Positions 1 to 61,760 of a DNA stretch of 61,760 nucleotides are shown one piece after another. Source of the DNA: a virus; IMG/VR virus record IMGVR_UViG_3300009610_000010, positions 1-61,760 of that record; one strand, written 5' to 3'. The position numbers and the translations under genes were made by a program. Numbering within the stretch: the stretch's first letter is position 1; each line of letters opens with the position of its first letter. Below the pieces are notes generated by a model, which worked only from the letters and a program-made list of their open reading frames with translations, was not told where the DNA came from and searched no databases.

Positions 1-123
1 CGCAGCCAGGGACGCAGCCAGGGACGCAGCCGGGGCCGCAGCCGGGGTCGCAGCCGTGGACGCAGCCTGGGACGCAGCCGGGGACGCAGCCGTGGCTGCC
101 ACCGCTGGCAGCCCCGGGGCCCG
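1..123. repeat. Direct terminal overlap: 1..123 is identical to 61638..61760, so the contig closes into a circle of 61,637 bp
   Basis: Base-by-base comparison of both ends. The overlap extends past the 12-nt tandem repeats into sequence unique in this orientation. Confidence 0.9.
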
Positions 124-343
124 GCGCCTGTTGGGCAGCCTGACCGAGGCCGCCGGGGCCGCAGCCGGGGCCGCAGCCAGGGACGCAGCGCTGATGGCGC
201 GGCTCATGGTCGTAGCCGATTTGCCGGTTGATCCGAAGCACTTCATCCACGCCGCCGCGCGCTGGCAGGTCTGGCAGAAGGGATGGGGCTTGGTTTGTGA
301 CGTGAATGGAGTCTTATATGTCTACGCGCCGGAGGAGAAGTAA
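2..343 (+). CDS. 3' part of the DAA-tetrapeptide-repeat protein that starts at 61075 and wraps the circular junction (stop 341..343)
   Basis: Frame of track ORF 56..343 is continuous with the open frame from ATG 61075 once the 61,637 offset is applied. TAATG overlap with the next gene. Confidence 0.7.
   Translation, partial: AARDAARDAAGAAAGVAAVDAAWDAAGDAAVAATAGSPGARRLLGSLTEAAGAAAGAAARDAALMARLMVVADLPVDPKHFIHAAARWQVWQKGWGLVCDVNGVLYVYAPEEK
91..156 (+). repeat. 66-bp perfect inverted repeat, copy A (partner 37802..37867)
   Basis: The reverse complement of 91..156 equals 37802..37867 exactly. It encodes VAATAGSPGARRLLGSLTEAAG here. Confidence 0.95.
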
Positions 344-597
344 TGGACGCCCGCGCGCTGGCCGAGCAGCGGATGGCGGAGAAGATGCACGAGCGATGGA
401 CAACGCTGCGGCATGACAGCCAGCACGCCTACACCATCCCTGAGTTGCTTGGCGAAATGTCCAAGCTCGCCGCCGAGGAGATTGCGAAGGCGGCCGAATA
501 CATGCACCCCAAGCCCTGGCCGGAGCACGAGGAGATGGAACGAATGTGGGCGCGGGTCTGCGCCGACGCGGAGAGCGCCAAGCCGGAGGGCGGGTAA
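343..597 (+). CDS. Hypothetical early protein (84 aa)
   Basis: ATG in a TAATG overlap with the upstream stop. Shares KLAAEEI-KA and C-terminal KPEGG motifs with neighbouring genes. Confidence 0.6.
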   Translation: MDARALAEQRMAEKMHERWTTLRHDSQHAYTIPELLGEMSKLAAEEIAKAAEYMHPKPWPEHEEMERMWARVCADAESAKPEGG

Positions 598-782
598 TGG
601 GAATAATCGGCAATCCCGACCTGTCCCCGGAAGGTGTGGCCATCGTGCGCGCGTGGCAGGAGTTTTTCAGCAGCGAGCAGGGCGCACCATGGCGGAAGAT
701 GTGGGGTGAAATGCCGTTTTGGATGCATGACGAAATGGCGCGCATTGCCGTGGAGACGATCAAGCCGGAGGGCGGGGAGTGA
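597..782 (+). CDS. Hypothetical early protein (61 aa)
   Basis: TAATG overlap start. Ends in KPEGGE, like the upstream gene. Confidence 0.55.
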   Translation: MGIIGNPDLSPEGVAIVRAWQEFFSSEQGAPWRKMWGEMPFWMHDEMARIAVETIKPEGGE

Positions 783-1081
783 GCGGTGGAGGCTGTTTCA
801 CTTTTGGTGGCGCCATTGTGTGCCGGCCACGGTTTGAGCGCGTTGAAGCCCGGATCATGGCGTGCCCAACCTGTAAGCGGCGGCGCCGGATGGTTGCCAA
901 GTTACAGGACTGGTACGGCTGGCTCGTCACCTGTACCGGGTGCGGTGACTCATGGAACGATGGCGAACGCTTAATGCGCCCGTGTTATCGCGCCTGGCGA
1001 AGGGACGTAGCAGCCAAGGCCATGACCGAATGGCGGAAGGCCGTCAAGCGCGCGATGGCGCGGGATAGGGGGGATGGGTGA
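779..1081 (+). CDS. Hypothetical Cys-rich (CxxC...CxxC) zinc-ribbon-like protein
   Basis: GTGA overlap start. CPTCKRR...CTGCGD motifs. An internal ATG at 857 is an alternative start. Confidence 0.55.
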   Translation: MSGGGCFTFGGAIVCRPRFERVEARIMACPTCKRRRRMVAKLQDWYGWLVTCTGCGDSWNDGERLMRPCYRAWRRDVAAKAMTEWRKAVKRAMARDRGDG

Positions 1082-1377
1082 CGCGCGAAGAGTGGATCGC
1101 ACTGTGGGACAAAGTGGCCGGTGACTACCAGGACAGCGACCCCTACGAGGGTAACCTACTCTGCGCGCTTGCGCTCGCATGGTTTGCCGCCCGCGGGGAG
1201 AAGGCTCGACCGGCAGATGATTGGGACGATGCAATCGAACGTAACGGCGCCTTGATCCCGCGGCTTCCTGTCAATGATGAACAGGATCCGGTGCTGCTCG
1301 TGATCGACGCTCACGGCCATACGCTGGACAGCGTGCGGCAGAGCCGATGCAAGATGAGCGGAGCGCAGTGCCAATGA
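1078..1377 (+). CDS. Hypothetical early protein (99 aa)
   Basis: GTGA overlap start; part of the operon chain. Confidence 0.55.
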   Translation: MTREEWIALWDKVAGDYQDSDPYEGNLLCALALAWFAARGEKARPADDWDDAIERNGALIPRLPVNDEQDPVLLVIDAHGHTLDSVRQSRCKMSGAQCQ

Positions 1378-1613
1378 CCGCCGACCCACGCGCCGCAGCG
1401 GTTATGTGGCTTAAAGAGCAGTTTTTAGACGCCGGCCTGGATAGGCATTACGCGGGTTATGGCGAAGGTGGCGACATCGACAAGTGCGCCCGCATCGCCG
1501 CCGACTTCGCGGAGCGGTTGCTACAGGCCTATGCCGACCAAGCTGGCAGCCGGTTCGACGAAGGCACGGTTATAGCGCGCGCCTGGGCCGAGGCGACGAA
1601 GGAGGATCCATGA
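1374..1613 (+). CDS. Hypothetical early protein (79 aa) carrying the ARIAADFAERL motif
   Basis: ATGA overlap start. The motif is repeated in 2306..2629. Confidence 0.6.
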   Translation: MTADPRAAAVMWLKEQFLDAGLDRHYAGYGEGGDIDKCARIAADFAERLLQAYADQAGSRFDEGTVIARAWAEATKEDP

Positions 1614-1870
1614 CCGACCCCAAGCGGCTGGCGGCGGAGCAGCTTGATCCGCGAGAGTCCGGCACTAAATGCCAAAATTGCCGCAAACGCTACCGCGCGG
1701 ACTGGAATATTCCTGATCCGCTCTGGAAGATCGTCAGCCACGGTGGTGGACTACCGCTACTCGGCGTGCCGGGTGACAACTTGCTCTGCGGAGTGTGCAT
1801 CGTCAAGCGGATCGAATACTGGCTCGAAAGAACGGAGAGGTTCGCCGCCTACGAGGTGCAAGAGCTATGA
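1610..1870 (+). CDS. Hypothetical Cys-containing protein (86 aa)
   Basis: ATGA overlap start; CQNC...CGVC pairs. Confidence 0.6.
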   Translation: MTDPKRLAAEQLDPRESGTKCQNCRKRYRADWNIPDPLWKIVSHGGGLPLLGVPGDNLLCGVCIVKRIEYWLERTERFAAYEVQEL

Positions 1871-2136
1871 GCGATCAAGCTAGAGCACAGGCTGAGGAGC
1901 GGTTGGCGACAGCCATACTTAAGGCTGTCTATGGCAAATGGCATGTGATTGCACATCCTAGCGGCATCGAGGCCTCGCGTAAGGCAGCCAAGCTCGCCGC
2001 CGAGGAGATTGTGAAGGCGGTGCGGTACCGGGACGCACAGTGGCAGGGGCAGTATCAATACGCCACGCCTTTGGTGGCGCCGCCACCCTGGCACCTGGTC
2101 TGCGCCGAAGTGGATGCAGCGGAGGAGGGGAAGTGA
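1867..2136 (+). CDS. Hypothetical early protein (89 aa)
   Basis: ATGA overlap start. KLAAEEIVKA motif shared with 343..597. Confidence 0.6.
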   Translation: MSDQARAQAEERLATAILKAVYGKWHVIAHPSGIEASRKAAKLAAEEIVKAVRYRDAQWQGQYQYATPLVAPPPWHLVCAEVDAAEEGK

Positions 2137-2309
2137 TGACATACCGAGAAGCATTGATGGCTGCATTGCGCGCTGTTTGGCACCATAGCGGGGCTGACGT
2201 TGTTCGGTTCGAGGGCGAGGATGCCGTGTACGAAGATCCCACGGATGAATTGCTATTGGGCATGGTGCCGGCCGAGGCCCTCAGTATATTGCTGCGTGAG
2301 GAGCCATGA
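2136..2309 (+). CDS. Hypothetical early protein (57 aa)
   Basis: ATG overlaps the upstream TGA by 1 nt (TGATG). Confidence 0.5.
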   Translation: MTYREALMAALRAVWHHSGADVVRFEGEDAVYEDPTDELLLGMVPAEALSILLREEP

Positions 2310-2629
2310 CCACCAACCCCGCGCGGCAGAAGGCGGAAAACTACCTTGCCAGGGAAATGGTGCGCGCTAAGACATGGGTAGAGCGCGCCCGCATCGCCGC
2401 AGACTTTGCGGAGCGGCTGGCGATGGCCGATCGCGCCATCCTGCGTGAAGCCGTGGACAACACCGGCAAGGACAAGGCATTCCTGCGCGCCGTTAAGCAG
2501 CTCTCAGTTGCCGACTACCATGCCCGCGTTCCGCTTCCCTGGGCCGAGGCGATGCAAGAGGGCGCCATTGATGAGGCTGAGCGCAAGCTGCACGCCGAGG
2601 TGCGCGCCTACCTGGCTGGCGAGCCGTGA
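2306..2629 (+). CDS. Hypothetical early protein (107 aa) carrying the ARIAADFAERL motif
   Basis: ATGA overlap start; paralogous motif with 1374..1613. Confidence 0.6.
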   Translation: MTTNPARQKAENYLAREMVRAKTWVERARIAADFAERLAMADRAILREAVDNTGKDKAFLRAVKQLSVADYHARVPLPWAEAMQEGAIDEAERKLHAEVRAYLAGEP

Positions 2630-3165
2630 AGCTGATCCTGGGTGTGGACCCCGGCATGAGCGGTGCCGTGGTGATGCTGCGCGACGGTGAGATGCAACCC
2701 TGGTTGCTGCACCAGGACTACATCATGACCGCCGGCAAGGCCAAAACCTACGACGCCGCTGCCATGGCTGCGGCACTGCGAGCCAGGCCGTGGTCGTACC
2801 GTCGAGTGGACCAGCCGATGATCGTGCTCGAAGATGTGCAGGGCCGCGCGGGGTGGAGCGCCAGCACCGCCGTGAGCCTAGCCAAGTGCCACGGCATGTA
2901 CGTGGGCTGGGCCAGCGCCTGGGGCTGGGAGCTGGTTGTGGTGCAGGCCAGCACCTGGCACCGCGCGCTGCGGCTGGGCAAGCCATCGGGCAAGGTCACG
3001 GCCAAGCAGCTGGCCCTGCAGTACGTGAGCCAGCGGTTGCCGGGTTTCGACCCGCGCATGGCGGGTCGCTTTAAGAAGCCGCACGATGGCCTGGTAGATG
3101 CCGCCTGCCTGGCCGCCTACGGCGCGGCTGCCGTGCTGATCGAGGACTCTCTGCTTTCGCGATGA
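2626..3165 (+). CDS. ruvC: RuvC-like Holliday-junction resolvase
   Basis: N-terminal KLILGVDPGMSGA (RuvC catalytic Asp motif), C-terminal GLVDAACLAAYG; ~180 aa; GTGA overlap start. Confidence 0.7.
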   Translation: MKLILGVDPGMSGAVVMLRDGEMQPWLLHQDYIMTAGKAKTYDAAAMAAALRARPWSYRRVDQPMIVLEDVQGRAGWSASTAVSLAKCHGMYVGWASAWGWELVVVQASTWHRALRLGKPSGKVTAKQLALQYVSQRLPGFDPRMAGRFKKPHDGLVDAACLAAYGAAAVLIEDSLLSR

Positions 3166-3386
3166 ACAACCTGTCACGCCAGCGCCGATGGCAACTCGAC
3201 AAGCAGCGCGCCGGCCTGTGCACGCTGTGCGGCCACGGCCGCCTGACGCACTACGCGGCGCGCTGTGACCGATGCACCATTGAGCAACGAGTGGAGCGCC
3301 GCAAACGCTTGGGCACACGCACCATGCATGCGTGCATAGTCAATGACAATGGCCGTCCCGGCGGCCGAAAGCCCCCAACCACATGA
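3162..3386 (+). CDS. Hypothetical Cys-rich protein (74 aa)
   Basis: ATGA overlap start; CTLCGH...CDRC. Confidence 0.55.
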   Translation: MNNLSRQRRWQLDKQRAGLCTLCGHGRLTHYAARCDRCTIEQRVERRKRLGTRTMHACIVNDNGRPGGRKPPTT

Positions 3387-3817
3387 ATCGCTTTTTCGAC
3401 ACCACCCCGCGTGACCGCTACGTGGCGCACTGCGAGCGCTGCCACCTGCGCATGATGCTCGACGGCAAGGACCCCAGCAAGGCCATCGAAGCATTTGACC
3501 ACTCGTTCTGCCTGGGGGCGGGCAACTTCACCGTGCAACGCGTCATGTGGCGCAAAAAGGTGCGCGCCAAGGACACCTGCCGCATGGCCGAGCGCATCTA
3601 CAGCCCGCGGCTGCCCGACCCCAGGCCAGGCGAGTGCAGCTGGATGTGCCGCGGCAGCCTGTCGCCCATTTGCGTGTGCGATGGCTGCCAGGGGGCCCAA
3701 CATGGCGCCGTGCAGGTCATCGACCCGCTGGCCCCACCTGCGAACATCACCGCGCTGGCCGAGCGCATTCAGCGGGCACGGCCCCGCGGTGACTGGCCCG
3801 GGAGGAAGAGCACATGA
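3383..3817 (+). CDS. Hypothetical Cys-rich protein (144 aa)
   Basis: ATGA overlap start. Confidence 0.55.
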   Translation: MNRFFDTTPRDRYVAHCERCHLRMMLDGKDPSKAIEAFDHSFCLGAGNFTVQRVMWRKKVRAKDTCRMAERIYSPRLPDPRPGECSWMCRGSLSPICVCDGCQGAQHGAVQVIDPLAPPANITALAERIQRARPRGDWPGRKST

Positions 3818-4272
3818 CCAGTGAACACAACTGGCGCGCTGAGCGTGACCTGGCGCTATGCCGCGCGGTGGAGGAGGTTGTCTATTCGATGTATGACCCG
3901 CATCCGGAAGGACCGGGCGGTGGATTGTCCGTTGACAGGCTGCGCAGCATCATCGCCAAGGTCGATGCTTCGCTCGGGCAGGACTCGCCGAGCCCTGCCG
4001 GCGCTACGGGTGCTAGCGCCGCACCGAAGCCAGACGTGGCTGCACCCACCTCCTTGTCGGCGCAAGCGGAAGAGTTAGGCGGCATCATCGGTCAGGTCGT
4101 ATGGCAGGCCAAGCGCGCCGAGCAGCAGCGCGCGGTGGACATCATCAAGGCCCTCCGAGGATTCTGCTGGTGTGAGCATGGGGTCGGCAATCCGATGGTG
4201 CACGGCCACTCACGCGCCTGCCTGGCCGCTGGTGCCTACATCGCCGAGTTCCACGAGTTGGCCAAAAAATGA
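3814..4272 (+). CDS. Hypothetical protein (152 aa)
   Basis: ATGA overlap start. Confidence 0.55.
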   Translation: MTSEHNWRAERDLALCRAVEEVVYSMYDPHPEGPGGGLSVDRLRSIIAKVDASLGQDSPSPAGATGASAAPKPDVAAPTSLSAQAEELGGIIGQVVWQAKRAEQQRAVDIIKALRGFCWCEHGVGNPMVHGHSRACLAAGAYIAEFHELAKK

Positions 4273-4583
4273 CGCAGCGAACTGACAGCCAGCTCGACCT
4301 GCTCACGCCCGACTTTGACGGGCGCACCTATGCGCGCCCGCTCGATCATGCCCGCCTGAGCACATCGCTCGCCCGTGTGTACAGCGCCCTTTCCAGCGGC
4401 CTCCCCTGGACGCTGCCCGACCTGGCGGCCGTGGTCGGATGCTCTGAGGCTGGGGCATCGGCCAGGATTCGCGACTTGCGCAAACTCAAGTTCAAGCGGC
4501 TGTATCCCAACGGCGGCATTGTCTCCTCGCGATTGGCCGGCGGCCTGTGGACGTATCGGATGGTGCCGCCACTCGCGCCCTGA
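4269..4583 (+). CDS. Hypothetical protein, possible winged-helix DNA binder (104 aa)
   Basis: ATGA overlap start. The LPDLAAVVGCSEAGASARIRDLRK segment looks HTH-like. Last gene of the rightward operon. Confidence 0.5.
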   Translation: MTQRTDSQLDLLTPDFDGRTYARPLDHARLSTSLARVYSALSSGLPWTLPDLAAVVGCSEAGASARIRDLRKLKFKRLYPNGGIVSSRLAGGLWTYRMVPPLAP

Positions 4584-4636
4584 GCCGTCGCCACGCGCGC
4601 TGCTCATCGGACGCGGGCAGTGCGTGCAGGCGCAGC

Positions 4637-4675
4637 AAGGCCCCCGGAGTGCCCCCCGGGGGCCTTTGCTTTTGC
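4637..4675. terminator. Rho-independent terminator between convergent operons
   Basis: Hairpin aaggcccccgg-N-ccgggggcctt followed by tgcttttgc. Sits between the end of the + operon and the end of the - operon. Confidence 0.7.
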
Positions 4676-4747
4676 TGGGTGCGGGAGCCAGAGTCGAACT
4701 GGCCGCGCCTGGGTTATGGGCCCGGGCCACCCCCACGGGTTCCCGCA
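4676..4747 (-). tRNA. tRNA-like element, anticodon CAU, with a truncated D-arm (possible pseudo-tRNA or unusual tRNA)
   Basis: Perfect 7-bp acceptor stem (UGCGGGA/UCCCGCA) with encoded CCA; T-arm GCCAG-UUCGACU-CUGGC; anticodon loop CCCAUAA on a stem with three G-C pairs and one C-A mismatch. Only ~15 nt where the D-arm should be. Confidence 0.4.
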
Positions 4748-4757
4748 GCAGTGCAGT

Positions 4758-5318
4758 TTACCAGTACAGGCCCACCGCCACCCCCAGCTCGCCGTTCCAT
4801 GGGTACACCGCATCGTCGTCGTCCACCCACGTGTCGCGCACCGTGTAGCGCAGCCCGGCGTACAGCGGGTCCACGTCGAACTCGAAGCCCGCTTCCACCC
4901 CCAGCGCCAGCTTGTCCGGGCCCGTGGGCACGGCCAGCACCACCGCCGCGTGGATGTACGTGGGCACCGACCCGAGGTTGCCCAGGCCGCCCTGGTACAG
5001 CCCCAGCTTGGCGAACGCCGTACCGTCCCACGGCACCACCTCCCGCTCGGCCAGGATGTCGTGCAGCGTGTACCCCAGGCCGAGCCACAGCGGATCGGTG
5101 GCCAGCTCGACCCCGGCGGTCACGCCGTTGGTCCATGCGGCATGGTCGCCCGACGTGCGATCCGAGTTGAACTCGATGTACGGATGCGTGGCCACGCCCC
5201 ACAGCTCACGCTGCGGGCGCCCGCGCTCGTCTACCTCGTCGGCCTTGTGGTCGGCCTGGGCCACGCGGGGCCCCATGAGCACCGCCAGTAGAGTGGCGGC
5301 CATGATCCAGCTTCGCAT
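4758..5318 (-). CDS. Small outer-membrane beta-barrel protein (Lom/Ail/OmpW-like moron)
   Basis: Signal peptide MRSWIMAATLLAVLMGPRVAQA; alternating beta-strand pattern; C-terminal ...VAVGLYW aromatic end; strong SD GGGAGG; flanked by terminators. Confidence 0.6.
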   Translation of the reverse strand: MRSWIMAATLLAVLMGPRVAQADHKADEVDERGRPQRELWGVATHPYIEFNSDRTSGDHAAWTNGVTAGVELATDPLWLGLGYTLHDILAEREVVPWDGTAFAKLGLYQGGLGNLGSVPTYIHAAVVLAVPTGPDKLALGVEAGFEFDVDPLYAGLRYTVRDTWVDDDDAVYPWNGELGVAVGLYW

Positions 5319-5333
5319 CGTTACCTCCCATCT

Positions 5334-5367
5334 GTGAAAAAATGGCGCCGCCCGTATTTAGCGGGCG
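5334..5367 (-). terminator. Rho-independent terminator overlapping the stop of the membrane-protein gene
   Basis: On the - strand: CGCCCG-ctaaata-CGGGCG followed by ATTTTTTCA. Confidence 0.5.
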
Positions 5368-5867
5368 CGCAACGAGCCCTCGCGAGCACGACCGAACCAG
5401 CGCGTGAGCGTGGCACCGACAAAGGCCAGGATTTGCGCCACGATGAAACTGCGCATGCCGGGGAAAATCGTGTCGCTCGTGGCCTGCAGGTCGGGCACCG
5501 GAATGGGCACCCCCGCGCCCAGGCTGTCCACCTGGGCCCATGCGGCCCGTGCCGCCAGGGCCAGCCCCACTACCGCCCCCATGATGAGCACGCTGCGCAC
5601 CGCCACGGCGCTGGGGCGCAGCGGGGGCTTCACCAGGTTGCTCATGGCCCAGCCGCTGGTCAGCGCTGCATACACCAGCGCCAGCTGCAGGTTGAAGGCA
5701 TCCCAGTCGAGCGGCGTGATAAGAACCACCGCCAGCACGATGCCAAACGCCACCCCCCACAGCAGCACCGGGCGCAGGCGCTCGGGCACCCACCGATTGA
5801 TGAACTCCTGCACCGGGCTGCCCAAGCCAAACAGCAGGAACACCCAGCCGGGAATGTACTCATTCAT
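5358..5867 (-). CDS. Multi-pass membrane protein (169 aa), function unknown
   Basis: Several hydrophobic helices. ATGA overlap with the upstream methyltransferase gene. Confidence 0.6.
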   Translation of the reverse strand: MNEYIPGWVFLLFGLGSPVQEFINRWVPERLRPVLLWGVAFGIVLAVVLITPLDWDAFNLQLALVYAALTSGWAMSNLVKPPLRPSAVAVRSVLIMGAVVGLALAARAAWAQVDSLGAGVPIPVPDLQATSDTIFPGMRSFIVAQILAFVGATLTRWFGRAREGSLRAR

Positions 5868-6502
5868 ATGACCTCCACACGGGGCCTCCGAAACAGAATC
5901 GCATTGCCCCATTGCTGGTGCAACTCGTAGCCGGCACCCTCCTGCGCCCACGCGCTCTGCACCCCAGGGCCAAACTGTGGCCACCAGTCGTCGAGCAACA
6001 ACCACGTGGGCTGCAACGCCCGCGCCAGGCGCAGGTCACTAGCCACCGTGTCGTGATCGTGACCACCGTCGATGAACATGAGGTCGGGCCCGGCGCCCAG
6101 GGCCATCGCAACGGCCGTCGCCGACAACTGGCGCGAGTCGGTGTTGATGAAAAAGAACCGCCCCGGGTGCCGCCGCTGCACCACCGTGACACCAGCCAAG
6201 GCCGATGGATTGGCTGTCCAATCGACCGACACCACCCGGCGAATGCCCGGCGCCAGCCCCAACAACATGCTGGCACTGCACCCCGCGCCGAAGCCGATTT
6301 CAACAACGTGCTCGGGCTGGGCCATGGCCAGCACCGCCTTGAAAAAGAACAGGCTGTGCGCCTCGCTGCCATACATGGCATCGCGCGGCAGGCCGTAGGT
6401 CAGCTGGGCATACTCCTCGGCATCGGCGACCGAGTGCCGGCGGTACTCAGCCACCTGCTCGTCGGTGGCCGTGGGCTGGCTGTCGTAGTCTCGCGCGCTC
6501 AT
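5864..6502 (-). CDS. Class I SAM-dependent methyltransferase
   Basis: Motif I VVEIGFGAGCS; MFIDGGHDHD (CmcI/O-MT-like); ATGA overlap with the upstream gene. Confidence 0.65.
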   Translation of the reverse strand: MSARDYDSQPTATDEQVAEYRRHSVADAEEYAQLTYGLPRDAMYGSEAHSLFFFKAVLAMAQPEHVVEIGFGAGCSASMLLGLAPGIRRVVSVDWTANPSALAGVTVVQRRHPGRFFFINTDSRQLSATAVAMALGAGPDLMFIDGGHDHDTVASDLRLARALQPTWLLLDDWWPQFGPGVQSAWAQEGAGYELHQQWGNAILFRRPRVEVI

Positions 6503-7095
6503 GGGTGCTGCAGCACCATGCCCGAGTGCACCGGGTCCACCGTGGCCCGCACCGGCTGGGGATGGCACGTGGCCAGGAACTCGGCCGTGGCCTCGGTGGC
6601 CCCCCGGCACCCGGGACTGCCGGGGTCGTCCAGCACCAACACCCCACCTGGTGAAAGCAGCCCCCAAAACCTGGGGAGCGCCAGCCAGTACGATCGGTAG
6701 GTATCGGCGTCGATGTGCACCGCGGCCAGCGGCACGGCCGGCACCATGGCCGGGTCGAACTCGCCCACGTGATACACCACGGCGTGGCCCACCAGCAGCG
6801 CCTGCACGGCCTCCAGGCTGGTGTCGCCAAAGTCGCCCGCCTGGTGGGCGTCGATGGACTCAACGGCGCTCGCCGGGATGCCCGCAAACGTGTCGTACAG
6901 GTGCAGCGTGCGGCCCTGCGCCAGGGCCAGGTGCGCCAGCAGGCGGGCCGAGCCGCCCCGCCACACCCCAAACTCGGCCAAGTCGCCCGGCACCGCCACC
7001 AGGGCCTGCACCTCGTCCCACAGGCGCTGCAGCTTGGGCCAGGGCGATGCCGCCACCACCGGGCTGGCGGCCAGCACCTCGTCAAACGTCGCCAC
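6499..7095 (-). CDS. TylF/MycF-like sugar O-methyltransferase
   Basis: LAEFGVWRGGSARLL motif and HIDADTYRS, typical of the macrocin-O-methyltransferase family. GTG start. Confidence 0.6.
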   Translation of the reverse strand: MATFDEVLAASPVVAASPWPKLQRLWDEVQALVAVPGDLAEFGVWRGGSARLLAHLALAQGRTLHLYDTFAGIPASAVESIDAHQAGDFGDTSLEAVQALLVGHAVVYHVGEFDPAMVPAVPLAAVHIDADTYRSYWLALPRFWGLLSPGGVLVLDDPGSPGCRGATEATAEFLATCHPQPVRATVDPVHSGMVLQHP

Positions 7096-7876
7096 GGGGC
7101 TCCGCCAGGGCCAGCCACCCCGCGGCTGCCGCGGGGTGGGGCATGGGCAGTGGGCTCAGCTCCTGGGGCGGGATGATGTCGTACGGCCTGAAACCCGTGC
7201 CCGCCTGCTGCATGTGCACCACCCTTTGGTCGGGCACGCTGTGCGGCCCCCAAAACCAGCTTTGCATTTCGATCGCCTTGGTGATCAGCGCCTGCCCACT
7301 GCGCACAAATCCATAGTGGAACAGAGTCACCCGGTCAACCATGCGGCGGTCGGGCCCGTGCGGCTCCACGATGCTTTCGGCATCGCCGCCTGCGGGCACC
7401 CCCTGCAGCCCGATGCGCGTGGGCTCGTCTGAGCAGGGTTTGAGCCGCGAGCCCAGGCTAATGTGATGGTCCAAGTCGCCATACAGGTTCAATCGCCGAA
7501 CCCTGAACGCTTGCTGTCCCCAGCCATCGGCCGCCACCAGGGCGCGCAGCGCTGTGTAGCTCGACTCGTGCAGCACCTCGTCGGCCTGAATCATAAAGTG
7601 CCACCGGGCGCGCACGAGTTCGCGCGCGGCGTTGGCCAGGATCATCAAGCGCTCGTAGTTGCCGGCCTGCTCCCACGGCACGTTGGGAAACACTCGCACA
7701 TTGCTGTGCCGTGTTTCGATCGTGCGCAACAGCGCCAGCGTGTCATCGGTCGAGTGACAGTCGAGCACCACCACGTCGTCGCACACGGGCACCAACGATT
7801 CGATCGCCGCCTCGACACAGTAATCCAGGCGCACGGCGTCACGCACAAACAGCGAGCCGCCAAGCCCCGTGCTCAT
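7082..7876 (-). CDS. GT2-like (GT-A fold) glycosyltransferase
   Basis: VVVLDCHSTDDTLALL nucleotide-sugar binding motif. ATGA overlap with the upstream gene. Confidence 0.55.
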   Translation of the reverse strand: MSTGLGGSLFVRDAVRLDYCVEAAIESLVPVCDDVVVLDCHSTDDTLALLRTIETRHSNVRVFPNVPWEQAGNYERLMILANAARELVRARWHFMIQADEVLHESSYTALRALVAADGWGQQAFRVRRLNLYGDLDHHISLGSRLKPCSDEPTRIGLQGVPAGGDAESIVEPHGPDRRMVDRVTLFHYGFVRSGQALITKAIEMQSWFWGPHSVPDQRVVHMQQAGTGFRPYDIIPPQELSPLPMPHPAAAAGWLALAEPRGDV

Positions 7877-9918
7877 GTTGGCTTCCTGGCAATAATGAGA
7901 AAGCTGTACCGCTCGGTCTGGTAGTGTCGCTCGGGCCGTTCAGCCAGTGGCACGTCGTCCACGTCCAGAACATTAACCAGGATTTCCGCATCGAAGGCAT
8001 CGGCCAGCACCTCGGCAATCATGTCCTGGGTGAAAGCGTGCTTGTGGTCGGCGTTCCATGCGTTGTCGTAGTAGTCGCGATGCGGCAAGTACAGGCCCAG
8101 CACTCCACCGGGCTTGATCGCGAGCCACCACTGCAGCAGCACCGCGCGGAAATCGTGCAGGTGCTCAAGGCAGTGGCTCGACCACACCCAGTCTAGCGAC
8201 CCAGGGGCGAATGGGAAGTCGTAGTTTAGGTCCACCTCGACCTCGGCCCCACTACCCAGCGCATCGACGCCCGTGGCCGTGGGCGTGATTTTTTCGTAGG
8301 GCCCACATCCCACATCCACCCCACGGTAGCCTACCAGGTGTGGCAGCACATGGTGGCGCACCTTGCTGGTTTCGCTCACAACAAAGAGCCTCCCCAGGGC
8401 CGACCGCACACGGCCCAGTTCGAGCGTTTCCATGCAGGCCACGTCGCCGCGCTCACACCCGCACCACTCGTACCGCGGCGGGCTGTAGCGGTGATGGCAC
8501 CCAAGGCATGGCAGGTGCTCCTGCTGCACCACGGCTAGCGTTTCATGCAAGCAGCGCATGTTGGGATCAATGGCCCCAAAGAACACCACCGCGGGCTTTT
8601 TGTATGCCTGTGCCACGTGGAACGGAGCACTGTCGATGCCCACAAACGCGGCCGACCGTTCGATCACGTTGGCCAGCTGTGGCAGCGTCAGGTCGTGCAG
8701 GTTCATATCGGCATCCATGGGCGCCGCCGGCATGCCAATGCTGATGGGCCTGAACCCACGCGCCCGCACCAGGTCGGCAATGCCGGGCCACAGGCGGGCC
8801 GGCACGTTACGCCCCGGCCAGGCGGTGGGCTGCATGTGAATGGCCACGAATGGCTCATCGGGTAACCCGGCCACATGCTCCTGCGCGTACAGTTCGGGCA
8901 CGGTGCGCGAGCTGTCGATGCGCACCAGGCTGGCCGTGTTGATGCGCGCCACGTATGCCGCCCACGCACTGATTTGTGGGGTGCCCTCGTACACACCGTC
9001 CAAGTCGTACACGTAGTCACACTCGCCCGCTTGTTCGGGCGACAGCACGCCGGCCACGTGTGGGTTGCCGGCGAAGACCTCGCCATAGCGTGTGGCCACA
9101 AAAATGCGCGCCTCCGGCCACTCATCGTGAATCAACCTGGGCAGCGGGCTGGCCATGAGCACATCACCCAGGCTGCCAGTGCGGCGCAGGCACACGCGCG
9201 CATCAAACCGGCGCACTCGCAGGTAGTAGCCCCACCGGGTGCGCAGGTTGGCGTGGGCCAGCTCGCGCGCCGGTGTCAGGTCGTACGTCACGCCGTGGCC
9301 GTTGTTGGTGGGCTCGTTCACGTGTGTCAGCGGCACATCACGCACGGCCAGCCAGTAGCCCCGCTGCCGCAGCCGTAGAGAAAAGTCGGCGTCCTCGCAC
9401 CCAAACTGCCCGTAGAACGTCGGGTCGCACAGCCCGATGCGCTTGGCCACGTCGGTGCGCACCATGAAGCAACTACCGTCGATGTACTCCAGTGGCTCGC
9501 CCACATGGCCCACCCCGTCGTCACCCAGCCGGCCGTGGGTGCCCGAGCGCCCCACCTGCGCCACGCGCTCGTGGTCAAACCCCGCGCGCAGGCCCTCGAT
9601 CAGGCCTGGCCCGGGGGTGGCGTCGTTGTCCACCGACAAAAACCACGGCGCAGTGCAGTGCTCCAGGGCGATGTTTTTGCCCTCACTGATGCCCTTGTTC
9701 TCGGCGTGGTGCAGCACGCGCACCCCGGGGTGGCTGTCGGCGACCGTGGCCAGCCACTCGGCGGTGCCATCGGTCGATCCGTTGTTGGTGATGAGCAGCT
9801 CGGTACCGGCAGGGCGGTGCTCCAGCAGCGCCGTCACGCAGCGCTGGGTGCGATCGAGTCGGTTGTGGCACAGCACACTCACACAGTATTCCCACTCGCT
9901 CACGGCTTTGCTCTCCAT
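7873..9918 (-). CDS. Three-domain fusion: GT2 glycosyltransferase + GT9 (heptosyltransferase-type) + SAM methyltransferase
   Basis: N-terminal: VSVLCHNR...LITNNGSTDGTAEWL and SVDNDA (DxD). Middle: RRTGSLGDVLMASPLPRL plus the Cys cluster CLGCHH...CGCERGDVAC. C-terminal: GVDVGCGP...LEHL...KPGGVL. Start taken at ATG 9918. Confidence 0.65.
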   Translation of the reverse strand: MESKAVSEWEYCVSVLCHNRLDRTQRCVTALLEHRPAGTELLITNNGSTDGTAEWLATVADSHPGVRVLHHAENKGISEGKNIALEHCTAPWFLSVDNDATPGPGLIEGLRAGFDHERVAQVGRSGTHGRLGDDGVGHVGEPLEYIDGSCFMVRTDVAKRIGLCDPTFYGQFGCEDADFSLRLRQRGYWLAVRDVPLTHVNEPTNNGHGVTYDLTPARELAHANLRTRWGYYLRVRRFDARVCLRRTGSLGDVLMASPLPRLIHDEWPEARIFVATRYGEVFAGNPHVAGVLSPEQAGECDYVYDLDGVYEGTPQISAWAAYVARINTASLVRIDSSRTVPELYAQEHVAGLPDEPFVAIHMQPTAWPGRNVPARLWPGIADLVRARGFRPISIGMPAAPMDADMNLHDLTLPQLANVIERSAAFVGIDSAPFHVAQAYKKPAVVFFGAIDPNMRCLHETLAVVQQEHLPCLGCHHRYSPPRYEWCGCERGDVACMETLELGRVRSALGRLFVVSETSKVRHHVLPHLVGYRGVDVGCGPYEKITPTATGVDALGSGAEVEVDLNYDFPFAPGSLDWVWSSHCLEHLHDFRAVLLQWWLAIKPGGVLGLYLPHRDYYDNAWNADHKHAFTQDMIAEVLADAFDAEILVNVLDVDDVPLAERPERHYQTERYSFLIIARKPT

Positions 9919-9976
9919 TTGAAAAGTGAGGGGGCGCAATGGCACCGCAGCACCGCTTTTTCTCTGCTCCACCACG

Positions 9977-10342
9977 TCATGGCCGAAACCACCTGAAATA
10001 GTTAAGAGCAATCGGCAGCGCGACGGCAAGGAAAACCGCCACCGCGGCAATCTTTTCCAGCGCAGCGATGCGCGTGTTCAGCTCCTTGAGGTCGGCGCTG
10101 TGCGTCTCCCTCGGCAGGTAGGCCGCCTTGTCCACCGTGGCCTGCGCGTGCGCGTGGTTCAGCTCGTCCAAACGGCGGGCCATCTCCATCGCCCGCTCGC
10201 GCTGCAGGTCGTTGTCCAGTCGGGCCGCCAGCTGCGTGGCCTTTTCCATGGCCGTGAAGCGCGCTTCGATGATCTTATCGAACGCCCCGAAGCGGAACTC
10301 CAGGATCTTCTCGAAGTATTCCTGCAACCCCACACGATTCAC
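9977..10342 (-). CDS. Coiled-coil protein with a C-terminal transmembrane anchor (holin/spanin-type lysis candidate)
   Basis: GTGA overlap start (alternative GTG at 10360). C-terminal AAVAVFLAVALPIALNYF. Positioned after the tail genes. Confidence 0.5.
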   Translation of the reverse strand: MNRVGLQEYFEKILEFRFGAFDKIIEARFTAMEKATQLAARLDNDLQRERAMEMARRLDELNHAHAQATVDKAAYLPRETHSADLKELNTRIAALEKIAAVAVFLAVALPIALNYFRWFRP

Positions 10343-10566
10343 TTTTGATTCTCCCACCACGTTGGGTCCACACGGTGGTCGATCGTGCCATCGCGCCGCA
10401 CCACAAAGTCACTCTCCGCTGGGTCACGGTTGGGCTTGTCCCGCCGGCCGATGTACCGCACCATGACATCCTTCGACTGGGCACATGCCACCCGCCACCC
10501 CAGCTCGCGCGCCCGCGGGAGGCACAACGCCACCTCGTCCAGCCCTTCGATCTGCCACCGCCCCAT
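10339..10566 (-). CDS. Hypothetical protein (75 aa)
   Basis: ATG start; operon context. Confidence 0.5.
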   Translation of the reverse strand: MGRWQIEGLDEVALCLPRARELGWRVACAQSKDVMVRYIGRRDKPNRDPAESDFVVRRDGTIDHRVDPTWWENQK

Positions 10567-10569
10567 GGC

Positions 10570-11049
10570 TCAGGTCACCGTTTCGCGGTCGATCGTTTCC
10601 TGCCCGGGGCGGCACTGCAAGTGGACATGGGGACCCGAAACATGATGGAACAGCGCCACCTGGTGCTGCTCGCCCGACTGGTAGCGCCACTTTTGGTTGA
10701 CCGCGGCCACCAGCTCGCGCACCACGCTGGGGGGCAGCGTGGGCCACGTGTCGTAGGGCTGCCCGGCGCGGTACATGCGCACGCTCAGGTCGGCGCCGCG
10801 GCACCCGCTCCACGGATCGCCCAGCACACGGGCCGCCTCATGCACGCTGCTGGCAGGCGGTGGCAGGCCAGCCTCGCGATAGATGCGTACCGTTTCGTCG
10901 TGGCTGCGCCACAGCTGGGTGACGTACACGTTTTCCTGGTGGGTGTACTCGGCCCACATCCAGTCGGCGATTTCACGCACTATGCTCCACAGCGTTGGGT
11001 GCAGGCTGGCCACGTCGTGGGCCACGTAGGAGCGTACGAACGTCAGCAT
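10570..11049 (-). CDS. Hypothetical protein; weak resemblance to LAS/M15-type zinc peptidase (endolysin candidate)
   Basis: WRSHDE..SVHEAARVLGD...GPHVHLQ could be the H..D...H metal triad, but the spacing is atypical. Positioned between the tail and lysis-like genes. Confidence 0.3.
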   Translation of the reverse strand: MLTFVRSYVAHDVASLHPTLWSIVREIADWMWAEYTHQENVYVTQLWRSHDETVRIYREAGLPPPASSVHEAARVLGDPWSGCRGADLSVRMYRAGQPYDTWPTLPPSVVRELVAAVNQKWRYQSGEQHQVALFHHVSGPHVHLQCRPGQETIDRETVT

Positions 11050-11525
11050 CAGAATGGCGTGTCCGTCGAGCGGTAGAGAAATCCGAATACCGCGCAGCTG
11101 AACGATTGCGATGCCGCCAGCAGGCTGTGACGAAGGCCGATCCACTGGAAGGTGGCTACCTGTACGCCGAGGTTCCAAGTCTCATCGTAAGTGAACCCGG
11201 TCAGCCCCGAAGCTGCGAGCGATGGAAACGCTCCGGTCCAGCTAGCACCGGTATCGAAGGAAAGTTCAAAGTCCGCTGCGGCGTTTACTCCATCCCTGGA
11301 CGAGAAGGCCGTGATCCACAACCGGTCGTACACGCTCTTTTGTGGGTTGTATGGATAATAGCCGAAGTATTGGGAGACGCCGAATATGGGCGTAGCCACG
11401 TCGAAAGCGAACTTGTAGCTCCAGATCGGCAAGGCCGGCGTGATATAGTCCGTGATCACCTGGTTCATCTTGCTCGATGCAACCGGGCGCTCCTGAAAAG
11501 CCCAAATCACCTTGGCCTTGGACAT
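11049..11525 (-). CDS. Hypothetical beta-rich virion or tail-associated protein (158 aa)
   Basis: TAATG overlap with the upstream large tail gene. Visibly lower GC than its neighbours. Ends in an aromatic residue. Confidence 0.55.
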   Translation of the reverse strand: MSKAKVIWAFQERPVASSKMNQVITDYITPALPIWSYKFAFDVATPIFGVSQYFGYYPYNPQKSVYDRLWITAFSSRDGVNAAADFELSFDTGASWTGAFPSLAASGLTGFTYDETWNLGVQVATFQWIGLRHSLLAASQSFSCAVFGFLYRSTDTPF

Positions 11526-14392
11526 TAAAACACCCCCCAGCAGTCATCATCCAGTCCGGTCTGATCGGTGTCAAGCCCGAGGTAGCCGCCGCACTCGCCA
11601 CTCACAATTTCCGAGTCCACTTCGACTAACTCCATGGCCGCCGTCAGGTCGCCCGTGATGTTGCGGTCGATCGAAACGGGCTCCGTGTAGCGTGGCCCCA
11701 CGGTGGGCACCAGGCTGTCGATGCGGAACACATCGCCCATGTCCGCTGCCAGCCGCTCGACCTTGGCTCGCACCGTGTAAATGCGCCGCGGGTCCTTGTA
11801 CCGGTCGTAAAGCGCCAGCGCAATCGACTGCATCCAGGGCAGGTTCGAACCATCGTACCCGCGGAACTGCATGGTGCTCGGGGCCGGGAAAATCTTGTCA
11901 TACTTGGCGAAGCTGTCATTGTCGGCCGCCGATGGCGAAGCAAACCCGGCGGTGAACTTATTGTTTGACTCGCTGAACGCGTGCTCCACGCTGTACTCGT
12001 TGTAAATCGGCAGGTGCGCGATCGCCAGCTCCATTAGGTCGTCCGAGCTGCAAAGCACCGGGGGCTCGTCGATCACCCGGGGCATAAACGACGCCACGCC
12101 GATGTTGCCGTTGGCCTTTTCGATGAACGAGCACCCCAGGTGCAGGGCCAGCGCTTGCACCGCGGCCAGCAGGTTGAGCGTTTCGTCAAAGGACATGCGG
12201 GCGATCGTGGGGATGAACTCTGCCGCCGGCAGCACCTGGTCGGCCGCGGTGCCCACCAGCGCGTCCAGCGAGGAGTCGATTTCCGGCGCGGTCAGGTTGG
12301 CCCCGCGCCAGTCGAGCAGCAGCTGGCGCATGGCCTGCACGGCCGTGGAGCCCGCCGCCGGTCGCCACACCGTGCGCAGGCTCGTGGTGCTGTTCTTGGG
12401 GGCGGTGCGCTCGGCCGGCGGTAGGGCCCGGGGGTCCTCCCGGATGTCCCCCGGGCGGGTGGTGTCGATCGCGATTTGCCCGCTCGTGCTGGTAAAGCTC
12501 CCGGGCACGCCGTATTGGCCTTCGCCATCGAAGCCCGTGACACTCCCAGTAATGAAAAAGCTGGGCAGCGTGATGCCATCCGGGATGGCGTCGCTGGTAA
12601 AGGTGAGCGTCCAGGTTTGGCACTTGGTGGCCAGGTTGCGCGTGCCTGGCGACTGGTTGAGCAGCGTCAGGTTGCCCAGGAACCACCCAGTGGCCGGGGC
12701 GTTGGGCACGATGCCCAGCGCCGGGCCCAGCCCCACGGCTCCGCTGGTGCTGACGATACGCCCCACGCTGTTGGCCAGCAGCGGGCGATCGAACATGGCC
12801 TGAAACCGGTCGGCAATTTTCAGGTACCCACGCCCCCTGGTGCTCTGCTCTTCCAGCACCTGGCCGATGAATCGGGTGAGGACGGTTTCGCCCATGCGCA
12901 GCGCGATGAGCACCCGCTTGCCCAGCCAGCTGGGTTCGCCAGTGGCCGGATCGCGCAGAAAGCTGTTGGGGTTGGTTTCAATGAACAGCTCGTCGGTGTC
13001 GGCAAACTCCAGGTCCGCGTCCGAAGCACGATAGTCGCGGAGCAAAATGTCCCGCTCCTGGCGCAGCGGCCGCGCCAGCGTGAGCCGACCCGAAAGGTCG
13101 AACTCCTGCGTGCCACCAGGATCGAAGATGATCGACGCGCAAAACCGGTCGAAAGGGGTGGGCGCGGGCTCACTGCCCCCGCCACTGGGTAGGCTATCGC
13201 CGCCGCTGGGTGTGGGTGGAGGTGGTGGCTCGAAGTCCACCTGGGGCCAGAGCGTGGTCACGCGCAGGATCGAGCCGCCGGCAAGGGTGCGCCCGCGCAC
13301 CCCGATAACCATGCTGCTAATTTCAAGCAGCGTCCACGGGTTGCCGGTAAACGGATTCAACTGCTCCATCGAAGCGTAAAAGTTTTGCGCGGAGTTGATA
13401 TTTGCAGCTTCCGCTGTTAGGTCCTGGAAGTTCACACATGGCGTACCACCACAGCCCACATCGCTCGACTCGGCCACGATGCGAAATCGTGCACTGAGGC
13501 CAGGGGCCGCGGGCTGCTGAGAAATCGCACAAAACTGTACGCCATTTACGATGGATGCCGCGTCGATACCGGCGTCCGCCGTGGGCTCCAGCAAAATAGA
13601 CTGGCACCGCGCCACCCCACCGGCCCCCGAAATGGCAATGTCCGTGGTGGCTCCGTCGAAGGGCCTGGCCAGTGCCTGCCAAGCGGTCGCCGCGCCGGCC
13701 ACCGCCCACACACCATCGCATGCGCCATCGAGGCTGCCGTCCACCGCCACCACGTGCCCCGGCGCCGGATAATCGACCGAGGCCACCACGGCCGCGCCTT
13801 CGAGGGCAATGTCGTCAACGGCCAGCGTGTGTGTGCCGGCGTTGTCTGTTTTGCCGATGAGCAACCTCAGCACTGGGTTGGCCGATGCGGTCGTCACGTT
13901 GGTGAACTCCTGCGTGCGCACCGCGGCACCATCGGCCCGCAGTTGCACACTAATCGTGCCGCCCGCGGCCGAATTGTAAATACCTGTGATTTCGTTCCAC
14001 GTGTTCAGTGCCAGTGGCGTGCTGCCTGCCGTGCCATCCACCGTGAGCACGCCAGTGGTGCTCATCGTGAACGTGGAAATTGTTGTGAGGCCCGCCAGAC
14101 GCATCACCATCCGACCATTGATGTCGGGGTAGGCCAGCACTTTCAGCCAAACGCGGAAGGACGCCGCGGCGAACGTGAGCGTGGTGGATGATTTGCCGTC
14201 CGCATCGAAAGCCCATGCGAGGCTGATATTGGCTGCCGTCACGCCACCATTGGTGATCACGCAGCCGTAGTCGCCGCTGCGCTTTTCGGCAGCCGCAGTG
14301 GAAAACGCCACCGCCCCGGCCACACTATCCCCGTTAAGGGAAATCAGCGCGCCGGCTTCGAACCCCTCGATGCGTGTCAGGGTGTGGGCCAT
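11525..14392 (-). CDS. Large distal tail / host-specificity-type protein (955 aa)
   Basis: Size and position downstream of the tape measure and two small distal tail genes. Confidence 0.6.
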   Translation of the reverse strand: MAHTLTRIEGFEAGALISLNGDSVAGAVAFSTAAAEKRSGDYGCVITNGGVTAANISLAWAFDADGKSSTTLTFAAASFRVWLKVLAYPDINGRMVMRLAGLTTISTFTMSTTGVLTVDGTAGSTPLALNTWNEITGIYNSAAGGTISVQLRADGAAVRTQEFTNVTTASANPVLRLLIGKTDNAGTHTLAVDDIALEGAAVVASVDYPAPGHVVAVDGSLDGACDGVWAVAGAATAWQALARPFDGATTDIAISGAGGVARCQSILLEPTADAGIDAASIVNGVQFCAISQQPAAPGLSARFRIVAESSDVGCGGTPCVNFQDLTAEAANINSAQNFYASMEQLNPFTGNPWTLLEISSMVIGVRGRTLAGGSILRVTTLWPQVDFEPPPPPTPSGGDSLPSGGGSEPAPTPFDRFCASIIFDPGGTQEFDLSGRLTLARPLRQERDILLRDYRASDADLEFADTDELFIETNPNSFLRDPATGEPSWLGKRVLIALRMGETVLTRFIGQVLEEQSTRGRGYLKIADRFQAMFDRPLLANSVGRIVSTSGAVGLGPALGIVPNAPATGWFLGNLTLLNQSPGTRNLATKCQTWTLTFTSDAIPDGITLPSFFITGSVTGFDGEGQYGVPGSFTSTSGQIAIDTTRPGDIREDPRALPPAERTAPKNSTTSLRTVWRPAAGSTAVQAMRQLLLDWRGANLTAPEIDSSLDALVGTAADQVLPAAEFIPTIARMSFDETLNLLAAVQALALHLGCSFIEKANGNIGVASFMPRVIDEPPVLCSSDDLMELAIAHLPIYNEYSVEHAFSESNNKFTAGFASPSAADNDSFAKYDKIFPAPSTMQFRGYDGSNLPWMQSIALALYDRYKDPRRIYTVRAKVERLAADMGDVFRIDSLVPTVGPRYTEPVSIDRNITGDLTAAMELVEVDSEIVSGECGGYLGLDTDQTGLDDDCWGVF

Positions 14393-14404
14393 CGCGATGA
14401 GCGC

Positions 14405-14950
14405 CTACGGCGGGTCCATGGTGATCATGCCGAGCGGATCAAACGGGTGGCCCACCGTGTCGGGCAGCGTGATAAACACAAACCGATGCACAGTTTGCTC
14501 GTCCTGGCTGAACGTGTACGTGAATGGACTGTCCATATAGGCTCGCCACAAGTGCAGATTGATCATGCGGGGCGATGGGCAGTCGTCCGCTGTCGCCGGA
14601 AACTCTCTCTCAAACCGTAGCTGGTACACGGGGGCCACGCGCACCGTGCGCAGGCTGATTAGCCGCGTGCCGTCAATCTGCGAGTCTAGGTTCTCGTTGA
14701 GCAGCCGCGCAAGGTTCTCCTCCGAAAAGCTGTCCCCCGCCAGCTCCAGCCGGTAGGCCGCCGTGGCCACCAGTGGGCTGGCCACCTCGTCCGCCCCCAG
14801 GAACACGCGGCGCGTCTCGCTGTCGCCGATGTAGTCCACCAGCGAGAAGTTCCCCGCGTCGTGCTCGTCCGTACCCACGGTGATGAACAGCCGGCCGGTA
14901 CCAAACAATACCGGCGGCAGGCACCCGTCGAAGGGATTGATAATAGCCAC
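14405..14950 (-). CDS. Minor tail protein (181 aa)
   Basis: GTG start 9 nt after GGGGAG, just past the upstream stop. Positional call. Confidence 0.5.
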   Translation of the reverse strand: MAIINPFDGCLPPVLFGTGRLFITVGTDEHDAGNFSLVDYIGDSETRRVFLGADEVASPLVATAAYRLELAGDSFSEENLARLLNENLDSQIDGTRLISLRTVRVAPVYQLRFEREFPATADDCPSPRMINLHLWRAYMDSPFTYTFSQDEQTVHRFVFITLPDTVGHPFDPLGMITMDPP

Positions 14951-14955
14951 GGCGA

Positions 14956-15375
14956 CTAGCTCCCCTCCGGGGGCTGGCAGATGATTTCGCGCGTTTCCTT
15001 CCACGTCACCGACTTGTCCCACTGGGCAAAGCGGCGCCCCCGCACCCAGCGCTCGGTCATGGTGGGTTGCTCGGGCCAGAATACGGTGAAGCTGCTCGCG
15101 GGCTCTTCCAGGTAAAAGGGCATCAGAGTGAAGCTGGCGCGCAGTAGGCGCACCATTTCCAGCTTCTGCAGGGTCGATTGCTGGTAAATGTTGAACAGGA
15201 AGTCGAACTCGTAGCGCACCTCGCCCACGTACACGAACGACAGGTTTCCGGCCTGGGCCATTTGCTCGACCACGATTTGCTCGTGCCGCACCTCCAGCTC
15301 CACCACGTCGTCATCCGTGAACCACAGCTCCCCCGCGGGCAGCAGGTCATGGGCGACGCGCACCACATTGCTCAC
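14956..15375 (-). CDS. Minor/distal tail protein (139 aa)
   Basis: GTGA overlap with the tape-measure stop. Positional call. Confidence 0.5.
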   Translation of the reverse strand: MSNVVRVAHDLLPAGELWFTDDDVVELEVRHEQIVVEQMAQAGNLSFVYVGEVRYEFDFLFNIYQQSTLQKLEMVRLLRASFTLMPFYLEEPASSFTVFWPEQPTMTERWVRGRRFAQWDKSVTWKETREIICQPPEGS

Positions 15376-17402
15376 AGCGATTGCTCGTTAAGTTTGCGCT
15401 GGCGCTCGCGCAGCCGGGGTAGCACCTTGCGGTCGGTGGCCTCGGCCCAGGTGAAGGGCCCCGGCTCGTGGATTTGCACCGTCACACCTGGGGCCGCCGC
15501 CGCGGCGGCCACCGGAGCCACGCCCACTCCGGCCGATAGGCTGCTGGCCTGAGCGGCCCGCCCCAGGATCGAACTCTCACGGTCCTGGAAGCCCACAAAC
15601 CCCAGCGACTGCTGCACCGCCTTGCCAATCTTGGCCAGGCTAAAGCCACCCGAGAACACCGCCAGGATGGCCTGCAAAATGGTGGCGCGGATGATGGCGC
15701 GCGCCAGGTCCTTGAGCAGTTGCTTGAAAAAGCCCTGGAAGGCCAGCTTGGCCCCCAGTGCCGTGTCGAGCAGCGCATCGCCAAAGCCGCTGGCAATGGT
15801 GGTCAGCCCGTTGAGGATGGCGTTGCCCTGGCCCAGCGTGGTGTTCATTTCTTCGGCCGCAAGATCGGCGGCTAACAGGGCAGCGCTTAGCTTTTCGGCT
15901 GAAGTGGCCGTTTCCTCCACCAGGGCTGGGGCCTCCTGCAAGGGCTCGGTTTCGATGCCACCACTAGCGCGCAGCGGATCGCCAATGCCCGCCGCCTGCT
16001 CCTGCGTTAGCGGGCCCTGCACGCCACCCTGCCGTAGCTCACCGCGGCGTCGGGGCAGTGCATCCACCGAGCCCGTGAGGTCGCGGAAGGACTGCGCCAG
16101 TTCGTTCGAAAGTTCCAGCTGAGCCTGCGCCGCCACAGCCAGCACTTCCTGCAGGGCCTTGGCCGCCTCGGGTCCGGTGTCGGCAATGCCGCGCAGCCCG
16201 GTGACCAGCTCCTGAAAGCGCGGGCTGAGTTCGGGCATCGTGCCCGCGAGGTCCCGAGCCAAAGCCACGACCGGCCCAATGGCCTTGTCCACTTCGCTGA
16301 ACGAATCCACCAGCGCGTCCAGCGCCTCGGTGGCCGTGAGGGCCGCTTTGCCAGTGCCCTTGATTTCCTCCTCGGGTGAGGCCTGGCGCATTTCCAGCCA
16401 CTCCTCGCGAGTGGTTTGCAGCGCCTCGGTGTAGCCACCAAGCTCTTGCTTTGCCTGGGCGATGGCCTTCTTGTCGTTGACCATTTGGGCAAAGAACAGC
16501 TTGGCCGCGGCCGTGGCCACACCCAGCACCCCCGCCAGCTTGAACGTGGCAAACCCAAGGTCCTGGAACAGCAGCACCGTGCCCCGGAGCACCACCTTGC
16601 CCGCCTTGATAAAGGCTTCGAGCAGGGCGTTGATGCCCGGCAGCAGCTCGCTGGCAATGGCCTGACCAAACCCCACGGTCAGGCCGCTGAGCTTTTGCAG
16701 GTTGTCGCCGAAGTCATCGGCATCGCGCGCAAACTTGGGCCCGATCACGATGCCCAGCTCGGCGGCTTCCTTGCCAAACGCATCCAGCCCGGCGGTGCCT
16801 TGCGTTAGCAACGGCACCAGGGCGGGGCCCGCCTGGCGCCCCAGCACACCGGCCGCCGCCGCGGCCTTGAGCGTGGGGTCCTGGATGCTGGCCACGCCAT
16901 CGGCCACTTCACGGAACAGCTGCTCGCTGCTCTTTAGGCCACCGTTGGCATTGCGGATGTCGATATTGAGCTTCTTAAACGCCGCACCCGCAGCCTTGTT
17001 GCCGTTGGCCGCCGCTGCCGTGGTGCGGGTGAGCGCGCGCAGCCCGGACTGCACCTCACCGAAGGAAACGTTCGACTGTTCGGCCGCAAACTTGAGCACC
17101 GACAGCGACTCGACCGACTGGCCCGTGCGCTGGCTCACCACGGTGAGCGCATCGGCCAGGGCGATGGCTTGCTTGCTTGCGGCCACCGCTGCCGTGGTCA
17201 TTGCGGCCAGGCCACCGGCAGCCAGCAGCGCCGCGGGGTTGGTGCCAGCGACTTTCTTGATGAAGTTCTCGACCAGCTGGCCAGCGGTTTTGTTGTTGTC
17301 GATAAACTGCTTGAACCCGGCGCTGTACTTGTCGATCGACGCGCGGGCACCAGCCAGGTCGAGCACCAGCTTGGTGCTGATGATGTTTTCGAAAACGGTC
17401 AT
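15372..17402 (-). CDS. Tail tape measure protein (676 aa)
   Basis: Long Ala/Gly/Leu-rich helical protein immediately after the G/GT chaperone pair. N-terminus typical of TMPs. Confidence 0.8.
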   Translation of the reverse strand: MTVFENIISTKLVLDLAGARASIDKYSAGFKQFIDNNKTAGQLVENFIKKVAGTNPAALLAAGGLAAMTTAAVAASKQAIALADALTVVSQRTGQSVESLSVLKFAAEQSNVSFGEVQSGLRALTRTTAAAANGNKAAGAAFKKLNIDIRNANGGLKSSEQLFREVADGVASIQDPTLKAAAAAGVLGRQAGPALVPLLTQGTAGLDAFGKEAAELGIVIGPKFARDADDFGDNLQKLSGLTVGFGQAIASELLPGINALLEAFIKAGKVVLRGTVLLFQDLGFATFKLAGVLGVATAAAKLFFAQMVNDKKAIAQAKQELGGYTEALQTTREEWLEMRQASPEEEIKGTGKAALTATEALDALVDSFSEVDKAIGPVVALARDLAGTMPELSPRFQELVTGLRGIADTGPEAAKALQEVLAVAAQAQLELSNELAQSFRDLTGSVDALPRRRGELRQGGVQGPLTQEQAAGIGDPLRASGGIETEPLQEAPALVEETATSAEKLSAALLAADLAAEEMNTTLGQGNAILNGLTTIASGFGDALLDTALGAKLAFQGFFKQLLKDLARAIIRATILQAILAVFSGGFSLAKIGKAVQQSLGFVGFQDRESSILGRAAQASSLSAGVGVAPVAAAAAAPGVTVQIHEPGPFTWAEATDRKVLPRLRERQRKLNEQSL

Positions 17403-18183
17403 CGCTGCCCGGGCCCGCGCGGCAGCCGCTTGGCCGCCAGCTCTTCAGGGGTAACCGTGACCTGGCGAATGGGAAGGCGGGCATCGGTCAGTTGCTTCAT
17501 CGTGATGCCCTGCTGCACCGGTACCGGCCGGCCGCCCACGTCGCCCCGCTCAAGCCGGGAGAGTTCACCACGCAGCGTACTAAACAGCCGCTTGGCGCTG
17601 GCTTCGTCCTTGGAGTAGGGGTTGTGTACGGCACTCAGCATGAACAGGCTTTCAACCACCGCGCGGTGTTGGGCTGCCCGCGCAAACAGTACGATTTGGC
17701 TCCATGTTAGGCGCTTGGTAACGGTGTCGTAGTCGAATCCGGCGGCGACGAGGCCGCCGACGAGCTGGGCACTACGGAACTCCCATTGCTGCTCCCGCCG
17801 CTGCTGCTGCTGGGCGCCAGCAACCCCGCCGCCTGCTGGCGCAGGTGAAAAAAAGCCTTCACCATCGGCTCCTGCGCCTTGAGCACCAAACTGGCCAGCT
17901 CGAAAAACACGCTCCCCGGTAGCTGCTGGATCTCCGCCGGCTGCAGCGTGGTGCTCTCGGACATGATCGAAATGACCTCATCGGCATAGTTGTCGATCAG
18001 CCCCAGCATCATCGTGGCCTGCTGGTCGCTGGTGGCCTGCTCGGCCTGGGCGGCAAAGCTGCCCAGGATGCCCACCAGGTCGCGCAGGTGCAGACGCAGG
18101 CTGCCGGCCGCCAGCTCGCGCACGATAAACTGCCGCCCCTGAATGGCGACGGGCGGCGGGGCGTTCCACACGGGGTCGTTCAT
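17399..18183 (-). CDS. Tail assembly chaperone G-T fusion made by a -1 programmed frameshift at 17848..17854
   Basis: The -1 frame is open, by my hand translation, from the U7 slippery run to the stop at 17399 (ATGA overlap with the TMP start). It reads as plausible protein: ...GFDYDTVTKRLTWSQIVLFARAAQHR... Confidence 0.7.
17707..18183 (-). CDS. Tail assembly chaperone (gpG-like, 0-frame product) with a Ser/Thr-rich C-terminal tail
   Basis: Positioned between the major tail gene and TMP. ATG 18183 preceded by GGTGGAGAG. Confidence 0.7.
   Translation of the reverse strand: MNDPVWNAPPPVAIQGRQFIVRELAAGSLRLHLRDLVGILGSFAAQAEQATSDQQATMMLGLIDNYADEVISIMSESTTLQPAEIQQLPGSVFFELASLVLKAQEPMVKAFFHLRQQAAGLLAPSSSSGGSSNGSSVVPSSSAASSPPDSTTTPLPSA
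17848..17854 (-). promoter_or_regulatory. -1 ribosomal frameshift slippery heptamer U UUU UUU (0-frame GCU UUU UUU CAC)
   Basis: Run of 7 A on the + strand, in the correct phase in the chaperone gene. The downstream -1 frame is open to the TMP start. Confidence 0.7.
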
Positions 18184-18293
18184 CTTTGGGCTCTCCACCT
18201 TTCCATGGTTTGTTGGTACCCGCGGCCGGCTGCCGATAGGCACCGGTTGGGCGGCACCACCAGCTGTGTCCAGCCGCGGGTGTCCGGCTGTGT

Positions 18294-18839
18294 TTACGAT
18301 GCCGGGCAGGTCCCCGACAGGATGGCGTACCCGAATGGATCGTTCGGGTTGGCGCTCTCGCACTTCAACGAGCGGATGATACCGGGCATCGTGGCCGGTG
18401 TTTCGCGCTCGAAGTTGAGCGTGAATTCGCTGAGAATGGCTGCTCGGTGGAACACGATTTCCAACGTGCGGGTACCGCATGGGAAAAAGTGCAGCAGCCG
18501 AGCGCCATACGTGCGCACACAGCGGCTGCCGGTGAACGGGATTTTGCATCCCTCGGCCACGTTGATCGTGTCCTCGTTGAGCAGGGCGGCGATGTTGTAC
18601 GCGTTGATGGTGTCGGTGGTGAAGTTGATGAAGTAGTCCTTGCCCAGCACGAACAGAGCGTCGAGCGAGTTGGTCTTACCGTCGCGATGCTCTAGCGTGT
18701 TGGGCGTAAACTGGAACCCACCGGCGTCGATGTTGCCCACCAGCTGCTCGGCCGCGTTCGCGGGCTGGATGTACAGATCGAACGTACCGATCGTGAACGA
18801 AGGGTCCAGGCTTTCGGTGCACAGTGCCGGATTCGGCAT
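18294..18839 (-). CDS. Major tail (tube) protein (181 aa)
   Basis: Very strong SD GGGGAGGAGA. Positioned directly upstream of the chaperone pair. Confidence 0.6.
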   Translation of the reverse strand: MPNPALCTESLDPSFTIGTFDLYIQPANAAEQLVGNIDAGGFQFTPNTLEHRDGKTNSLDALFVLGKDYFINFTTDTINAYNIAALLNEDTINVAEGCKIPFTGSRCVRTYGARLLHFFPCGTRTLEIVFHRAAILSEFTLNFERETPATMPGIIRSLKCESANPNDPFGYAILSGTCPAS

Positions 18840-18860
18840 GGCTTCAGTTCTCCTCCCCTG

Positions 18861-19451
18861 TTATGGCGTGCCGCATGGGTGGCACGGCACCGTAGTCAAG
18901 CCGCGCGCAACCACCAGCCAGTTGAATCGCGAAGCGATTTGCCAGTAGTGGTGCTCGTTGTTAAACTCAAGCGGCTGCACGTCTCCGCCGTGCACTCGCC
19001 TCATCACGAGCAGGTTGCCATCGCACGCCAGGGGTAGCGCGCCGGTGTTCGTTCCTTGAATCCACCCCAGGATTCTCCGCACGTGGTCGTAAATGTCCAG
19101 CGCCCACAGGTCGCCCGCGCCGGCCACCGTGCCGTCCTCCAGGCGGATGGTTTCGCGCGCGAACACGCTCACCACAAAACTCCATCGCTCAACCCACGGC
19201 GGCGTGGTGCCAAAGGCTGGTGCCGTGCTAAACCGACCATAGGTGACTATGGCGCGATGGAAGTCACTGGGCCAGCCCATTTGCTCGCGCCGGATGGGGC
19301 GCCCCGGGTGGCTGTTGGTGGGCTCGTCGCAAAAGGCATCCGTGCCGTGCGTCTCGTCCCGGTCGGCATCCAGCAGCGGCAGCAGGCACGCATCGGCCCA
19401 CAGGCTATCGCCAACGTACGTGGCCAGGTCGCGTGCCGGGGTGCCGCTCAT
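18861..19451 (-). CDS. Tail terminator / neck protein (positional call)
   Basis: ATGA overlap with the gp10-like gene. Lies between the head-completion and major tail genes. Confidence 0.5.
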   Translation of the reverse strand: MSGTPARDLATYVGDSLWADACLLPLLDADRDETHGTDAFCDEPTNSHPGRPIRREQMGWPSDFHRAIVTYGRFSTAPAFGTTPPWVERWSFVVSVFARETIRLEDGTVAGAGDLWALDIYDHVRRILGWIQGTNTGALPLACDGNLLVMRRVHGGDVQPLEFNNEHHYWQIASRFNWLVVARGLTTVPCHPCGTP

Positions 19452-19849
19452 GGGCGCTCCCACTGGACATAGGCCGGGCGGATTCCATTCTCATAGATGT
19501 AGCGGTTCACGATGCCCACGGACTGCTCGGTGGCAGGAAACAAGTAGCCCCCGTCGGGCAGGTTCTCGATCTTGCGGGCATAGATCACCCACGTGCCAAC
19601 GATCGACTCCACGCGCCGCGCGCTCACTTCGCCCAGCTGTGTGTTGATGCTGCGGCGCAGGTTGCCCGTGACCACATGGCCCTTTTCGGTGAGGATTTCC
19701 TGCGCGCGCGCCTGCACGATTTGCCCCGCCCCGAGCATGGTGCGGGGAGCGCCGTCCCGCACATCGGCCAGGATCTTGATGGTCTTTTTCTGGATCATGC
19801 GCAGCTTGCTGTTGGTTTCGGCCAGCGTGTGCGCGGTGTACTTAGCCAC
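19448..19849 (-). CDS. HK97 gp10-family head-tail joining protein
   Basis: VTGNLRRSI motif and size (~133 aa) typical of the HK97 gp10 family. Confidence 0.6.
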   Translation of the reverse strand: MAKYTAHTLAETNSKLRMIQKKTIKILADVRDGAPRTMLGAGQIVQARAQEILTEKGHVVTGNLRRSINTQLGEVSARRVESIVGTWVIYARKIENLPDGGYLFPATEQSVGIVNRYIYENGIRPAYVQWERP

Positions 19850-21329
19850 TCGGAAACCCCCTTGCCGCTAGCAGCGCCGCCACCTCGGCATAGGCCGTTT
19901 CGCGGTTGGCGATGCCCCCGGCACTGTCGTCGTCCGTGAAACCAATCCATCCACCATTTTCCTGCCAGTGGGCGATGGCCTCCGGCACGCCCTGGACCGC
20001 GTTCGGAACATCATGGCACTTGATCGAGAGGATGTTCCGCGGGTCCGTGAGGAACCCCGCCTTGGCATTGGCCCAGCGCTCGGGCTGGGTGCTGCCATCG
20101 GCGTTGTTGTTCCAAGCGTTCTCAAAAAGCCAGGGCTTGGGGATCGAATCCCCACTGACCGCCACGTGCTCCCCGTTCTTAATCGCATAGCGTGTCGCAC
20201 CGAGCGCCGTGGCCACCCCGGTGTAGAGTGCCATCAGACCGGCTCGGTGGGTCGCCCACGTGCCACCCTCGCCAAAGGCGGCCTCGGTAGCGGCATAGTC
20301 GAGCGCCGTCAGCTTGGGGCTGCCCTCCTTGACGTTGCCGTGGCCGGACTCGTTGAGCGGATTCGACTCGACAAAGAACGACGGCAGGTTGAGCCACGCC
20401 TGGTCGAGGAATACCCCGCTGGCCGGCGCCAGCAGGCCCCCGGGCGCCAGCGCCAGCGCCACCATTTGCGCCACCAGCGCCGCGCGCTCATCGGCAATGA
20501 TAAGCCCATGGGGGATCAGCTCGCGCTGCTCGGGCTGGGGCCCGGCTGGTGTGGCATTGAACAGCGCCACCGTGTTGCCCACCCGAAAGCGCCGGTGTGA
20601 GGTCGAGCCCGAGAACTGCACGTTATCGCGCAGGTAGTTGAACCACGTGGCCAGGGGTGGCGTCGTGCCCCCGAAAAGCGTGCCCGAGAACGGGTAATCG
20701 AGGATGGTGTAGTAGCGCCACCAGCGGCGCCCTGCGGCCACCAGGGCCGCGATTTCGGCCAGCTGCAGCGGATCGTCAAACTGAAGGTTGTAAATCAAGC
20801 CATCGAAGTAGGGGAGCGCTTGCCACCCGAAGATTTCGTTGTTGGCCAGGGGCCGCATGATGAAGTGGGTTTGCGTGGCCCCTGCGCCCCCCGCCCCGCC
20901 CGGGGGGGCCGTGGTTTCGTACGGCACCGTTGCCGGCGGCGGGCAGCCGTCCTTCACAATGGTCAGGCCGTACTGGATCATGGCCCCATAGGTGAGGCCA
21001 GCTCTCGGGCGGGGCGCGGCCACTACGTCGTAGCACTCGTTGTTCTTTACGTCGTGGAACACGTCTCCGATCATCACGGTCTTTCCGTTGTGGCTCGGGT
21101 TGGCCAGCGCCTTGTACGCGTTGCCCCGCTGCTGCTCACCCAGGGGCACGCGCTCGCGCAGCTGGTGCTGGTCGGGATAGATGCGCACCTTGTACCGCTC
21201 GATAATGGTCTGGAACGCTTGGTATGTGCCGTAGGCGCCATCATTCACGCGCAGCCGGCGGTACACCCGCACCCAGCGGTCGGGCAGGTGGCTGCGGCTC
21301 GTCAGCGTGTACGGGCTCGGGTTGGCCAT
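19842..21329 (-). CDS. Head-tail adaptor-like N-terminal domain fused to a glycoside-hydrolase-like TIM-barrel-type domain
   Basis: The C-terminal ~330 aa are paralogous to 44569..45525: FLDQAW/WLDLTY, PWLFENAW/PCFFERADW, ENGGWIGFTDDD/SGGWIAFTGDE. Sits among the connector genes. Confidence 0.45.
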   Translation of the reverse strand: MANPSPYTLTSRSHLPDRWVRVYRRLRVNDGAYGTYQAFQTIIERYKVRIYPDQHQLRERVPLGEQQRGNAYKALANPSHNGKTVMIGDVFHDVKNNECYDVVAAPRPRAGLTYGAMIQYGLTIVKDGCPPPATVPYETTAPPGGAGGAGATQTHFIMRPLANNEIFGWQALPYFDGLIYNLQFDDPLQLAEIAALVAAGRRWWRYYTILDYPFSGTLFGGTTPPLATWFNYLRDNVQFSGSTSHRRFRVGNTVALFNATPAGPQPEQRELIPHGLIIADERAALVAQMVALALAPGGLLAPASGVFLDQAWLNLPSFFVESNPLNESGHGNVKEGSPKLTALDYAATEAAFGEGGTWATHRAGLMALYTGVATALGATRYAIKNGEHVAVSGDSIPKPWLFENAWNNNADGSTQPERWANAKAGFLTDPRNILSIKCHDVPNAVQGVPEAIAHWQENGGWIGFTDDDSAGGIANRETAYAEVAALLAARGFPSG

Positions 21330-21341
21330 GGCGCGCGTGCT

Positions 21342-22346
21342 TTACACCACTCCCACGATGACCCCGGCGTTGAACCGGCTGAGGATGGCATCGACCTCGG
21401 GGAACCCGGTGCCGTTGCTGGTGCGGGCCTGTGTCCAAATCTTGCGCAGCGTGTAGCTGCGATCCCCGGCGATGCTTTCCGACTCGTACGGCGTGTCCAT
21501 CGGGCCCGTGGGGCATTCGCACACCGCAGCGTGGGCGATGAGCAGCCCCACGGCCTGCTGGATTTGCAGCGGCACCTGGGCAAAGGCGCCCCAGGTGCCC
21601 GTGATGGCGATGTTCATAAAGCCCTCGGGCCACACCCCGCAGCCCACCCCCAGGCCGTGCCACGGGGGCACGCCGGCCAGGGCGTTGCCCAGGCGCCGGC
21701 CAAAGCGCTGCATGTTGCCCAGGCCAAGGATGGTGCGCCCTCGCCCGATGCGCACGCTGGCGGGGTCGATGGTGCCGGTGGCATCGCTGCCGCCGTTGCA
21801 CCCCAGGACTTCGATCGACGTGATGGACTGAATGGGCCGGTAGACGTTTTGCGCCGGCTTGCCGCTGCCGTTGAACGTGCGCGTTTCGAACACGGGGAGG
21901 AACACCTGGCCGGCGATCCACTCGATGGTTTCCTGCGCCAGCAGGATCATCGTGGCCAGCTGGGCATCGGTCAGCTCGGTGGCCTCGGGCAAGAACTGCC
22001 GGGCAAAGCCTACCGTGACGTACGGCGTGCCGGCGGTGGATGTGTCCACGGTGAGCACCTGGAACGCGTTGGTGAACACCTCCTCGGTGCCGCCGCTGCT
22101 TGCCGTGGCGTACCACCGGTCGTAGTGCACGGTCGGCGGCTCGTCAGCGGGCACGGGCCACTCGACATGGAACAGGCCCACGCCGTCGTGCACTGTGCTG
22201 GTGAACGTGGCGATCACGGCAAAGTTGGCGTCCAGGATCTCCACCTGGCGAATCTCAAACGGGTCAACGGCCGACCCGCCGAGCGTGAATCGCATGCCCA
22301 AGCGCACGCTTTGGCCCTGCTGGGCGTGCCCGCGGTCAACGGCCAT
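21342..22346 (-). CDS. Head-tail connector (gp6-like) protein with an extra N-terminal domain
   Basis: Position; the ...TDAQLATMILLAQETIEWIAGQ... segment resembles gp6-type connector proteins. Confidence 0.5.
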   Translation of the reverse strand: MAVDRGHAQQGQSVRLGMRFTLGGSAVDPFEIRQVEILDANFAVIATFTSTVHDGVGLFHVEWPVPADEPPTVHYDRWYATASSGGTEEVFTNAFQVLTVDTSTAGTPYVTVGFARQFLPEATELTDAQLATMILLAQETIEWIAGQVFLPVFETRTFNGSGKPAQNVYRPIQSITSIEVLGCNGGSDATGTIDPASVRIGRGRTILGLGNMQRFGRRLGNALAGVPPWHGLGVGCGVWPEGFMNIAITGTWGAFAQVPLQIQQAVGLLIAHAAVCECPTGPMDTPYESESIAGDRSYTLRKIWTQARTSNGTGFPEVDAILSRFNAGVIVGVV

Positions 22347-22349
22347 GCT

Positions 22350-22505
22350 TCACCGTCCTCTTGGCCCGCGGCTTTTCACGGGCTGCGCGGGCTGCCGATA
22401 CAGTGGAAACCGATCATCGTTGCTGCCAGCGCACAGCGCTGCCGCCACTATGCCGGCGAAAAAGCCCAGGAACAGGCCGATCAACAACGCCACCCATGGA
22501 GTCAT
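22350..22505 (-). CDS. Small single-pass membrane protein (51 aa)
   Basis: ATGA overlap with the fibre-gene stop. MTPWVALLIGLFLGFFAGIVAAAL. Confidence 0.45.
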   Translation of the reverse strand: MTPWVALLIGLFLGFFAGIVAAALCAGSNDDRFPLYRQPAQPVKSRGPRGR

Positions 22506-25500
22506 AGGGGCACCCCCTCGAAAGTGTCCACCACTGCGCCACTGCCACCGCCACCGGTGGGCGTGCAGGGCGGGTCGCACGCTTCGACGTGGCTGCGCAT
22601 GCGTCCACCGTTGAGCGTGGCGGGCAGGCGCGTTTGCAGGTTGTCCAGGTCGGCCTGGGCCACCGCCATAGCCGCGAGGATGTCGTCGATTAGGTTCTGG
22701 TTGGCCCCCGCCGAGCCAGCAACCAGGTGCCCGGCCAGCCCCTCGTCCCACACTGCAGCAGCAATCACCGCGGCCGATGCCCCACTGCCGGCGTTGTTCA
22801 GGGCCTCACCGGTCGAGCCCACCGCGAGGTGCCCGGCGAGCGGCTCGTTCCACGTTTGGTCTACGATCTCATCCACGGCATCAGTAGCGATCGCATCGGC
22901 GTCAATCGCCCCCGTGGCAATCACTGCCGCGGTGATCGTTCCAGCGTCCATCGCTTCCACGTGCGAGCGCATGCGCCCGCCCACGAGAGACGCCGGTAGC
23001 CTGGTCTGAATGTTGTCCGTGTCGGCCTGGACCCCGGCGATTGCCGTTTCGAGCGTGCCCGTGCCAGTAGTCGGAGCGACCGATCCGGTGACGCCGAGCG
23101 CCTGCCGAATCTGATCCCGCTCGCCTGCCGTCCAATCGGTTGCCCCCGAAGCTGCGGCCGTTCCGATTGCCGTCCGGAGAATCGAGTAATCATTCGTCGA
23201 GATCGCCTGCGTGAAGGCGGGATCGACCGTGAGCGTATCGGTCCCGGGATTGAAGTCCGTGATCCGCCGGATCTGACCCGAAGTCGAGCCAGAGCGGATG
23301 TAGAGGAGCGATCCCTCCCAATAGTCGGCGTCCGCCTGCGTGAGAGCGGCATCGACGAGTGTGGTAGTCGAGCCTGAATCGGCGGTTCCGGTGAAGGCCG
23401 AAATGATTTCGACCGCCGCGTCTTCGGCGAGCGCGTCGGCATCGATGGCGCCGGTGGCAATCGATGCCGACGTGATCCCGCCGGCTGCGACCGAGCCGAC
23501 CGACCCGTTGACGTTGCCGTTGACATTGCCGCCGACGTTGCCGGTCACGCTCCCGACCGAACCGCTGAGGCTCCCCTGAATGTCGGCGTTTAGGTCGAAC
23601 CCGGCACCGGCACCGACCAGCTCCATGCCGTCGCCAGCCGTCGGAGCGATCGCATGGATGCCATCGCCACTGGTTGCCCCGCCGACCGCATCGAGCCCGT
23701 GGCCGGTGGCGCCGGCTTCGAGCCGCATCCCGGCGCCAACGCCGTCGCCGAACCCGTAGATGCCGTGTCCGCTGACGCCCGACTGCCCCACGATGCCCGA
23801 GTTGCCAGCCGTGCCCCCGCCGATCGCCTGGAAGCCGTGCCCGTTGGCGTTGGCCTGGACCCGGAAGCCGTCGCCGGACGTGGCGCCCGCGAAGCCGTGG
23901 AACCCGTGCCCCGTGGGCCCACCGTTCCCCCGCACGCCAGAGCCGGTCCCGGTGCCGACCCCGAGAAGTCCATGCCCGTTGGGAGCCCCGCCCGTGCCGA
24001 CGATGCCGGCCCCTGACGTGGTCCCGCCCGTGCCGGCGATTCCGGCCTGAGTCCCGGCACCGATCGCCGAGAAGCCGGAGGCATTCCCCCCACCAGCGTT
24101 GGCAACGATGCCGGTCCCGGAGGTCGGCCCGCCCGTCGCCACGATGCCAAAGCCCGTGTCGATGCCGACGGCCTGGAAACCATGCCCGGTTGAGCCGCCG
24201 ACCGTCCCGCCTTGGGCTCGGATGCCCGCGCCGGTCCCGGTCCCCTCGGCGTAGATACCGCGCCCGTTCCCGCCGGCCGTGACGGCCTCGACCGCGTCGC
24301 CCGTAGCCGTGCGGGCACTGATGGCCGGCCCAGCGGAGTTGTCGATGTCGATCGCCCCGGCGGCCGTGGTCGAGTTGATCCTGAGCTGCTCCAGGGTCAG
24401 CTTGTTGCCACCCGTGCCGTCGAGCATCGTCTCGAAGGCATCCGCCGCCGCGGCATCGCCGGAGACGCGGACCATATCAGCCAGCACGTATTCCCCGAAG
24501 CTGCCGGCAATAACATGGCCTGCGCGTAGCTCATCCCACACCGCGTCGGCTACCTGGCCGGCGGTTGGAGCGCTGCCGGCCGCTGATCCTACCCCCGTCC
24601 GCAAGATCAAGTAATTGTTGGTGCTGATCGCCTGGGTGAAAGCCGGGTCTACAGTGATCGTGTCGGTGCCCGGGTCGAACGCCGTGATCCGCCGGATCTG
24701 ACCGACCGTACTACCGCTCGTGATGAGGACCAAGGAGTTGACCCAGTAGTCCGTGTCGGCCTCGGTGCGGGCGGCATCGACAATCGTGGTCGTCGAGCCC
24801 GAATCTGCGGTGCCCGACACGGCAGCAATGATCTCGTCGGCCGCGTCCGAGGCCAGCGCCGAGGCCGTAATTGAGTTGGCGGCAAAGCTCGCCGCGGTGA
24901 TCCCACCGGCGGCAATCGAGCCCACCGAGCCGACCACATTGCCTCCGACATTTCCAGAGAGCGAGCCCTGAATGTCGGCGTTGATGTCGAAACCACCACC
25001 AGCGCCGACGGCCTCGATCCCGTCGCCCACGTTAGTTGCAATGGCATGGATCCCATCGCCAGACGTAACCCCGCCAGCAGCGTTGATCCCGTGGCCGGTG
25101 GTCCCGCCCTGCGCTTCGATGCCGTGGCCTACGCCATTGCCGAGCGCGCGTATGCCCGATGCGCCGCCCTGACCGAGCGCGCGCATGCCTTCGCCGCCTC
25201 CCACCGCTCCTGTGGCGAGGATCCCAACGGCCGTTCCGACGCCTCCAGCAATGGCATTGATCCCGTTGCCCGAGCTAGCGTCGGCGCGGATTCCGTCGCC
25301 CGACGTGGCGCCGGCCGAGGCCCGAATCCCGTTCCCGTCATCGCCACCTATGGCGTTGATCCCATCGCCAGTCCCGTTTCCGAACGCAATGATACCGGCG
25401 GTGCTGAGCCCGCCACCCTCGGCTTGGATGCCGTTGCCTGCGGATCCACCGATCGCGCGAAGGCCGGGGAAGTTCACGTTTCCGATGGCGGCTATCCCGC

Positions 25501-26419
25501 AGCCAGTCGTCCCTCCATCGCGTCCCTGAGCGCGAATCCCGTCGCCGTCCCCGGTGGTCGAGAACATGGCTCCATGCCCGCTCAACACGCCCCCGGTCCC
25601 GTTGAGGCCATGCCCGGTCGCTCCTGCGGCGGCATTGATACCGCTTCCGGATCCGTCGCCAACGGCACTGATGCCATGACCACCGCCCGCGGCGATGAAG
25701 CTCGCACCATTCCCCGTGGCGCCTCCAGTCCCGAGGACTCCGGCTCCGGAGCCCGCCCCGGCGGCGGCGATCCCTCGGCCGTTGGTCGCGCCGCCCGCGG
25801 CGTTGATCCCGTCGCCGTTGGTCGCGCCGCCCGTCGCGATGAGCCCGTGACCGGAGCCCTGGCCCGTGACCGCGAGCCCGCTGCCACTACCCCCGGTCGA
25901 GACGAACTCGCCCGCGACCCCGCTGGATGTGCGCGCCGAGAAGGCAGGCCCGGTTGAGTTGTCGATGTCGATGGCGCCGCCCGCGGCCGACGAGTTGACG
26001 CGCAGCTGTGCCACCGTGAGCACGTTGCCGCCCGTGCCGTCGAGCATCGTTTCGAGCGCATCGGCGGCTGGCGCGTCGCCCGAGATTTGCACCACGTTCG
26101 AGGCGACAGCCGACAAGCCAAGGCTTACGCCGTCGTGCGGATTTGAATTCGTCGTAACGAAATTGGCGCCGACCGGAATGGACCCGATAGCCGTGAAGAT
26201 ATAGCCTACGTGGTCGCCGTTGGTGTCGGCAGCACTCGGGTCGAACCTATACTGACCGAGGCCCATTTCGGTCACGGTGCCCGTGGCCGCGGCCTGCGCT
26301 CCGCCGTCGATCGAGCGATTCACGTTGGGGCTCAAGCCTGTGACGCCGGCACCCGTCGTGGTGCTGATCATCACGAAGAATACGCGCTGACCGGCGACGT
26401 TCTGGCGCAGTGTGCTCAT
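22502..26419 (-). CDS. Giant Gly-rich repeat fibre/decoration protein (1305 aa) with two duplicated ~430-500 aa modules
   Basis: Dozens of ~10-aa GGxTxGxGIxA-type units. Module 1 is roughly aa 111-608 and module 2 roughly aa 651-1083. The C-terminus has a duplicated D-N-I/L-QTRLPA..GGRMRSHVEA motif. Confidence 0.75.
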   Translation of the reverse strand: MSTLRQNVAGQRVFFVMISTTTGAGVTGLSPNVNRSIDGGAQAAATGTVTEMGLGQYRFDPSAADTNGDHVGYIFTAIGSIPVGANFVTTNSNPHDGVSLGLSAVASNVVQISGDAPAADALETMLDGTGGNVLTVAQLRVNSSAAGGAIDIDNSTGPAFSARTSSGVAGEFVSTGGSGSGLAVTGQGSGHGLIATGGATNGDGINAAGGATNGRGIAAAGAGSGAGVLGTGGATGNGASFIAAGGGHGISAVGDGSGSGINAAAGATGHGLNGTGGVLSGHGAMFSTTGDGDGIRAQGRDGGTTGCGIAAIGNVNFPGLRAIGGSAGNGIQAEGGGLSTAGIIAFGNGTGDGINAIGGDDGNGIRASAGATSGDGIRADASSGNGINAIAGGVGTAVGILATGAVGGGEGMRALGQGGASGIRALGNGVGHGIEAQGGTTGHGINAAGGVTSGDGIHAIATNVGDGIEAVGAGGGFDINADIQGSLSGNVGGNVVGSVGSIAAGGITAASFAANSITASALASDAADEIIAAVSGTADSGSTTTIVDAARTEADTDYWVNSLVLITSGSTVGQIRRITAFDPGTDTITVDPAFTQAISTNNYLILRTGVGSAAGSAPTAGQVADAVWDELRAGHVIAGSFGEYVLADMVRVSGDAAAADAFETMLDGTGGNKLTLEQLRINSTTAAGAIDIDNSAGPAISARTATGDAVEAVTAGGNGRGIYAEGTGTGAGIRAQGGTVGGSTGHGFQAVGIDTGFGIVATGGPTSGTGIVANAGGGNASGFSAIGAGTQAGIAGTGGTTSGAGIVGTGGAPNGHGLLGVGTGTGSGVRGNGGPTGHGFHGFAGATSGDGFRVQANANGHGFQAIGGGTAGNSGIVGQSGVSGHGIYGFGDGVGAGMRLEAGATGHGLDAVGGATSGDGIHAIAPTAGDGMELVGAGAGFDLNADIQGSLSGSVGSVTGNVGGNVNGNVNGSVGSVAAGGITSASIATGAIDADALAEDAAVEIISAFTGTADSGSTTTLVDAALTQADADYWEGSLLYIRSGSTSGQIRRITDFNPGTDTLTVDPAFTQAISTNDYSILRTAIGTAAASGATDWTAGERDQIRQALGVTGSVAPTTGTGTLETAIAGVQADTDNIQTRLPASLVGGRMRSHVEAMDAGTITAAVIATGAIDADAIATDAVDEIVDQTWNEPLAGHLAVGSTGEALNNAGSGASAAVIAAAVWDEGLAGHLVAGSAGANQNLIDDILAAMAVAQADLDNLQTRLPATLNGGRMRSHVEACDPPCTPTGGGGSGAVVDTFEGVPL

Positions 26420-26790
26420 TGCACGTCAAACCCCGTGCCCATGTTGACCTTGGCACCCCACGCGGGCGAAAAAGTCACAGCCGCTGCCATCGCTTCGAAT
26501 TGCTGCTTATGGCGCCAAGTGGTCGGAGCAAAATAGGCGTATTGCTGCGTCACGCTCGGCGTCGTCACGACCGAGCCGGTGAGGGCATACGTCTCATGCG
26601 CTGAGGCGTAGCGCATCCGAAACTCGTTCGCCGGTTGACCGAGCACGTCGAATCCGTCGTAGCAACCACCACCGAGAAGGGCACCCCAATATTTCCCGAT
26701 GACCCTTGCGTTGGTCGCGGTGAACGCTCCTTCTTGGTCGGCCATGAATTGCCAGCCGCGCGTCGTAGCCGCGATTCGGAAGAACGACAT
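26416..26790 (-). CDS. Hypothetical structural-module protein (124 aa)
   Basis: TAATG overlap with paralog 3; ATGA overlap with the fibre gene. Confidence 0.55.
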   Translation of the reverse strand: MSFFRIAATTRGWQFMADQEGAFTATNARVIGKYWGALLGGGCYDGFDVLGQPANEFRMRYASAHETYALTGSVVTTPSVTQQYAYFAPTTWRHKQQFEAMAAAVTFSPAWGAKVNMGTGFDVQ

Positions 26791-27269
26791 TAGAAGTCCA
26801 TCCAGTCCTCCAACCATGTGACACTAATGTCCATGATCGGAGTGATTACGGCCGCAACCTGGATCATCGCGACGCCCGCCCCCGGGCCGATCTCGATTCC
26901 ACCGGGGATCGGGTAGACCATCCCCCCTCCCTGGATGTTGTGGTAAGACACTCGCGGACCTAGATCGACTGACGAAGCCAAGAGCGTTGGTTGGACCGAA
27001 TAGGCTGACATGTCGAGAAGCGCTCCCGATACCGGTGCCACCCCGAGCATCGAGTGGTTGGAGCTATTCGGGGTCACAGTTGACCCGGGTGTCCCGCGCG
27101 CCGAGATCCTTCGCAAGCGCCACGACGTTCCCGCGGTCGGCGTTCCCTGCGCGAACATGGACCAACGCAGCAACTTGATCCTCTGGGTCGAGTGCGGATT
27201 CCACAGCGCCCACACCGCATGGTCGGCGTTGTTGCCACTAGCTGCCGTTCGCCCAGCGCACGAGTACAT
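26790..27269 (-). CDS. Tandem paralog 3 of a 159-aa family (unknown function)
   Basis: Shares ADHAVWALWNPHSTQRI..WSMFAQ...RLRRISARGT.GSTVTPNSSNHS.LGVAP...AYSVQPTLLAS...GAGVAMIQ...WLEDW with the two upstream genes. Confidence 0.7.
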   Translation of the reverse strand: MYSCAGRTAASGNNADHAVWALWNPHSTQRIKLLRWSMFAQGTPTAGTSWRLRRISARGTPGSTVTPNSSNHSMLGVAPVSGALLDMSAYSVQPTLLASSVDLGPRVSYHNIQGGGMVYPIPGGIEIGPGAGVAMIQVAAVITPIMDISVTWLEDWMDF

Positions 27270-27273
27270 TCTC

Positions 27274-27750
27274 TTACATCCAATCCTCTAGCCACGTCAC
27301 CCCAATGTCGAACACGACTGAGATGGTGGCCGGGACCTGGATCATCGCGACTCCGGCTCCAGGTCCAATCTCAAGGCCGCCTGGGATCGGGTAGATGATT
27401 CCCGAGCCTTGAACGGCTGAGAACACGAACCGCGGCCCCAAGTCAACCGACGATGCAAGCAACGTCGGTTGCACCGAGTAGGCCGCTAGATCGAGTAGCA
27501 CGCCGGATACCGGCGCGACCCCGAGCGTCGAGTGGTTCGAGCTGTTCGGCGTGACCGTAGAGCCCGCCGTGCCTCGGGCCGAGATTCGACGTAGCCGGCA
27601 AGCCCACCCGGCGGCTGGCGCCGCACTCTGAGCGAACATCGACCAGTTGATGACCTTGATCCGCTGCGTCGAGTGCGGATTCCAAAATCCCCACACGGCA
27701 TGGTCGGCGGTCCCTGCGGTCGCCGCGTTTCGTCCGGTGACGGTGTACAT
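27274..27750 (-). CDS. Tandem paralog 2 of the 159-aa family
   Basis: Same family as paralog 3. TAATG junction with paralog 1. Confidence 0.7.
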   Translation of the reverse strand: MYTVTGRNAATAGTADHAVWGFWNPHSTQRIKVINWSMFAQSAAPAAGWACRLRRISARGTAGSTVTPNSSNHSTLGVAPVSGVLLDLAAYSVQPTLLASSVDLGPRFVFSAVQGSGIIYPIPGGLEIGPGAGVAMIQVPATISVVFDIGVTWLEDWM

Positions 27751-28229
27751 TAGATCCAGTCCTCCAACCAAACCACCGTGTTGTCGTAGGCCACCGAGGC
27801 CGCGGCATTGAGCTGAATCATCGCGATCCCCGCCCCGGGAGGGATTTCGATGGCACTATCGAAGTCCAGGACCACGCCGCATCCTTGAAGCGTAGCCATA
27901 ATCCATGGCTCTCCTATGTCCACCGCGCTCGCGAGCAGCGTGGGTTGAACCGTATAGGCACCCAGGTCGAAGAGCGCGCCCGATGGCGGGGCCACTCCTA
28001 GCAGTGAGTGGTTCGAGCTATTCGGCGTCACCGTCGATCCCGCCGTGCCTCGGGCCGAGATTCGGCGCAGGCGACAGCTCCACCCACCGAGGGGGTTTCC
28101 GCCTTGCGCGAACATCGACCACTGGATGAGGCGAATCCGCTGGGTCGAGTGCGGATTCCACAGCGCCCACACCGCATGGTCGGCGGTTGCTGCGGTCGCT
28201 GTGCTTCTTCCTGATGCCGAGTAGGACAT
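27750..28229 (-). CDS. Tandem paralog 1 of the 159-aa family
   Basis: Same family as paralogs 2 and 3. TAATG junction with the upstream small gene. Confidence 0.7.
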   Translation of the reverse strand: MSYSASGRSTATAATADHAVWALWNPHSTQRIRLIQWSMFAQGGNPLGGWSCRLRRISARGTAGSTVTPNSSNHSLLGVAPPSGALFDLGAYTVQPTLLASAVDIGEPWIMATLQGCGVVLDFDSAIEIPPGAGIAMIQLNAAASVAYDNTVVWLEDWI

Positions 28230-28477
28230 TAGCCATCCGTTGTGTCATCGATCGGCGGCGTCGAAGCCACCGGCGCCGTTACATACCCTTGTGGCAAGAC
28301 CGGCACCCACTCGTCATCCTCGGTCTCGCGCCAGAACACCTTAAGGTTCGGCGGCACGCTTTGTGTGTCGGCCGCCACCATGAGGAAAGGCCCGTCCTCC
28401 TGGTCCGAGCTGTTTACTAGGTCGGCGATCAACTCGAAGGCTTCTGCCCAGGTCACCATGTGCTTTGCTCCCTTCAT
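28229..28477 (-). CDS. Hypothetical acidic protein (82 aa)
   Basis: TAATG overlaps at both ends. Confidence 0.5.
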   Translation of the reverse strand: MKGAKHMVTWAEAFELIADLVNSSDQEDGPFLMVAADTQSVPPNLKVFWRETEDDEWVPVLPQGYVTAPVASTPPIDDTTDG

Positions 28478-29616
28478 TAATTGGCCTCTGCCAGGGCGCC
28501 AAACTGCACCGGCTGCCATGCCGGCGCATCGGCTGGTGCGGCCAGCGCCGCCCGGTAGTGGTAGGGCGGTGAATGCTGGGCCATCCATTCGATCTCTTCC
28601 CACACGCGGGTGGGGGTCACGGCCACTGCGCACTTGGTTTCACCCGGTGGCAGGCCACACGTCGGCGCGTGGTAGCACGGGGCACAAGGCACACCGGCAT
28701 ACAGCGTGCGCACGTGGGTGTAGTGCACGGCCCGGGCCTCGGGCACCACCGTCGTGAAGTAGCCCACCGTGCGCACGCGCAGTGCTTCGGCCAGGTGCAC
28801 CACGCCCGTATCGGGCGTCACCAGGAAGTCCAGGCTCGACACCACTGCGATCAGGGCCGGCACGGTCAGATGCCCGGCCAAGCTGCGCACCCCGGCAGCG
28901 GCCAGGCGCGGCGTCAGCTGGTGGGCCACGTCGTCCAGCAGCACAGCGCGCATGCCGTGGTCAAAGGCCAGCTCGGCCAGGTGCTCGACGTGGCGCAGTG
29001 GCCAGTTGCGCATGCCCGACTGGCTGTGGCTGCCCACCGCGATACCCACCACCGGGCGCCCATGCTCCAGGGCGCCCGTGATGCTGCTCCCACGCAGCAC
29101 CTCGTCGGGGTGGGGCACCATCGGATACGCCCAGGCGTCGGGGGCCACGCCGTTGAGCAGGTACTTGGCGAACACCGCCAGGCGGTCGTATCGCTCGCGC
29201 CCGTCGCGCTCGCTGTAGCCGCGCAGGTCGATGCACCACTGAAAGCGCCCGTGCAGGTCGCTCAGGGGCACGGTGCGGTGCAGGAACGTGGCGTCGCGCA
29301 TCAGGGGCACAAACTCGTGGCTCGTGGCGTAGGTGAACCGCAGCGCTGGGTACCGCTGGGCCAGGGCGCGCAGCCCGGGCAGCACCATGAGCACGTCGCC
29401 CAGGCCGCCGGTGCGAATGACCGGCACCTCGGTGCCGGCGGGAGCGCGGGCCAGCCGGCTGGGGTGCGCCATTTGCAGCTCGTGGTTGGGGTCCTCGAAA
29501 CCCTGCGTCAGCAGGAACAGGTAGTCGCCATCGGGCACCACCTGCGGCTCACCCCGGCGGAAATGCCGCCCATTGTGCTGAAAGGTTAGGCTGCGGCGCA
29601 GCACGATCTCAGGCAC
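28477..29616 (-). CDS. GT9-family (heptosyltransferase-type) glycosyltransferase inside the capsid module
   Basis: VPVIRTGGLGDVLMVLPGLRAL, VVGIAVGS, LVTPDTGVVHLAEAL, and C-terminal Cys cluster CAPCYHAPTCGLPPGETKC. The start is uncertain: GTG 29616 chosen, and the open frame extends to 29718. Confidence 0.65.
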   Translation of the reverse strand: MPEIVLRRSLTFQHNGRHFRRGEPQVVPDGDYLFLLTQGFEDPNHELQMAHPSRLARAPAGTEVPVIRTGGLGDVLMVLPGLRALAQRYPALRFTYATSHEFVPLMRDATFLHRTVPLSDLHGRFQWCIDLRGYSERDGRERYDRLAVFAKYLLNGVAPDAWAYPMVPHPDEVLRGSSITGALEHGRPVVGIAVGSHSQSGMRNWPLRHVEHLAELAFDHGMRAVLLDDVAHQLTPRLAAAGVRSLAGHLTVPALIAVVSSLDFLVTPDTGVVHLAEALRVRTVGYFTTVVPEARAVHYTHVRTLYAGVPCAPCYHAPTCGLPPGETKCAVAVTPTRVWEEIEWMAQHSPPYHYRAALAAPADAPAWQPVQFGALAEAN

Positions 29617-29845
29617 GGGTGGGGTGGTCCTTTCGGTTGTTCGGTCGCCCCTTTGGGAGGCTGGGGCTGGGCAGGTGTGTTGCCCCCGCTTTGGGGCTTG
29701 GCAGGGTGCGCGGCCCACGGAGGTGGCGCCCCAGGGTCGCGCCGGCCCGGAGAGCCCCTAAGCGACCGACTCTTGCCCGGGACGCACCCACGTGGGCCGC
29801 GCACCCTGCCATCCCGCGAAACGGGTCGAAGCGGTTGGCACTGCC

Positions 29846-29884
29846 CCCGGGCGGCGCCCCCATCCCTGGGAGCCACCGCCCGGG
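29846..29884 (-). other. Strong GC stem-loop just downstream of the capsid gene
   Basis: cccgggcgg ... ccgcccggg (9 bp), with no U-tract. Possible RNA stabiliser or attenuator. Confidence 0.35.
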
Positions 29885-29909
29885 CGTGCGTGAGTTACGT
29901 CAGCGGGCT

Positions 29910-31022
29910 TTATGAGCCCAGGTTCAGGCACGTGTTGCAGCGCCCAGCCCCCAGGGCAGGAGCGGTGCAGCTGGTGGCGCAAGCGTCGAGCTGAGCGCAA
30001 TCCAGCAGTGCGGTTTGGTCCTCGTTGAAAATCAGCGCATCCATGCGGAACGTCCAAATGAGCCACGTCAGGTGGCGGGGGGCATCGCGCCACCGCTCGA
30101 AAGTGATGTTCTTTTCGATGCCCACCACGAAGTTGGCCGGATCGCTCGCCACAGCGAACGTCCCGGTGGCCGTGGACAACGACTCGCACCCGCAAGCACG
30201 CAGGTCGGTGGGAATGAGCGCAATAGGCACAATGGGCGACAGCATGTGCTCGCGCGGCGCCGGGCCCAGCAGCGAGCGATCGCCCAGCACGGTTTCGCGG
30301 CCCTGGTGCAGCTCGGCAAAGTCGTGCCACATGTCGGTGGGCATGAAAATGTTGATTTGCTCGGGGTTGCGCCGGTACTTGGTCGGTATGGCTCGCAGCA
30401 GGCAGTTCAGCTTGTGGAACGTGATAGTGCGGTCGCCAGCGTCGGCCCCGGAGAAGCCCCCGGCGTTAAGGATGTGGCCCTGCTGCAGCTGGCGGTACCA
30501 CATGTCGCTGGAGTGCATCACGCTGCCGTTTAGCTTGGTGTCGGCGTTGTAGCTGTTGTTGGTGTTGCCCATCCAGGCCAGCAGCTCACCCTCTTTGGCC
30601 ATCGTCTCACCGGTCATGCGTATGAGCTGCTGCTCTAGCTGGGGGCCGGTGATGCCGTCCTGCAGGTCGTCATCGCAGAGAAAGAACTTCACATCGAGGC
30701 TGATGGTCTTCAAACACTTGTTTGTGTTCGAAATGGTGACCGACTCCTCGGGCGTGGCGTTGCAGGTGGCCAGCCGCATGATGCCACCGTTCATCGACAG
30801 GAACCGAATGTCCTGCTCGTTGGTGGACATTCGCTCGATCGTGGCCAGGCGAAACATCTGCGATTCGTCTTGTACGTAGTCGATCAGCCGATCGGCTTCC
30901 TCGGGCTGGATAATGGCGGGCGCTACGCTGCGGAGCAGAAACTTGGCCTGCTCGTGCTTCGTAAGGCGTCGCCCTTCGGCAACCCGCGGGTGCGCCAGCA
31001 GCGCATGCCCTTGTGACAGCAT
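29910..31022 (-). CDS. Major capsid protein (HK97-fold type) with a Cys-rich C-terminal tail
   Basis: 370 aa with the strongest SD of the region (GGGGGAGGA). Follows protease and scaffold. The last ~30 aa contain 6 Cys. Confidence 0.7.
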   Translation of the reverse strand: MLSQGHALLAHPRVAEGRRLTKHEQAKFLLRSVAPAIIQPEEADRLIDYVQDESQMFRLATIERMSTNEQDIRFLSMNGGIMRLATCNATPEESVTISNTNKCLKTISLDVKFFLCDDDLQDGITGPQLEQQLIRMTGETMAKEGELLAWMGNTNNSYNADTKLNGSVMHSSDMWYRQLQQGHILNAGGFSGADAGDRTITFHKLNCLLRAIPTKYRRNPEQINIFMPTDMWHDFAELHQGRETVLGDRSLLGPAPREHMLSPIVPIALIPTDLRACGCESLSTATGTFAVASDPANFVVGIEKNITFERWRDAPRHLTWLIWTFRMDALIFNEDQTALLDCAQLDACATSCTAPALGAGRCNTCLNLGS

Positions 31023-31089
31023 CTTGTGGTCCTCCCCCTCTATTGCGTTTCGGGCCGGCAGTTAGTCGGGGCTCTCTCGCATTTCATTT

Positions 31090-31488
31090 CTAAAGCTGGG
31101 CCTGCTGGCGCCGCCGCCGCAGGTGCAGGCACACGTCTGGTGCCGCCTTGGTCAAAAAGGAACAGCCTTCGAGCTTCTTGATCGAGTGCGGCAGGCTGTC
31201 GGCCCACGCCGGAATGGTCAGCTCGCTGTCCACGGCCTTGCAGTGGGCATCGAGGTCCACCCCGAGCGCCGCGAGGTAGGCGCCGAGCTTCTTTTCCGAG
31301 AAGATGGGCCATGGGTTTTGGTTCTCGCTGGCGGTGTGCTGCTGCGCATAGCACTTGGCCAACCAGCCGATCGTATCCGTGTCGCGCGCCAGCAGCTGGT
31401 CAGCCCCGCTCAGGCGCGTGTCATTGCCAAAGCGCGGTGGGCCCTTGGGGCTGGGGACCGACCGCGTGGACTTGAAAAGCATGCTCAT
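31090..31488 (-). CDS. Hypothetical head-module protein (132 aa)
   Basis: ATG after GGGAG. Lies between the scaffold and capsid genes. Confidence 0.5.
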   Translation of the reverse strand: MSMLFKSTRSVPSPKGPPRFGNDTRLSGADQLLARDTDTIGWLAKCYAQQHTASENQNPWPIFSEKKLGAYLAALGVDLDAHCKAVDSELTIPAWADSLPHSIKKLEGCSFLTKAAPDVCLHLRRRRQQAQL

Positions 31489-31504
31489 CGGCGGGTTGCT
31501 CCCT

Positions 31505-33124
31505 TTAGCGCCGTGCGAACCGCGGCAGGCCGCCGCCGTTCGACGCCGCGGCATCGCGCTCGGTGCGGCTCACCGGCACCCCGAGGATGGTCGAATGCAC
31601 CACGTCGCCCGCTGCGCCGGGGGCGGCCTTGGTGGCGGCAAACCGGCTGACCATGCCAGACTTGATCAGCGGGGCCGTGGGCACGCTCACGCGCTTGGGC
31701 GTGGCTGCCACGGGCGCTGCCGCCGGGGTGGCACCCACGAGGTCGGGCATGTCCTCGTCCTCTTCCTCTTCGGCCGGGGCGGGCGCCCCGGCCCCGAGCG
31801 CTGCCAGCACCTGGGCCAGTGTGGCCTCGAACGCGGCCATGCGCTCCTCCAGCGTGGGGGCGGGGGCCACGGGGGCACCGGCTGCGGCGCCGTCCTTTTG
31901 GCTCTTGCCACTGCCCAGGTCGCCCCAGGCCGGGTTGCCAGCCGGTGCGGCGGCGGGGTCACCAGCGGGGGCGGGCGTGGGCTCAGACGTTGCCGTAGCC
32001 GCGCCGGCACCCGGCAGCTCCACGCCGATCGCCCCCGCCAGTAGCGTGATCAGTTGGTCCATCCGGCGGTCGGTGTCCTGCCGGCTCTTCGTCTGCTCAG
32101 CCATGAATGCCTCCACGCGGGCGTCGCGCGCCTGCAGGTATGCCGCCAGCTTTTGGCCGGGGCGTGGTTCATGCCGTCCGATGAACTTGTTGAACATGCG
32201 GCCCCAGTAATTGCGGCCCGTCAACTTCACGGCCGGCGCACCCGCGGGCGGCGGGTTCTTCAACGACTTGCTCACACCCAGCTTCAGCGCTGCCGCGTTG
32301 ATCAGGCCCTCGACCGTGGTGCCTTCGGGCACCAGTAGCCTCGACTCGTCTTCCGGGTCGCCGTAGTCCAGGCGCACGGCCTCGCACACTTCGGCGGCCA
32401 TGTGCTCGGGCAGGCCCATTTCTTCCTGCGCCTGGGTGATGCACGCGCCCAGCATTAGCTCGGTGGGCTTGCTGGGTATTTCGATCGTCTCGGGCTCATC
32501 GGGCAGGGCGTCTTCGGGCAGCAGGTCTTCGGGCATCGGGGGCGGTGGTGCCTCGGCCAGGGCGGCAGCGTCCTTGCCAGCCACCGGGGTCGGGCACTTT
32601 TGGCCTCGCGTAATCATCGACTTCTCCTCCTGCGGACCACCCGGTTTGGTGGCACAAATGGCGCGGGCCGAATCCTCGGGCGACCGATCGCCCTGGGGCT
32701 CGAACCCCGGCTTGCTCAGCACGGCTTGCACACACTCTTCGAAGGTGGCGTCCTTGATCTGCAGCGCCTCCTCCACGTCCCGCAGCATCTTGGCGTCGGC
32801 CAGCGTGGCGTCGTGCCCGGCCATGTCGGCCGCCATCACGGCGCGGGTGTCGCCGGGGGCATCGGGCTCGCCACCGGCCGACTCGCACAGGGTGGGTGTG
32901 GCGGTGGGCTCCTGCTCCAGGCAGGTGCGGTAGTTGACTAAGCCCGCTGGCTGCGGAATGGGCCCATCGCCCACGGCCTTGAAAAAGCGCCACTCGCGGC
33001 CCGTGGCAGGGCGATCAACGGCGGCCACTTCGCCCACGTCGGACTCCACGATTTCTCCGACGGTTTGCGCGGCGAGGTAGGCCGCCATTTCGTCAGCGCT
33101 GATCTTGCGTCGCCGTCGTGCCAT
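31505..33124 (-). CDS. Scaffolding-like acidic, Ala/Pro-rich protein (539 aa)
   Basis: Position between the protease and capsid genes; low-complexity acidic composition. Confidence 0.5.
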   Translation of the reverse strand: MARRRRKISADEMAAYLAAQTVGEIVESDVGEVAAVDRPATGREWRFFKAVGDGPIPQPAGLVNYRTCLEQEPTATPTLCESAGGEPDAPGDTRAVMAADMAGHDATLADAKMLRDVEEALQIKDATFEECVQAVLSKPGFEPQGDRSPEDSARAICATKPGGPQEEKSMITRGQKCPTPVAGKDAAALAEAPPPPMPEDLLPEDALPDEPETIEIPSKPTELMLGACITQAQEEMGLPEHMAAEVCEAVRLDYGDPEDESRLLVPEGTTVEGLINAAALKLGVSKSLKNPPPAGAPAVKLTGRNYWGRMFNKFIGRHEPRPGQKLAAYLQARDARVEAFMAEQTKSRQDTDRRMDQLITLLAGAIGVELPGAGAATATSEPTPAPAGDPAAAPAGNPAWGDLGSGKSQKDGAAAGAPVAPAPTLEERMAAFEATLAQVLAALGAGAPAPAEEEEDEDMPDLVGATPAAAPVAATPKRVSVPTAPLIKSGMVSRFAATKAAPGAAGDVVHSTILGVPVSRTERDAAASNGGGLPRFARR

Positions 33125-33127
33125 GGG

Positions 33128-34696
33128 TTACGCCACCTCCTGTGGGCTGGGCACCAGGTGCAGCGGCACGACGCCCCATTGGCCCTCGATCGAGTAGCCG
33201 CGCAGCGTGCCCGCCTTGATTTGCTCCCACGCTTCGGGGTGCCAGCGCACGCCCATGACCCATGAGCCACGCGGAAAGTCAGGATCACCGGGCCGCGCGA
33301 TGAACGATTCCACCACGTGCCCGGATGGAGCCCCGTCTTTCATGCGCAGCCCGGTAATGTGCATTAGGTTGGTGCCACCCTTGCGGGCGTTGAACTCGTG
33401 CGCCATCTTGCGCACCTCAGTTTCGGTGGCGTACTGGCCTTGTAGATCGACTTCCCAAGGGGCGTACACCACGTCGTAGGTGATGCGGTCGGTGGCTTCC
33501 TCGGGGCGGTGCACAAACTTGCACTGCACGTGCAGCTTCACGGTGGGGGGCTCGGCAAAGCGCTTGATGATGCTGCGCCGGATCAGCCCGCCGGGGGCGA
33601 TGTCGGCCTTGGCGATGGCGAAAATGAGCGACCAGTTGTTGCGCACCCACTGCGCGGCACCCACCCCACCGGGCATGCTGTCGAGCACGCGCTTGGGGAT
33701 GTGCACGTCGATGATGTTCTTGTGGTTGCCCGGGCGGCCCAGCCCCACGCGCACAAAAGCGCCGCCCGAGTCGGGGATCTCGCGCTCCTGGATGTCGTCG
33801 TACCACTTGTCGGCATCGCGCCACCGGCTGATGCCCACGATGATGGTGCCCCCGGCTGAGGAGGTGACGACGCTCGGTGGGATGCCCTTGGTTTGCACGG
33901 TGCGCTGGGCCGCCGGGGCGCGCAGGTCGATGCGCTTGGCCGGGGCGGCCGGCGCCGGGGCCTGGGGCTCGGCCGGCTGCAGGTCGTACGCTTGGGCCAC
34001 GCCGCGCCAGGCAATCCCCTGGGCGTAGCGCTCGCTGTCGGGGTTGCCCGCCTTGCCAAAGATCGACAGGGTGCTCGTGTACATGCGGTCGTACACCTCG
34101 CGCCCGTACGCTGGCAGCCCGTCCAGGCTGCGCAGGGCCAGGGCAGTGGCGGCGGCAGTGCGCTCGTCCACGGGGGTGACCTCCTTGGTGGCCGGGGCGG
34201 CTTTGCCGGCGGCGGCCTCGGCGGCCAGGCGCTCGTTCACGCGCCCGAGCCGGTGGGCAATGCTTTCAAGCTGCCTGGGGTCGGCACGGCGTGCGGCGCC
34301 GCTCAGGTTCGCCAGCTCACGCACGGCGGGGTGGCTGCTGCCCAGGGTTTCGCGCGCGCGGGCGGCCGCCTGATCCACCAGGCCCCCCAGGCGGCGGCGC
34401 CCGGCTTCGGCCTCGGCCGGGGCCTTGGCACTGGCTACGGCCAACGCCACGGTCCGGGCCTCAAGGGCGGTGTTCGCAGCGCCGCCCGCGCCGTCGGTGG
34501 CAAAGCGACCCGTCTCGTCGCGCACGTACTCGCGCTTCAGCCCCTTGGGCACGGGCACGTTGGGCACGGGCACATCGGGTGGGGGCGGCATGGCGGGGGC
34601 CGCTTCTTCTTCCATGGCGGGCTCGCCAAGGGGCGGCCCCGTGTTGACGATGGTTCCGTCGGGCAGTGCCAGCTCGTGGTAGTGCTCGTCGGCCAC
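33128..34696 (-). CDS. Prohead protease, XkdF-like C-terminal domain
   Basis: C-terminal ...YAPWEVDLQGQYATETEVRKMAHEFN..NLMH...VVESFI...GSWVMGVRW..EAWEQIKAGTLRGYSIEG matches my memory of the XkdF/S78-like family. GTG start. Confidence 0.6.
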   Translation of the reverse strand: MADEHYHELALPDGTIVNTGPPLGEPAMEEEAAPAMPPPPDVPVPNVPVPKGLKREYVRDETGRFATDGAGGAANTALEARTVALAVASAKAPAEAEAGRRRLGGLVDQAAARARETLGSSHPAVRELANLSGAARRADPRQLESIAHRLGRVNERLAAEAAAGKAAPATKEVTPVDERTAAATALALRSLDGLPAYGREVYDRMYTSTLSIFGKAGNPDSERYAQGIAWRGVAQAYDLQPAEPQAPAPAAPAKRIDLRAPAAQRTVQTKGIPPSVVTSSAGGTIIVGISRWRDADKWYDDIQEREIPDSGGAFVRVGLGRPGNHKNIIDVHIPKRVLDSMPGGVGAAQWVRNNWSLIFAIAKADIAPGGLIRRSIIKRFAEPPTVKLHVQCKFVHRPEEATDRITYDVVYAPWEVDLQGQYATETEVRKMAHEFNARKGGTNLMHITGLRMKDGAPSGHVVESFIARPGDPDFPRGSWVMGVRWHPEAWEQIKAGTLRGYSIEGQWGVVPLHLVPSPQEVA

Positions 34697-34713
34697 TTGT
34701 CTCCTCGCCTCTT

Positions 34714-34751
34714 AAACGAAAGCCCTGCCCGCCATCGCTGGCGAACAGGGC
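34714..34751 (-). terminator. Hairpin plus U-tract (terminator/attenuator) upstream of the protease gene
   Basis: On the - strand: GCCCTG-TT-CGCCA-GCGA-TGGCG-GG-CAGGGC followed by TTTCGTTT. Confidence 0.5.
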
Positions 34752-34828
34752 TGCGTGAGCCGCGCTCAGGAGGTACATCCCCGGGACGGGGGCGATGCCA
34801 TCCGTTTACGTGCCGCGCATGGGCCGTG

Positions 34829-35152
34829 TCAAGGGGTTTTTTCGTTGCCGTTGGTGGCGCCTGGGCCACCGGGCTGCTGGAGTATCCAGGCGCGGCGCTC
34901 GCGGCAGCGGCGGCAGTGGGCCACCACGGTGCCAGGGGGGTGCTGGGCAGCGCCGGTTTCGGGGTCTACGTCGGGGGGCAGGATGACCACGGTGGTGCCG
35001 GCGGGCACCTCTATCAGCAGGGCCCCGCACTTGAAGCACTCGACGCGGGCCAGGCCGGGCTCGCGGGTGGCGGGGGCAGCGGGCCAGCCCTCGCGCTCCA
35101 GCCGTTCGCGGCGACGGGCCAGGCGCTGTTCCAGTCGCTTGCGGCTGAGCAC
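34829..35152 (-). CDS. Small zinc-ribbon protein (~107 aa)
   Basis: CFKCG...HCRRC. GTG 35152 lies just after the MuF stop. Confidence 0.45.
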   Translation of the reverse strand: MLSRKRLEQRLARRRERLEREGWPAAPATREPGLARVECFKCGALLIEVPAGTTVVILPPDVDPETGAAQHPPGTVVAHCRRCRERRAWILQQPGGPGATNGNEKTP

Positions 35153-35157
35153 ACGCT

Positions 35158-37140
35158 TTACTCGTCCTCTGACTGCGCTGGGCCAGGGCCAAAGTGCCGC
35201 GCAAACCACTCGCCGAACGGGTGGCTCGCCACCACTTGCGTGGGGTCACGAATCTCCACCACCTCGGCGTAGCGCTTTTCGTCCTCGGGAAGCTGAAAGT
35301 CCAGGTCATCCACTTCACTCGGTGGCGGCGGGCGAATACCCGGTGGCAGGTCGGGGTCGCGCCGCTGGTCGCGCGCAAACTCGGCTGGGTCGTTGGCACC
35401 ATCCCACACGTCGGCATCGCTCAGGGCCTGCTCGGCGCTCAGCACCGGGATCTCGGTGCAGCGGCAGTTGCTACAGACAATGCCTTGTGCGACAATCCAC
35501 CCCAGCGGGGATTGGAGGTCGTAGACGTGACCAGAAAACTCGAACTGCCGCACCTCGGCGACTGGATCGAAGAATACCTGGCCGGCACCTCGCTCAAAAA
35601 GATTAGCCAGCAGCACGGCGTTTCCCGCCCCGTTCTTATTCGCCGGTTCAAAGCGTGTGGCGTCGAGATTCGCGGCCGGTCCGACGCGGAGGTACTGAAG
35701 TGGGCCGCCATGAAGCTGGACCGTGGTGCTGTCGAGCGCCAATGCAGCGGGGCCTGGGTTGGGCGCCGGGGCAGGGTCGATCCCATGGAGCGTCGCACCG
35801 CTCGTGCTGTAACCCGGTGCATGCGCCTGCTCAATGTTGGTAAGCATGAGGTCCAGGTGGCCACTGCCCTGCAATTGCTCGGCGAAAACGTGGCGAACCA
35901 ACACGCCATCGGTGCTTACAACGTCGATCTGGCCCTGTGCGAACCGCGCGTCGCCGTGGAGGTCATCAACCAAAACTTCTCGCGCGCGCAAATCTCCTGC
36001 AAACCGCAGCGCGTTGAATACATCCTCGATGCTGGCTGGCTGGTCGTGTTCGTAGTCCACGACGCCAAAACGCGCGACCTGCCGTTCGCTTACGGTCGAG
36101 TAGCAGGCCAGATTGTCGCCCTGGCGCAACTCGCACGCAGGGATAAAGCCGCGCTCGGTCAATACGGGGTGCTGCGGAGTGACGGTCAGCCGGCGCCCCG
36201 TCCGCGCGGTGGTTACCTCAAGCATCGGCCCTACATATTCGACTCGTAGGCCAGCCTCGACACGGCCCGACACCTGCACAAACCCCGGGAAGCAGTTGCA
36301 CACTTGCTTGGCACTGCCGGCGGGGTCCAGCGGGTGCATCAGCTGCTCGCCCCCCACGTCGAATGGCTCGTCAATCTCGCGGATCTGCCCGTGCGCCTCG
36401 AAGTGGTCCTCGCGTTCCCTCCCGTCTAAAGTTGTTAGCCAGCGCTTGAACGGCACGCCAGTGACGTAGTAGGTCAGCCACTGGCCCTCCTCCACCACGG
36501 CGCCGGTTTCGGTGCGGGCGATCAACTCGGCCCGGCTTTGGCTCAGCCAGTCGAACTCCTCGGTCAGCGACTTGGCGACCTCGAACGGCCCCCGGCCCTG
36601 GAAGTAAAACTCCTCGGCGATGACCGTCTTCAGCCGCTCAAACACGTCGGCCGCCACGTTGCCGCTGAGCTGGTTGGCCCGTTCGAGCAAGGCATCGGCC
36701 ACTGCGGGGCTGCGCAGGTTGAACGAGCCACGCACGCCCAGAGCACGGCGCGCCGCGGTGCCCCCGACCTCGAACAGCTCGGGGTAGGCTTCGGCCAGGG
36801 TGCCCTCCAGCTCCAGCCGAAACGCGTCCTCCAGGTCGTCGGTCAGGTTGGCCACCAGGCGAAAGTCGTCGAAGTCGAACACTTCCTCCAGCTCACGGCT
36901 GCGCGTCGGGCCCAGCGGGCCACCTCCACGGCCCACGGCCTGCTTGGTGGCCAGCCGGTGGGTGGCGTCGGTGTGCAGCCGGCTGAGCACCCCACCGCGG
37001 GCCAGCTCGCGCACCACGCGTCGGCCGATCGTGTCGAAGTCGGCGGTCAGCTGGGCGCGCAGCTTCTTAGCGCGGGGGGCCAGGTTCATGGGGCGGCGCA
37101 GCACGGGGCCGCGCTTCCAGTCGAGGGCGGGGGCGGTCAA
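35158..37140 (-). CDS. MuF / SPP1 gp7-type minor head protein interrupted by an intein
   Basis: ELIARTETGAV...WLTTLDGREREDHFEAHGQ...LMHP...VCN|intein|CRCTEIP is the canonical Mu F motif ending in NCRC. Start is TTG 37140 (TTGA overlap) or ATG 37089. Confidence 0.8.
   Translation of the reverse strand: MTAPALDWKRGPVLRRPMNLAPRAKKLRAQLTADFDTIGRRVVRELARGGVLSRLHTDATHRLATKQAVGRGGGPLGPTRSRELEEVFDFDDFRLVANLTDDLEDAFRLELEGTLAEAYPELFEVGGTAARRALGVRGSFNLRSPAVADALLERANQLSGNVAADVFERLKTVIAEEFYFQGRGPFEVAKSLTEEFDWLSQSRAELIARTETGAVVEEGQWLTYYVTGVPFKRWLTTLDGREREDHFEAHGQIREIDEPFDVGGEQLMHPLDPAGSAKQVCNCFPGFVQVSGRVEAGLRVEYVGPMLEVTTARTGRRLTVTPQHPVLTERGFIPACELRQGDNLACYSTVSERQVARFGVVDYEHDQPASIEDVFNALRFAGDLRAREVLVDDLHGDARFAQGQIDVVSTDGVLVRHVFAEQLQGSGHLDLMLTNIEQAHAPGYSTSGATLHGIDPAPAPNPGPAALALDSTTVQLHGGPLQYLRVGPAANLDATRFEPANKNGAGNAVLLANLFERGAGQVFFDPVAEVRQFEFSGHVYDLQSPLGWIVAQGIVCSNCRCTEIPVLSAEQALSDADVWDGANDPAEFARDQRRDPDLPPGIRPPPPSEVDDLDFQLPEDEKRYAEVVEIRDPTQVVASHPFGEWFARHFGPGPAQSEDE
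35467..36294 (-). mobile_element. Intein (276 codons) in the MuF NCRC motif
   Basis: Cys1 (CFPGFVQV), block B LTVTPQHP, block F/G GHVYDLQSPLGWIVAQGIVCSN, +1 Cys. In frame with both exteins. Confidence 0.75.
35527..36249 (+). CDS. Putative homing endonuclease (HTH + Vsr/DUF559-like PD-(D/E)xK core) encoded antisense inside the intein
   Basis: GGAGG 8 nt upstream of GTG 35527. HTH: LAGTSLKKISQQHGVSRPVLIRRFKACGVEIRGRS. Nuclease-like: EVQVATALQLLGENVANQHAIGAYNVDLALCEPRVAVEV...RVEYILDAGWLVVFV. Confidence 0.55.
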   Translation: MTRKLELPHLGDWIEEYLAGTSLKKISQQHGVSRPVLIRRFKACGVEIRGRSDAEVLKWAAMKLDRGAVERQCSGAWVGRRGRVDPMERRTARAVTRCMRLLNVGKHEVQVATALQLLGENVANQHAIGAYNVDLALCEPRVAVEVINQNFSRAQISCKPQRVEYILDAGWLVVFVVHDAKTRDLPFAYGRVAGQIVALAQLARRDKAALGQYGVLRSDGQPAPRPRGGYLKHRPYIFDS

Positions 37141-37670
37141 TTGCTGCCCGGCTCCTCGCGGGCGGTGTTGGCCGTGGCCAGGTACTCGACCTCCACGGGG
37201 TTGCCATCGGCGTCGCGCACGATGCGCACCAGGCCGCGGGCCTCCCAGTCCTGCCGCACTCGGCGGTAGCCCTCGCGCCGCAGGGGGCCCGGGTGCACGC
37301 GCTGGTGCGGGTGCACCTGCACCACCTCATCCCCGGGACTAAACCCGGTGCCCCGGTCAATCTTGCAGTCGATCACGGCGCTGACCTTGGCCCGGCGGTT
37401 GCGCGGGTAAAACGGCGGCTCGGCCATGAGCATCCAGCCGCAGCCGCGGTACTCGCCCACAAAGGGGGCCTCATCGGCCATGCACATCACGATCTTGTAC
37501 TCGCGGGGGCACGCACTGGCGTAGCCACACCGCGGGCATACCACGTCCATCAGCTGGCGGCGGCGCTCCTCGGCGGCCACCTGCTCGCGCACCCTAGGGG
37601 GGGCCCACAACTGGGCCGCTGGGCTGTAGTCGAGCCGGCGCCGCAGCCGGGGGTCAGGCCGCAGGTCCAC
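37137..37670 (-). CDS. Hypothetical protein with a zinc-ribbon motif (177 aa)
   Basis: GTG start overlapping the portal end; CPRCG...C...C. Confidence 0.5.
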   Translation of the reverse strand: MDLRPDPRLRRRLDYSPAAQLWAPPRVREQVAAEERRRQLMDVVCPRCGYASACPREYKIVMCMADEAPFVGEYRGCGWMLMAEPPFYPRNRRAKVSAVIDCKIDRGTGFSPGDEVVQVHPHQRVHPGPLRREGYRRVRQDWEARGLVRIVRDADGNPVEVEYLATANTAREEPGSN

Positions 37671-39552
37671 CGTTGGCTCCTACCGGTGGGGCCAGGCGGC
37701 GCCGATCGCTGCGCATGCGCTCGCTGATGGTGCCCACCCCGGCGCGCAGCTGCCCCAGCTGGTCGGCCGTGGTGCTGCGCTCGCGCGTGGCAGCGGCCCG
37801 GCCGGCGGCCTCGGTCAGGCTGCCCAACAGGCGCCGGGCCCCGGGGCTGCCAGCGGTGGCAGCCACGCCCACGCCCTGCTCGCTGCCATCGTCACCACCG
37901 GCCATGAGCACGGCGGCCTTGAGGTCCACCAGCTTGGTGGGCATGCTGGCCCACGGGTCGGGGTCGGGCGGGAAATCCTGGTTCTTGACGATGCGGCTGG
38001 CCGCTGCCCGTATGTCGTTGATGCTCAGGGCGCCGGTGCTGGCCAGCACGCTCACGATCTGCGCGTCGCGCAGCTCGTCCACGGTGTCGTACTCGTTGTA
38101 CTGGAACCGCACCATGGGCAGCAGGCGCAGGTCGAGGATGATGTTCCAAAAGGCTTCGAGCATTTCCTGCCGCGGCTCGATCTGGCTGCGCTTGTACGTC
38201 TCGTCCTGGGTTTCGCCGCTGCCCGTGCCCAGACTCGCCGTCTCGATGATGCCCAGCTTGCTGGGCAGCATGCGATAGACGTGGATGATGTTGTCGCGGT
38301 TGGTTTGCTGGTAGTCCGCCCACTCCTGGTCCTTGGGCTCACCGCCCAGCTTTTCGAAGACGATTTCCACCTGCTCGATCGGCACCTTCAGCGTCATGGT
38401 GCGCTGGTCGTCGCCCTCGATCATGTACCGCATGTGGTCCTCGATGGTGTGCTGGATGCCATCGAGGATGCTCTTGCTGTCGGGGTTGGCAAAGGCCGCC
38501 GTGGGGGCCTTGATGAACACCACGTAATCGGGCACCCCGCGGTTGATGAAGAACCGGATGTTGCGGTTCGAGGCCAGGATGTTGCCCACCAGGCTGTTGA
38601 GCGCGGCCACGATGGGCGGGATGCCGTAGTAGCGCTCGGCCGGGTGGTAGTGCTTGAAGTCCACCAGCTCGCGCTTCAGGTCGCCAAAGCGCTGGCCCTT
38701 TTGCAGCTGCGCCCCGTGGGGCAGCCCGGCTGCCACGGCGATGGCCTCCTCCCGGCTGATGTAGGCCCACGGCGTGTCGGTGTCGATGCGCCCCTGGGCC
38801 AGGGCCGAGGGATCGAGCGGGGCGACCTCGGCCCCGAAACGGCGGAAGAAGGCCGCGGGGCGCCCCAGCTCGTCCAACTGGGCAAACGTGGTGCCGTCGA
38901 AGCCCCGGCGCACCAGCCGTGCCAGCACGTGTATGAGCTGCGTGGGCAGGTCCGCGTCGTCGCGCACGATCTCGATGTGCGCCTGCCCCGTGCTGTCGTA
39001 GTCCTTGATCAGCAGCTGGCTGAACGTGCTCACGGGGATGTGCTGGTCGTCAAAGTCACGGGTCATGCTGTCGAGCAGGCGCTCGGCCTCGGCGCGCTGG
39101 GCGTCGGCGGCGGTGTCCTCCAGGGCGGTGGGGGCAATGTCGGTGCCCTCGGGGGCGCCCTCCTCGGTGTCCACCAGGCGCCACCCACTGGCCGCATCGA
39201 GGGCGAACTGATCGACCACGGCGAAGTAGGTGTGCGACTCGAACAGCAGCCCAGCCAGGGTGTCGAGGTCAAACGGGGGCTCGGCGTACAGCCCCATGAT
39301 GGCGGCGACTTCGCCGGGCGGCTCGGGCCGGCTCACGCGGCCGGGTGCGGGGTCGCCATCGGCCTTGGCCTGCTGCTGGCCGCGGTGGCGGTCGCGTACG
39401 GTGCCGGGGGTGCGCAGCCCGAGCAGGGGATAGTTGGTGGGCAACTCGTGGTAGCGCTCGGCGGTGGTGCTCTCGCGGATGACCACGCTGTGGGCCTCGG
39501 GCGGCTGCAGGGCGGGCGGGGCGGGCAGGGGCGGGGCGCCGCGGGTGATCAT
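37654..39552 (-). CDS. Portal protein
   Basis: ~630 aa. YYGIPPIVAALNSLVGNILASNRNIRFFINRGVPDYVVFI core motif. Start ATG 39552 after GGGGGAAA. Confidence 0.8.
   Translation of the reverse strand: MITRGAPPLPAPPALQPPEAHSVVIRESTTAERYHELPTNYPLLGLRTPGTVRDRHRGQQQAKADGDPAPGRVSRPEPPGEVAAIMGLYAEPPFDLDTLAGLLFESHTYFAVVDQFALDAASGWRLVDTEEGAPEGTDIAPTALEDTAADAQRAEAERLLDSMTRDFDDQHIPVSTFSQLLIKDYDSTGQAHIEIVRDDADLPTQLIHVLARLVRRGFDGTTFAQLDELGRPAAFFRRFGAEVAPLDPSALAQGRIDTDTPWAYISREEAIAVAAGLPHGAQLQKGQRFGDLKRELVDFKHYHPAERYYGIPPIVAALNSLVGNILASNRNIRFFINRGVPDYVVFIKAPTAAFANPDSKSILDGIQHTIEDHMRYMIEGDDQRTMTLKVPIEQVEIVFEKLGGEPKDQEWADYQQTNRDNIIHVYRMLPSKLGIIETASLGTGSGETQDETYKRSQIEPRQEMLEAFWNIILDLRLLPMVRFQYNEYDTVDELRDAQIVSVLASTGALSINDIRAAASRIVKNQDFPPDPDPWASMPTKLVDLKAAVLMAGGDDGSEQGVGVAATAGSPGARRLLGSLTEAAGRAAATRERSTTADQLGQLRAGVGTISERMRSDRRRLAPPVGANGGPAA
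37802..37867 (-). repeat. 66-bp perfect inverted repeat, copy B (partner 91..156), inside the portal C-terminal region
   Basis: Exact reverse complement of 91..156. Encodes the same 22 aa in the portal frame. Confidence 0.95.
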
Positions 39553-39794
39553 GGTTTCATTTCCCCCAGGCGGCGGCACCGGCCTGGCGGGGGCCCGGCA
39601 TCGACGCAAAACGCTTCGACCATGGCCCGTTGGCGCCACTCGGCGGCCACGTCCAGCACGTCACGCCGCAGGCGCGCGTCGCTCACCCGGGGCACGGCCG
39701 GCCTGCTCGGGCGCCCGTAGCCGTAAACGGCACGGTAGGCACGCATCAGCGCTGCCAGGCGCTTGTACGGGTTGGCCTCGGGCTCGTCACTCAT
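39549..39794 (-). CDS. Hypothetical protein (81 aa)
   Basis: ATGA overlaps at both ends. Confidence 0.5.
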   Translation of the reverse strand: MSDEPEANPYKRLAALMRAYRAVYGYGRPSRPAVPRVSDARLRRDVLDVAAEWRQRAMVEAFCVDAGPPPGRCRRLGEMKP

Positions 39795-40075
39795 TCGTGG
39801 CTGTCCCAACAGGGCGGGGCCCCCGGGCCAACGTGAACCAAAATCGTCACCAGGTCCAGCGGATTGGTGGGCGTGCCCAGGTGGTCGCGATCCAAGACGC
39901 GCACGTGCACGGCCGCGGTGCCACCCCAAATAGGGGTGAAGCCGTCGGGCACTTGGTCGAAGCCGGGCCGCGCGGTGGCCACCATCACCTCAAAGGCGCG
40001 GCCCAGGCGCATCAGGCCAGCACCCGCCGCACCAGCGGGCCCCGCCCCGGTGGCAGGGGTTGTGGCCCCCCTCAC
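39791..40075 (-). CDS. Hypothetical protein (94 aa)
   Basis: GTGA overlap start. Confidence 0.45.
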   Translation of the reverse strand: MRGATTPATGAGPAGAAGAGLMRLGRAFEVMVATARPGFDQVPDGFTPIWGGTAAVHVRVLDRDHLGTPTNPLDLVTILVHVGPGAPPCWDSHE

Positions 40076-40551
40076 CGTGGGGCCACGGGGTCGGGCCGGC
40101 GCTCGCCCGGGGTGGGTGTCGTGCCGGCATAGGTGTAGGGCTCGGGCCCGGGGGCCATGGGCACCTTTGCCAGCCCCTGCTGCTCGTTCATGCGGGCCAG
40201 GGCAGCGGTGATCGCGGCGAGCTGCGATTCGAGCGTGGCCATCTTGGCGTCGGCCGGCGCCATCGCCCCGGTGCCGTAGTTGCTGGTTTGGGGCAGCAGC
40301 TCGGTGCGCTGCGTGGGCGCAGCCCCGGTGGGCAGGCGGGCCTCGGCTGCATCGGCGTAGGCCAGCATCTCGCGCCCCAGGCTGCGGATGGTGCGCACCT
40401 CGTCGGGGCCCGAGTCGGCCGCCGCAGGCATGAGCACCACGGCGGGGGGGGTGTCGGAAAAGCGCAGCACCAGGCCCAGGGCCCGCAGCGCGGCGTGCTG
40501 CCGATGGTACTCCATGGCCTGGTCCTCAAGCGACAACTGATCGGGATTCAT
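40072..40551 (-). CDS. Hypothetical protein (159 aa)
   Basis: ATG start; overlaps the upstream gene end by 26 nt. Confidence 0.5.
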   Translation of the reverse strand: MNPDQLSLEDQAMEYHRQHAALRALGLVLRFSDTPPAVVLMPAAADSGPDEVRTIRSLGREMLAYADAAEARLPTGAAPTQRTELLPQTSNYGTGAMAPADAKMATLESQLAAITAALARMNEQQGLAKVPMAPGPEPYTYAGTTPTPGERRPDPVAPR

Positions 40552-41335
40552 GGCTCTCCTTTCGTTTGCGCGTGTCGCGCAGGCGCAGGTCGTATGCTAC
40601 GGACTTCTTGCTGGTCACTACCCGGCACAGCCCGGGGTACATGCGGGCCATTTCCAGGCACCGGTCCCGGATGGCTTCCGGGGTGCGCGTTTCCTGTAGT
40701 CCACCAGGCTCCTTCCAGTAGGCCGTTTTGGCGGTGATCCAGTTGACTCGCACCAAGGCACCATCCGCAAGGTAGCACTGGATGCTGCGCTCGAAGTCGT
40801 CCTTTGGGTCGCCCGCCTCTAGACCCGTGAGTTGGCGTGCCGGGTCGGTGCCCCAGTTAATGCAGCCGTAGAAGCACCCAACGATGTAGCACAAGCCGAA
40901 TGTGATCGTTGGTGACATATAGAAGGGATTGGCAGCGGCGTACCCACCCCATAGCTTCGCCCTTGTGCGGTGACAGGCCAGGAAGGCCGAAGCCACCAGG
41001 TCCTGCCAGGTCGTGGCGTCGATGCTTTCCAGCTTTCCGGCCCGCACGATGCGAATGTCCTCCACGTCATCATCGAACGACATGAGCTGCACGCCGGGCG
41101 GGTACGCTGCATGCAGAGCATTCCGGTTGCGGGCACAGCCCAGCGCCCCCGCACGCACCTCGACTTCGCCGTAGCCAGCGGCGTCCAGTGACGAGCGGTA
41201 GCCAGCGACCTCATCGGGTGCCGTGAAGACACTAATGGTTGAGCGGGCTGCGCCCAGCCGGTCGAGCAAGGGAAGCGTTTTCCGGGTGACCGTTTCGGCG
41301 CGCTTGTGGCTCGGAATGGCCACGGGCGGATGCAA
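40526..41335 (-). CDS. GT-A fold glycosyltransferase adjacent to the TET/JBP gene (candidate DNA-base glycosyltransferase)
   Basis: N-terminal VAIPSHKR beta1 motif and SFDDDVED (DxD). Immediately downstream of the dioxygenase. TTG/GTG start is ambiguous. Confidence 0.55.
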   Translation of the reverse strand: MHPPVAIPSHKRAETVTRKTLPLLDRLGAARSTISVFTAPDEVAGYRSSLDAAGYGEVEVRAGALGCARNRNALHAAYPPGVQLMSFDDDVEDIRIVRAGKLESIDATTWQDLVASAFLACHRTRAKLWGGYAAANPFYMSPTITFGLCYIVGCFYGCINWGTDPARQLTGLEAGDPKDDFERSIQCYLADGALVRVNWITAKTAYWKEPGGLQETRTPEAIRDRCLEMARMYPGLCRVVTSKKSVAYDLRLRDTRKRKESHESRSVVA

Positions 41336-41337
41336 TG

Positions 41338-42306
41338 CTACTCGCCCCGGCCAAAGTCGGCCTGCTTGGCCACGGCAGCACCACGCTGCCGCTCCTCAGC
41401 CGGCGTACCGCACTCGGCCATCTTCGTGCGGTAGTAGAGCACCAGCGTCATGCGCTCGAAGCGCTTGTGGAGGCCATCGTATGGGCTGGTACCGTGCCAC
41501 TCGTGCGGGTCGAAGAACAGGGCGTCACCCGTGTTGAGTTCGATGGCCAGGCGGTACTTGGGTAGCACCAGGTGGCCACCGGTGAACTGCCCGGATCGGA
41601 TCATCACCAGGTTCGAGAACCCCGGCTTGTAGTCACCGTCGTCCTGATGGGTGCCGCACTGAAAGTTACGATTCACGGTGATGGTGGAGAAGCACGTGCC
41701 GCCCACCAGCCACTGCGGGCAGGTCCGGTTGGCGATCTCCCGCTGTGCTGCCCAGCGATCAGGCACGGCATAGGCCATCAGCTGCTCGACTTCCCTTGCC
41801 AGGGGCACGACCGACTTTAAGCACTCCTGATTAACACCATTTGCCGAGGCGGCACGGCAGTATGGCCGGCGATCATCGCGGTCAAGGCAGCCAACCACAT
41901 CAGATGAGCCAAGGCGAAGATGGCGTGAAACGTGATTTGGGATTCTATTTGTTTTGCTGCGCACGACGGTGCCGTTGCGGTTAACTGCCGGGTAGCCCTT
42001 TAGTGTTCGCCCATTGCCATCACGCCCAGCCGCGCTACCACGGTTTAGTGGTGCATGGGATAGGCCACGCAGCCCACTCCAGGCCATGCCCAACGCACCG
42101 GCTGAGAGCGCGCCGCGCAGCACCACGAACAGCGTGCTGCCGTCGATCCGCAGCCCCCGGATCGAATCGCCATCCATGCCCAACACCTCGTCGTACCAAC
42201 TGGGCTCGGGCCGGAAGCCGCGCAGCGCTTTGGCTTCCTTTTCATCCAAGGCGGCGGTCACGCCCATTTCACGCACCCGCCCGGGGGCAAAGCTGGGGGC
42301 CAGCAT
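41338..42306 (-). CDS. TET/JBP-family 2OG-Fe(II) dioxygenase
   Basis: HxD in CGTHQDDGD; LVLPKY; EWHGTSP followed 10 aa later by RMTLVLYYR. This parallels the ELHATTP...RISLVFYQH arrangement of TET enzymes as I remember it. Confidence 0.7.
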   Translation of the reverse strand: MLAPSFAPGRVREMGVTAALDEKEAKALRGFRPEPSWYDEVLGMDGDSIRGLRIDGSTLFVVLRGALSAGALGMAWSGLRGLSHAPLNRGSAAGRDGNGRTLKGYPAVNRNGTVVRSKTNRIPNHVSRHLRLGSSDVVGCLDRDDRRPYCRAASANGVNQECLKSVVPLAREVEQLMAYAVPDRWAAQREIANRTCPQWLVGGTCFSTITVNRNFQCGTHQDDGDYKPGFSNLVMIRSGQFTGGHLVLPKYRLAIELNTGDALFFDPHEWHGTSPYDGLHKRFERMTLVLYYRTKMAECGTPAEERQRGAAVAKQADFGRGE

Positions 42307-42308
42307 TG

Positions 42309-43097
42309 CTATGGGCTCCGTGGATCGTCTGGCATGCCATCGGCCGCGAAGCCCAGCGCGGCCAGCACAATGTCAGTGGGGTTTTCGAGGCCAGCAGCGT
42401 TACCAACCTGTCGCATCAGCCCTTTGAACTCGGCCAGCTGGTTGTCATCCATGATCAAACGCACGCTGCGCACGTTGCTGTCCACCGGGGGCTCAAAGTC
42501 CCCCGCCCCCTGCTCCACTCCGTAGTCGCGCGCCGCCCCGGGAACAAACTCCAGCACCTTGCCAGGGTAGAAGATGTCCTCGAAGCGCAGCGCTGCAAAC
42601 AGCGTCTCGGGCATGCTGTCGCGCGCTGCCATCAGAAGCTCGGTCGTGCGCTCGTTGAACGTGCCCATCAGGGCGTCGTTGTTCAGGGTCAGGTTCAGGG
42701 CCTTTTCCCGGCCCTCGTCCATGTCCACCACCGTCACCACGCACAGCTCGGTGCCGGCGGCCTGCATGGCCTTGAGCCGCTGGTGGCCACCCACCACCCG
42801 CTGGGTGCGGCGGTTCCATACGATCGGCTCCACCAGGCCAAACTCCTGCAGGCTGCGGCGCAGCCCGGCCAGGGCCTCGGGCGTGATGGTGCGCGGGTTG
42901 TACTCGCTGGGGCGCAGGTCGGCCACCCGGCGCACTTCGAGCCGCATGCCCGCGAGGTCCACCGCGCTGGGGCCCTGGGGCTCGGTCAGTACTTGGGCGG
43001 CGACTTCTTCGGGCCCTTGGGCTTGGGGGGCTTCTTGGGGGCTGGCTTTTTCTTGGGCGTGGCCATGGATCGGTCCTCCTCCTGTAATGGGGCTCAT
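42309..43097 (-). CDS. ParB/Srx-like N-terminal domain protein
   Basis: LRPSEYNPR...GLVEPIVWN...VVGGHQRLKA motifs. ATGA overlap start. Confidence 0.6.
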   Translation of the reverse strand: MSPITGGGPIHGHAQEKASPQEAPQAQGPEEVAAQVLTEPQGPSAVDLAGMRLEVRRVADLRPSEYNPRTITPEALAGLRRSLQEFGLVEPIVWNRRTQRVVGGHQRLKAMQAAGTELCVVTVVDMDEGREKALNLTLNNDALMGTFNERTTELLMAARDSMPETLFAALRFEDIFYPGKVLEFVPGAARDYGVEQGAGDFEPPVDSNVRSVRLIMDDNQLAEFKGLMRQVGNAAGLENPTDIVLAALGFAADGMPDDPRSP

Positions 43098-43345
43098 GGG
43101 CGCAGCTCCTGCACGGTTTGCTCGGCCCAAAACTCGCCATGTGCGCACCGCACACACGGCGTGCCCAGCGGCTGCCCGTGCTCGCACTTGAGCGGCAGCG
43201 TGGGGGGCACGGTCAGCGAGCCGCCGTCGGCATCGGCCACGGCAGCCGAGTTGTAGCTGGCCACAAACCGCTCGTGCAGCAGTTGCAGCACACGTGCCCG
43301 GGCGGAAGGCGGCAGTGGCTGCAACAGCTTCAGCATGCGATTCAT
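43094..43345 (-). CDS. Hypothetical protein (83 aa)
   Basis: ATG 43345; C..H...C..C pattern near the C-terminus. Confidence 0.4.
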   Translation of the reverse strand: MNRMLKLLQPLPPSARARVLQLLHERFVASYNSAAVADADGGSLTVPPTLPLKCEHGQPLGTPCVRCAHGEFWAEQTVQELRP

Positions 43346-43394
43346 GGCCAGCACCTCGGCATCGAACTTTGGGCTCACCGTGGCTTTTTCTCCG

Positions 43395-44558
43395 TCAGTC
43401 AGTCGTCCACACCAGGTTGCGGAACGCAATCTCCGGTGTGCCGCCGTAGTCGCTCAGGTGGTCCATGTTGCCGCAGCTCACCGAGTAAGGATTGACCGTT
43501 TGCGGGTGCACCGTGACCACGCGCTCGGTCGCCTGCCCGCTGGCCGAAAAGCGCATCCACATTTTGCTGGCCTCACGGCGCTCCCACTGCAGGGAGAATG
43601 GTATCCACTTGCCCACGCCGGCATGGGCGATACTCGTGTTCCAGATGTCCACCACGGCATCGAGCTGGCCGTTGCGCAGGTACCAGCGGTTGCCGTTGCC
43701 GTCGAGGTTGTAGGTGTGGATCTTCCAAATGCTTTGCGAGCTGATGATGTCAGGCCGGAACCACCCCTGCAGGTATTGGGGGTTGAGCGCCCGCTCGCCC
43801 GACTGCGCGGTGAACAGATGCCCACCGCCGCCGTCCTGCGGGATCTGCGCCGTGCGGTAGTAAACCTCGATCGCCGCGCGGCCCCGCACCACTGGGCTCG
43901 CGGCCATGCGCTTGTAGGCATTGGCGTTGGTGCCCATCACGCCCACGGTGTTGTTCGACTCGCTCTTGAACTTGGGGGGCTCGTCGATGCACCAGTTTTG
44001 CCAGAACCCCGCGCCCGCCAAAAAGCCCGCCAGGCAGATGCCCGTGGGCGGCGGCGGATCGGGCGGCACGATCGAGCCAGCCCTCGTCGCCTTGAACTCA
44101 ATGACCTTGGGGCTCCCCTGGACTGGACTCCCCTCATGCGTCCCCCTGATCACCACCCGGGCCGTCTTCGTCGTCTCCACCCCGACGGGGAACGATCCGC
44201 TCCAGAAGGGATTCAGGGAAACAACCGCGTCCCCCGTTCCAACGGTCCCCGACACCGGCGGTTCGATCTCGTACCAGTCGGCCGGAGCTTCCTTCTCCGC
44301 CGACCAAGCGATCGGCAGGGAAGCGTTGCCGACATTCTTTACCCGGATGATCCCCGGCTCCTCGGGGTGGATGATCTCGACGAGTGCTGGCGTCGCGTCT
44401 AACACCGGCCCATCCGGCGGCGGGCCCGAGCCCTCGACGAAGGTCTGAGAGAAGCAATCGCTGATCGAGTCCAGTTGCTCGGGGGTGAATTGGTGCGAAT
44501 CCGTCAAGCATTGCTGGAACTCACCGAATGACACGATCGTGATCGGCTTGAATCCCAT
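43395..44558 (-). CDS. Hypothetical protein with a beta-sandwich/lectin-like (LamG/ConA-like?) C-terminal half (387 aa)
   Basis: ATG 44558 after GGGAGGG. Composition and W/Y-rich beta pattern only. Confidence 0.4.
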   Translation of the reverse strand: MGFKPITIVSFGEFQQCLTDSHQFTPEQLDSISDCFSQTFVEGSGPPPDGPVLDATPALVEIIHPEEPGIIRVKNVGNASLPIAWSAEKEAPADWYEIEPPVSGTVGTGDAVVSLNPFWSGSFPVGVETTKTARVVIRGTHEGSPVQGSPKVIEFKATRAGSIVPPDPPPPTGICLAGFLAGAGFWQNWCIDEPPKFKSESNNTVGVMGTNANAYKRMAASPVVRGRAAIEVYYRTAQIPQDGGGGHLFTAQSGERALNPQYLQGWFRPDIISSQSIWKIHTYNLDGNGNRWYLRNGQLDAVVDIWNTSIAHAGVGKWIPFSLQWERREASKMWMRFSASGQATERVVTVHPQTVNPYSVSCGNMDHLSDYGGTPEIAFRNLVWTTD

Positions 44559-44568
44559 CTCGCCCTCC

Positions 44569-45525
44569 CTAGACGACGGCCCCTTGGGCATGAACGCCGG
44601 AGCACATATTCCAGAGGCCGATGCGCCCCGATACGGAAAGCGATTCGTCGGCGATCGCGGTCAACACGGACGGAACGTCCGGGTCAATCACCTCTTGCTT
44701 TGCCGCTAGCGCTTGCGCGTAGGCTTGCCGCACCTCGGGCTCGTCCCCCGTGAAAGCGATCCATCCGCCCGAGCGCTTCCACTCGGCGATCAGGTCCGGC
44801 ACCCGGCTTGACGTGGCAAACACGGCCAGCACGTTGTCCGGGTGCTGCTTCCATAGGGCCACGTGCTCGTCCCAGGTGGCCTCGATCGTCCAGTCGGCCC
44901 GCTCGAAGAAGCACGGTTGCGGCGCGAGATTGTCGCCGTTACAGAGGACCTTCCGGCCGTCGAGCGTCCGCAGCTCGGCAAGGAAGGCCGTGATGTTCCG
45001 CTGCCATGCGGTCCAGAGGATCTCGTTGAAATCAGAGTATGCAGCGCCCTGCGCGGAAAACGCCCAATAGGGGGGCTGCCGATAGGTGAGATCGAGCCAC
45101 AGGCCATCGCCCGCGGGCACGAGGTCGTTGATGCGACGGCGCAGCTGGTCACGCTTGGCGTTGGCCAGCTTGTGCCAGGTCCAAAGCGTGGGCTGCCCGA
45201 ACCACGGGTAAATGGCGGGCACCCCGTCGCTGTTGGCCAGGGGGCCGGCTGATCGAAAGTCCCACAGGTACTTGAACCATGGGCTGCCGGCGACCCAGCC
45301 TTCGAGCGGGCGAGTAAGGATGTTGATGTACCGGAAGATTTTGATGCCACGGGCGCGCAGGGCCTGCAGCTTGGGGTGGTCCATCGAGGGCACGGTTTGC
45401 GAAATGGAGTACGCGTCGAGCGCGGCCTGCGCTGGGTCGAGCGCTTCGAGGTTCGCCAGCTCCATGTGGCCAAACAGCCTGAGTGGCCGGGGGGCGGCGG
45501 TAGGCGCGTCGAGCGGGTCGGTCAT
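44569..45525 (-). CDS. Glycoside-hydrolase-like TIM-barrel-type protein (paralog of the C-terminal domain of 19842..21329)
   Basis: Shares motifs with 19842..21329. ATGA overlap start. Confidence 0.45.
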   Translation of the reverse strand: MTDPLDAPTAAPRPLRLFGHMELANLEALDPAQAALDAYSISQTVPSMDHPKLQALRARGIKIFRYINILTRPLEGWVAGSPWFKYLWDFRSAGPLANSDGVPAIYPWFGQPTLWTWHKLANAKRDQLRRRINDLVPAGDGLWLDLTYRQPPYWAFSAQGAAYSDFNEILWTAWQRNITAFLAELRTLDGRKVLCNGDNLAPQPCFFERADWTIEATWDEHVALWKQHPDNVLAVFATSSRVPDLIAEWKRSGGWIAFTGDEPEVRQAYAQALAAKQEVIDPDVPSVLTAIADESLSVSGRIGLWNMCSGVHAQGAVV

Positions 45526-45950
45526 GGCCCCTCGGACTGTGGCCCCATGGGTGGGTTGCGCAGTCGGTTGCGCCCCCCGCGAATGGGCAGCGGCGGCGGG
45601 GGCTGCTGGCCGTTGGCACTGGGCGCCTCGGCGGCGGCCTCGTCGGCCTCGGCCTCAGCGGCAGGCACAGGCGCCGGCTGCGGCTGGCCGTAGTTGGGGT
45701 CCTCGCTCATGGCGATGATGAGGAACCGCGGCTGGCTGCCGCCCGTGGGCGCCCCACCGGGGCCCACGATGCCGGGGGCGGGCTGCTCGCCTGCGTACAC
45801 AAACTGCACGGCAAAAGGGCGGCGCAGCGCCCGGGCCAGGCTCATAACGCCATCTGGTAAACTGGTCCAGCCCACCACGCGCGTAGTGTGCACGGTCATG
45901 CCGGGGTGATAGATCCACGGATCGGCGGCTTGCTGCACTTGATGGAGCAT
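45522..45950 (-). CDS. Hypothetical protein with a Pro/Ala/Glu-rich C-terminus
   Basis: ATG 45950 (alternative TTG 45959). First gene after TerL. Confidence 0.45.
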   Translation of the reverse strand: MLHQVQQAADPWIYHPGMTVHTTRVVGWTSLPDGVMSLARALRRPFAVQFVYAGEQPAPGIVGPGGAPTGGSQPRFLIIAMSEDPNYGQPQPAPVPAAEAEADEAAAEAPSANGQQPPPPLPIRGGRNRLRNPPMGPQSEGP

Positions 45951-45994
45951 GTGCGCCAACGTAAGCGCGCCACGCGGTGGGAGTCAAGTGGCGA

Positions 45995-47515
45995 CTAGCG
46001 GCTGGTGGCTTCGAGGTACATCAGGGCGCCCAGGCCCTTCAGCCGGCAGTCGGCCAGCCACAGGGCCATCAGGCGGTCGCCGGTGTGGTCCCGCAGGTTG
46101 TAGCGCCGGGCCTCGGCGATCAGCTCCTCCACCTCGCGGCGCTGCTGGGGCAGGCGCCAGCGCAGGGCATCGAAGTCGGCGCCCATCCCCCGGATGGCCC
46201 AGTGCTCCTCGCCGCGCTTGGCCGAGGCCGTGGTGTACTGCCCAAAAACGCGGATGGTCGCCGCTTCCTGCTTGGTCGCCCCCAGGGCCCCCAGCAGCTC
46301 GGCGTCCTGCGCGAGGTGGGCGATGTGCAGCTGGGCGGCGTTGGTTTCGACCAGCCACTCGTTAGGGCGCATCTGGCGCTGCACGGCCAGGATCTCCTGC
46401 AGCAGGGCCTTGCCCACCCACATGCCACTGCGCAAGTGCAGCAGGTGTTTGTGGGTGGCCGTCTCGCCCACCACGGCGATGGCGGTGAGGTTGCTGCCGG
46501 CGCGCTCGCTGGCGCCCAGGTCTACCCCGGCGGTGATCCATCGAAAGGCGCCATCGTGGTACTGGCCGCCCCACCACTCGGGCGGGTCGGTGCACAGCTC
46601 CTGGCACCGGCGGATCGACTCGTAGGGCAGCAGGTTGGTGGCTTCGCCGATGGGCACATTCAGCATCTGCCGGGCGTACTCCTGGTCGCCCAGCTCGTTG
46701 CGGCGGGCCGCGAGGCGGGCATCGGGCCACACCTCGGGCCACTGGCAGTTGTGGTCACCGGCGTTGTACGTCTCGACGTGCCACACGTCGGGGTTTTCCT
46801 TGGCCAGCACGTGGTAGGCATCCAGCTCGTGCCACGTGTTGTTGATGGCCAGGATGCGCCCCTGCTCGGTCAAGCGGCCGATGAGGGTGCGTTTGATCCA
46901 GTCGTAAATCTTCTCCCGCCCGGCCCGGGTGAACGCGTTGCGCTCGGTGATCACGTCGTCGAGGATGGCCAGGTCGATGCGCGATCCCATGATGCTGCCA
47001 CCCACACCCATGGCCTCGATCGAGTAGTCCTTTTCGCGCAGGCTGGTCATGCGGTCGCGCTCGACCGTGATGGCGTTGTTCAGCCACGACACCAACATGC
47101 CGCCGTTGCGGGTGGCCGGGCGCAGGTTGGGCCACACCTGGCGCACGGCGGGGTTGAACTGGATGTTGTCCTTGATTCGGGCGAGCCACTTGCGGGCCTG
47201 GGTGGCCGTTTCGCTGATGATGGCGATACGCAGGTTGGGGTCGCGGCCCAGCTCGCCCATGGGGCGCATGAGAAGCAGCTGCGACGACTTGCCGAACTCC
47301 GGGGGGGCATAAAGAATCAGCCGCGGATGGGTGTCCGCGGCTAGCTGCCATGCCAGGTGAAACGCTTTGGGATTAAGGCGCAGCGCGTGCTGGCCCAGGA
47401 AGGCCGGGCTGGCGCGTGCGAGCGCGATCGAAGATTGCTCTAATACCGGCGATCCCTTCGCCGACCGCCAGCTGCTCCTCCGGCGTGAGCCGTTCGACAA
47501 GCGCGGCGAGTTCAT
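45995..47515 (-). CDS. terL: Terminase large subunit
   Basis: Walker A LYAPPEFGKSS, Walker B-like IDLAILDDV, and a C-terminal nuclease-type region. Follows TerS. Start is ambiguous (ATG 47515 or 47548), and either overlaps TerS by more than 140 nt. Confidence 0.8.
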   Translation of the reverse strand: MNSPRLSNGSRRRSSWRSAKGSPVLEQSSIALARASPAFLGQHALRLNPKAFHLAWQLAADTHPRLILYAPPEFGKSSQLLLMRPMGELGRDPNLRIAIISETATQARKWLARIKDNIQFNPAVRQVWPNLRPATRNGGMLVSWLNNAITVERDRMTSLREKDYSIEAMGVGGSIMGSRIDLAILDDVITERNAFTRAGREKIYDWIKRTLIGRLTEQGRILAINNTWHELDAYHVLAKENPDVWHVETYNAGDHNCQWPEVWPDARLAARRNELGDQEYARQMLNVPIGEATNLLPYESIRRCQELCTDPPEWWGGQYHDGAFRWITAGVDLGASERAGSNLTAIAVVGETATHKHLLHLRSGMWVGKALLQEILAVQRQMRPNEWLVETNAAQLHIAHLAQDAELLGALGATKQEAATIRVFGQYTTASAKRGEEHWAIRGMGADFDALRWRLPQQRREVEELIAEARRYNLRDHTGDRLMALWLADCRLKGLGALMYLEATSR

Positions 47516-48116
47516 CGTCGAGCCCGCCGCTTCCGCGGGACTTGCCATTGCCGCCGGAAACTACCACACCCGGGCCCAGGTCACCGTGCTGGGCACCCCA
47601 GCGGGCCATGTCGGCGGTGAAGCCCCCCCGCGCGGCCAGGATGCCCCGCAGGCACAGGTCGGCCTGGCGGGCAGCAGCGAGCTGAAAGTGCGCCCGGCGG
47701 CGGCGGGCCACGCGGCGGCGCAGGTGCAGGGCGGGGTCGGCCTGGCACTGGGCGTCGCTCAGGTCGCAGTCCTCCTTCTCGTAGTTGGCAGCTGCGGCCA
47801 TGACCATGCTGTATTGCACGAGGTAGCGCTCGGCCACGCCGGTGCGCACCGCGGCGTAGTCGGTGCGCTGGCTTTCGCGGGTGTTCCAGGCGCGTTCGTC
47901 GCGGGCGGCCGTCTCGTGGCTGACTCCCAGTTCCTCGGCGATGGCGCGGATGGGCACGCCCTGAGCGCGCAGCTGGATGACCCGCGCGCGACGTTCCCAC
48001 AGCGAGTTACCGTTGTCGGCTCGGCGGGAAGGTGGGTGCTGCATCTTCTTGGCGGTACCGGGCTGTGATGCAGGCGGATCGGGGCTTGATGCTTGATTAG
48101 ACGTGGCCTTATCCAT
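47373..48116 (-). CDS. terS: Terminase small subunit (HTH)
   Basis: IQLRAQGVPIRAIAEELGVSHETAARD HTH. Immediately upstream of TerL. ATG 48116 (alternative TTG 48128). Confidence 0.65.
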   Translation of the reverse strand: MDKATSNQASSPDPPASQPGTAKKMQHPPSRRADNGNSLWERRARVIQLRAQGVPIRAIAEELGVSHETAARDERAWNTRESQRTDYAAVRTGVAERYLVQYSMVMAAAANYEKEDCDLSDAQCQADPALHLRRRVARRRRAHFQLAAARQADLCLRGILAARGGFTADMARWGAQHGDLGPGVVVSGGNGKSRGSGGLDDELAALVERLTPEEQLAVGEGIAGIRAIFDRARTRQPGLPGPARAAP

Positions 48117-48143
48117 GGCGTACGTCAACGTAGCATGTAGGTA

Positions 48144-48218
48144 TGGCTGGAGGACCAGGATTCGAACCTGGGACGGGCCGGTTAACAGCCGGCTGGTCTA
48201 CCGCTGAGCTATCCCGCA
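48144..48218 (-). tRNA. tRNA-Asn (anticodon GUU) with one acceptor-stem and one D-stem mismatch; CCA encoded
   Basis: Hand fold: UGCGGGA-UA-GCUC-AGCGGUA-GACC-A-GCCGG-CUGUUAA-CCGGC-CCGUC-CCAGG-UUCGAAU-CCUGG-UCCUCCA-G-CCA. There are C3-C70 and C11-C24 mismatches. Confidence 0.7.
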
Positions 48219-48380
48219 GTGAATCGGCCGCCAGGGGTGCTAGGTGGTGGCTCGACCGGGCCGTAGTGTCGCAGGGGGCCGTGCTCCTGAGCGCGGCTCA
48301 TCCACACGAGGTAGCGCACGGCGTGCTCGAAGGTTTCGAACTCGGCTGGCTCGTGGTCGGCGATCTGAATGCGGATCATG
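48209..48380 (-). CDS. Hypothetical small protein (56 aa)
   Basis: ATG after GGAGAAAG. Its 3' end overlaps the tRNA by 10 nt, so the true end is doubtful. Confidence 0.35.
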
Positions 48381-48401
48381 GCTTTCTCCAATCCTAGCGC
48401 G

Positions 48402-48995
48402 TCAGGCGGGCACCAGCTCGGGCTCGGGCTGGGGTTGGTTGCCGGTCGGTGGAAACAGGCAAGTGACCACTTCTCCACACTGGCTTGGGTCGAGCGGTGT
48501 GATGGCCATGGTGATGACCTCGGGGGTGGGGGCGATGGTGGAGGGTAGCTGCACATCGAGCTGGGCGCCGGCGATGGCCCGATCGAACAGCGCCAGGATG
48601 TCGGCATGGGTGGTGCGGGCCATGTCGTTGTAGCTGACGATCGTGGTGTCGATGTCGTCAGTGTGGATGCCTGCGAGGCCAGGCAGCGCCTCGCGCAAGT
48701 GCTGAGCTGCCGCCTCGTAGTCCTGAGCTGCCGCCTCGTAGTCCTGTTCCCAGAATAAAAGGGGTGCTTTGCCCCACATCGGGCGCCATGGTTTCGCGTT
48801 CTCCCGATGTGAATTGTAATCACCTTGGCAGGTCACACGGATCAGGGCACCCACGGCGCACAGCTGGTTGGCCGTGGGGTCGAAGAAGTCCACCCGCCGG
48901 CCGGCTGCGTTGCGGGCAAGGGCTCCCTTGGTCCAGCCGCGCTCGATCAGGGCGCGGGCCTGCGTGAGAATGGCGACTATCGTGGTCGGTGTCAT
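48402..48995 (-). CDS. Hypothetical early protein (197 aa) carrying an in-frame repeat insertion
   Basis: ATGA overlap start. Contains the 45-bp repeat element and a 21-nt tandem duplication (DYEAAAQ x2). Confidence 0.55.
   Translation of the reverse strand: MTPTTIVAILTQARALIERGWTKGALARNAAGRRVDFFDPTANQLCAVGALIRVTCQGDYNSHRENAKPWRPMWGKAPLLFWEQDYEAAAQDYEAAAQHLREALPGLAGIHTDDIDTTIVSYNDMARTTHADILALFDRAIAGAQLDVQLPSTIAPTPEVITMAITPLDPSQCGEVVTCLFPPTGNQPQPEPELVPA
48702..48743 (-). repeat. 21-nt perfect tandem duplication (2 copies) inside a CDS
   Basis: ctgagctgccgcctcgtagtc x2 on the + strand. Encodes DYEAAAQ-DYEAAAQ. Confidence 0.9.
48743..48787 (-). repeat. 45-bp inverted repeat, copy 1 (partner 52147..52191, 1 mismatch)
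   Basis: The reverse complement matches ggcgcccgRtgtggggcaaagcaccccttttattctgggaacagg. Confidence 0.9.
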
Positions 48996-49174
48996 TGGCT
49001 CTCCTTTGGTTTGGTCGCTTCACGGGCCGCACGTTGCATGGCCTCGACGGTGTGCCGCTGCTGCTGAGCGGTCCACTGCTCGGCCGGGGGCGTGGGCATG
49101 CACTGCTGCGCGAGGCCCCACAGGCCGGCCAGGAGCAGCAGTGCGCAGCCCGCCATGAACAACAACACGGGCAT
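48992..49174 (-). CDS. Small membrane protein (60 aa)
   Basis: MPVLLFMAGCALLLLAGLWGL. ATGA overlap with the downstream gene. Confidence 0.45.
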   Translation of the reverse strand: MPVLLFMAGCALLLLAGLWGLAQQCMPTPPAEQWTAQQQRHTVEAMQRAAREATKPKESQ

Positions 49175-49182
49175 GGGGGCGT

Positions 49183-49677
49183 TTAGTCGTCTAGGGGCAC
49201 GGGCTCGCCCTTGGTCAGCAACATCAGCACGCCCAGGGTTTCGGCCGTGTTGCGTTTGTGGCTGCTCGCCGTTATGGGCGTGCCTTCGTACCAGCCGGCC
49301 ATGCTGTAATCCCACTGGGCGAACTTTGTGGACATCTCCTCCCAAACGCTCTGCTGCAGTCGGAGCACCCGATCGGCCACGTGATAGGCCAGGCCCATCA
49401 TGCAAAACCGCACGGCGGTGGCGTCCTGGGCGAGCACGTCGCGGCCAGCGGCATCCCGGGCCACGGGCCCATGCATCATGCACCCAGGGTGGTCCAGGAT
49501 GTACTGTGCCATGGCATGCGCCAGCAGCTGGTACGGCTGGGCATCGGGCGGGGGTGGTGGCAGCTGCAGCGGCACTGCCGTGTTGGGCTCGGGCTCGGCC
49601 ACGTGGGCCTCGGGCTCGGGCTCAACCGGCGGGAGGGCAAGCCGGGTGATGACGGCATCTGCCATCTGTTCTTCCAT
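49183..49677 (-). CDS. Hypothetical early protein (164 aa)
   Basis: ATG 49677 (alternative 49665). Confidence 0.5.
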   Translation of the reverse strand: MEEQMADAVITRLALPPVEPEPEAHVAEPEPNTAVPLQLPPPPPDAQPYQLLAHAMAQYILDHPGCMMHGPVARDAAGRDVLAQDATAVRFCMMGLAYHVADRVLRLQQSVWEEMSTKFAQWDYSMAGWYEGTPITASSHKRNTAETLGVLMLLTKGEPVPLDD

Positions 49678-49711
49678 TAGGCTCACTTTGTCTCTCCGTG
49701 TTTTTGGGTTG

Positions 49712-49882
49712 TTACCAGGCGGCCCACCACATGGCCGCCCCACACACCAGGCTGAACAGCGTGGGGACGGCCGCTTCACGGTCGGTCATTGACCGCTCAA
49801 CCAGCCAGGCCCCGGTGAACATCAGCCCACCGGCACCCAGCAGAAACACCACCACCCGCACCACCCCCTCGTACGGATTCAT
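49712..49882 (-). CDS. Small two-helix membrane protein (56 aa)
   Basis: ATGA overlap start; hydrophobic. Confidence 0.45.
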   Translation of the reverse strand: MNPYEGVVRVVVFLLGAGGLMFTGAWLVERSMTDREAAVPTLFSLVCGAAMWWAAW

Positions 49883-50082
49883 GCGACCACAAGCTGCAAC
49901 GCGGGACGGGGCTGCGGCAGCCGCACCGTGAGCGCATGCCCTAGGCACAGAAACCACACCCGCGTGGCCTGCATGCCCACGGTTTGGTACTCCAGCCCCC
50001 TGGCGGCCGCCCGCTGGCACCCGTCGAACTGGCACATGCCGCGGGCCCGATCGGTCCAGTGGCGCAGTGTGTACTCGGTCAT
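49879..50082 (-). CDS. Hypothetical protein (67 aa)
   Basis: ATGA overlaps at both ends. Confidence 0.45.
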   Translation of the reverse strand: MTEYTLRHWTDRARGMCQFDGCQRAAARGLEYQTVGMQATRVWFLCLGHALTVRLPQPRPALQLVVA

Positions 50083-50666
50083 GGGTCCTCCTTGGGCGGC
50101 TTGGTCGAGGCCGCCGCTTTGCGGTCGTAGTAGCGCACCCTGGCACGCCACTTGGCGAGCAGTCGTGCTGTGCGCAGGGCCTGGGCTTCGAGCCGAGCGA
50201 CGTGGCGCCTGGCTCGGGCCTCGCGCTGCACAGCAGCCGTGGCCTGCTGGTGGGTGGGCTTGGGCGGGGGCGGGCACCACGCCACGGCGTAGCCCTCGGC
50301 CCAGGGCACGGGCAGCGACCAGTGGGGCACCATGTCGCGGTGCTTCCACCCGCGGGTGTGCATCAGCTCGTGCTCGATCACCTGCGCCAACTGGACCACG
50401 CTCAGCGACTCGTCCACGCGGGGCAAGTAGAGCTGCACGTTGATGGCCTCGTGCACGACTACCGCCCCGTCATGCCATGGAGTTTGCCGCCCCACGGCGG
50501 CCTCCCCATGTGAGCATCCGGGAGTGCGACGCGTGCGGTACTCGATGGTGAAGTGCTTGGGTCCGGTCACGCCCACATGGTTCATGCCGGCGGTGATGAG
50601 CGTGCGCAGGCTTCGTGTGCTCCACCGCGTGTGGTTGGTAATGCGCAAGCGCCGCTTCTTTATCAT
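50079..50666 (-). CDS. HExxH metalloprotease-motif protein (SprT-like?)
   Basis: VIEHELMHTRGW motif. ATGA overlap start. Confidence 0.45.
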   Translation of the reverse strand: MIKKRRLRITNHTRWSTRSLRTLITAGMNHVGVTGPKHFTIEYRTRRTPGCSHGEAAVGRQTPWHDGAVVVHEAINVQLYLPRVDESLSVVQLAQVIEHELMHTRGWKHRDMVPHWSLPVPWAEGYAVAWCPPPPKPTHQQATAAVQREARARRHVARLEAQALRTARLLAKWRARVRYYDRKAAASTKPPKEDP

Positions 50667-50854
50667 GCGGTCAACATCTCGCCGCATCCATCGCACACAC
50701 AACCAGGCGGGATTTCGGCGGGGTCCAAGAGAACGAAATCTTCGGCGGTCGGTTGATCAAGCTCCGGGACGGGCGGGCTCGTGATCGTTTCCAAGTGGCA
50801 AGCCTCGCACGCGTAACCCCAACCGCCGCCGATCGGGAACGCCCACGCTTTCAT
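50663..50854 (-). CDS. Hypothetical Cys-rich protein (63 aa)
   Basis: CEAC...CVCDGC. Confidence 0.45.
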   Translation of the reverse strand: MKAWAFPIGGGWGYACEACHLETITSPPVPELDQPTAEDFVLLDPAEIPPGCVCDGCGEMLTA

Positions 50855-51240
50855 GGCTCCCCCCCCGCTAAGCCGCGCTTGGCTGTCGGCCAGGCCGCTG
50901 CACCTGGCACCATGATGTAGTCCTCGAAGGTGTGCGAGCGTGGCGGCGAACCGCCAAACGTCACGATGGCCGCATCGCAGTCCACGATCAGCTCGGGGTG
51001 GTTGCTGTCCATCGGCTGGCTGTCGATGCCGAAGCCCGTTTCCTCGCCGTGGGCGCCCTCGGTCATGGCGTCAAAGATGATGCGCGCCAGGTAGGGCGCA
51101 TCGGTCCAGCGCTGGCGGCGGGCCAGCGCCTGGCGCAGTTTTTCGGGCAGCTCGGTGCCCTCCCAGTGCGTGTACAGGAACACGCTGGTACGCTTGTTTT
51201 TGATTTGCACGTTCGCTCGGTCGCCCATGGTGTTATGCAC
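50851..51240 (-). CDS. Hypothetical protein (129 aa)
   Basis: Operon context. Confidence 0.5.
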   Translation of the reverse strand: MHNTMGDRANVQIKNKRTSVFLYTHWEGTELPEKLRQALARRQRWTDAPYLARIIFDAMTEGAHGEETGFGIDSQPMDSNHPELIVDCDAAIVTFGGSPPRSHTFEDYIMVPGAAAWPTAKRGLAGGEP

Positions 51241-51562
51241 CCCTCACTGCCGGGTTGATGCGCTCGTCCTCGACCATGGCCAGCAGCATGTCGATCAGCG
51301 GCTGGCGGTTTTCGGGGCGGTGCAGCCACGAGGCCGCGCGGGTCTCGGGGTCGGTCCACGTGCGCTCGATCGTCATTGCCCACCCACCGCCGGTGCTGGT
51401 GGTTACGCCGCCAGGCATGCGACCGGCGGCCGTGGTGCGGTTTTGCAGGTACACGGCCAGGGGCCGTGTGGCGGGGTTTTGCCACTGCACCGTGGCCCGG
51501 ATGAACAGGCCCGGGTTGCCATGCTCGTGCTTGAAGTCGATGATGACGTAATCGGGGAACAT
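51233..51562 (-). CDS. Hypothetical protein (109 aa)
   Basis: ATG 51562, after the upstream stop. Confidence 0.5.
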   Translation of the reverse strand: MFPDYVIIDFKHEHGNPGLFIRATVQWQNPATRPLAVYLQNRTTAAGRMPGGVTTSTGGGWAMTIERTWTDPETRAASWLHRPENRQPLIDMLLAMVEDERINPAVRGA

Positions 51563-51567
51563 GGGGG

Positions 51568-51768
51568 TCACGCGGCCTCCCGCAGCTGCTCGGGCAGCAG
51601 CTCGTGTTCGAGCGTGTACATGAGGTACGCGGCGGCGGCGGCTTCTAGGTCGCCAACGGCTTCGAGCGCCGCGGCGGCCTGGCGCCACTGCGTGGTGGGC
51701 AGGATGCCCTCGGCCTGGCGGTTGGCGGCACGGTGCGCGCGGTGCATGGCGGTCATGGGGTTGCTCAT
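51568..51768 (-). CDS. Hypothetical protein (66 aa)
   Basis: ATG 51768. Confidence 0.45.
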   Translation of the reverse strand: MSNPMTAMHRAHRAANRQAEGILPTTQWRQAAAALEAVGDLEAAAAAYLMYTLEHELLPEQLREAA

Positions 51769-51773
51769 GGCGA

Positions 51774-52013
51774 CTAGCCGTCCTCGCCGTCGATCGCTTC
51801 GAGGTCGGCAACGAGTGCGGTGATGGTGTTGCCCATGCCGGCCCCGGTCACGCGCTCCTGTTGGCGCAGCACCGCGCACACCAGGCGGGCCAGGTGCTCG
51901 CGCCGGAAGCCCGCGTCGCCCCAGTTGTCGAACAACAGCTCGGCCTCGCGCATGGCCTCGCGCAGGTCGCGGGCCGCTGGAGTGCTGGTTGCTTGCCGAA
52001 TCTTGCTTGCCAT
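51774..52013 (-). CDS. Hypothetical protein (79 aa)
   Basis: ATG 52013 after AGGAGCAAG. Preceded by conserved element A. Confidence 0.55.
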   Translation of the reverse strand: MASKIRQATSTPAARDLREAMREAELLFDNWGDAGFRREHLARLVCAVLRQQERVTGAGMGNTITALVADLEAIDGEDG

Positions 52014-52035
52014 CGTTGCTTGCTCCTGTTGCCGG

Positions 52036-52110
52036 GCGCGACCCCCATGGCCGCGCACACCCCATACACATCGCAAAAGCGGGGCCAACGCTAAGTGATG
52101 CACTGGCCGT
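52036..52110 (-). promoter_or_regulatory. Conserved intergenic element, copy A (promoter/operator or 5'-UTR structure)
   Basis: On the - strand: GCTTTTGCGATGTG core, then the hairpin GCGCGGCC-ATGGG-GGTCGCGC, then the RBS. Near-identical to copy B. Confidence 0.5.
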
Positions 52111-52146
52111 GCCCCAGCCGAGGCCCCCGGGCAACTTGCGCGGGCG

Positions 52147-52191
52147 GGTTGCCCGGGGCGCCCGGTGTGGGGCAAAGCACCCCTTTTATTC
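52147..52191 (+). repeat. 45-bp inverted repeat, copy 2 (partner 48743..48787)
   Basis: Overlaps the stop codon and last 5 codons of 52186..52476. Confidence 0.9.
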
Positions 52192-52476
52192 TGGGAACAG
52201 GCCGGTGCGCACGATCGGGCCATTGTCGCGCAGGCTGTCGCAGGCGAAGTCGTGGTCATCGGTGGCCGGGCGGTTGGCCAGCACCTCAGCCACGCGGGCC
52301 CGCAGGGCCCCCTCGTCCAGCTGGGCCACCACGGAGCGCGCGGCCACCACCTCGGCCCGGGTGCGCTCCACCTGGCGCAGAGCCCGGTCGTGCTGAGCCA
52401 GGGCCTGCCCCAGGCGATAGGTCGCCACCTGCAGCGCGCGCAGCGCTTCGAGCATTTTGTCGTTAGGGGTCGTCAT
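52186..52476 (-). CDS. Hypothetical coiled-coil protein (96 aa)
   Basis: ATG 52476. Confidence 0.5.
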   Translation of the reverse strand: MTTPNDKMLEALRALQVATYRLGQALAQHDRALRQVERTRAEVVAARSVVAQLDEGALRARVAEVLANRPATDDHDFACDSLRDNGPIVRTGLFPE

Positions 52477-52482
52477 GGCGTG

Positions 52483-52578
52483 TTACCAGCCTTTTTGTAT
52501 GTAAGCGTGTGTCAGGTGGCCCAGCCAGCAACAGCCAGCGAGCCACAGCGATGTGAACACCAGGGCAAACCAACGCAT
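52483..52578 (-). CDS. Possible hydrophobic micro-protein (31 aa)
   Basis: MRWFALVFTSLWLAGCCWLGHL...; fits exactly between two genes. Confidence 0.3.
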   Translation of the reverse strand: MRWFALVFTSLWLAGCCWLGHLTHAYIQKGW

Positions 52579-52580
52579 GG

Positions 52581-52724
52581 CTAGAAAACCTCCACGTACT
52601 CCCAGCACAGTGCGAGCACGTCGTCGTAGGGCTGCCCGGCGCGCTTGAGCGTGCGCGACACCGTGCCGATGATGGCGAACACATTGCCGTCGGTGCCCAC
52701 CAGCTTGCAGTTTGGCTTGGTCAT
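52581..52724 (-). CDS. Hypothetical small protein (47 aa)
   Basis: ATG 52724, directly after the upstream stop. Confidence 0.4.
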   Translation of the reverse strand: MTKPNCKLVGTDGNVFAIIGTVSRTLKRAGQPYDDVLALCWEYVEVF

Positions 52725-52725
52725 G

Positions 52726-52959
52726 TTACTTGGCCTCCGCCTGGGAGAAGTAATTGCGGCTGTGAGCCTGCCGCTCGGCGTGCGTCGGGCACTGCCCGCA
52801 GGGGCACGCATAGTCGCGGTGATCACAGGTGCCACAGTTTGGGCAGTCGGTGTACTCGGGCTGCGACGTGGCACACTTCGAGCACACCACCGGGGTTTCA
52901 GTCTGGAGATAAACCCGCTCCACCAGTCGGTTGCACATGCTGCACGGCGTGAGCCACAT
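52726..52959 (-). CDS. Cys-rich zinc-finger-like protein (77 aa)
   Basis: 12 Cys in CxxC-type pairs. Preceded by conserved element B. Confidence 0.55.
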   Translation of the reverse strand: MWLTPCSMCNRLVERVYLQTETPVVCSKCATSQPEYTDCPNCGTCDHRDYACPCGQCPTHAERQAHSRNYFSQAEAK

Positions 52960-52978
52960 CGCCCTTGCTCCTCGTTGC

Positions 52979-53050
52979 GGCGCGACCCCCATGGCCGCGC
53001 ACACCCACACCACATTGCAAAGCCTGGGCCAATGCGTGGCCCCGCGCCAG
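52979..53050 (-). promoter_or_regulatory. Conserved intergenic element, copy B
   Basis: Same hairpin (GCGCGGCCATGGGGGTCGCGC) and a GCTTTGCAATGTG core, in the same position relative to the RBS as copy A. Confidence 0.5.
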
Positions 53051-53145
53051 GGCGTCACTTACGGGCCCACGGGGAGCCCACTGCGGGCAAAGCGCCCGCG
53101 CGGGGCTGGCAACACGCCCGCCCCCGGTTGGGTGGGTTGACCCGC

Positions 53146-53661
53146 TTAGCGGGGGAGGACGTAGCGGCCGGTCTTTTTGCCCACCTCGTGCGGGTGCAGC
53201 TTGCCGTGGGCCGCCAGGTAGGCGCACGTGCGGCCGACTGCCATGTGCACCCGTGACTTGCGCGTGCCGCGCAGCCCTGGGAACATGGCGCTCGACACGT
53301 AGCCCACGTGCATCACGCGGCCCGGGTGGCGCTTGAAAAAGCGGATCACTTCGGCGTTCAGCCCGTTGCGCCCCGGCTTGCCGATGCGATCGAGCAGCAG
53401 CGCAGGGTCCTGCGTGTAGCGGCCCAGGCCCACACCGTTGCCGGCGGCCTCGTGTGCTGTGGCTCGGGCCACGACGGGCGACACTGCGCGCCGCGGTGCA
53501 CGAGCCACACGGGCCACCAGGTTGGGGTCATCGTCGCTCAGCTCGATCGCACCCAGCTGCTGCAAGGCCTTTTCGAGCTGGGCCACCTCGGCGCGCTTCT
53601 CCTTCAGTTGTTGTTGTAGCTGCTGGTACAGGGGCAGCAGCAGTTCATTCACGGCATTCAT
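53146..53661 (-). CDS. Hypothetical protein, N-terminal coiled coil plus a basic C-terminal domain (possible DNA binder)
   Basis: ATG after GGGAGAG. Confidence 0.5.
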   Translation of the reverse strand: MNAVNELLLPLYQQLQQQLKEKRAEVAQLEKALQQLGAIELSDDDPNLVARVARAPRRAVSPVVARATAHEAAGNGVGLGRYTQDPALLLDRIGKPGRNGLNAEVIRFFKRHPGRVMHVGYVSSAMFPGLRGTRKSRVHMAVGRTCAYLAAHGKLHPHEVGKKTGRYVLPR

Positions 53662-54019
53662 GGGGTTGCTCTCCCGGGTTTGGGTTTGGGGTCGTTTCGG
53701 TAGGGGTCAGGCCGCAACTGGCTGCTCGCACCAAGCAGGGAGGCACGCGGTGGGCGGAGCTGCCACAACCCCAGCCGCCAGGCTTGGGCTGCGCGCAACA
53801 CCCACCGCCCACCGCCGAGCCACGCACCACGGCAATCCGCCCCACCGGACTGACCCCCGTCAGGACCACGGGTGGGCTGCACGCGTTGCACCGGCTCACC
53901 TCCACGGCTGCATAACATCAAGCAGGCTGGCGAGCGCCGGTGTATCCCTGGGCGTCATCCCCAGGGTCCGGCATCTGGCAGCCGGAGCCACCGGCGCTCG
54001 CATCCCACCGCGCCCGCGG

Positions 54020-54301
54020 TCAGTCGATCTCTCGTGAGGGCTTGAAGAGCCCGACCAACGAGAATTGCGGGATGCTCGCCCGAATCCTTGCGATCCGCTC
54101 CTGCATCGACTCCCGCTTCCCGGCGAACCAGTTGGTGCCAGTTGCGCCCCCATTTCCCATGTCCTCGCACCACGTGCTTTCGCTGGCGCTTGCCCCCTGA
54201 TCGCAGTTTTCGAGCACCCACCCTGCATGGCACATATCCCAGGCGCTTGCCGTGCTCACGCAGAACGCAAGACCGACGAGTGCCAAGATGGTCGCTTTCA
54301 T
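54020..54301 (-). CDS. Secreted small protein (signal peptide)
   Basis: MKATILALVGLAFCVSTASA signal-like N-terminus. ATGA overlap start. Confidence 0.5.
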   Translation of the reverse strand: MKATILALVGLAFCVSTASAWDMCHAGWVLENCDQGASASESTWCEDMGNGGATGTNWFAGKRESMQERIARIRASIPQFSLVGLFKPSREID

Positions 54302-54846
54302 CGTTTTCTCCTGACTGCTATCGACATCGTTCCTTCCGCATTCACCACGCGGACGGAATCGGGAACCTCTCGCCCCACCCTTCCCACCACAGCATACGAC
54401 CGCTCACCCGCGGCGGGCTCGGGGATCTCGCCGAACCACGCCGTGTCCACGCCCGCCGCATGCGGCCACAGAATGCGATCGGGGCGCAAGTCGGTCGTCA
54501 GCAGGTCAACGATCACCACAGCCTGCTGGTACCCGGCGTGGCCACCAGCGGCGGGCACCACCAGCTCGCGCGCAATTTTCTGCGAGCGTTCGAGCGGCAT
54601 GATTGGCTTTCCGCGGTCGTACACGTACACCGATGCGTGCCGCTTGGGCGTCGCGCTCCTGGCGGTCAGGACTAAAATCGCGCACAGGCCACCGGCGATG
54701 ATGAGCGCGAGTGCAAACCGCATCCAATCGCGTCGGCGCACGCGCTCACGCTCAAGCTGCGCCCAGGCGGGCTGGTCGGCCTTGCGCACCGCCTGGCAGT
54801 ACGGACACTTGGCCGCTGCATAGTCGCAATCGTCAATCAGCCTCAT
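54298..54846 (-). CDS. Membrane-anchored protein (182 aa)
   Basis: One TM segment (WMRFALALIIAGGLCAILVL). ATGA overlap start. Confidence 0.5.
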   Translation of the reverse strand: MRLIDDCDYAAAKCPYCQAVRKADQPAWAQLERERVRRRDWMRFALALIIAGGLCAILVLTARSATPKRHASVYVYDRGKPIMPLERSQKIARELVVPAAGGHAGYQQAVVIVDLLTTDLRPDRILWPHAAGVDTAWFGEIPEPAAGERSYAVVGRVGREVPDSVRVVNAEGTMSIAVRRKR

Positions 54847-55730
54847 GGGGTAACCACCTGTTCTTTTGGCTTGAGCAGCGCCGCGTGCGCACACGCGCGC
54901 CCGACGATCAGCAGGATGGGCCCGGCACGGTACTGCCCATCGTGCACAAAGTTGACGATCTGCCCGCAGCCACAGTCGCTGCAGCAGCGGGCACACATGA
55001 TGTTGACCACCTCCACCCACCGGTGCCCACGGCGCCGGCACCAGAAGCCCTGCAGCCAGGCGATCATGTGGTGCCGGAGGCTGGGCCGGTTCACCGGGCC
55101 ACCTATCGCCAGCACGTCGGCAGGCAGGGCTTCCACGCTGGGCACCAGCCCCAGGTCGCGCACCCGTGGCGCGGGGATCGCCTTGGCCGCCGGAAAGTGC
55201 TCCACCTCCCGCCACACGGCCAACCCCGGGATGCGCACCCGGGGCTTGGGTGGGGGCGGCGATGGGTCCTGGGCCAGGCGGGCGGCCAGGTCGGGGCACC
55301 AGCCGCGCGGTGGCACGTGGTTTAGGCGCGTGCCTTCGCGCTCTTCCGCGGTGGGGTCCACCACGGGCACCCCGTCGAGCTGCAGCCAGTGGTGGATTTC
55401 GTGCAGGCACAGGCGCTGGAGCATTTGATACACCAACCACACCAGCGTGCGCTCGTCAACCAGCTCCTCGATGGGCATCACCTGCGTGCACTGGGGCCGG
55501 GCGGTGTGGCTGCCAGGCTGGCACGCATCGGGCACGGGCTGGGCCCAGTGCACTGTGATGCTGCACATTTGGCTGGGCAGGTCCCAGTCGATCCACATAC
55601 TGAACAGCCGCGGCGCGTCGGGCACGTGCTGGAAGGTCAGGTTGATGCGATCGCACAGGACACGCACCTGCTGGCTGGTCATCGGGGGCACGCAACTCGC
55701 ACCCACCTCGGCCCCCTCGGTGCGGATCAT
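54843..55730 (-). CDS. Hypothetical protein with an HEIHH motif and a Cys-rich C-terminus (295 aa)
   Basis: LCLHEIHHWL. ATGA overlap start. Confidence 0.5.
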   Translation of the reverse strand: MIRTEGAEVGASCVPPMTSQQVRVLCDRINLTFQHVPDAPRLFSMWIDWDLPSQMCSITVHWAQPVPDACQPGSHTARPQCTQVMPIEELVDERTLVWLVYQMLQRLCLHEIHHWLQLDGVPVVDPTAEEREGTRLNHVPPRGWCPDLAARLAQDPSPPPPKPRVRIPGLAVWREVEHFPAAKAIPAPRVRDLGLVPSVEALPADVLAIGGPVNRPSLRHHMIAWLQGFWCRRRGHRWVEVVNIMCARCCSDCGCGQIVNFVHDGQYRAGPILLIVGRACAHAALLKPKEQVVTP

Positions 55731-56098
55731 GCCTCGGCCACCCGGCGCAGCAGCGCGGCATAGTCGGCCGGTGTGGGCTCGGGCTTAGCCGTCTCCCACC
55801 AGGGGCCCAATTCGTCGGGCAGCAGGTCCCCCAGCATAAAAATCAGTCGTTGGGCCGTGTCTTTGGTCGTGGCGCCGGCAGCCGCCGCGCGGCGGATCAG
55901 GCCGCCGGCGCAAAAGCGCACCGCCCTGTGATGACGCGCGTCCACAGGAATACCATCGGCCGTCCTCGCTGTTGCCCAGTCGGTGCGCGCCATCAGGTGG
56001 GGATAGTTGGTCACCACGGTGGCCAGCACCCCGGCCAGCTCGCGCGCGGCGGTGATGGGCTCGGCCGGCTTGGGGATGTCACGCGTGCGTGTCAGCAT
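55727..56098 (-). CDS. Hypothetical early protein (123 aa)
   Basis: First sizeable gene of the leftward early operon. Confidence 0.55.
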   Translation of the reverse strand: MLTRTRDIPKPAEPITAARELAGVLATVVTNYPHLMARTDWATARTADGIPVDARHHRAVRFCAGGLIRRAAAAGATTKDTAQRLIFMLGDLLPDELGPWWETAKPEPTPADYAALLRRVAEA

Positions 56099-56196
56099 GG
56101 GGGCTCTCCCCTGGGTGGGGCGGGGGGGGCATGGGCGCCCCCCGCTCGCTGTTTGTTACGACACCGGTCAATGCCCTTGACGATCGAGTGAGCCAT
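56092..56196 (-). CDS. Possible leader micro-ORF (34 aa)
   Basis: GGAGGA 5 nt upstream of the ATG. The stop overlaps the next gene's start. Confidence 0.3.
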   Translation of the reverse strand: MAHSIVKGIDRCRNKQRAGGAHAPPAPPRGEPPC

Positions 56197-56289
56197 GGGG
56201 GTCCTCCGGTTGTTGGGGGGGTTGTGCGCGGCGGGCGAAAAGCCTGGGCAACCCGTGGGCTGCCGCTGTCGGGGCCTGCGTTACCGGCC

Positions 56290-56375
56290 ACCGGGGGCGA
56301 CGCCCGCCGCACACGACCAACCCACACTGCAAAAGCCGGCCCGGGCCTAAGTCGTTGCCCTGCACTGGCTGGGCC
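56290..56375 (-). promoter_or_regulatory. Conserved intergenic element, copy C (more diverged)
   Basis: GCTTTTGCAGTGTG core plus the shared CCAGTGCA...TTAGGC upstream segment also seen in copy A. Confidence 0.4.
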
Positions 56376-56518
56376 CGCCTGGTTGGGCGCTTTGCCCGTG
56401 CATGGCGGGCAAATGGCCCCGGCCACCGGCACCCCACCATTGTGCCGCAACGGCGCCGGCAAAGGGCAAAAAATTGCAGCCATAAGTCGCTGCCACTGGC
56501 CTGGTTAGAAAAAACATT

Positions 56519-56547
56519 TTGCGCTCACATGCCGCTTTTGGCATAAT
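56519..56547 (+). promoter_or_regulatory. Sigma70-like promoter for the rightward Erf/replication operon
   Basis: TTGCGC-N17-CATAAT in the most AT-rich patch of the divergent intergenic region. Confidence 0.45.
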
Positions 56548-56655
56548 TGGCCGTGCCTGGCAGCCGCCCATGGGTGGCAGCCAACGAGAGGCCCGCCACC
56601 GATGGCATCACTCGGCTGCCGGGCATCCCCCCAGCCCCGAAAGGCGCGCACCCCC

Positions 56656-57888
56656 ATGAACACCATTCAAGGCCTATTGGCGAGCCAGGCGAGCGTGGAG
56701 ACTCTGAGTGGTGCGCCGGCCGTGGTGGCAGAGCGCAGCGATCGCATCGACCAGGTGGTGGCGGCGCTGGCGCGGGCGCAGGCCAGGTTTCATGCCGTGA
56801 AGCGCAACGCCGCCAACCCGTTTTACAACTCGCGCTATGCCGACCTCGCCGCGGTGATGGACGTGGTGCGCGGCCCCATTGCCGATGAAGGGCTGGCGCT
56901 GTGGCAAACCTTTGAGCATGACCCCGCGCGGCCCGACTGGATCACCACGGTGACCACGCTGGCCCACGGGCCCAGCGGGCAGTGGATTTCGAACCGCATC
57001 CCGATGCGCGCGCTGCCCAAGCGGCGCAAGCGCCGCCCGGGTGACGAGGGCGGCGAGGAGGAGTTGATCATGCCGGGCGGGGCCCTGTCGGCGCAGGACC
57101 TGGCGTCGGGTGCGCAGTACGGGCGGCGCTACGGTGCGATGGCACTACTGGGCATCGTGGCCGAGGGCGAAGACGATGACGGCAACCGGGCGAGCGGCAA
57201 GCGCACCCAGGAGAGCAAGTGGGACACCTACCTGGCGGCGCGGCCCGACGTGGCCGAGGCCCTGCGGGTGGATCATCCGACTATCGCCGACATTGCCCAG
57301 CGGGCGCCGCGCTTTGGCAAATTGACCGACGCGCAGGAGGGCCTGGTGCTTCAGCTGGCGCGCGAGCACGGCGGGCAGCGGGGCGCCGTGGTTGCGGGGG
57401 TGGCTCGTGGCCCAGCCCCGGCTGGTGCCGGCCGGGGCAGTGATGGACCACTGGGGCCCGAGCCGCCCGTATCGGCCGAAGCGTTCATGCCCGACGCATG
57501 GCAGCTCGACCCGACGCAGGAGGCCGCCCTGGTGCGCCTGCTGGACGAGTGCCAAATACGGCACCACCGGCTCACGCCGGACGCCGCGCGCCATGTGGTG
57601 CTGCCGCCCAAGCTGGCGCGCGATGCCGGTGTGCCCAGCACCTTTGCCATGGCGAGCCTGAACCGCGAGGGGTGCCGCCGGCTGTACGATGCGCTGATGC
57701 AACTGCGCGCCACCAAGCAGCAAGGGCCGGGGACCGCGGGCGGTGGGCAACCACTGCCGGCGGCGGCGAAAACCTCCCCGGGCGATGCGGTCGTGCACCC
57801 CCACCAGGATGGTGCTGCGGCAGGTCGTTCGGGATCGTCCGCCGCAAGTGCGGTCACCGGCCCTCAGTCTAAGCCTTCCCATGGATAA
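56656..57888 (+). CDS. erf: ERF-family single-strand annealing recombinase
   Basis: VKRNAANPFYNSRYADLAAVMDVVRGPIADEGLAL is the ERF signature. Alternative start ATG 56602. Confidence 0.7.
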   Translation: MNTIQGLLASQASVETLSGAPAVVAERSDRIDQVVAALARAQARFHAVKRNAANPFYNSRYADLAAVMDVVRGPIADEGLALWQTFEHDPARPDWITTVTTLAHGPSGQWISNRIPMRALPKRRKRRPGDEGGEEELIMPGGALSAQDLASGAQYGRRYGAMALLGIVAEGEDDDGNRASGKRTQESKWDTYLAARPDVAEALRVDHPTIADIAQRAPRFGKLTDAQEGLVLQLAREHGGQRGAVVAGVARGPAPAGAGRGSDGPLGPEPPVSAEAFMPDAWQLDPTQEAALVRLLDECQIRHHRLTPDAARHVVLPPKLARDAGVPSTFAMASLNREGCRRLYDALMQLRATKQQGPGTAGGGQPLPAAAKTSPGDAVVHPHQDGAAAGRSGSSAASAVTGPQSKPSHG

Positions 57889-58126
57889 GCTCCACTGGGT
57901 CTGCTTGCCCTTCGCCACCCCGGAGTCCGCCGCGTGGTTCATTTCCAATCGCCTGGGGCCCGAGCGCCAGCGCGAAGCGCGCATGTTTACCAGCGGCGAA
58001 ACCCTGCCCACCCAAGTCCCCCCCGCCAAGCTCATCACCTGGACCAAGGATGGTGCTTGCATGACCAGCGCCGAGCGTGAAGATGAGCCACAGGAGAGCG
58101 GCCCCCACCCCACGGAAGGAGTGTGA
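57881..58126 (+). CDS. Hypothetical protein (81 aa)
   Basis: ATG overlaps the Erf end. Confidence 0.45.
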   Translation: MDKLHWVCLPFATPESAAWFISNRLGPERQREARMFTSGETLPTQVPPAKLITWTKDGACMTSAEREDEPQESGPHPTEGV

Positions 58127-58134
58127 GGTAATAG

Positions 58135-58352
58135 TGCTGAAACCTGGACGCCGGGGCAACGACCCCGACCTCAAGGCCGAGCGTGTGGTGATGAACGCCC
58201 TGCGCGGATGCAGCATGGACCAAGTGCGCATGATCGGGTTTCACATGATCATGCGCTACCCGCGGGCTTTCCAGGAGCTACGGCCCACCATCAGCCAGGA
58301 GCGCCTGGTGGGTGAGCCAGTGGAAATGGCCGTGGAAGAAAGCCCAATTTAA
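58135..58352 (+). CDS. Hypothetical protein (72 aa)
   Basis: GTG after GGAG..GAGG. Confidence 0.4.
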
Positions 58353-58426
58353 ACCCCAAAGGAGAGCTACGAGATGAGCACCAAGGCGGGCGTGGCGACG
58401 CAGGCCCAGCTGGGCGTCCTCCGGCG

Positions 58427-58606
58427 ATGACCCGTTGGCACCGTGGCAGCAACGAGGCCCACCTGGCCACGGTGCTGGCCGTGGTGGTGCTGGTGGCGGT
58501 GGCCGTGGGGGTGCTGTGTGTGGTGCTGGGCAGCTGGCGCCCGACCGCCACCGGTGGGAAACCGCTCGCCCAGCCAGCACCAGTGCGCCGTTTGACCGGT
58601 GGGTAG
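58427..58606 (+). CDS. Small single-pass membrane protein (59 aa)
   Basis: ATVLAVVVLVAVAVGVLCVVLG. Too short to appear in the supplied track. Confidence 0.35.
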   Translation: MTRWHRGSNEAHLATVLAVVVLVAVAVGVLCVVLGSWRPTATGGKPLAQPAPVRRLTGG

Positions 58607-58731
58607 ATGGTGGGTAACTTTGCTTTTGGCACTGCACCAGGGATGGCGCACCATGGGCAAAAGGTTCGGCCGGCACCCCCGCGAGGTGGCACCGGCCGTG
58701 TGGGTTGGTCCAGCCGTCAAGGAGGACCGCG

Positions 58732-59586
58732 TTGGAGTCTAGCACCGCCCCCCCCGCCCCGCGCAAGCGCAATGGCAAGCCCCCCGCCTTTCAGTTCTAC
58801 GCCAAGGACTGGCTCACCAGTGGCAAGGTGCGCGCCATGACGCTCGCTGGCCGCGGGCTGTTCATTGACCTCCTGGCCTTTGCCTGGGACAACCACGGCC
58901 TGCCCCTGGACGAGCAGACCATCCGCCGATCGGTCGGTTGCGATGTCCGCGAGTGGCGTCGAAACTGGCAGCAAGTCGTCACCGAGTTTGAGCCCAGGGG
59001 TGACCGACTTGTGAACCGCAAACAGGAGCTGGTGCGGGCCGCCATGGATGAGCTAAGTGCAAAGCGCGCACAGGCGGCGCGCATCGCGGTGGTGAACAAG
59101 CGGCACGCAAATGGCCCAGCAAATGGCCCAGCAAGTGGGCCAGCAAACGGCCAGCCTTCATCTGCATCTTCATCTTCACCTTCAAGGGGGGGCGGTGCGG
59201 GGTCTACCTCCGAGATGGTTTTAAAGCCTAAGCGAGCGCTTCGTCATCCGGGGGCGGATGACGCGGGGTTCACGGCCTTTTGGCTGCGTTATCCCCGGAA
59301 GGTTGGCAAGGGCGCGGCTGTGCGTGCCTGGGCAAAGATTCGCCCCGGGCCAGCGCTGGTGGCCGACATACTGGCCGCGGTGGATGGCCAGCGCGAGTCG
59401 TGGCAGTGGCGGCGCGACAACGGGCAGTACGTGCCGCACCCAGCCACGTGGCTAAACGAGCGCCGCTGGGAGGACGAGCCTGAGCCCGCCACCCCACCCA
59501 CCACCCGCCCCGAGGAGGACGAGTGGAAGCGCGAGAAGGCCCGGCTGCTGCGCGGCCTGGTGCCAGAGAAGGAGCCCCGCCGATGA
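58732..59586 (+). CDS. DUF1376 (YdaU-like) replication-associated protein
   Basis: PPAFQFYAKDWLTSGKVRAMTLAGRGLFIDLLAFAW and FWLRYPRKVGKGAAVRAW motifs. TTG start 5 nt after AAGGAGGA. Confidence 0.6.
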   Translation: MESSTAPPAPRKRNGKPPAFQFYAKDWLTSGKVRAMTLAGRGLFIDLLAFAWDNHGLPLDEQTIRRSVGCDVREWRRNWQQVVTEFEPRGDRLVNRKQELVRAAMDELSAKRAQAARIAVVNKRHANGPANGPASGPANGQPSSASSSSPSRGGGAGSTSEMVLKPKRALRHPGADDAGFTAFWLRYPRKVGKGAAVRAWAKIRPGPALVADILAAVDGQRESWQWRRDNGQYVPHPATWLNERRWEDEPEPATPPTTRPEEDEWKREKARLLRGLVPEKEPRR

Positions 59587-60107
59587 GCCGCTGCGTGGTG
59601 TGCCCCGAGACAACGATGCGCCTGGGCCGATCGAACCTGCGCCACGTGCTGCCCGAGCACCACGTGCAAGTCTACGCCAAGGCCGAGATTACAGAAACCG
59701 AGGCCGAGGAGTCGTTCCTGCGGCGCAACTGGCAGTGGTCGTACGCGCACCGGGAGTACGGGGCCTTTCGGATCGACCTTGGCCGGCGACAGCTGCGTGG
59801 CATGCCGGCAGACGAGGCCGCCGACCGCCTCGAAGCCAACCAGGCCACCTGGCCAACGCACGATTTCACTGCCGAAGTCGAGCACCTGCGCCGGGTGGCA
59901 GCGGGCATGCGGGTGTGCCCGGCCTGTGGCCAAAGCCTGAAGCCACCACCGCCGTGCGATTGTGGCTGCCTGAAGCCAGTGCGCCCCGTGGTGGGCTTTG
60001 CCACGCCGGGACAGGCGCTGGCACCAACCCCAGCCCAAAAGCCCGCCCAGGAGCCCCTGGCGAACGCACAGGCCGAGGAGGAGGACGACTATGCCAACCC
60101 GTTTTGA
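59583..60107 (+). CDS. Hypothetical protein (174 aa)
   Basis: ATGA overlap start. Confidence 0.5.
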   Translation: MSRCVVCPETTMRLGRSNLRHVLPEHHVQVYAKAEITETEAEESFLRRNWQWSYAHREYGAFRIDLGRRQLRGMPADEAADRLEANQATWPTHDFTAEVEHLRRVAAGMRVCPACGQSLKPPPPCDCGCLKPVRPVVGFATPGQALAPTPAQKPAQEPLANAQAEEEDDYANPF

Positions 60108-60294
60108 GGCCCCCGGGCGCGATCGGTGCCGGCTGCATGCGGTGTGCCACCCGCATGCCAGCGTGCAGGTGGTGTGGGAGCCCGAGGGCCCGGGCACCCT
60201 GCGCATCGAGTGCGCCTGCTGCAGCCGGCTGGTGCTGCAGGTGGGGCCACTGCCGCCGAGCACGATCGGCGAGCTGGTGCGGGCCGAGCCATGA
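60091..60294 (+). CDS. Hypothetical protein (67 aa)
   Basis: ATG after GGAGGAGGA. Confidence 0.45.
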   Translation: MPTRFEAPGRDRCRLHAVCHPHASVQVVWEPEGPGTLRIECACCSRLVLQVGPLPPSTIGELVRAEP

Positions 60295-60608
60295 CGGCGC
60301 CCAGCCAGCCACCCGAAAAGGAGGCCACGGCCGCCTTGCTCTGCCGCCGCGTGGGGTGTCAGGACCCGGTGCGCTACCGCGGGTTTTGCAGCCCCCTCTG
60401 CTACGCCGTGACCGAGGCCCTGTACGCCGGCCGGGCCGCCGGGCTGGCGGCTGCGCTCGGCATTGCCCGGGCTGTGGTGGACGAAACCGAGCGCTCGGTC
60501 GGCGGGGCGACGCCCATGGCCGTGCTGCTCGTGAGCGACGCCGTGCACCGCATCGTGCACCAGCTGCAGGCCCTGCGCCTGCAGTGGGACGAGGAGGCCC
60601 CGCGATGA
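60291..60608 (+). CDS. Hypothetical protein (105 aa)
   Basis: ATGA overlap start. Confidence 0.5.
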   Translation: MTAPSQPPEKEATAALLCRRVGCQDPVRYRGFCSPLCYAVTEALYAGRAAGLAAALGIARAVVDETERSVGGATPMAVLLVSDAVHRIVHQLQALRLQWDEEAPR

Positions 60609-61075
60609 ACGCCACGGGCTTCCGGGTGGCGGTGGCTGGTGGCCGAGCCTACCAGGTGACCGCGCAGGACGAGCACGCGCTCGACACGGTGCGGGCGCTG
60701 CTCAACGCCGCTGGCGGGTGGGCCGTGTTGTTGCACGGCGGGGCCACGGGAGCCGACACGGGTGCCGCCACCTGGGCCGCGGCGCGAGGTATCCCCTGTG
60801 TGTCGTTTCACGTCGAGGACGCCCTGTGGCGTGCCGCGGGCCCGGCGGCTGGGCCCATACGCAACCGCATGATGCTGCGCAACGCCGACATGCTGGTGAC
60901 CTTTCCTGGGGGCGGTGGCACGGCCAGCGCGGTGAAGGAGGCCAGGCGGCGCCGGCTGTTCATCGTGCACCTGCCCATGGAACTTAGCTGCACCAAGCTG
61001 GAGGACACCGCGCTGGAGGAGCTGGCGCCTGACGAGATCGCCGCAGCCGAGGCCGCGCAGAAGGGGGAGGAGTAA
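60605..61075 (+). CDS. SLOG/DUF2493-like protein
   Basis: VLLHGGATGADTGAATWAAARGIP motif. ATGA overlap start. Confidence 0.55.
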   Translation: MNATGFRVAVAGGRAYQVTAQDEHALDTVRALLNAAGGWAVLLHGGATGADTGAATWAAARGIPCVSFHVEDALWRAAGPAAGPIRNRMMLRNADMLVTFPGGGGTASAVKEARRRRLFIVHLPMELSCTKLEDTALEELAPDEIAAAEAAQKGEE

Positions 61076-61760
61076 TGGCCGCGCCGCTCTACAAGGTGCT
61101 TAAAGACGGCAAGTCGTGCAACGGCGGCACCATGCAATGGTCGTTGCCAGAGAACGGCACGCCCGGCGAGTGGCTACGCGTCGAGGGCGACTTGAAGATG
61201 TGCGAGCGTGGGATTCATCTCACGCGCGAGCCGTTCCGCTGGTGGGTATGGGGCGCTGATCTCTACGAGGCCGATGCGCCCGCGATCGTTGAAACGCGCG
61301 ATGACAAGGTGCTAGTGCGGGAGGCGCGGTTGCTGCGGCTACTGCCCAAGCCCGATTGGCTTTTGCGCACCGAGCGATTCGTGAGCGATGAGATTCCCTC
61401 AGTACCGTGGCTCAAGCCGGACGGCAATCCGCTTCCCGAATGGCGTATGCATCGGGGCAAAACTTGGGACGCAGCCGGGGACGCAGCCAGGGACGCAGCC
61501 AGGGACGCAGCCGGGGACGCAGCCAGGGACGCAGCCAGGGACGCAGCCGGGGACGCAGCCAGGGACGCAGCCGGGGTCGCAGCCGTGGACGCAGCCGGGG
61601 TCGCAGCCGGGGCCGCAGCCGGGGCCGCAGCCAGGGACGCAGCCAGGGACGCAGCCAGGGACGCAGCCGGGGCCGCAGCCGGGGTCGCAGCCGTGGACGC
61701 AGCCTGGGACGCAGCCGGGGACGCAGCCGTGGCTGCCACCGCTGGCAGCCCCGGGGCCCG
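61075..61760 (+). CDS. 5' part of the DAA-tetrapeptide-repeat protein (about 301 aa in total after wrapping to 343)
   Basis: TAATG start. Globular N-terminal domain, then ~25 in-frame x-D-A-A units. The frame stays open to the contig end. Confidence 0.7.
   Translation, partial: MAAPLYKVLKDGKSCNGGTMQWSLPENGTPGEWLRVEGDLKMCERGIHLTREPFRWWVWGADLYEADAPAIVETRDDKVLVREARLLRLLPKPDWLLRTERFVSDEIPSVPWLKPDGNPLPEWRMHRGKTWDAAGDAARDAARDAAGDAARDAARDAAGDAARDAAGVAAVDAAGVAAGAAAGAAARDAARDAARDAAGAAAGVAAVDAAWDAAGDAAVAATAGSPGA
61455..61730 (+). repeat. 12-nt tandem repeat array (gacgcagccRgg-type units; continues at 1..90 through the overlap)
   Basis: Visible periodicity. Encodes [W/G/R/V]DAA repeats. Confidence 0.9.
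61638..61760. repeat. Terminal overlap copy (identical to 1..123)
   Basis: See the 1..123 feature. Confidence 0.9.

Follow-up and report, generated by a model that had tools for sequence, protein, structure and literature searches.

The window, by which we mean the whole 61,760-nt stretch of phage DNA that was analysed, very probably carries a composite mobile element, in which a class-1 intein inserted at N|CRC (the bar marks the insertion point) in a MuF head-morphogenesis gene is combined with a free-standing endonuclease gene of 240 codons encoded on the opposite strand. The features of the locus are as follows.

35158..37140, minus strand: head-morphogenesis (minor capsid) gene of the MuF / SPP1-gp7 family, coding for a precursor of 660 codons with the intein counted in
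36295..37140, minus strand: N-extein, codons 1-282, ending in ...GSAKQVCN, collinear with the intein-free relative L112 to window position 36292
35467..36294, minus strand: class-1 intein, 276 codons, with Cys1 in CFPGF, block B TPQH, block F GHVYDL and block G WIVAQGIVCSN, followed by the +1 Cys
35158..35466, minus strand: C-extein, from CRCTEIPVLS... to the stop codon
36100..36294, minus strand: predicted Hint N-terminal lobe, intein residues 1-65, under purifying selection in the sense frame (AF2 pLDDT 59-87)
35560..36099, minus strand: sense-frame spacer, intein residues 66-245, open and free of protein-level selection in the sense frame
35467..35559, minus strand: predicted Hint C-terminal lobe, intein residues 246-276, with blocks F and G and the terminal Asn (AF2 pLDDT 66-87)
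35527..36249, plus strand: antisense endonuclease gene, 240 codons, GTG start and TAG stop, recognised by its homologs, omega values, lack of antisense stops in 66 loci and predicted fold
35554..35655, plus strand: predicted helix-turn-helix (HTH) DNA-binding module, endonuclease residues 10-43 (AF2 helices 10-18, 23-30 and 34-43)
35842..36177, plus strand: predicted nuclease core with C-terminal helix/strand, endonuclease residues 106-217, with E108, Q125, YNVD134, AVE145 and R162
36100..36219, both strands: dual-constraint zone, in which Hint N-lobe residues 26-65, with block B TPQHP, face the C-terminal end of the endonuclease, with GQYGV
35514..35529, plus strand: Shine-Dalgarno GGAGG (35514-35518), 8-nt spacer and GTG (35527-35529), the reverse complement of block F codons H-V-Y-D-L-Q
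35468..35496, plus strand: putative sigma-70-type promoter, with -35 TTGCTA (35468-35473), 17-nt spacer, TG (35488-35489) and -10 GACAAT (35491-35496)

The 660-aa MuF ORF, to which the recorded protein P0019 is identical, matches the Pfam domain Phage_Mu_F at residues 181-283 (E=2e-10) and the PHROG families of head protein (E=1.7e-48) and head morphogenesis (E=5.5e-30). Residues 283-558 of the precursor (window 36294..35467), exactly 276 codons, read CFPGF...LTVTPQHP...GHVYDLQSPLGWIVAQGIVCSN|CRC, and all of the splicing residues are present, namely Cys1, TPQH, GHVYDL, ...CSN and the +1 Cys, while the penultimate residue is Ser, not His. The initial annotation had described MuF as split at N|CRC by a 276-codon in-frame insert with intein hallmarks; coordinates, motifs and the Phage_Mu_F match agree with this description and, judged by its sequence, the element is a class-1 intein. 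The Pfam profile Intein_splicing scores 22.8 bits in the window, against a cut-off of 35.8, and 42.8, 46.0 and 36.3 bits in the homologous L094, L108 and L100, respectively. Cys1, the terminal Asn and the +1 Cys are kept in all 64 loci that are complete at both junctions, and the site ...N|C...N|C(R/Q)C is common to all 66 distinct related loci.

An allele with an empty site is found in L112, a syntenic relative with 77-82% nucleotide identity that encodes a contiguous ...VCNCRCTEIP... without the intein; its alignment runs to window position 36292 and picks up again at 35471. The insert is also missing from the homologs P0020-P0024 and P0026-P0028, which contain a contiguous NC(R/G)C. The break in these alignments falls exactly at the intein ends, where the insertion had been proposed. 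Among the closest relatives of the window phage the intein is polymorphic for presence and absence, with a precise empty site.

The plus-strand ORF lies entirely within the intein, and its GTG at 35527 stands 8 nt past the GGAGG at 35514-35518. Since (36294-35527) mod 3 = 2, the first position of a sense codon lies opposite the third position of an antisense codon, so that each antisense codon is the reverse complement of one sense codon. The initial annotation was correct in every one of these sequence statements, from the length of 240 codons and the start signals to the codon-for-codon register and the location inside the intein. An open plus frame alone is no evidence of a gene, because the window has 67% GC, and the same frame is already open from 35194. 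In the codon-position composition of the window alone, which had been suggested as a check, sense GC3 drops from 0.89 in the N-extein to 0.71 in the intein, but sense GC1 of the intein is 0.72 (GC1/2/3 = 0.72/0.45/0.71) and the coding strand is not decided by these values. Other long antisense ORFs overlie neighbouring genes at 33893..35272 and 38281..39720.

Related loci were drawn from viral contigs, genomes, metagenome assemblies and NCBI, the viral loci inspected being the best 80 of 238 matches and the best 80 of at least 531. Homologs of the antisense ORF have about 240 aa and 30-69% identity, and the family comprises about 1,300 clusters (50% identity) at E<=1e-30. Both frames are open in all of the 189 related loci examined, which range in GC from 0.38 to 0.74 and include loci at 38-50% GC, and thus the pattern of homologs that preserve only the sense frame and acquire stops in the plus-strand ORF was not found. 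The sense codons TTA, CTA and TCA, counted as antisense stops, occur once in 15,931 codons within the overlap versus 565 times in 32,387 codons (17.4 per 1,000) in the exteins of the same genes; in the low-GC loci there are none in 5,995 codons, versus about 179 expected. Antisense stops come back directly beyond the ORF boundaries.

The two frames also differ in selection. Per-column conservation resides in the sense frame at intein residues 1-65 and 246-276 and in the antisense frame at residues 66-245. In the intein middle, omega is 0.13-0.45 in the antisense and 0.6-1.2 in the sense frame (0.36 and 0.92, respectively, between the window and L003), substitutions are most frequent at sense codon position 1, and the sense BLOSUM score in the spacer is about 0; in the exteins the omega pattern is reversed. 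In the Hint N-lobe, sense omega is 0.05-0.4 and sense columns are more conserved than antisense ones. In the zone 36100..36219, omega is below 1 in both frames, substitutions are fewer at all three codon positions, and both frames are conserved per column. The proposal that about 720 bp are constrained on both strands holds for the absence of stops from both frames, but amino-acid constraint in both directions covers only intein residues 26-65 and 246-255, about 150 bp. Over the remaining 540 bp or so, the comparisons point to protein-level selection on the antisense frame only, the sense frame being merely stop-free.

It could be argued that the plus-strand ORF is a by-product of high-GC DNA whose homologs simply mirror the conservation of the sense-strand intein, as the frame is open beyond the gene (35194..36249), comparable antisense ORFs overlie the neighbours and GC3 periodicity alone is not decisive. 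This explanation is extremely unlikely, being contradicted by the frame that is open in every locus, including the low-GC ones, by the return of stops directly outside the ORF boundaries, by the substitution peak at sense position 1 with antisense omega far below a sense omega of about 1, and by the confident folding of the antisense product, but not of the sense middle, as a known nuclease. The comparative sequence evidence indicates that the ORF is a real gene under selection. It is also very unlikely, if less so than a by-product, that the sense middle (residues 66-245) codes for a functional domain of its own (for example, an in-frame endonuclease that has degenerated, or a region for DNA recognition), which would make the full 720 bp dual-coding. 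Over residues 86-135, sense identity rises locally to 0.32-0.45, except at 96-105, where it dips to 0.16; a few short strands and helices occur there in the sense-frame AF2 model, and the conserved lobes seem too short to make up a whole Hint domain. However, the sense peaks coincide with the most conserved columns of the antisense nuclease core and are weaker than those, sense omega is 0.6-1.2, and searches of Pfam and PHROG identified neither an endonuclease nor any other domain in the sense middle, in accordance with the lack of endonuclease motifs noticed by the initial annotation. In the AF2 model, built from an alignment of five sequences, the Hint lobes are beta-rich with pLDDT of 59-87 and the middle has pLDDT of 22-48, so the middle is predicted not to fold; on omega, domain search and pLDDT a degenerate in-frame endonuclease was rejected. 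As only about 100 residues fall within the confidently conserved Hint lobes, some strands of the Hint fold may still come from part of the spacer.

The plus-strand product is predicted to be an HTH protein with a Vsr-like nuclease domain, as had been proposed from its sequence. Among 19 family members, Pfam searches matched MTES_1575 in 13, HTH_58 in eight, DUF559 in five and HTH_7 in four, and relatives carry one to four HTH copies. The window endonuclease itself is below the curated Pfam cut-offs (18.8 vs 38.2 for MTES_1575 and 13.4 vs 20.6 for DUF559) and should be treated as a distant relative of DUF559 / MTES_1575, not as a member, the support being at the level of the family profile. This profile matches PDB 3HRL significantly (E=3.4e-5), and no match to 3R3P was found at the HMMER level. 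The AF2 model (pLDDT 88.5) has as its top Foldseek match 3r3p_A, the catalytic domain of I-Bth0305I (probability 0.99, TM 0.64 on the target), followed by 3hrl and 1vsr, with modest E-values of 0.017-0.2. E108, D134, E145 and R162 are invariant or nearly so in the endonuclease clade, and the window protein keeps all of the invariant residues (G129, Y131, N132, D134, E145 and R162). A conserved His equivalent to the general base of Vsr / EDxHD enzymes is absent from the clade columns, the window having NQNF where some relatives have His, and the catalytic mechanism may therefore differ.

The signals for expression of the endonuclease appear to be written in the reverse complement of the intein's C-terminal splicing blocks. 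Most loci contain the antisense sequence (T/C)TGGAG(A/G)TCnTAnAC-ATG. The block F His codon is CAT in 43 of the 49 loci with His, versus 44% in the background, and CAC in the other six, including the window; the block F Leu codon is CTC in 48 of 55 loci versus 27% in the background, and in 19 of 20 low-GC loci versus 16%. The putative promoter corresponds, in reverse complement, to the codons of block G and of the Ser-Asn splice junction, and its register is conserved across the loci. Its -10 score is 4.92, compared with 3.74+-0.16 in synonymous-codon shuffles, and the combined -35/-10 score is 8.02, compared with 6.51+-0.23, with the loci treated in both cases without correction for shared ancestry. 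A perfect TTGACA-18-TATAAT is present in L041, L048 and L064. The match of the window itself is 8/12 plus TG to a sigma-70 consensus that may not be the promoter type of the host; a scan of 35000..36500 for promoters and terminators returned nothing at its thresholds (9/12 for promoters), and the conserved element emerged only from the comparison of loci.

These strong synonymous-codon biases indicate that codon choice maintains the start codon, the Shine-Dalgarno sequence and the -10 and -35 boxes, and a sigma-70-like promoter of its own most likely drives transcription of the endonuclease gene. In this arrangement the predicted -35 box lies antisense to the Ser-Asn|Cys junction, the -10 box to block G, and the Shine-Dalgarno with ATG/GTG to H-V-Y-D-L-Q in block F. 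It is rather likely that the expression cassette is hard-wired into the splicing blocks, with splicing and expression mutually locked, and that this has produced an obligately intein-nested endonuclease clade, stable across many phyla. A description of endonuclease signals as the reverse complement of blocks F, G and the C-terminal junction was not found in the literature.

From these features we infer the following mechanism for splicing, transcription from the antisense promoter, cleavage and homing. The sense strand encodes the two predicted Hint lobes and, between them, a spacer of about 180 codons that needs only to stay stop-free, and the insert, translated within MuF, would be removed by protein splicing to restore ...VCN-CRC.... 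The opposite strand encodes, codon for codon against the intein, the free-standing 240-aa protein with predicted HTH and Vsr/DUF559-like nuclease, which would be made from its own sigma-70-like promoter, Shine-Dalgarno and start, all located on the reverse complement of the C-terminal Hint lobe. During co-infection or a prophage encounter the enzyme may cut an intein-less MuF around GTATGCAAC|TGCCGCTGC, the candidate target derived from L112 being GTATGCAAC|TGCCGCTGCACC, and with the occupied allele as template for repair, intein and endonuclease would then be copied together.

Hosts of the related loci belong to Actinomycetota, Pseudomonadota, Chloroflexota, Bacteroidota and other phyla, and the exteins are MuF, portal-MuF fusions or VG15. 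The family reaches phages of Pseudomonas, Cronobacter, Vibrio and Aggregatibacter and prophages of many phyla. Free-standing relatives outside inteins were not found among the 189 loci (for viruses, the 80 top matches out of each of two sets, one of 238 and one of at least 531), and a search with P0062, a representative with four HTH copies, gave no confirmed locus. The region has no blastn match among GenBank phages, and its relatives are detectable only at the protein level. L030 and L031 are 100% identical over the intein and downstream of it, and right at the N-terminal junction their identity falls to about 80-87%; this breakpoint, together with the presence/absence polymorphism, hints at mobility.

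An antisense gene that is real could nevertheless be other than the homing endonuclease of this intein, or no longer be it: a relic, a regulator of the head operon or an anti-phage nuclease. The catalytic His of Vsr / EDxHD enzymes is not conserved, the Pfam scores are under threshold, an antisense transcript over a late head gene could itself be regulatory, and some groups of VSR-like inteins look vertically inherited (Gosselin et al., bioRxiv 10.1101/2025.01.02.630785). Against this stand the purifying selection on a nuclease core that retains D134, E145 and R162 in the window, the strict tie to one intein and one insertion site across many phyla, the empty site in the closest relatives, the mosaic breakpoint at an intein junction, and the closest structural relative being a bona fide homing endonuclease, which together make a non-homing role unlikely. 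A gene fractured into two parts, each with one half of a split intein (Dassa et al. 2009, PMC2677866), would recall the loci in which Vsr-like endonucleases were first found, and automatic gene calls split MuF on some related contigs and call the antisense ORF instead (L002). The sense frame, however, runs through the intein as a single 660-codon ORF in the window and is likewise continuous in all 189 related loci, and the endonuclease is on the opposite strand, overlapping the Hint-coding sequence, and not between two genes; a fractured gene is thus ruled out for practical purposes. The composite element of intein and antisense endonuclease remains the preferred reading.

The initial annotation knew of no intein with an oppositely oriented endonuclease gene, which was mistaken. 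Full inteins that contain antisense VSR-like endonucleases have been described from MuF-like minor capsid genes (Gosselin, Arsenault & Gogarten, bioRxiv 10.1101/2025.01.02.630785), with 'VSR -1 ORF' table entries for Fosterous, Affeca, Vivi2, Angelicage, Malisha, Sejanus and REQ3; the same preprint cites Gorbalenya 1998 and Gogarten 2002 for inteins with an antisense endonuclease of the LAGLIDADG type. Like these 'VSR -1 ORF' cases, the window has a contiguous class-1 intein in an IPR006528 / MuF protein and, between the splicing blocks, an antisense VSR-like endonuclease structurally similar to 3R3P. The insertion site is the same, being ...ATCAAC|TGCCGGTGC in the Vivi2 cluster consensus and ...TGCAAC|TGCCGCTGC in the window, and in tblastn the window ORF has about 32% identity to Fosterous, Affeca, Vivi2, Angelicage, Malisha and Sejanus over 86-93% of its length. 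The window intein thus belongs to the 'VSR -1 ORF' MuF inteins, as a new example of an already published architecture. Unlike the actinophage cases, it is on an uncultured 61.8-kb phage contig without a nucleotide match among GenBank phages, and the family extends far beyond the actinobacteriophages listed in that work. In a word search of the main text of the preprint (bioRxiv 10.1101/2025.01.02.630785), frame-specific selection, ribosome-binding sites, start codons and promoters did not turn up, and the present analysis supplies them. As the concept was published in 2025, the value of the present locus lies in confirmation, breadth and the detail of expression signals, not in discovery.

In the cyanobacterial dnaX intein, a LAGLIDADG endonuclease is likewise encoded in a frame other than that of the intein (Gorbalenya 1998; Gogarten 2002; Phillips et al.), with omega low in the endonuclease frame and raised in the overlapped intein frame (Phillips et al., bioRxiv 10.64898/2026.09.14.751524); it differs from the window in fold (LAGLIDADG vs Vsr-like), gene (dnaX vs MuF) and source (cyanobacteria vs phages). 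The Vsr-like / EDxHD enzymes (Dassa et al. 2009, PMC2677866; I-Bth0305I, PDB 3R3P) share with the predicted window protein the Vsr-like alpha/beta nuclease fold, the tie to mobile intervening sequences in phage genes and an N-terminal DNA-binding extension. They are, however, free-standing between split-intein halves or in group I introns, and not antisense to an intein, and the window clade lacks their conserved His and has its own set of E108, Q125, D134, E145 and R162. DUF559 / MTES_1575 proteins (e.g. PDB 3HRL) provide the best sequence-profile relationship, but, in contrast to them, the window protein has no DG..H segment past the catalytic Glu, begins with an HTH and ends in a C-terminal tail that shares its coding DNA with Hint block B.

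In bacteria and phages, few long antisense gene overlaps are backed by solid evidence; here about 720 bp are read on both strands, with frame-specific selection directly visible and a stretch of about 150 bp amino-acid-constrained in both directions. If expression and splicing are indeed locked, this would be one of the best-supported and most widespread long antisense overlaps in prokaryotic viruses. The arrangement lends support to the idea that mini-inteins can be invaded, in either orientation, by a free-standing endonuclease gene, after which the control signals of the invader can fuse with the splicing-domain coding sequence. As a source of tools, the family provides compact Vsr-like endonucleases, whose recognition sites are probably long. 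As for annotation, GenBank phage records contain MuF only and miss the endonuclease, and some metagenome gene callers break MuF in two.

The minus-strand MuF (head-morphogenesis) gene of the window is interrupted by an intein, within which an endonuclease-like ORF lies on the opposite strand:

35158..37140, minus strand: MuF ORF of 660 codons, residues 181-283 matching Pfam Phage_Mu_F (E=2e-10)
36294..35467, minus strand: class-1 intein of 276 codons (MuF residues 283-558), recognised by its splicing motifs
35527..36249, plus strand: antisense endonuclease ORF of 240 codons, with a GTG start 8 nt after GGAGG

PHROG head-protein and head-morphogenesis families match the whole 660-codon product. 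The intein carries Cys1 (CFPGF), block B (LTVTPQHP) and block F (GHVYDLQ); block G with the terminal Asn reads WIVAQGIVCSN, and the +1 Cys restores the MuF motif N-CRC. The MuF homolog P0020 (79% identity) has no insert and is contiguous through ...SQVCNCRCTEIPVV..., as are the homologs P0021-P0024 and P0026-P0028. P0020 is encoded by L112, a 63-kb contig that shares synteny and 76-84% nucleotide identity with the window. Their alignment breaks at window position 36292 and restarts at 35471, where L112 is uninterrupted, with the empty site GTATGCAAC↓TGCCGCTGCACC (arrows mark junctions). By these alignments the insertion in MuF is real, and the initial annotation was correct in placing a 276-codon intein at N↓CRC and in its coordinates and motifs.

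Another homolog, P0025, is interrupted elsewhere, by a different intein at ...FKRWL↓C...VVHN↓STLDGKERED..., which lies upstream of N↓CRC. The MuF protein of intein-free L112 is 716 aa long, and its gene is extended at the C-terminal end by about 1.3 kb, a segment absent from the window (window 35163..35175 versus L112 7158..8443). A 'EREYTRDEAGRFSE' motif in this extension is similar to 'REYVRDETGRFATDG', found close to the N-terminus encoded by the following gene in the window, and this similarity suggests domain shuffling at the MuF/protease boundary:

33128..34696: Peptidase_S78_2 protein gene, next after MuF, identified by domain match

The codons of the plus-strand ORF are exact reverse complements of intein codons, so that sense position 1 pairs with antisense position 3; this register, the ORF boundaries, the GTG start and the GGAGG are all as originally described. 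Long antisense ORFs are typical of high-GC DNA. The window is 67% GC, the plus frame is open already from 35194, beyond the 5' end of the proposed gene, and neighbouring plus-strand ORFs at 33893..35272 (459 aa) and 38281..39720 (479 aa) likewise run opposite the protease/MuF and portal genes; therefore, an open reverse-complement frame alone is no evidence of a gene.

We consider the comparative evidence for a gene decisive. A search of a 5.8-billion-protein database found 18 full-length homologs (about 236-250 aa, 32-47% identity), some of them named very-short-patch-repair endonuclease, and 1.84 billion cluster representatives searched with a profile yielded 1,325 matches at E<=1e-30 (2,922 at E<=1e-10). 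The 189 examined loci that encode relatives have 38% to 74% GC and comprise metagenome and NCBI contigs, 160 viral contigs (the best 80 of 238 and the best 80 of at least 531 matches) and 23 bacterial genomes or MAGs. In all 189 the strand opposite the endonuclease match is open over the full match. For the first 82 loci, the sense-frame ORF could be aligned with the window's intein; these reduce to 66 distinct sequences, all with the insert at one MuF position, ...N↓C...N↓C(R/Q)C. The exteins (the flanking MuF parts) of the 10 genome loci scanned are MuF, portal-MuF fusions or VG15. Annotation of the locus is inconsistent: at 1296..3058 of L002, a related contig, the gene caller retained the antisense ORF and broke MuF into 234-aa and 84-aa genes, and the GenBank phage records MH976510 and MK511015 annotate MuF alone and omit the endonuclease.

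Antisense stops, counted as the sense codons TTA, CTA and TCA, number 1 of 15,931 codons in the overlap (intein residues 26-255) and 565 of 32,387 in the exteins of the same genes; in low-GC loci only, the overlap has 0 of 5,995, with about 179 expected. Such stops resume directly beyond both ends of the ORF. Conservation per column is higher in the sense frame at intein residues 1-65 and 246-276, and higher in the antisense frame at residues 66-245. Pairwise Nei-Gojobori estimates for ten moderately diverged pairs follow the same division. In the intein middle (residues 66-245) omega is 0.6-1.2 for the sense and 0.13-0.45 for the antisense frame, and sense codon position 1 is the most variable; the window and the related locus L003 give 0.92 and 0.36, respectively. 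In the exteins and outer Hint ends sense omega is 0.05-0.3, antisense omega is near or above 1 in most comparisons, and sense position 3 varies most. A single antisense stop in the endonuclease frame occurs in the columns for intein residues 76-85 of one of the 66 distinct loci, which may be a decaying copy.

Intein residues 26-65, including block B, face the endonuclease C-terminus with its conserved GQYGV. There both frames are constrained, with fewer changes at all three codon positions, and therefore true two-strand amino-acid constraint covers about 150 bp. Judged by the substitution patterns, the remaining 540 bp or so is under selection on the antisense strand only, the sense frame being just kept free of stops. 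Thus, of the initial proposal that about 720 bp are constrained on both strands, the openness of both frames stands, but constraint on both amino-acid sequences is limited to the shorter segment.

In the confident AF2 model of the antisense protein (mean pLDDT 88.5), three helices at the N-terminus (HTH) are followed by a helical linker, an alpha/beta core and a helix at the C-terminus. Its top Foldseek match in the PDB is the catalytic domain of the homing endonuclease I-Bth0305I (3r3p; probability 0.99; TM 0.64 on target), followed by the DUF559 protein 3HRL and E. coli Vsr, all with modest E-values (0.017-0.2). At the sequence level, 3HRL is matched by the family profile (E=3.4e-5). Family members match Pfam MTES_1575 (13/19), HTH_58 (8/19) and DUF559 (5/19), and the window protein by itself scores under the curated Pfam cut-offs. 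Residues G129, Y131, N132, D134, E145 and R162 are invariant in 66 loci and all retained in the window. Unlike Vsr and the EDxHD enzymes, the family has no conserved His column. Fold and profile together support the assignment as an HTH protein with a Vsr/DUF559-type nuclease core.

The middle of the sense product gave no domain match in Pfam or PHROG, in agreement with the earlier view that it contains no recognisable endonuclease. In the intein model, built on a shallow five-sequence alignment, the two Hint lobes have pLDDT 59-87 and residues 67-238 have 22-48. In relatives of the antisense protein, whose lengths run from about 236 to about 420 aa, the N-terminal HTH module is present in one to four tandem copies. 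Among viral contigs, proteins of the two-HTH clade are commoner still (at least 531 matches), and in the best 80 of these every locus has the gene antisense within an open frame.

Alignment of the regions upstream of the antisense start codon across loci revealed that the putative translation signals of this gene are the reverse complement of block F. The His codon becomes the start codon (CAT to ATG; CAC to GTG in the window), and the D-L-Q codons become (T/C)TGGAG(A/G)TC, a Shine-Dalgarno sequence. Synonymous codon choice in block F is strongly skewed toward what these signals require: His is CAT in 43/49 (background 44%), and Leu is CTC in 48/55 (background 27%), or 19/20 in low-GC loci (background 16%). 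Farther upstream, a putative sigma-70-like promoter can be read from the reverse complements of block G and the Ser-Asn↓Cys junction; its register is fixed across loci, and it is perfect (TTGACA-18-TATAAT) in L041, L048 and L064:

35468-35473 (TTGCTA) and 35491-35496 (GACAAT), plus strand: putative promoter of the window, with a 17-nt spacer and TG before GACAAT, from cross-locus comparison

The window's own version matches at only 8/12 positions, and a simple promoter scan misses it. Across the loci, which are mutually related, scores exceed those of shuffles preserving the sense protein and codon usage of each locus. The -10 score is 4.92 (shuffle mean 3.74+-0.16, maximum 4.16), and 20 loci score at least 6 (shuffle mean 2.0, maximum 7); the combined -35/-10 score is 8.02 (mean 6.51+-0.23, maximum 7.12), and 10 loci reach at least 10/12 (mean 1.4, maximum 5). 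We infer that the antisense gene is expressed from signals embedded in the reverse complement of the splicing blocks.

Evidence for mobility of the element is indirect: L112, the closest relative, has a precise empty site, MuF homologs differ in whether they carry the element, and two pairs of loci show uneven identity. The loci L030 and L031 are 100% identical over the intein and downstream, but the N-extein side, from the N-terminal junction on, is only about 80-87% identical. For L073 and L059, the endonuclease-coding middle shares about 70% identity and the flanks about 90%. Both patterns suggest that recombination broke at the intein or within it.

The initial annotation regarded inteins with an oppositely oriented endonuclease as undescribed, but this architecture is already published. 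Actinophage inteins with antisense-strand LAGLIDADG or VSR-like endonucleases have been reported, the minor-capsid-protein inteins having only non-canonical endonucleases and the VSR-like enzyme matching 3R3P by HHpred (Gosselin, Arsenault & Gogarten, bioRxiv 10.1101/2025.01.02.630785). The supplementary table of that preprint lists 'minor capsid, MuF-like, IPR006528, VSR -1 ORF' for Malisha, Vivi2, Angelicage, Affeca, Fosterous, Sejanus, REQ3 and others. The window ORF resembles the first six by tblastn (about 32% identity over 86-93% of its length) and also matches Pseudomonas, Cronobacter, Vibrio and Aggregatibacter/Haemophilus phages; in the GenBank records of the matched phages MuF is the sole gene annotated at the locus. 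For the dnaX intein, antisense LAGLIDADG endonucleases are credited by citation to 1998, and the same frame-specific omega pattern is reported (Phillips et al., bioRxiv 10.64898/2026.09.14.751524). The earliest reports of Vsr-like homing endonucleases came from fractured genes (Dassa et al. 2009, PMC2677866) and group I introns.

The window element is thus a divergent new example of a recently described arrangement, elegant and unusually well supported, whose central idea precedes the present analysis. The original observation is confirmed and its interpretation supported, with corrections to the extent of dual constraint and to precedent. Added here are the selection tests, the phylum-wide distribution and the predicted embedded expression cassette. 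A word search of the main text of bioRxiv 10.1101/2025.01.02.630785 turned up nothing on ribosome-binding sites, start codons, promoters or the analysis of synonymous sites, and the overlap of expression signals with splicing blocks may be new.

Upstream of the portal gene, three genes adjacent to one another have the appearance of a cytosine-hypermodification module:

40526..43187, minus strand: TET-associated glycosyltransferase (TAGT, E=2e-9), Tet/JBP 2OG-Fe dioxygenase (E=1.3e-18) and ParB_N-domain protein, by domain matches

The phage DNA, including the endonuclease target, may consequently be modified. The same trio is found on the syntenic contig L112.

Follow-up and report, generated by a model that had tools for sequence, protein, structure and literature searches.

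The window, that is, the whole 61,760-nt stretch of viral DNA analysed here, contains three consecutive, translationally coupled genes which probably constitute a horizontally mobile hypermodification cassette of the kind built, in phages, around a ParB-dependent thymine dioxygenase, whose product would be 5hmU and, from it, a glycosylated base. The family identities, catalytic residues and domain layouts of the three proteins, the coupling of their genes, the absence of a C5-methyltransferase and the conserved pairing of ParB and TET genes are all directly observed. Comparison of the window ends revealed that bases 1-123 are repeated exactly at 61638-61760, so that the window represents a whole circular phage genome, of about 61.6 kb; genes for a polymerase, a thymidylate-synthase-like hydroxymethylase and a DNA methylase are all missing from it. 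The features of the locus are as follows.

40526..41335, minus strand: TET-associated glycosyltransferase (TAGT, GT-A type), 269 aa (Pfam TAGT, phrog_25200)
40566..41392, minus strand: segment without DNA similarity to sister phage L001 (blastn, window against L001)
41338..42306, minus strand: TET/JBP (5mYOX) Fe(II)/2-oxoglutarate dioxygenase, 322 aa (Pfam Tet_JBP, Foldseek)
42095..42184, minus strand: 90-nt stretch encoding dioxygenase residues 42-71, with the 11-nt direct repeat GTTGGGCATGG at both bounds
42309..43097, minus strand: ParB-like protein, 262 aa (Pfam ParB_N, phrog_620), predicted dioxygenase activator or DNA-loading partner
43094..43429, minus strand: upstream 111-aa ORF, translationally coupled to the ParB gene and conserved with L001

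Organisation of the cassette and its three proteins

The three minus-strand open reading frames lie where the initial annotation had placed them, in the order ParB-like protein, TET/JBP dioxygenase, glycosyltransferase, and its proposal of a coupled DNA base hypermodification module is borne out by the family matches (each protein scores above its Pfam cut-off), by the catalytic residues and by the gene junctions. The ParB start codon forms an ATGA overlap with the stop of the upstream ORF, the junctions on either side of the dioxygenase gene read TAG-ca-ATG (with ParB) and TAG-ca-TTG (with the glycosyltransferase), and the glycosyltransferase gene overlaps the next gene by 26 nt. The true ParB start is taken to be the ATG at 43097; translation probably does not begin at the GTG at 43187, which would give a longer product. 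The upstream 111-aa ORF has no Pfam or PHROG match; it is missing from the relocated cassette in phages L002 and L003, and is therefore a neighbour lying outside the mobile three-gene unit. Promoter or terminator signals specific to the cassette did not rise above chance.

The dioxygenase matches Pfam Tet_JBP with E=1.3e-18 (67.2 bits, cut-off 34.9), and a profile match to TET2 (E=3.4e-4) spans the HxD and the distal His/Arg. All the motifs previously quoted for the three proteins are present, here HQD (residues 220-222), EWHGTSP (269-275) and RMTLVLYYR (285-293); the iron ligands H220, D222 and H271 and the 2OG-binding R285 are invariant in a 21-sequence alignment. In the alignment and the AF2 model (pLDDT 87.8), invariant C299, the last conserved Cys, is followed by a 23-residue C-terminal helical extension. 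Foldseek matches in PDB and BFVD are TET/JBP enzymes, with CcTet, NgTET1, TET2 and CMD1 at E values of 1e-12 to 1e-9, and FTO or AlkB only at 1e-5 or worse. The Foldseek and TET2 matches thus uphold the annotated nucleic-acid TET/JBP identity and dispose of a prolyl or lysyl hydroxylase, the kind of 2OG enzyme that had been named as incompatible with it. The predicted activity is hydroxylation of the thymine C5-methyl group (T to 5hmU); the choice between T and 5mC is not readable from the sequence, and Burke et al. found no substrate-discriminating residues (PMC8256090).

The glycosyltransferase matches Pfam TAGT (E=2e-9, 38.1 bits, cut-off 27.5) and phrog_25200 (E=4e-40). Its motifs AIPSHKR (residues 6-12) and FDDDV (87-91) contain R12 and D88-D89-D90, which together with D179-D180-F181 match in position the R...DDD...EDY/F signature of phage GT-A DNA glycosyltransferases and of T. 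cruzi JGT (10.1101/2023.12.21.572611). Its predicted role is to add a sugar to the hydroxymethyl group that the dioxygenase produces.

The ParB-like protein matches Pfam ParB_N (E=1.4e-6, 28.7 bits, cut-off 26.3) and phrog_620 (E=1.5e-25). Its AF2 model (pLDDT 74.8) comprises a disordered region (1-44), a ParB/Srx nucleotide-binding domain (about 45-145), a helix-helix segment (150-169), a disordered linker (180-209) and a small helical C-terminal domain (about 210-252); neither the model nor Foldseek revealed an HTH DNA-binding domain, and the best Foldseek matches, to B. subtilis, C. crescentus and M. xanthus ParB, cover only about 127-130 columns. Residues N67, R69, S82 and R107 are invariant and share the spacing of N14, R16, S29 and R56 named in ParB176 (PMC13229309). 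The canonical ParB GERR box is replaced by GGHQR (residues 103-107, within GGHQRL, 103-108), so that CTP hydrolysis may have been lost. Every full-length homologue is encoded beside TET genes. The nucleotide-binding domain is 50-60% identical to the ParB_N domain of ParB-N6/N4 methylase fusions (PF02195+PF01555), which are common in phages and prophages, and a ParB_N-glycosyltransferase fusion (P0155) also exists; both kinds of fusion fit a role for ParB_N as accessory to a DNA-modifying enzyme. Unlike the methylase fusions, the window's protein stands alone as a polypeptide, has a C-terminal domain of its own and lacks a methyltransferase domain.

Relatives, mobility and a deletion allele

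All 76 dioxygenase relatives with enough upstream sequence have a ParB gene upstream, adjacent and on the same strand in 71 and 0.6-2.9 kb away in the other five, and the pairing is kept down to about 30% identity. Immediately downstream of the dioxygenase, 82 relatives could be compared: the gene encodes a GATase in 29, a TAGT in 17 (18 Pfam matches if the window's own is counted), an amino-acid:DNA transferase in 12, a P-loop kinase in three and an aGPT-Pplase in one. These downstream partners, found in L004-L006 among others, are machinery known to act on 5hmU.

In several sister phages the cassette lies between terminase and portal; in L002 and L003 the three genes are on the opposite strand between protease and MuF genes, so the position is that of a mobile insert and not a fixed functional site, and the earlier suggestion that modification is coupled to packaging is left with weak support. 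GC3 is 0.75 for the dioxygenase and glycosyltransferase genes, against 0.89-0.91 for flanking core genes.

Protein and DNA alignments of the window with L118 defined an in-frame deletion of 42095..42184 (30 residues) in contigs from other metagenomes that are otherwise 100% identical. The 292-aa product, common to L118 (JGI 3300012159) and L119 (ENA ERZ27267656), lacks the conserved residues D55, G56 and L59. The full-length allele is present in at least nine contigs from several samples, L123 and L124 included. Circulation of the deletion allele indicates that the dioxygenase function may be dispensable.

Substrate and alternative explanations

O'Toole et al. (PNAS 2026, PMC13229309) established that phage TET/JBP enzymes adjoining a ParB homologue oxidise thymine and are activated by that ParB, so that the arrangement is not, as had been supposed, unusual for a phage. 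The same report assigns T-dioxygenase activity to the ParB-associated 5mYOXs of clade C1; 5mYOX176 and 5mYOX185 require their cognate ParB, giving 0.5-1% 5hmU alone and 25-35% with it, and many ParB-paired enzymes give less than 5% 5hmU in E. coli. It is likewise outdated to assume that the phage TET systems described so far oxidise 5mC installed by a co-encoded methylase, C5-methyltransferases being present in only about 6% of phage 5mYOX (TET) loci, where the commonest neighbours are glycosyltransferases (31%), ParBs (27%) and terminases (19%) (PMC13229309).

The reported lack of a C5-methyltransferase was confirmed in called genes and in all six frames. About 83 ORFs, called or alternative and together covering the whole window, were scanned with Pfam, and none matched the DNA_methylase, N6_N4 or Dam families; with E. 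coli Dcm as query, tblastn against the window had a best E of 0.74 and phmmer, run on the full set of 885 open frames of 40 aa or more, had no match at E < 1; no real frame contains PCQ, ENV or FxGxG motifs. The assembly being circular and complete, this absence holds genome-wide, and the substrate is therefore probably T rather than 5mC.

Taken with published work and genomic context, which also point to ParB dependence, 5hmU glycosylation and the biological role, the following scheme may be proposed. After replication of the phage DNA by host machinery, the TET/JBP enzyme would hydroxylate the thymine C5-methyl group in double-stranded phage DNA to give 5hmU. The ParB-like protein, through its nucleotide-binding domain and C-terminal dimerisation domain but with no DNA-binding HTH, would turn the dioxygenase on or keep it on dsDNA. 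TAGT would then glycosylate the new hydroxyl with a nucleotide-sugar as donor, so that some of the thymines would become a base-J-like glycosyl-5hmU, the likely benefit being protection against host nucleases.

Of the two routes originally offered, this JBP-like one is better supported, by the ParB pairing and the 5hmU-type partners, than oxidation of 5mC placed on the phage DNA by a host Dcm-type enzyme, with glycosyl-5hmC as end product as in clades A/B. The latter would suit a phage without its own methylase; phage GT-A DNA glycosyltransferases characterised to date were all assayed on 5hmC, 5mYOX176 and 5mYOX97 oxidise 5mC too in vitro (PMC13229309), and one of 87 loci (L060) has a Dcm-like gene. 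Yet a ParB accompanies each relative whose upstream sequence is long enough, ParB-paired enzymes produced 5hmU (PMC13229309), the relatives' partners (AADT, aGPT-Pplase, P-loop kinase, GATase) are 5hmU-specific, 5mC hydroxylation was not detectable for clade C TETs paired with C5-methyltransferases (PMC8256090), and if a host methylase were required, protection would depend on the host's genotype and be confined to sparse sites; we regard this cytosine route as quite improbable. It is also unlikely that the cassette makes a sparse, sequence-specific 5hmU or oxidised mark for regulation or packaging, with a glycosyltransferase acting outside DNA or at few sites. Such a mark would accord with the NTR preference of 5mYOX176/ParB176, its conversion of at most 25-35% and the epigenetic-like role raised for it (PMC13229309), with the cassette's place among packaging genes without separate transcription signals, and with a proposal of Aravind and co-workers, as cited in PMC8256090, that ParB targets modification during packaging. 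It sits poorly with a coupled glycosyltransferase above the TAGT cut-off, with a TAGT in the same position in 17 of 82 relatives, with the relocation seen in L002/L003, which speaks against a role tied to packaging genes, and with glycosyltransferase swapping between sisters, the pattern expected from an arms race with nucleases.

The deletion of the D55, G56 and L59 region, seen in two further assemblies of this phage, raises the question of decaying or inactive cargo, in which the ParB-like protein might be independent, for instance a nuclease or partition protein, names that occur among the PHROG labels of its relatives; L122, moreover, has no recognisable glycosyltransferase after its dioxygenase. 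Against this, the window's catalytic residues are all intact and invariant, its three ORFs are full length and coupled, the full-length allele occurs in several samples as described above, the ParB-TET pairing survives to about 30% identity, and there is neither a ParA partner nor a parS-type function for a ParB without a DNA-binding domain, so that this explanation is very improbable indeed.

Known systems and the glycosyltransferase slot

The predicted thymine-dioxygenase cassette most resembles 5mYOX clade C1 (5mYOX176/ParB176, PMC13229309). The TET/JBP gene directly follows a ParB homologue built, as are the partners of 5mYOX176/185, from NBD, short helix-helix segment, unstructured linker and CTD without a DNA-binding domain; the dioxygenase extends past its last conserved Cys, as published for ParB-dependent enzymes; a terminase is nearby, no C5-methyltransferase adjoins, and relatives have GATase, AADT and P-loop kinase genes alongside. 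Unlike that group, it has a GGHQR ParB box, and its tailoring enzyme is a TAGT and not amino-acid or polyamine machinery: partners of the ParB-dependent subclass are mainly GATase, kinase and AADT, glycosyltransferases being mainly paired with ParB-independent clade C2 (PMC13229309). A link between ParB and glycosyltransferase-containing 5mYOX pathways had been noted already in 2023.

With phage C5-methyltransferase-TET-glycosyltransferase clusters of clades A/B (PMC8256090; Pyle et al. 2023/2024, 10.1101/2023.12.21.572611), on whose contigs ParB and terminase genes were also noted, it shares predicted post-replicative TET oxidation and a GT-A-type enzyme with R...DDD...(E/D)D(Y/F) motifs, but the co-encoded cytosine methyltransferase is missing from the entire genome. 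The structures of phage GT-A enzymes are similar to that of T. cruzi JGT (10.1101/2023.12.21.572611), and the predicted sequence of thymine to 5hmU followed by GT-A-fold glycosylation recalls the trypanosomatid base J pathway (JBP1/JBP2 and JGT). The window's single-domain 322-aa enzyme, however, contains neither the J-DNA-binding domain found in JBP1 nor the SWI2/SNF2 domain found in JBP2, has a predicted ParB partner, and presumably serves anti-restriction rather than transcription control.

In phages M6, ViI, SP10 and PhiW-14, 5hmU enters before replication as 5hmdUTP, whereas here it would arise after replication and meet a glycosyltransferase in place of kinase and transferase. As in those phages (PMC8989533), 5hmU in polymer DNA would be a handle for downstream enzymes, and exactly their enzymes (P-loop kinase, AADT/aGPT-Pplase) adjoin relatives of the window's dioxygenase. 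In the literature we found no paper chemically demonstrating glycosylated 5hmU from a phage TET-glycosyltransferase pair.

The cassette thus adds another case to a phage system described only recently and is not a new kind of system. New for this locus are the circulating 30-residue in-frame dioxygenase deletion allele and the exact swap of the glycosyltransferase gene for a 23%-identical subtype in sister phage L001. DNA homology between window and L001 (75-76%, blastn) ends at 41393 and restarts at 40565, and the encoded glycosyltransferase, TET and ParB proteins are 23%, 80% and 79% identical, respectively; the non-homologous segment coincides almost exactly with the glycosyltransferase gene, which therefore occupies a replaceable slot. 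Such swapping probably means that the sugars or linkages attached to DNA differ between sister phages.

Layout of the cassette and of the genome

The three candidate DNA-modification genes form a cassette between the genes for the large terminase and the portal protein, as follows:

37654-39639: portal
40526-41335, minus strand: TAGT glycosyltransferase, 269 aa (Pfam TAGT, PF20691, E=2e-9; phrog_25200, E=4e-40)
41338-42306, minus strand: dioxygenase, 322 aa (Pfam Tet_JBP, PF12851, E=1.3e-18, 67.2 bits against a cut-off of 34.9)
42309-43097, minus strand: ParB-like protein, 262 aa (Pfam ParB_N, E=1.4e-6, above cut-off; PHROG 'ParB-like partition protein', E=1.5e-25)
45995-47548: large terminase

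The initial annotation described 40526-43097 as a module of three tightly coupled genes, and the junctions of these consecutive minus-strand ORFs confirm it. The ATG of the ParB-like gene overlaps the stop codon of a 111-aa ORF upstream (ATGA); the junction between the ParB-like and dioxygenase genes reads TAG-ca-ATG, with 2 nt between stop and start; that between the dioxygenase and glycosyltransferase genes reads TAG-ca-TTG, the latter gene starting 2 nt past the dioxygenase stop; and the glycosyltransferase gene and the one after it share 26 nt. The motifs quoted in that annotation are all present at the expected residues. A longer GTG start for the ParB-like gene, at 43187, was dropped in favour of the ATG at 43097, on account of the ATGA overlap and because homologues begin there. 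A scan of the 37-49 kb region for promoter-like or terminator-like sites found none above chance.

Bases 1-123 recur exactly at 61638-61760, and this signature of circular assembly identifies the window as a complete genome of about 61.6 kb. The overlap of the ends falls within about 30 tandem copies of a 12-nt unit (GCAGCCNGGGAC), inside an ORF that wraps around the ends, which implies that its product has a tetrapeptide repeat. At the DNA level the phage is novel: a megablast search with 40000-47600 matched none of 50,697 phage records, and the terminase is only about 24% identical to those of cultured phages. Elsewhere in the genome there is a single tRNA-Asn (GTT) gene at 48144-48218 on the minus strand, immediately ahead of the HTH and terminase genes, and, in the early-gene region, a 57-nt direct repeat (52035-52091 and 52979-53035; 84% identity, 944 nt apart) that may be a repeated regulatory site. 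Three tandem paralogues of 159, 165 and 159 aa occupy 26790-28229, with a period of about 478 nt and 67-76% identity; just upstream is a 1305-aa protein (22502-26419) with internal repeats of its own spaced 1.4-1.6 kb apart. The MuF-like head protein (35158-37140) has 660 aa, whereas its versions in two sister phages, L120 and L122, have 343-359 aa, and its residues 294-544 give a weak Intein_splicing match, under the Pfam cut-off; it may hold an intein or other insertion.

The dioxygenase and its ParB-like partner

Searches of the PDB with the single sequence of either the dioxygenase or the glycosyltransferase returned nothing meaningful; it took a profile and a structure prediction to go further. 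In an alignment of 21 homologues, all metagenomic, residues H220, D222, H271, R285 and C299 are invariant; the first three make up the HxD...H iron triad and R285 is the 2OG-binding arginine of what is, in structure, a double-stranded beta-helix of the TET type. The profile built from these homologues matches human TET2 over the HxD and the distal His/Arg segments (E=3.4e-4). The AlphaFold (AF2) model of the dioxygenase has a pLDDT of 87.8, and its best 26 PDB matches are to CcTet, NgTET1, TET2 and CMD1 (E 1e-12 to 1e-9), with FTO and AlkB forming the next tier at 1e-5 or worse. A library of viral structures yields phage JBP1/TET oxygenase proteins as its top matches (E down to 1.8e-31), and prolyl-hydroxylase-like proteins surface near 1e-4 only. 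Membership of a 2OG family that does not act on nucleic acids had been named as the outcome that would undo the initial proposal, but TET-type structures outrank the others, and both profile and model place the protein among the nucleic-acid TET/JBP enzymes. Its predicted activity is the oxidation of a 5-methylpyrimidine in DNA. Compared with the trypanosomatid JBP1 and JBP2, the window protein is a single Tet_JBP domain without any other Pfam family: it has neither the J-DNA-binding domain of JBP1 nor the SWI2/SNF2 ATPase domain of JBP2.

D225, the aspartate three residues after the HxD motif, is also present in NgTET1, which is 5mC-specific. Given this shared residue, and since Burke et al. 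(PMC8256090) found no residues that discriminate T from 5mC preference, a residue-level call between the two substrates was dropped.

A closer comparison is offered by the two subclasses of phage thymine dioxygenases described by O'Toole et al. (PNAS 2026, PMC13229309; bioRxiv 2025). Those clade C1 enzymes that are encoded beside a ParB gene produce 0.5-1% 5hmU alone, and up to 25-35% with their cognate ParB, a requirement that in vitro is specific to dsDNA. The associated ParBs comprise a nucleotide-binding domain and a C-terminal dimerisation domain, linked by a short structured helix-helix segment and an unstructured linker, with no DNA-binding domain, and the dioxygenases are extended C-terminally beyond the last conserved cysteine (C280 in 5mYOX176, the dioxygenase of the characterised pair 5mYOX176/ParB176; PMC13229309).

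The AF2 model of the window ParB closely fits this description of ParB176: a disordered N-terminus is followed by a predicted nucleotide-binding domain (residues 45-145), helices at 150-169, a disordered stretch at 180-209 (pLDDT <50) and a helical C-terminal domain at 210-252 (helices 218-252), the last resting on about 10 full-length homologues. The ParB/Srx nucleotide-binding domain finds Spo0J in a phmmer search (E=2.8e-7), and the best Foldseek matches of the model (6sdk, 7bm8 and 7bnr; E 6e-8 to 9e-7) are the ParB proteins of B. subtilis, C. crescentus and M. xanthus, aligned over the nucleotide-binding domain only (about 127-130 columns). Neither the Pfam scan nor these structural matches, limited as they are to that domain, revealed an HTH DNA-binding domain. 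Residues N67, R69, S82 and R107 are invariant and have the spacing of N14, R16, S29 and R56 in ParB176. The GERR box reads GGHQR here, with His in place of the Glu implicated in hydrolysis; in ParB176 the residues of chromosomal-ParB CTP-binding/hydrolysis type are dispensable (PMC13229309). The window domain is 50-60% identical to the ParB_N domain of proteins in which ParB is fused to an N6/N4 methylase. A 470-aa protein from an NCBI metagenome assembly (P0155; GCA_040383985.1, L126:5001-6413), adjoined by an HNH gene, has ParB_N fused to a glycosyltransferase of the window type (34% identity to the window enzyme). Both kinds of fusion fit a ParB lineage that serves as an accessory of DNA-modifying enzymes.

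On the dioxygenase side, C299 is the last invariant residue and is for that reason equated with C280 of 5mYOX176; beyond it lie 23 residues, predicted to be helical at 302-319. An insertion at about residues 95-133, variable in length and of lower model confidence, may correspond to the variable insertion (vi) domain of the ParB-dependent type (PMC13229309). In its C-terminal extension and ParB layout, in having a ParB gene and no C5-methyltransferase as neighbours, and in the links of its relatives to glutamine amidotransferase (GATase), P-loop kinase and amino-acid:DNA transferase (AADT) genes, the window locus resembles clade C1, membership of which is supported by these features and by genomic context rather than by phylogeny. 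By analogy, the window enzyme would convert T into 5hmU on dsDNA in a ParB-dependent manner.

The glycosyltransferase, its exchange, and mobility of the cassette

The glycosyltransferase, whose gene adjoins that of the dioxygenase, matches TAGT at 38.1 bits against a cut-off of 27.5, over profile positions 2-205 of 205. It carries, at the level of sequence, the GT-A signature R...DDD...(E/D)D(Y/F) as R12, D88-D90 and D179-D180-F181, a signature common to phage GT-A DNA glycosyltransferases and the trypanosome JGT (10.1101/2023.12.21.572611). The predicted activity is sugar transfer to 5hmU or 5hmC in DNA.

Comparison with the sister locus L001 shows 80% protein identity for the dioxygenase and 79% for ParB, but only 23% for the glycosyltransferase. 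DNA similarity ends at 41393 and restarts at 40565, so that the glycosyltransferase gene alone has been exchanged between the two. Two TAGT subtypes alternate among the sister phages: the window type is present in L118, another assembly of the same phage (100%), and in L121 (60%), and the L001 type in L120 (59%) and L002 (39-41%). This precise swap is a modest, locus-specific addition to what is known, and such exchange between close relatives is the pattern expected if the DNA sugar were under diversifying selection from host nucleases. A second variable region lies beside the cassette, at 43395-45525, where two genes (318 aa and 398 aa; no family matches) are without DNA similarity to their counterparts in L001:7190-8913; the 318-aa pair is 29% identical in protein and the 398-aa pair essentially unrelated.

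The cassette as a whole is mobile, and its third gene can be replaced. In L001, L120, L121 and L122 the head genes have the same order, with ParB and dioxygenase in the same place; L002/L003 have all three genes between protease and MuF genes instead, and on the other strand. GC3 is 0.75 for the dioxygenase and glycosyltransferase genes, as against 0.89-0.91 for the flanking terminase, portal and orf159. In L118 and L119, assemblies of the same phage from two other metagenomes, ParB, dioxygenase and glycosyltransferase are 100% identical to those of the window save for a 90-nt in-frame deletion (window 42095-42184; the shortened gene is L118:1386-2264), which has an 11-nt direct repeat at either end and takes out dioxygenase residues 42-71, among them the nearly invariant D55, G56 and L59. 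At least nine contigs, drawn from several samples, have the full-length allele. The deletion allele, too, is a modest locus-specific addition.

A further set of sugar genes lies far from the cassette, in part beside the major capsid gene:

6499-7095: TylF-type O-methyltransferase
7082-7876: GT2-like protein
7873-10050: GT2+GT9+Methyltransf_11 fusion, 725 aa
28477-29718: GT9, directly downstream of the major capsid gene
29910-31022: major capsid gene

A GT9 gene also adjoins the capsid gene in the relative L002. This second set may glycosylate virion proteins, and might conceivably take part in elaborating the DNA sugar.

Substrate, product and significance

The initial annotation reported no C5-methyltransferase, and this is borne out across the entire circular genome, in which no PF00145-type cytosine methyltransferase is encoded. 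No class of DNA methylase turned up in a Pfam scan of the whole window, which covered about 83 called genes and alternative ORFs; tblastn of E. coli Dcm against the window gave a best E of 0.74; phmmer of Dcm against all 885 open frames gave no match; and PCQ, ENV and FxGxG motifs occurred in no real frame. The sole methyltransferase domains found are the TylF-type O-methyltransferase and the Methyltransf_11 domain fused to GT2/GT9. Both, at 6.5-10 kb, were weighed as possible DNA methylases in disguise and dismissed: they belong to small-molecule or sugar O-methyltransferase families and are fused or adjacent to GT2 and GT9 domains. The window genome thus differs from the phage C5-methyltransferase/TET clusters of clades A and B, which co-encode the methyltransferase that supplies 5mC. 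Genome scans also found neither a DNA polymerase nor a thymidylate-synthase-like enzyme, so any modification would have to be made on the polymer, after replication.

The dioxygenase has at least 576 relatives in IMG/VR; 87 loci were examined. A ParB gene lies upstream on the same strand in every one of the 76 loci with enough upstream sequence, directly adjacent in 71 and within 2.9 kb in the other five, and a Dcm-like gene occurs in only one of the 87. The gene directly after the dioxygenase was scored in 82 relatives:

Genes directly downstream of the dioxygenase in 82 relatives
GATase (glutamine amidotransferase): 29
TAGT: 17 (18 Pfam matches counting the window's own glycosyltransferase)
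AADT (amino-acid:DNA transferase): 12
N6/N4 methylase: 5
FkbM methyltransferase: 4
P-loop kinase: 3
aGPT-Pplase: 1

This set agrees with the thymine-hypermodification partners given for clade C1, several of which work on 5hmU-derived intermediates only. The relatives L004-L006 are likewise linked to thymine-hypermodification genes. Prophage relatives were sought in GTDB genomes as a clue to the host; those that emerged, from many phyla, were at most 39% identical. The closest dioxygenase relative in a cultured phage (30% identity) is that of Pelagibacter phage HTVC112P (MN698246.1:6973-9195), annotated as 'DnaJ chaperone protein / putative SNF2 DNA repair protein'; its neighbours are a ParB-like gene on one side and an FkbM methyltransferase gene on the other, so that the locus shares the ParB-TET core, differs in its tailoring gene, and is misleadingly annotated.

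Two substrates had been proposed to account for the missing methylase, host-methylated cytosine and thymine. Oxidation of host-installed 5mC would agree with the behaviour of the characterised enzymes, which also accept 5mC in vitro (PMC13229309); but the genomic context of the relatives speaks against it, and we regard it as improbable. That context favours thymine, and the initial interpretation was right in kind. We think it rather probable that ParB assists the hydroxylation of thymine to 5hmU on replicated dsDNA, that TAGT glycosylates the 5hmU to a base-J-like base, and that the benefit is shielding from host nucleases. To the more specific proposition, that virion DNA carries base-J-like glycosyl-5hmU at sequence-selected thymines, added after replication, and that the swapped enzyme of the sister phages confers another sugar or linkage, we would give an even chance. 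The literature searched holds no chemically demonstrated glycosyl-5hmU from a phage TET-glycosyltransferase pair, and the glycosylation step is accordingly a prediction for the whole class.

What did not stand was the suggestion that the combination is unusual. The prediction linking TAGT and ParB reportedly goes back to Iyer et al. in 2013. In the survey of O'Toole et al., phage 5mYOX genes most often neighbour glycosyltransferases (31%), ParBs (27%) and terminases (19%), and only 6% have a C5-methyltransferase (PMC13229309); Pyle et al. (10.1101/2023.12.21.572611) tied ParB specifically to 5mYOX-containing glycosyltransferase pathways, most of them without a methylase. Absence of a methylase is therefore the rule for phage TET enzymes rather than an anomaly, the combination has already been described as a class, and current understanding is unchanged.

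The locus adds a complete genome context, from a phage very distant from cultured phages, to a class of phage DNA modification that is known mostly from metagenome fragments and was biochemically characterised only in 2025-2026, and it shows that the tailoring gene which accompanies the ParB-dioxygenase pair can be replaced. The cassette could also be a source of enzymes with which to label thymine or 5hmU in DNA. If the proposed reading is true, these phages, with two glycosyltransferase subtypes and a natural 30-residue deletion allele, would be a natural test bed; and if the product were confirmed as glycosyl-5hmU, it would be the bacterial-virus counterpart of trypanosome base J.
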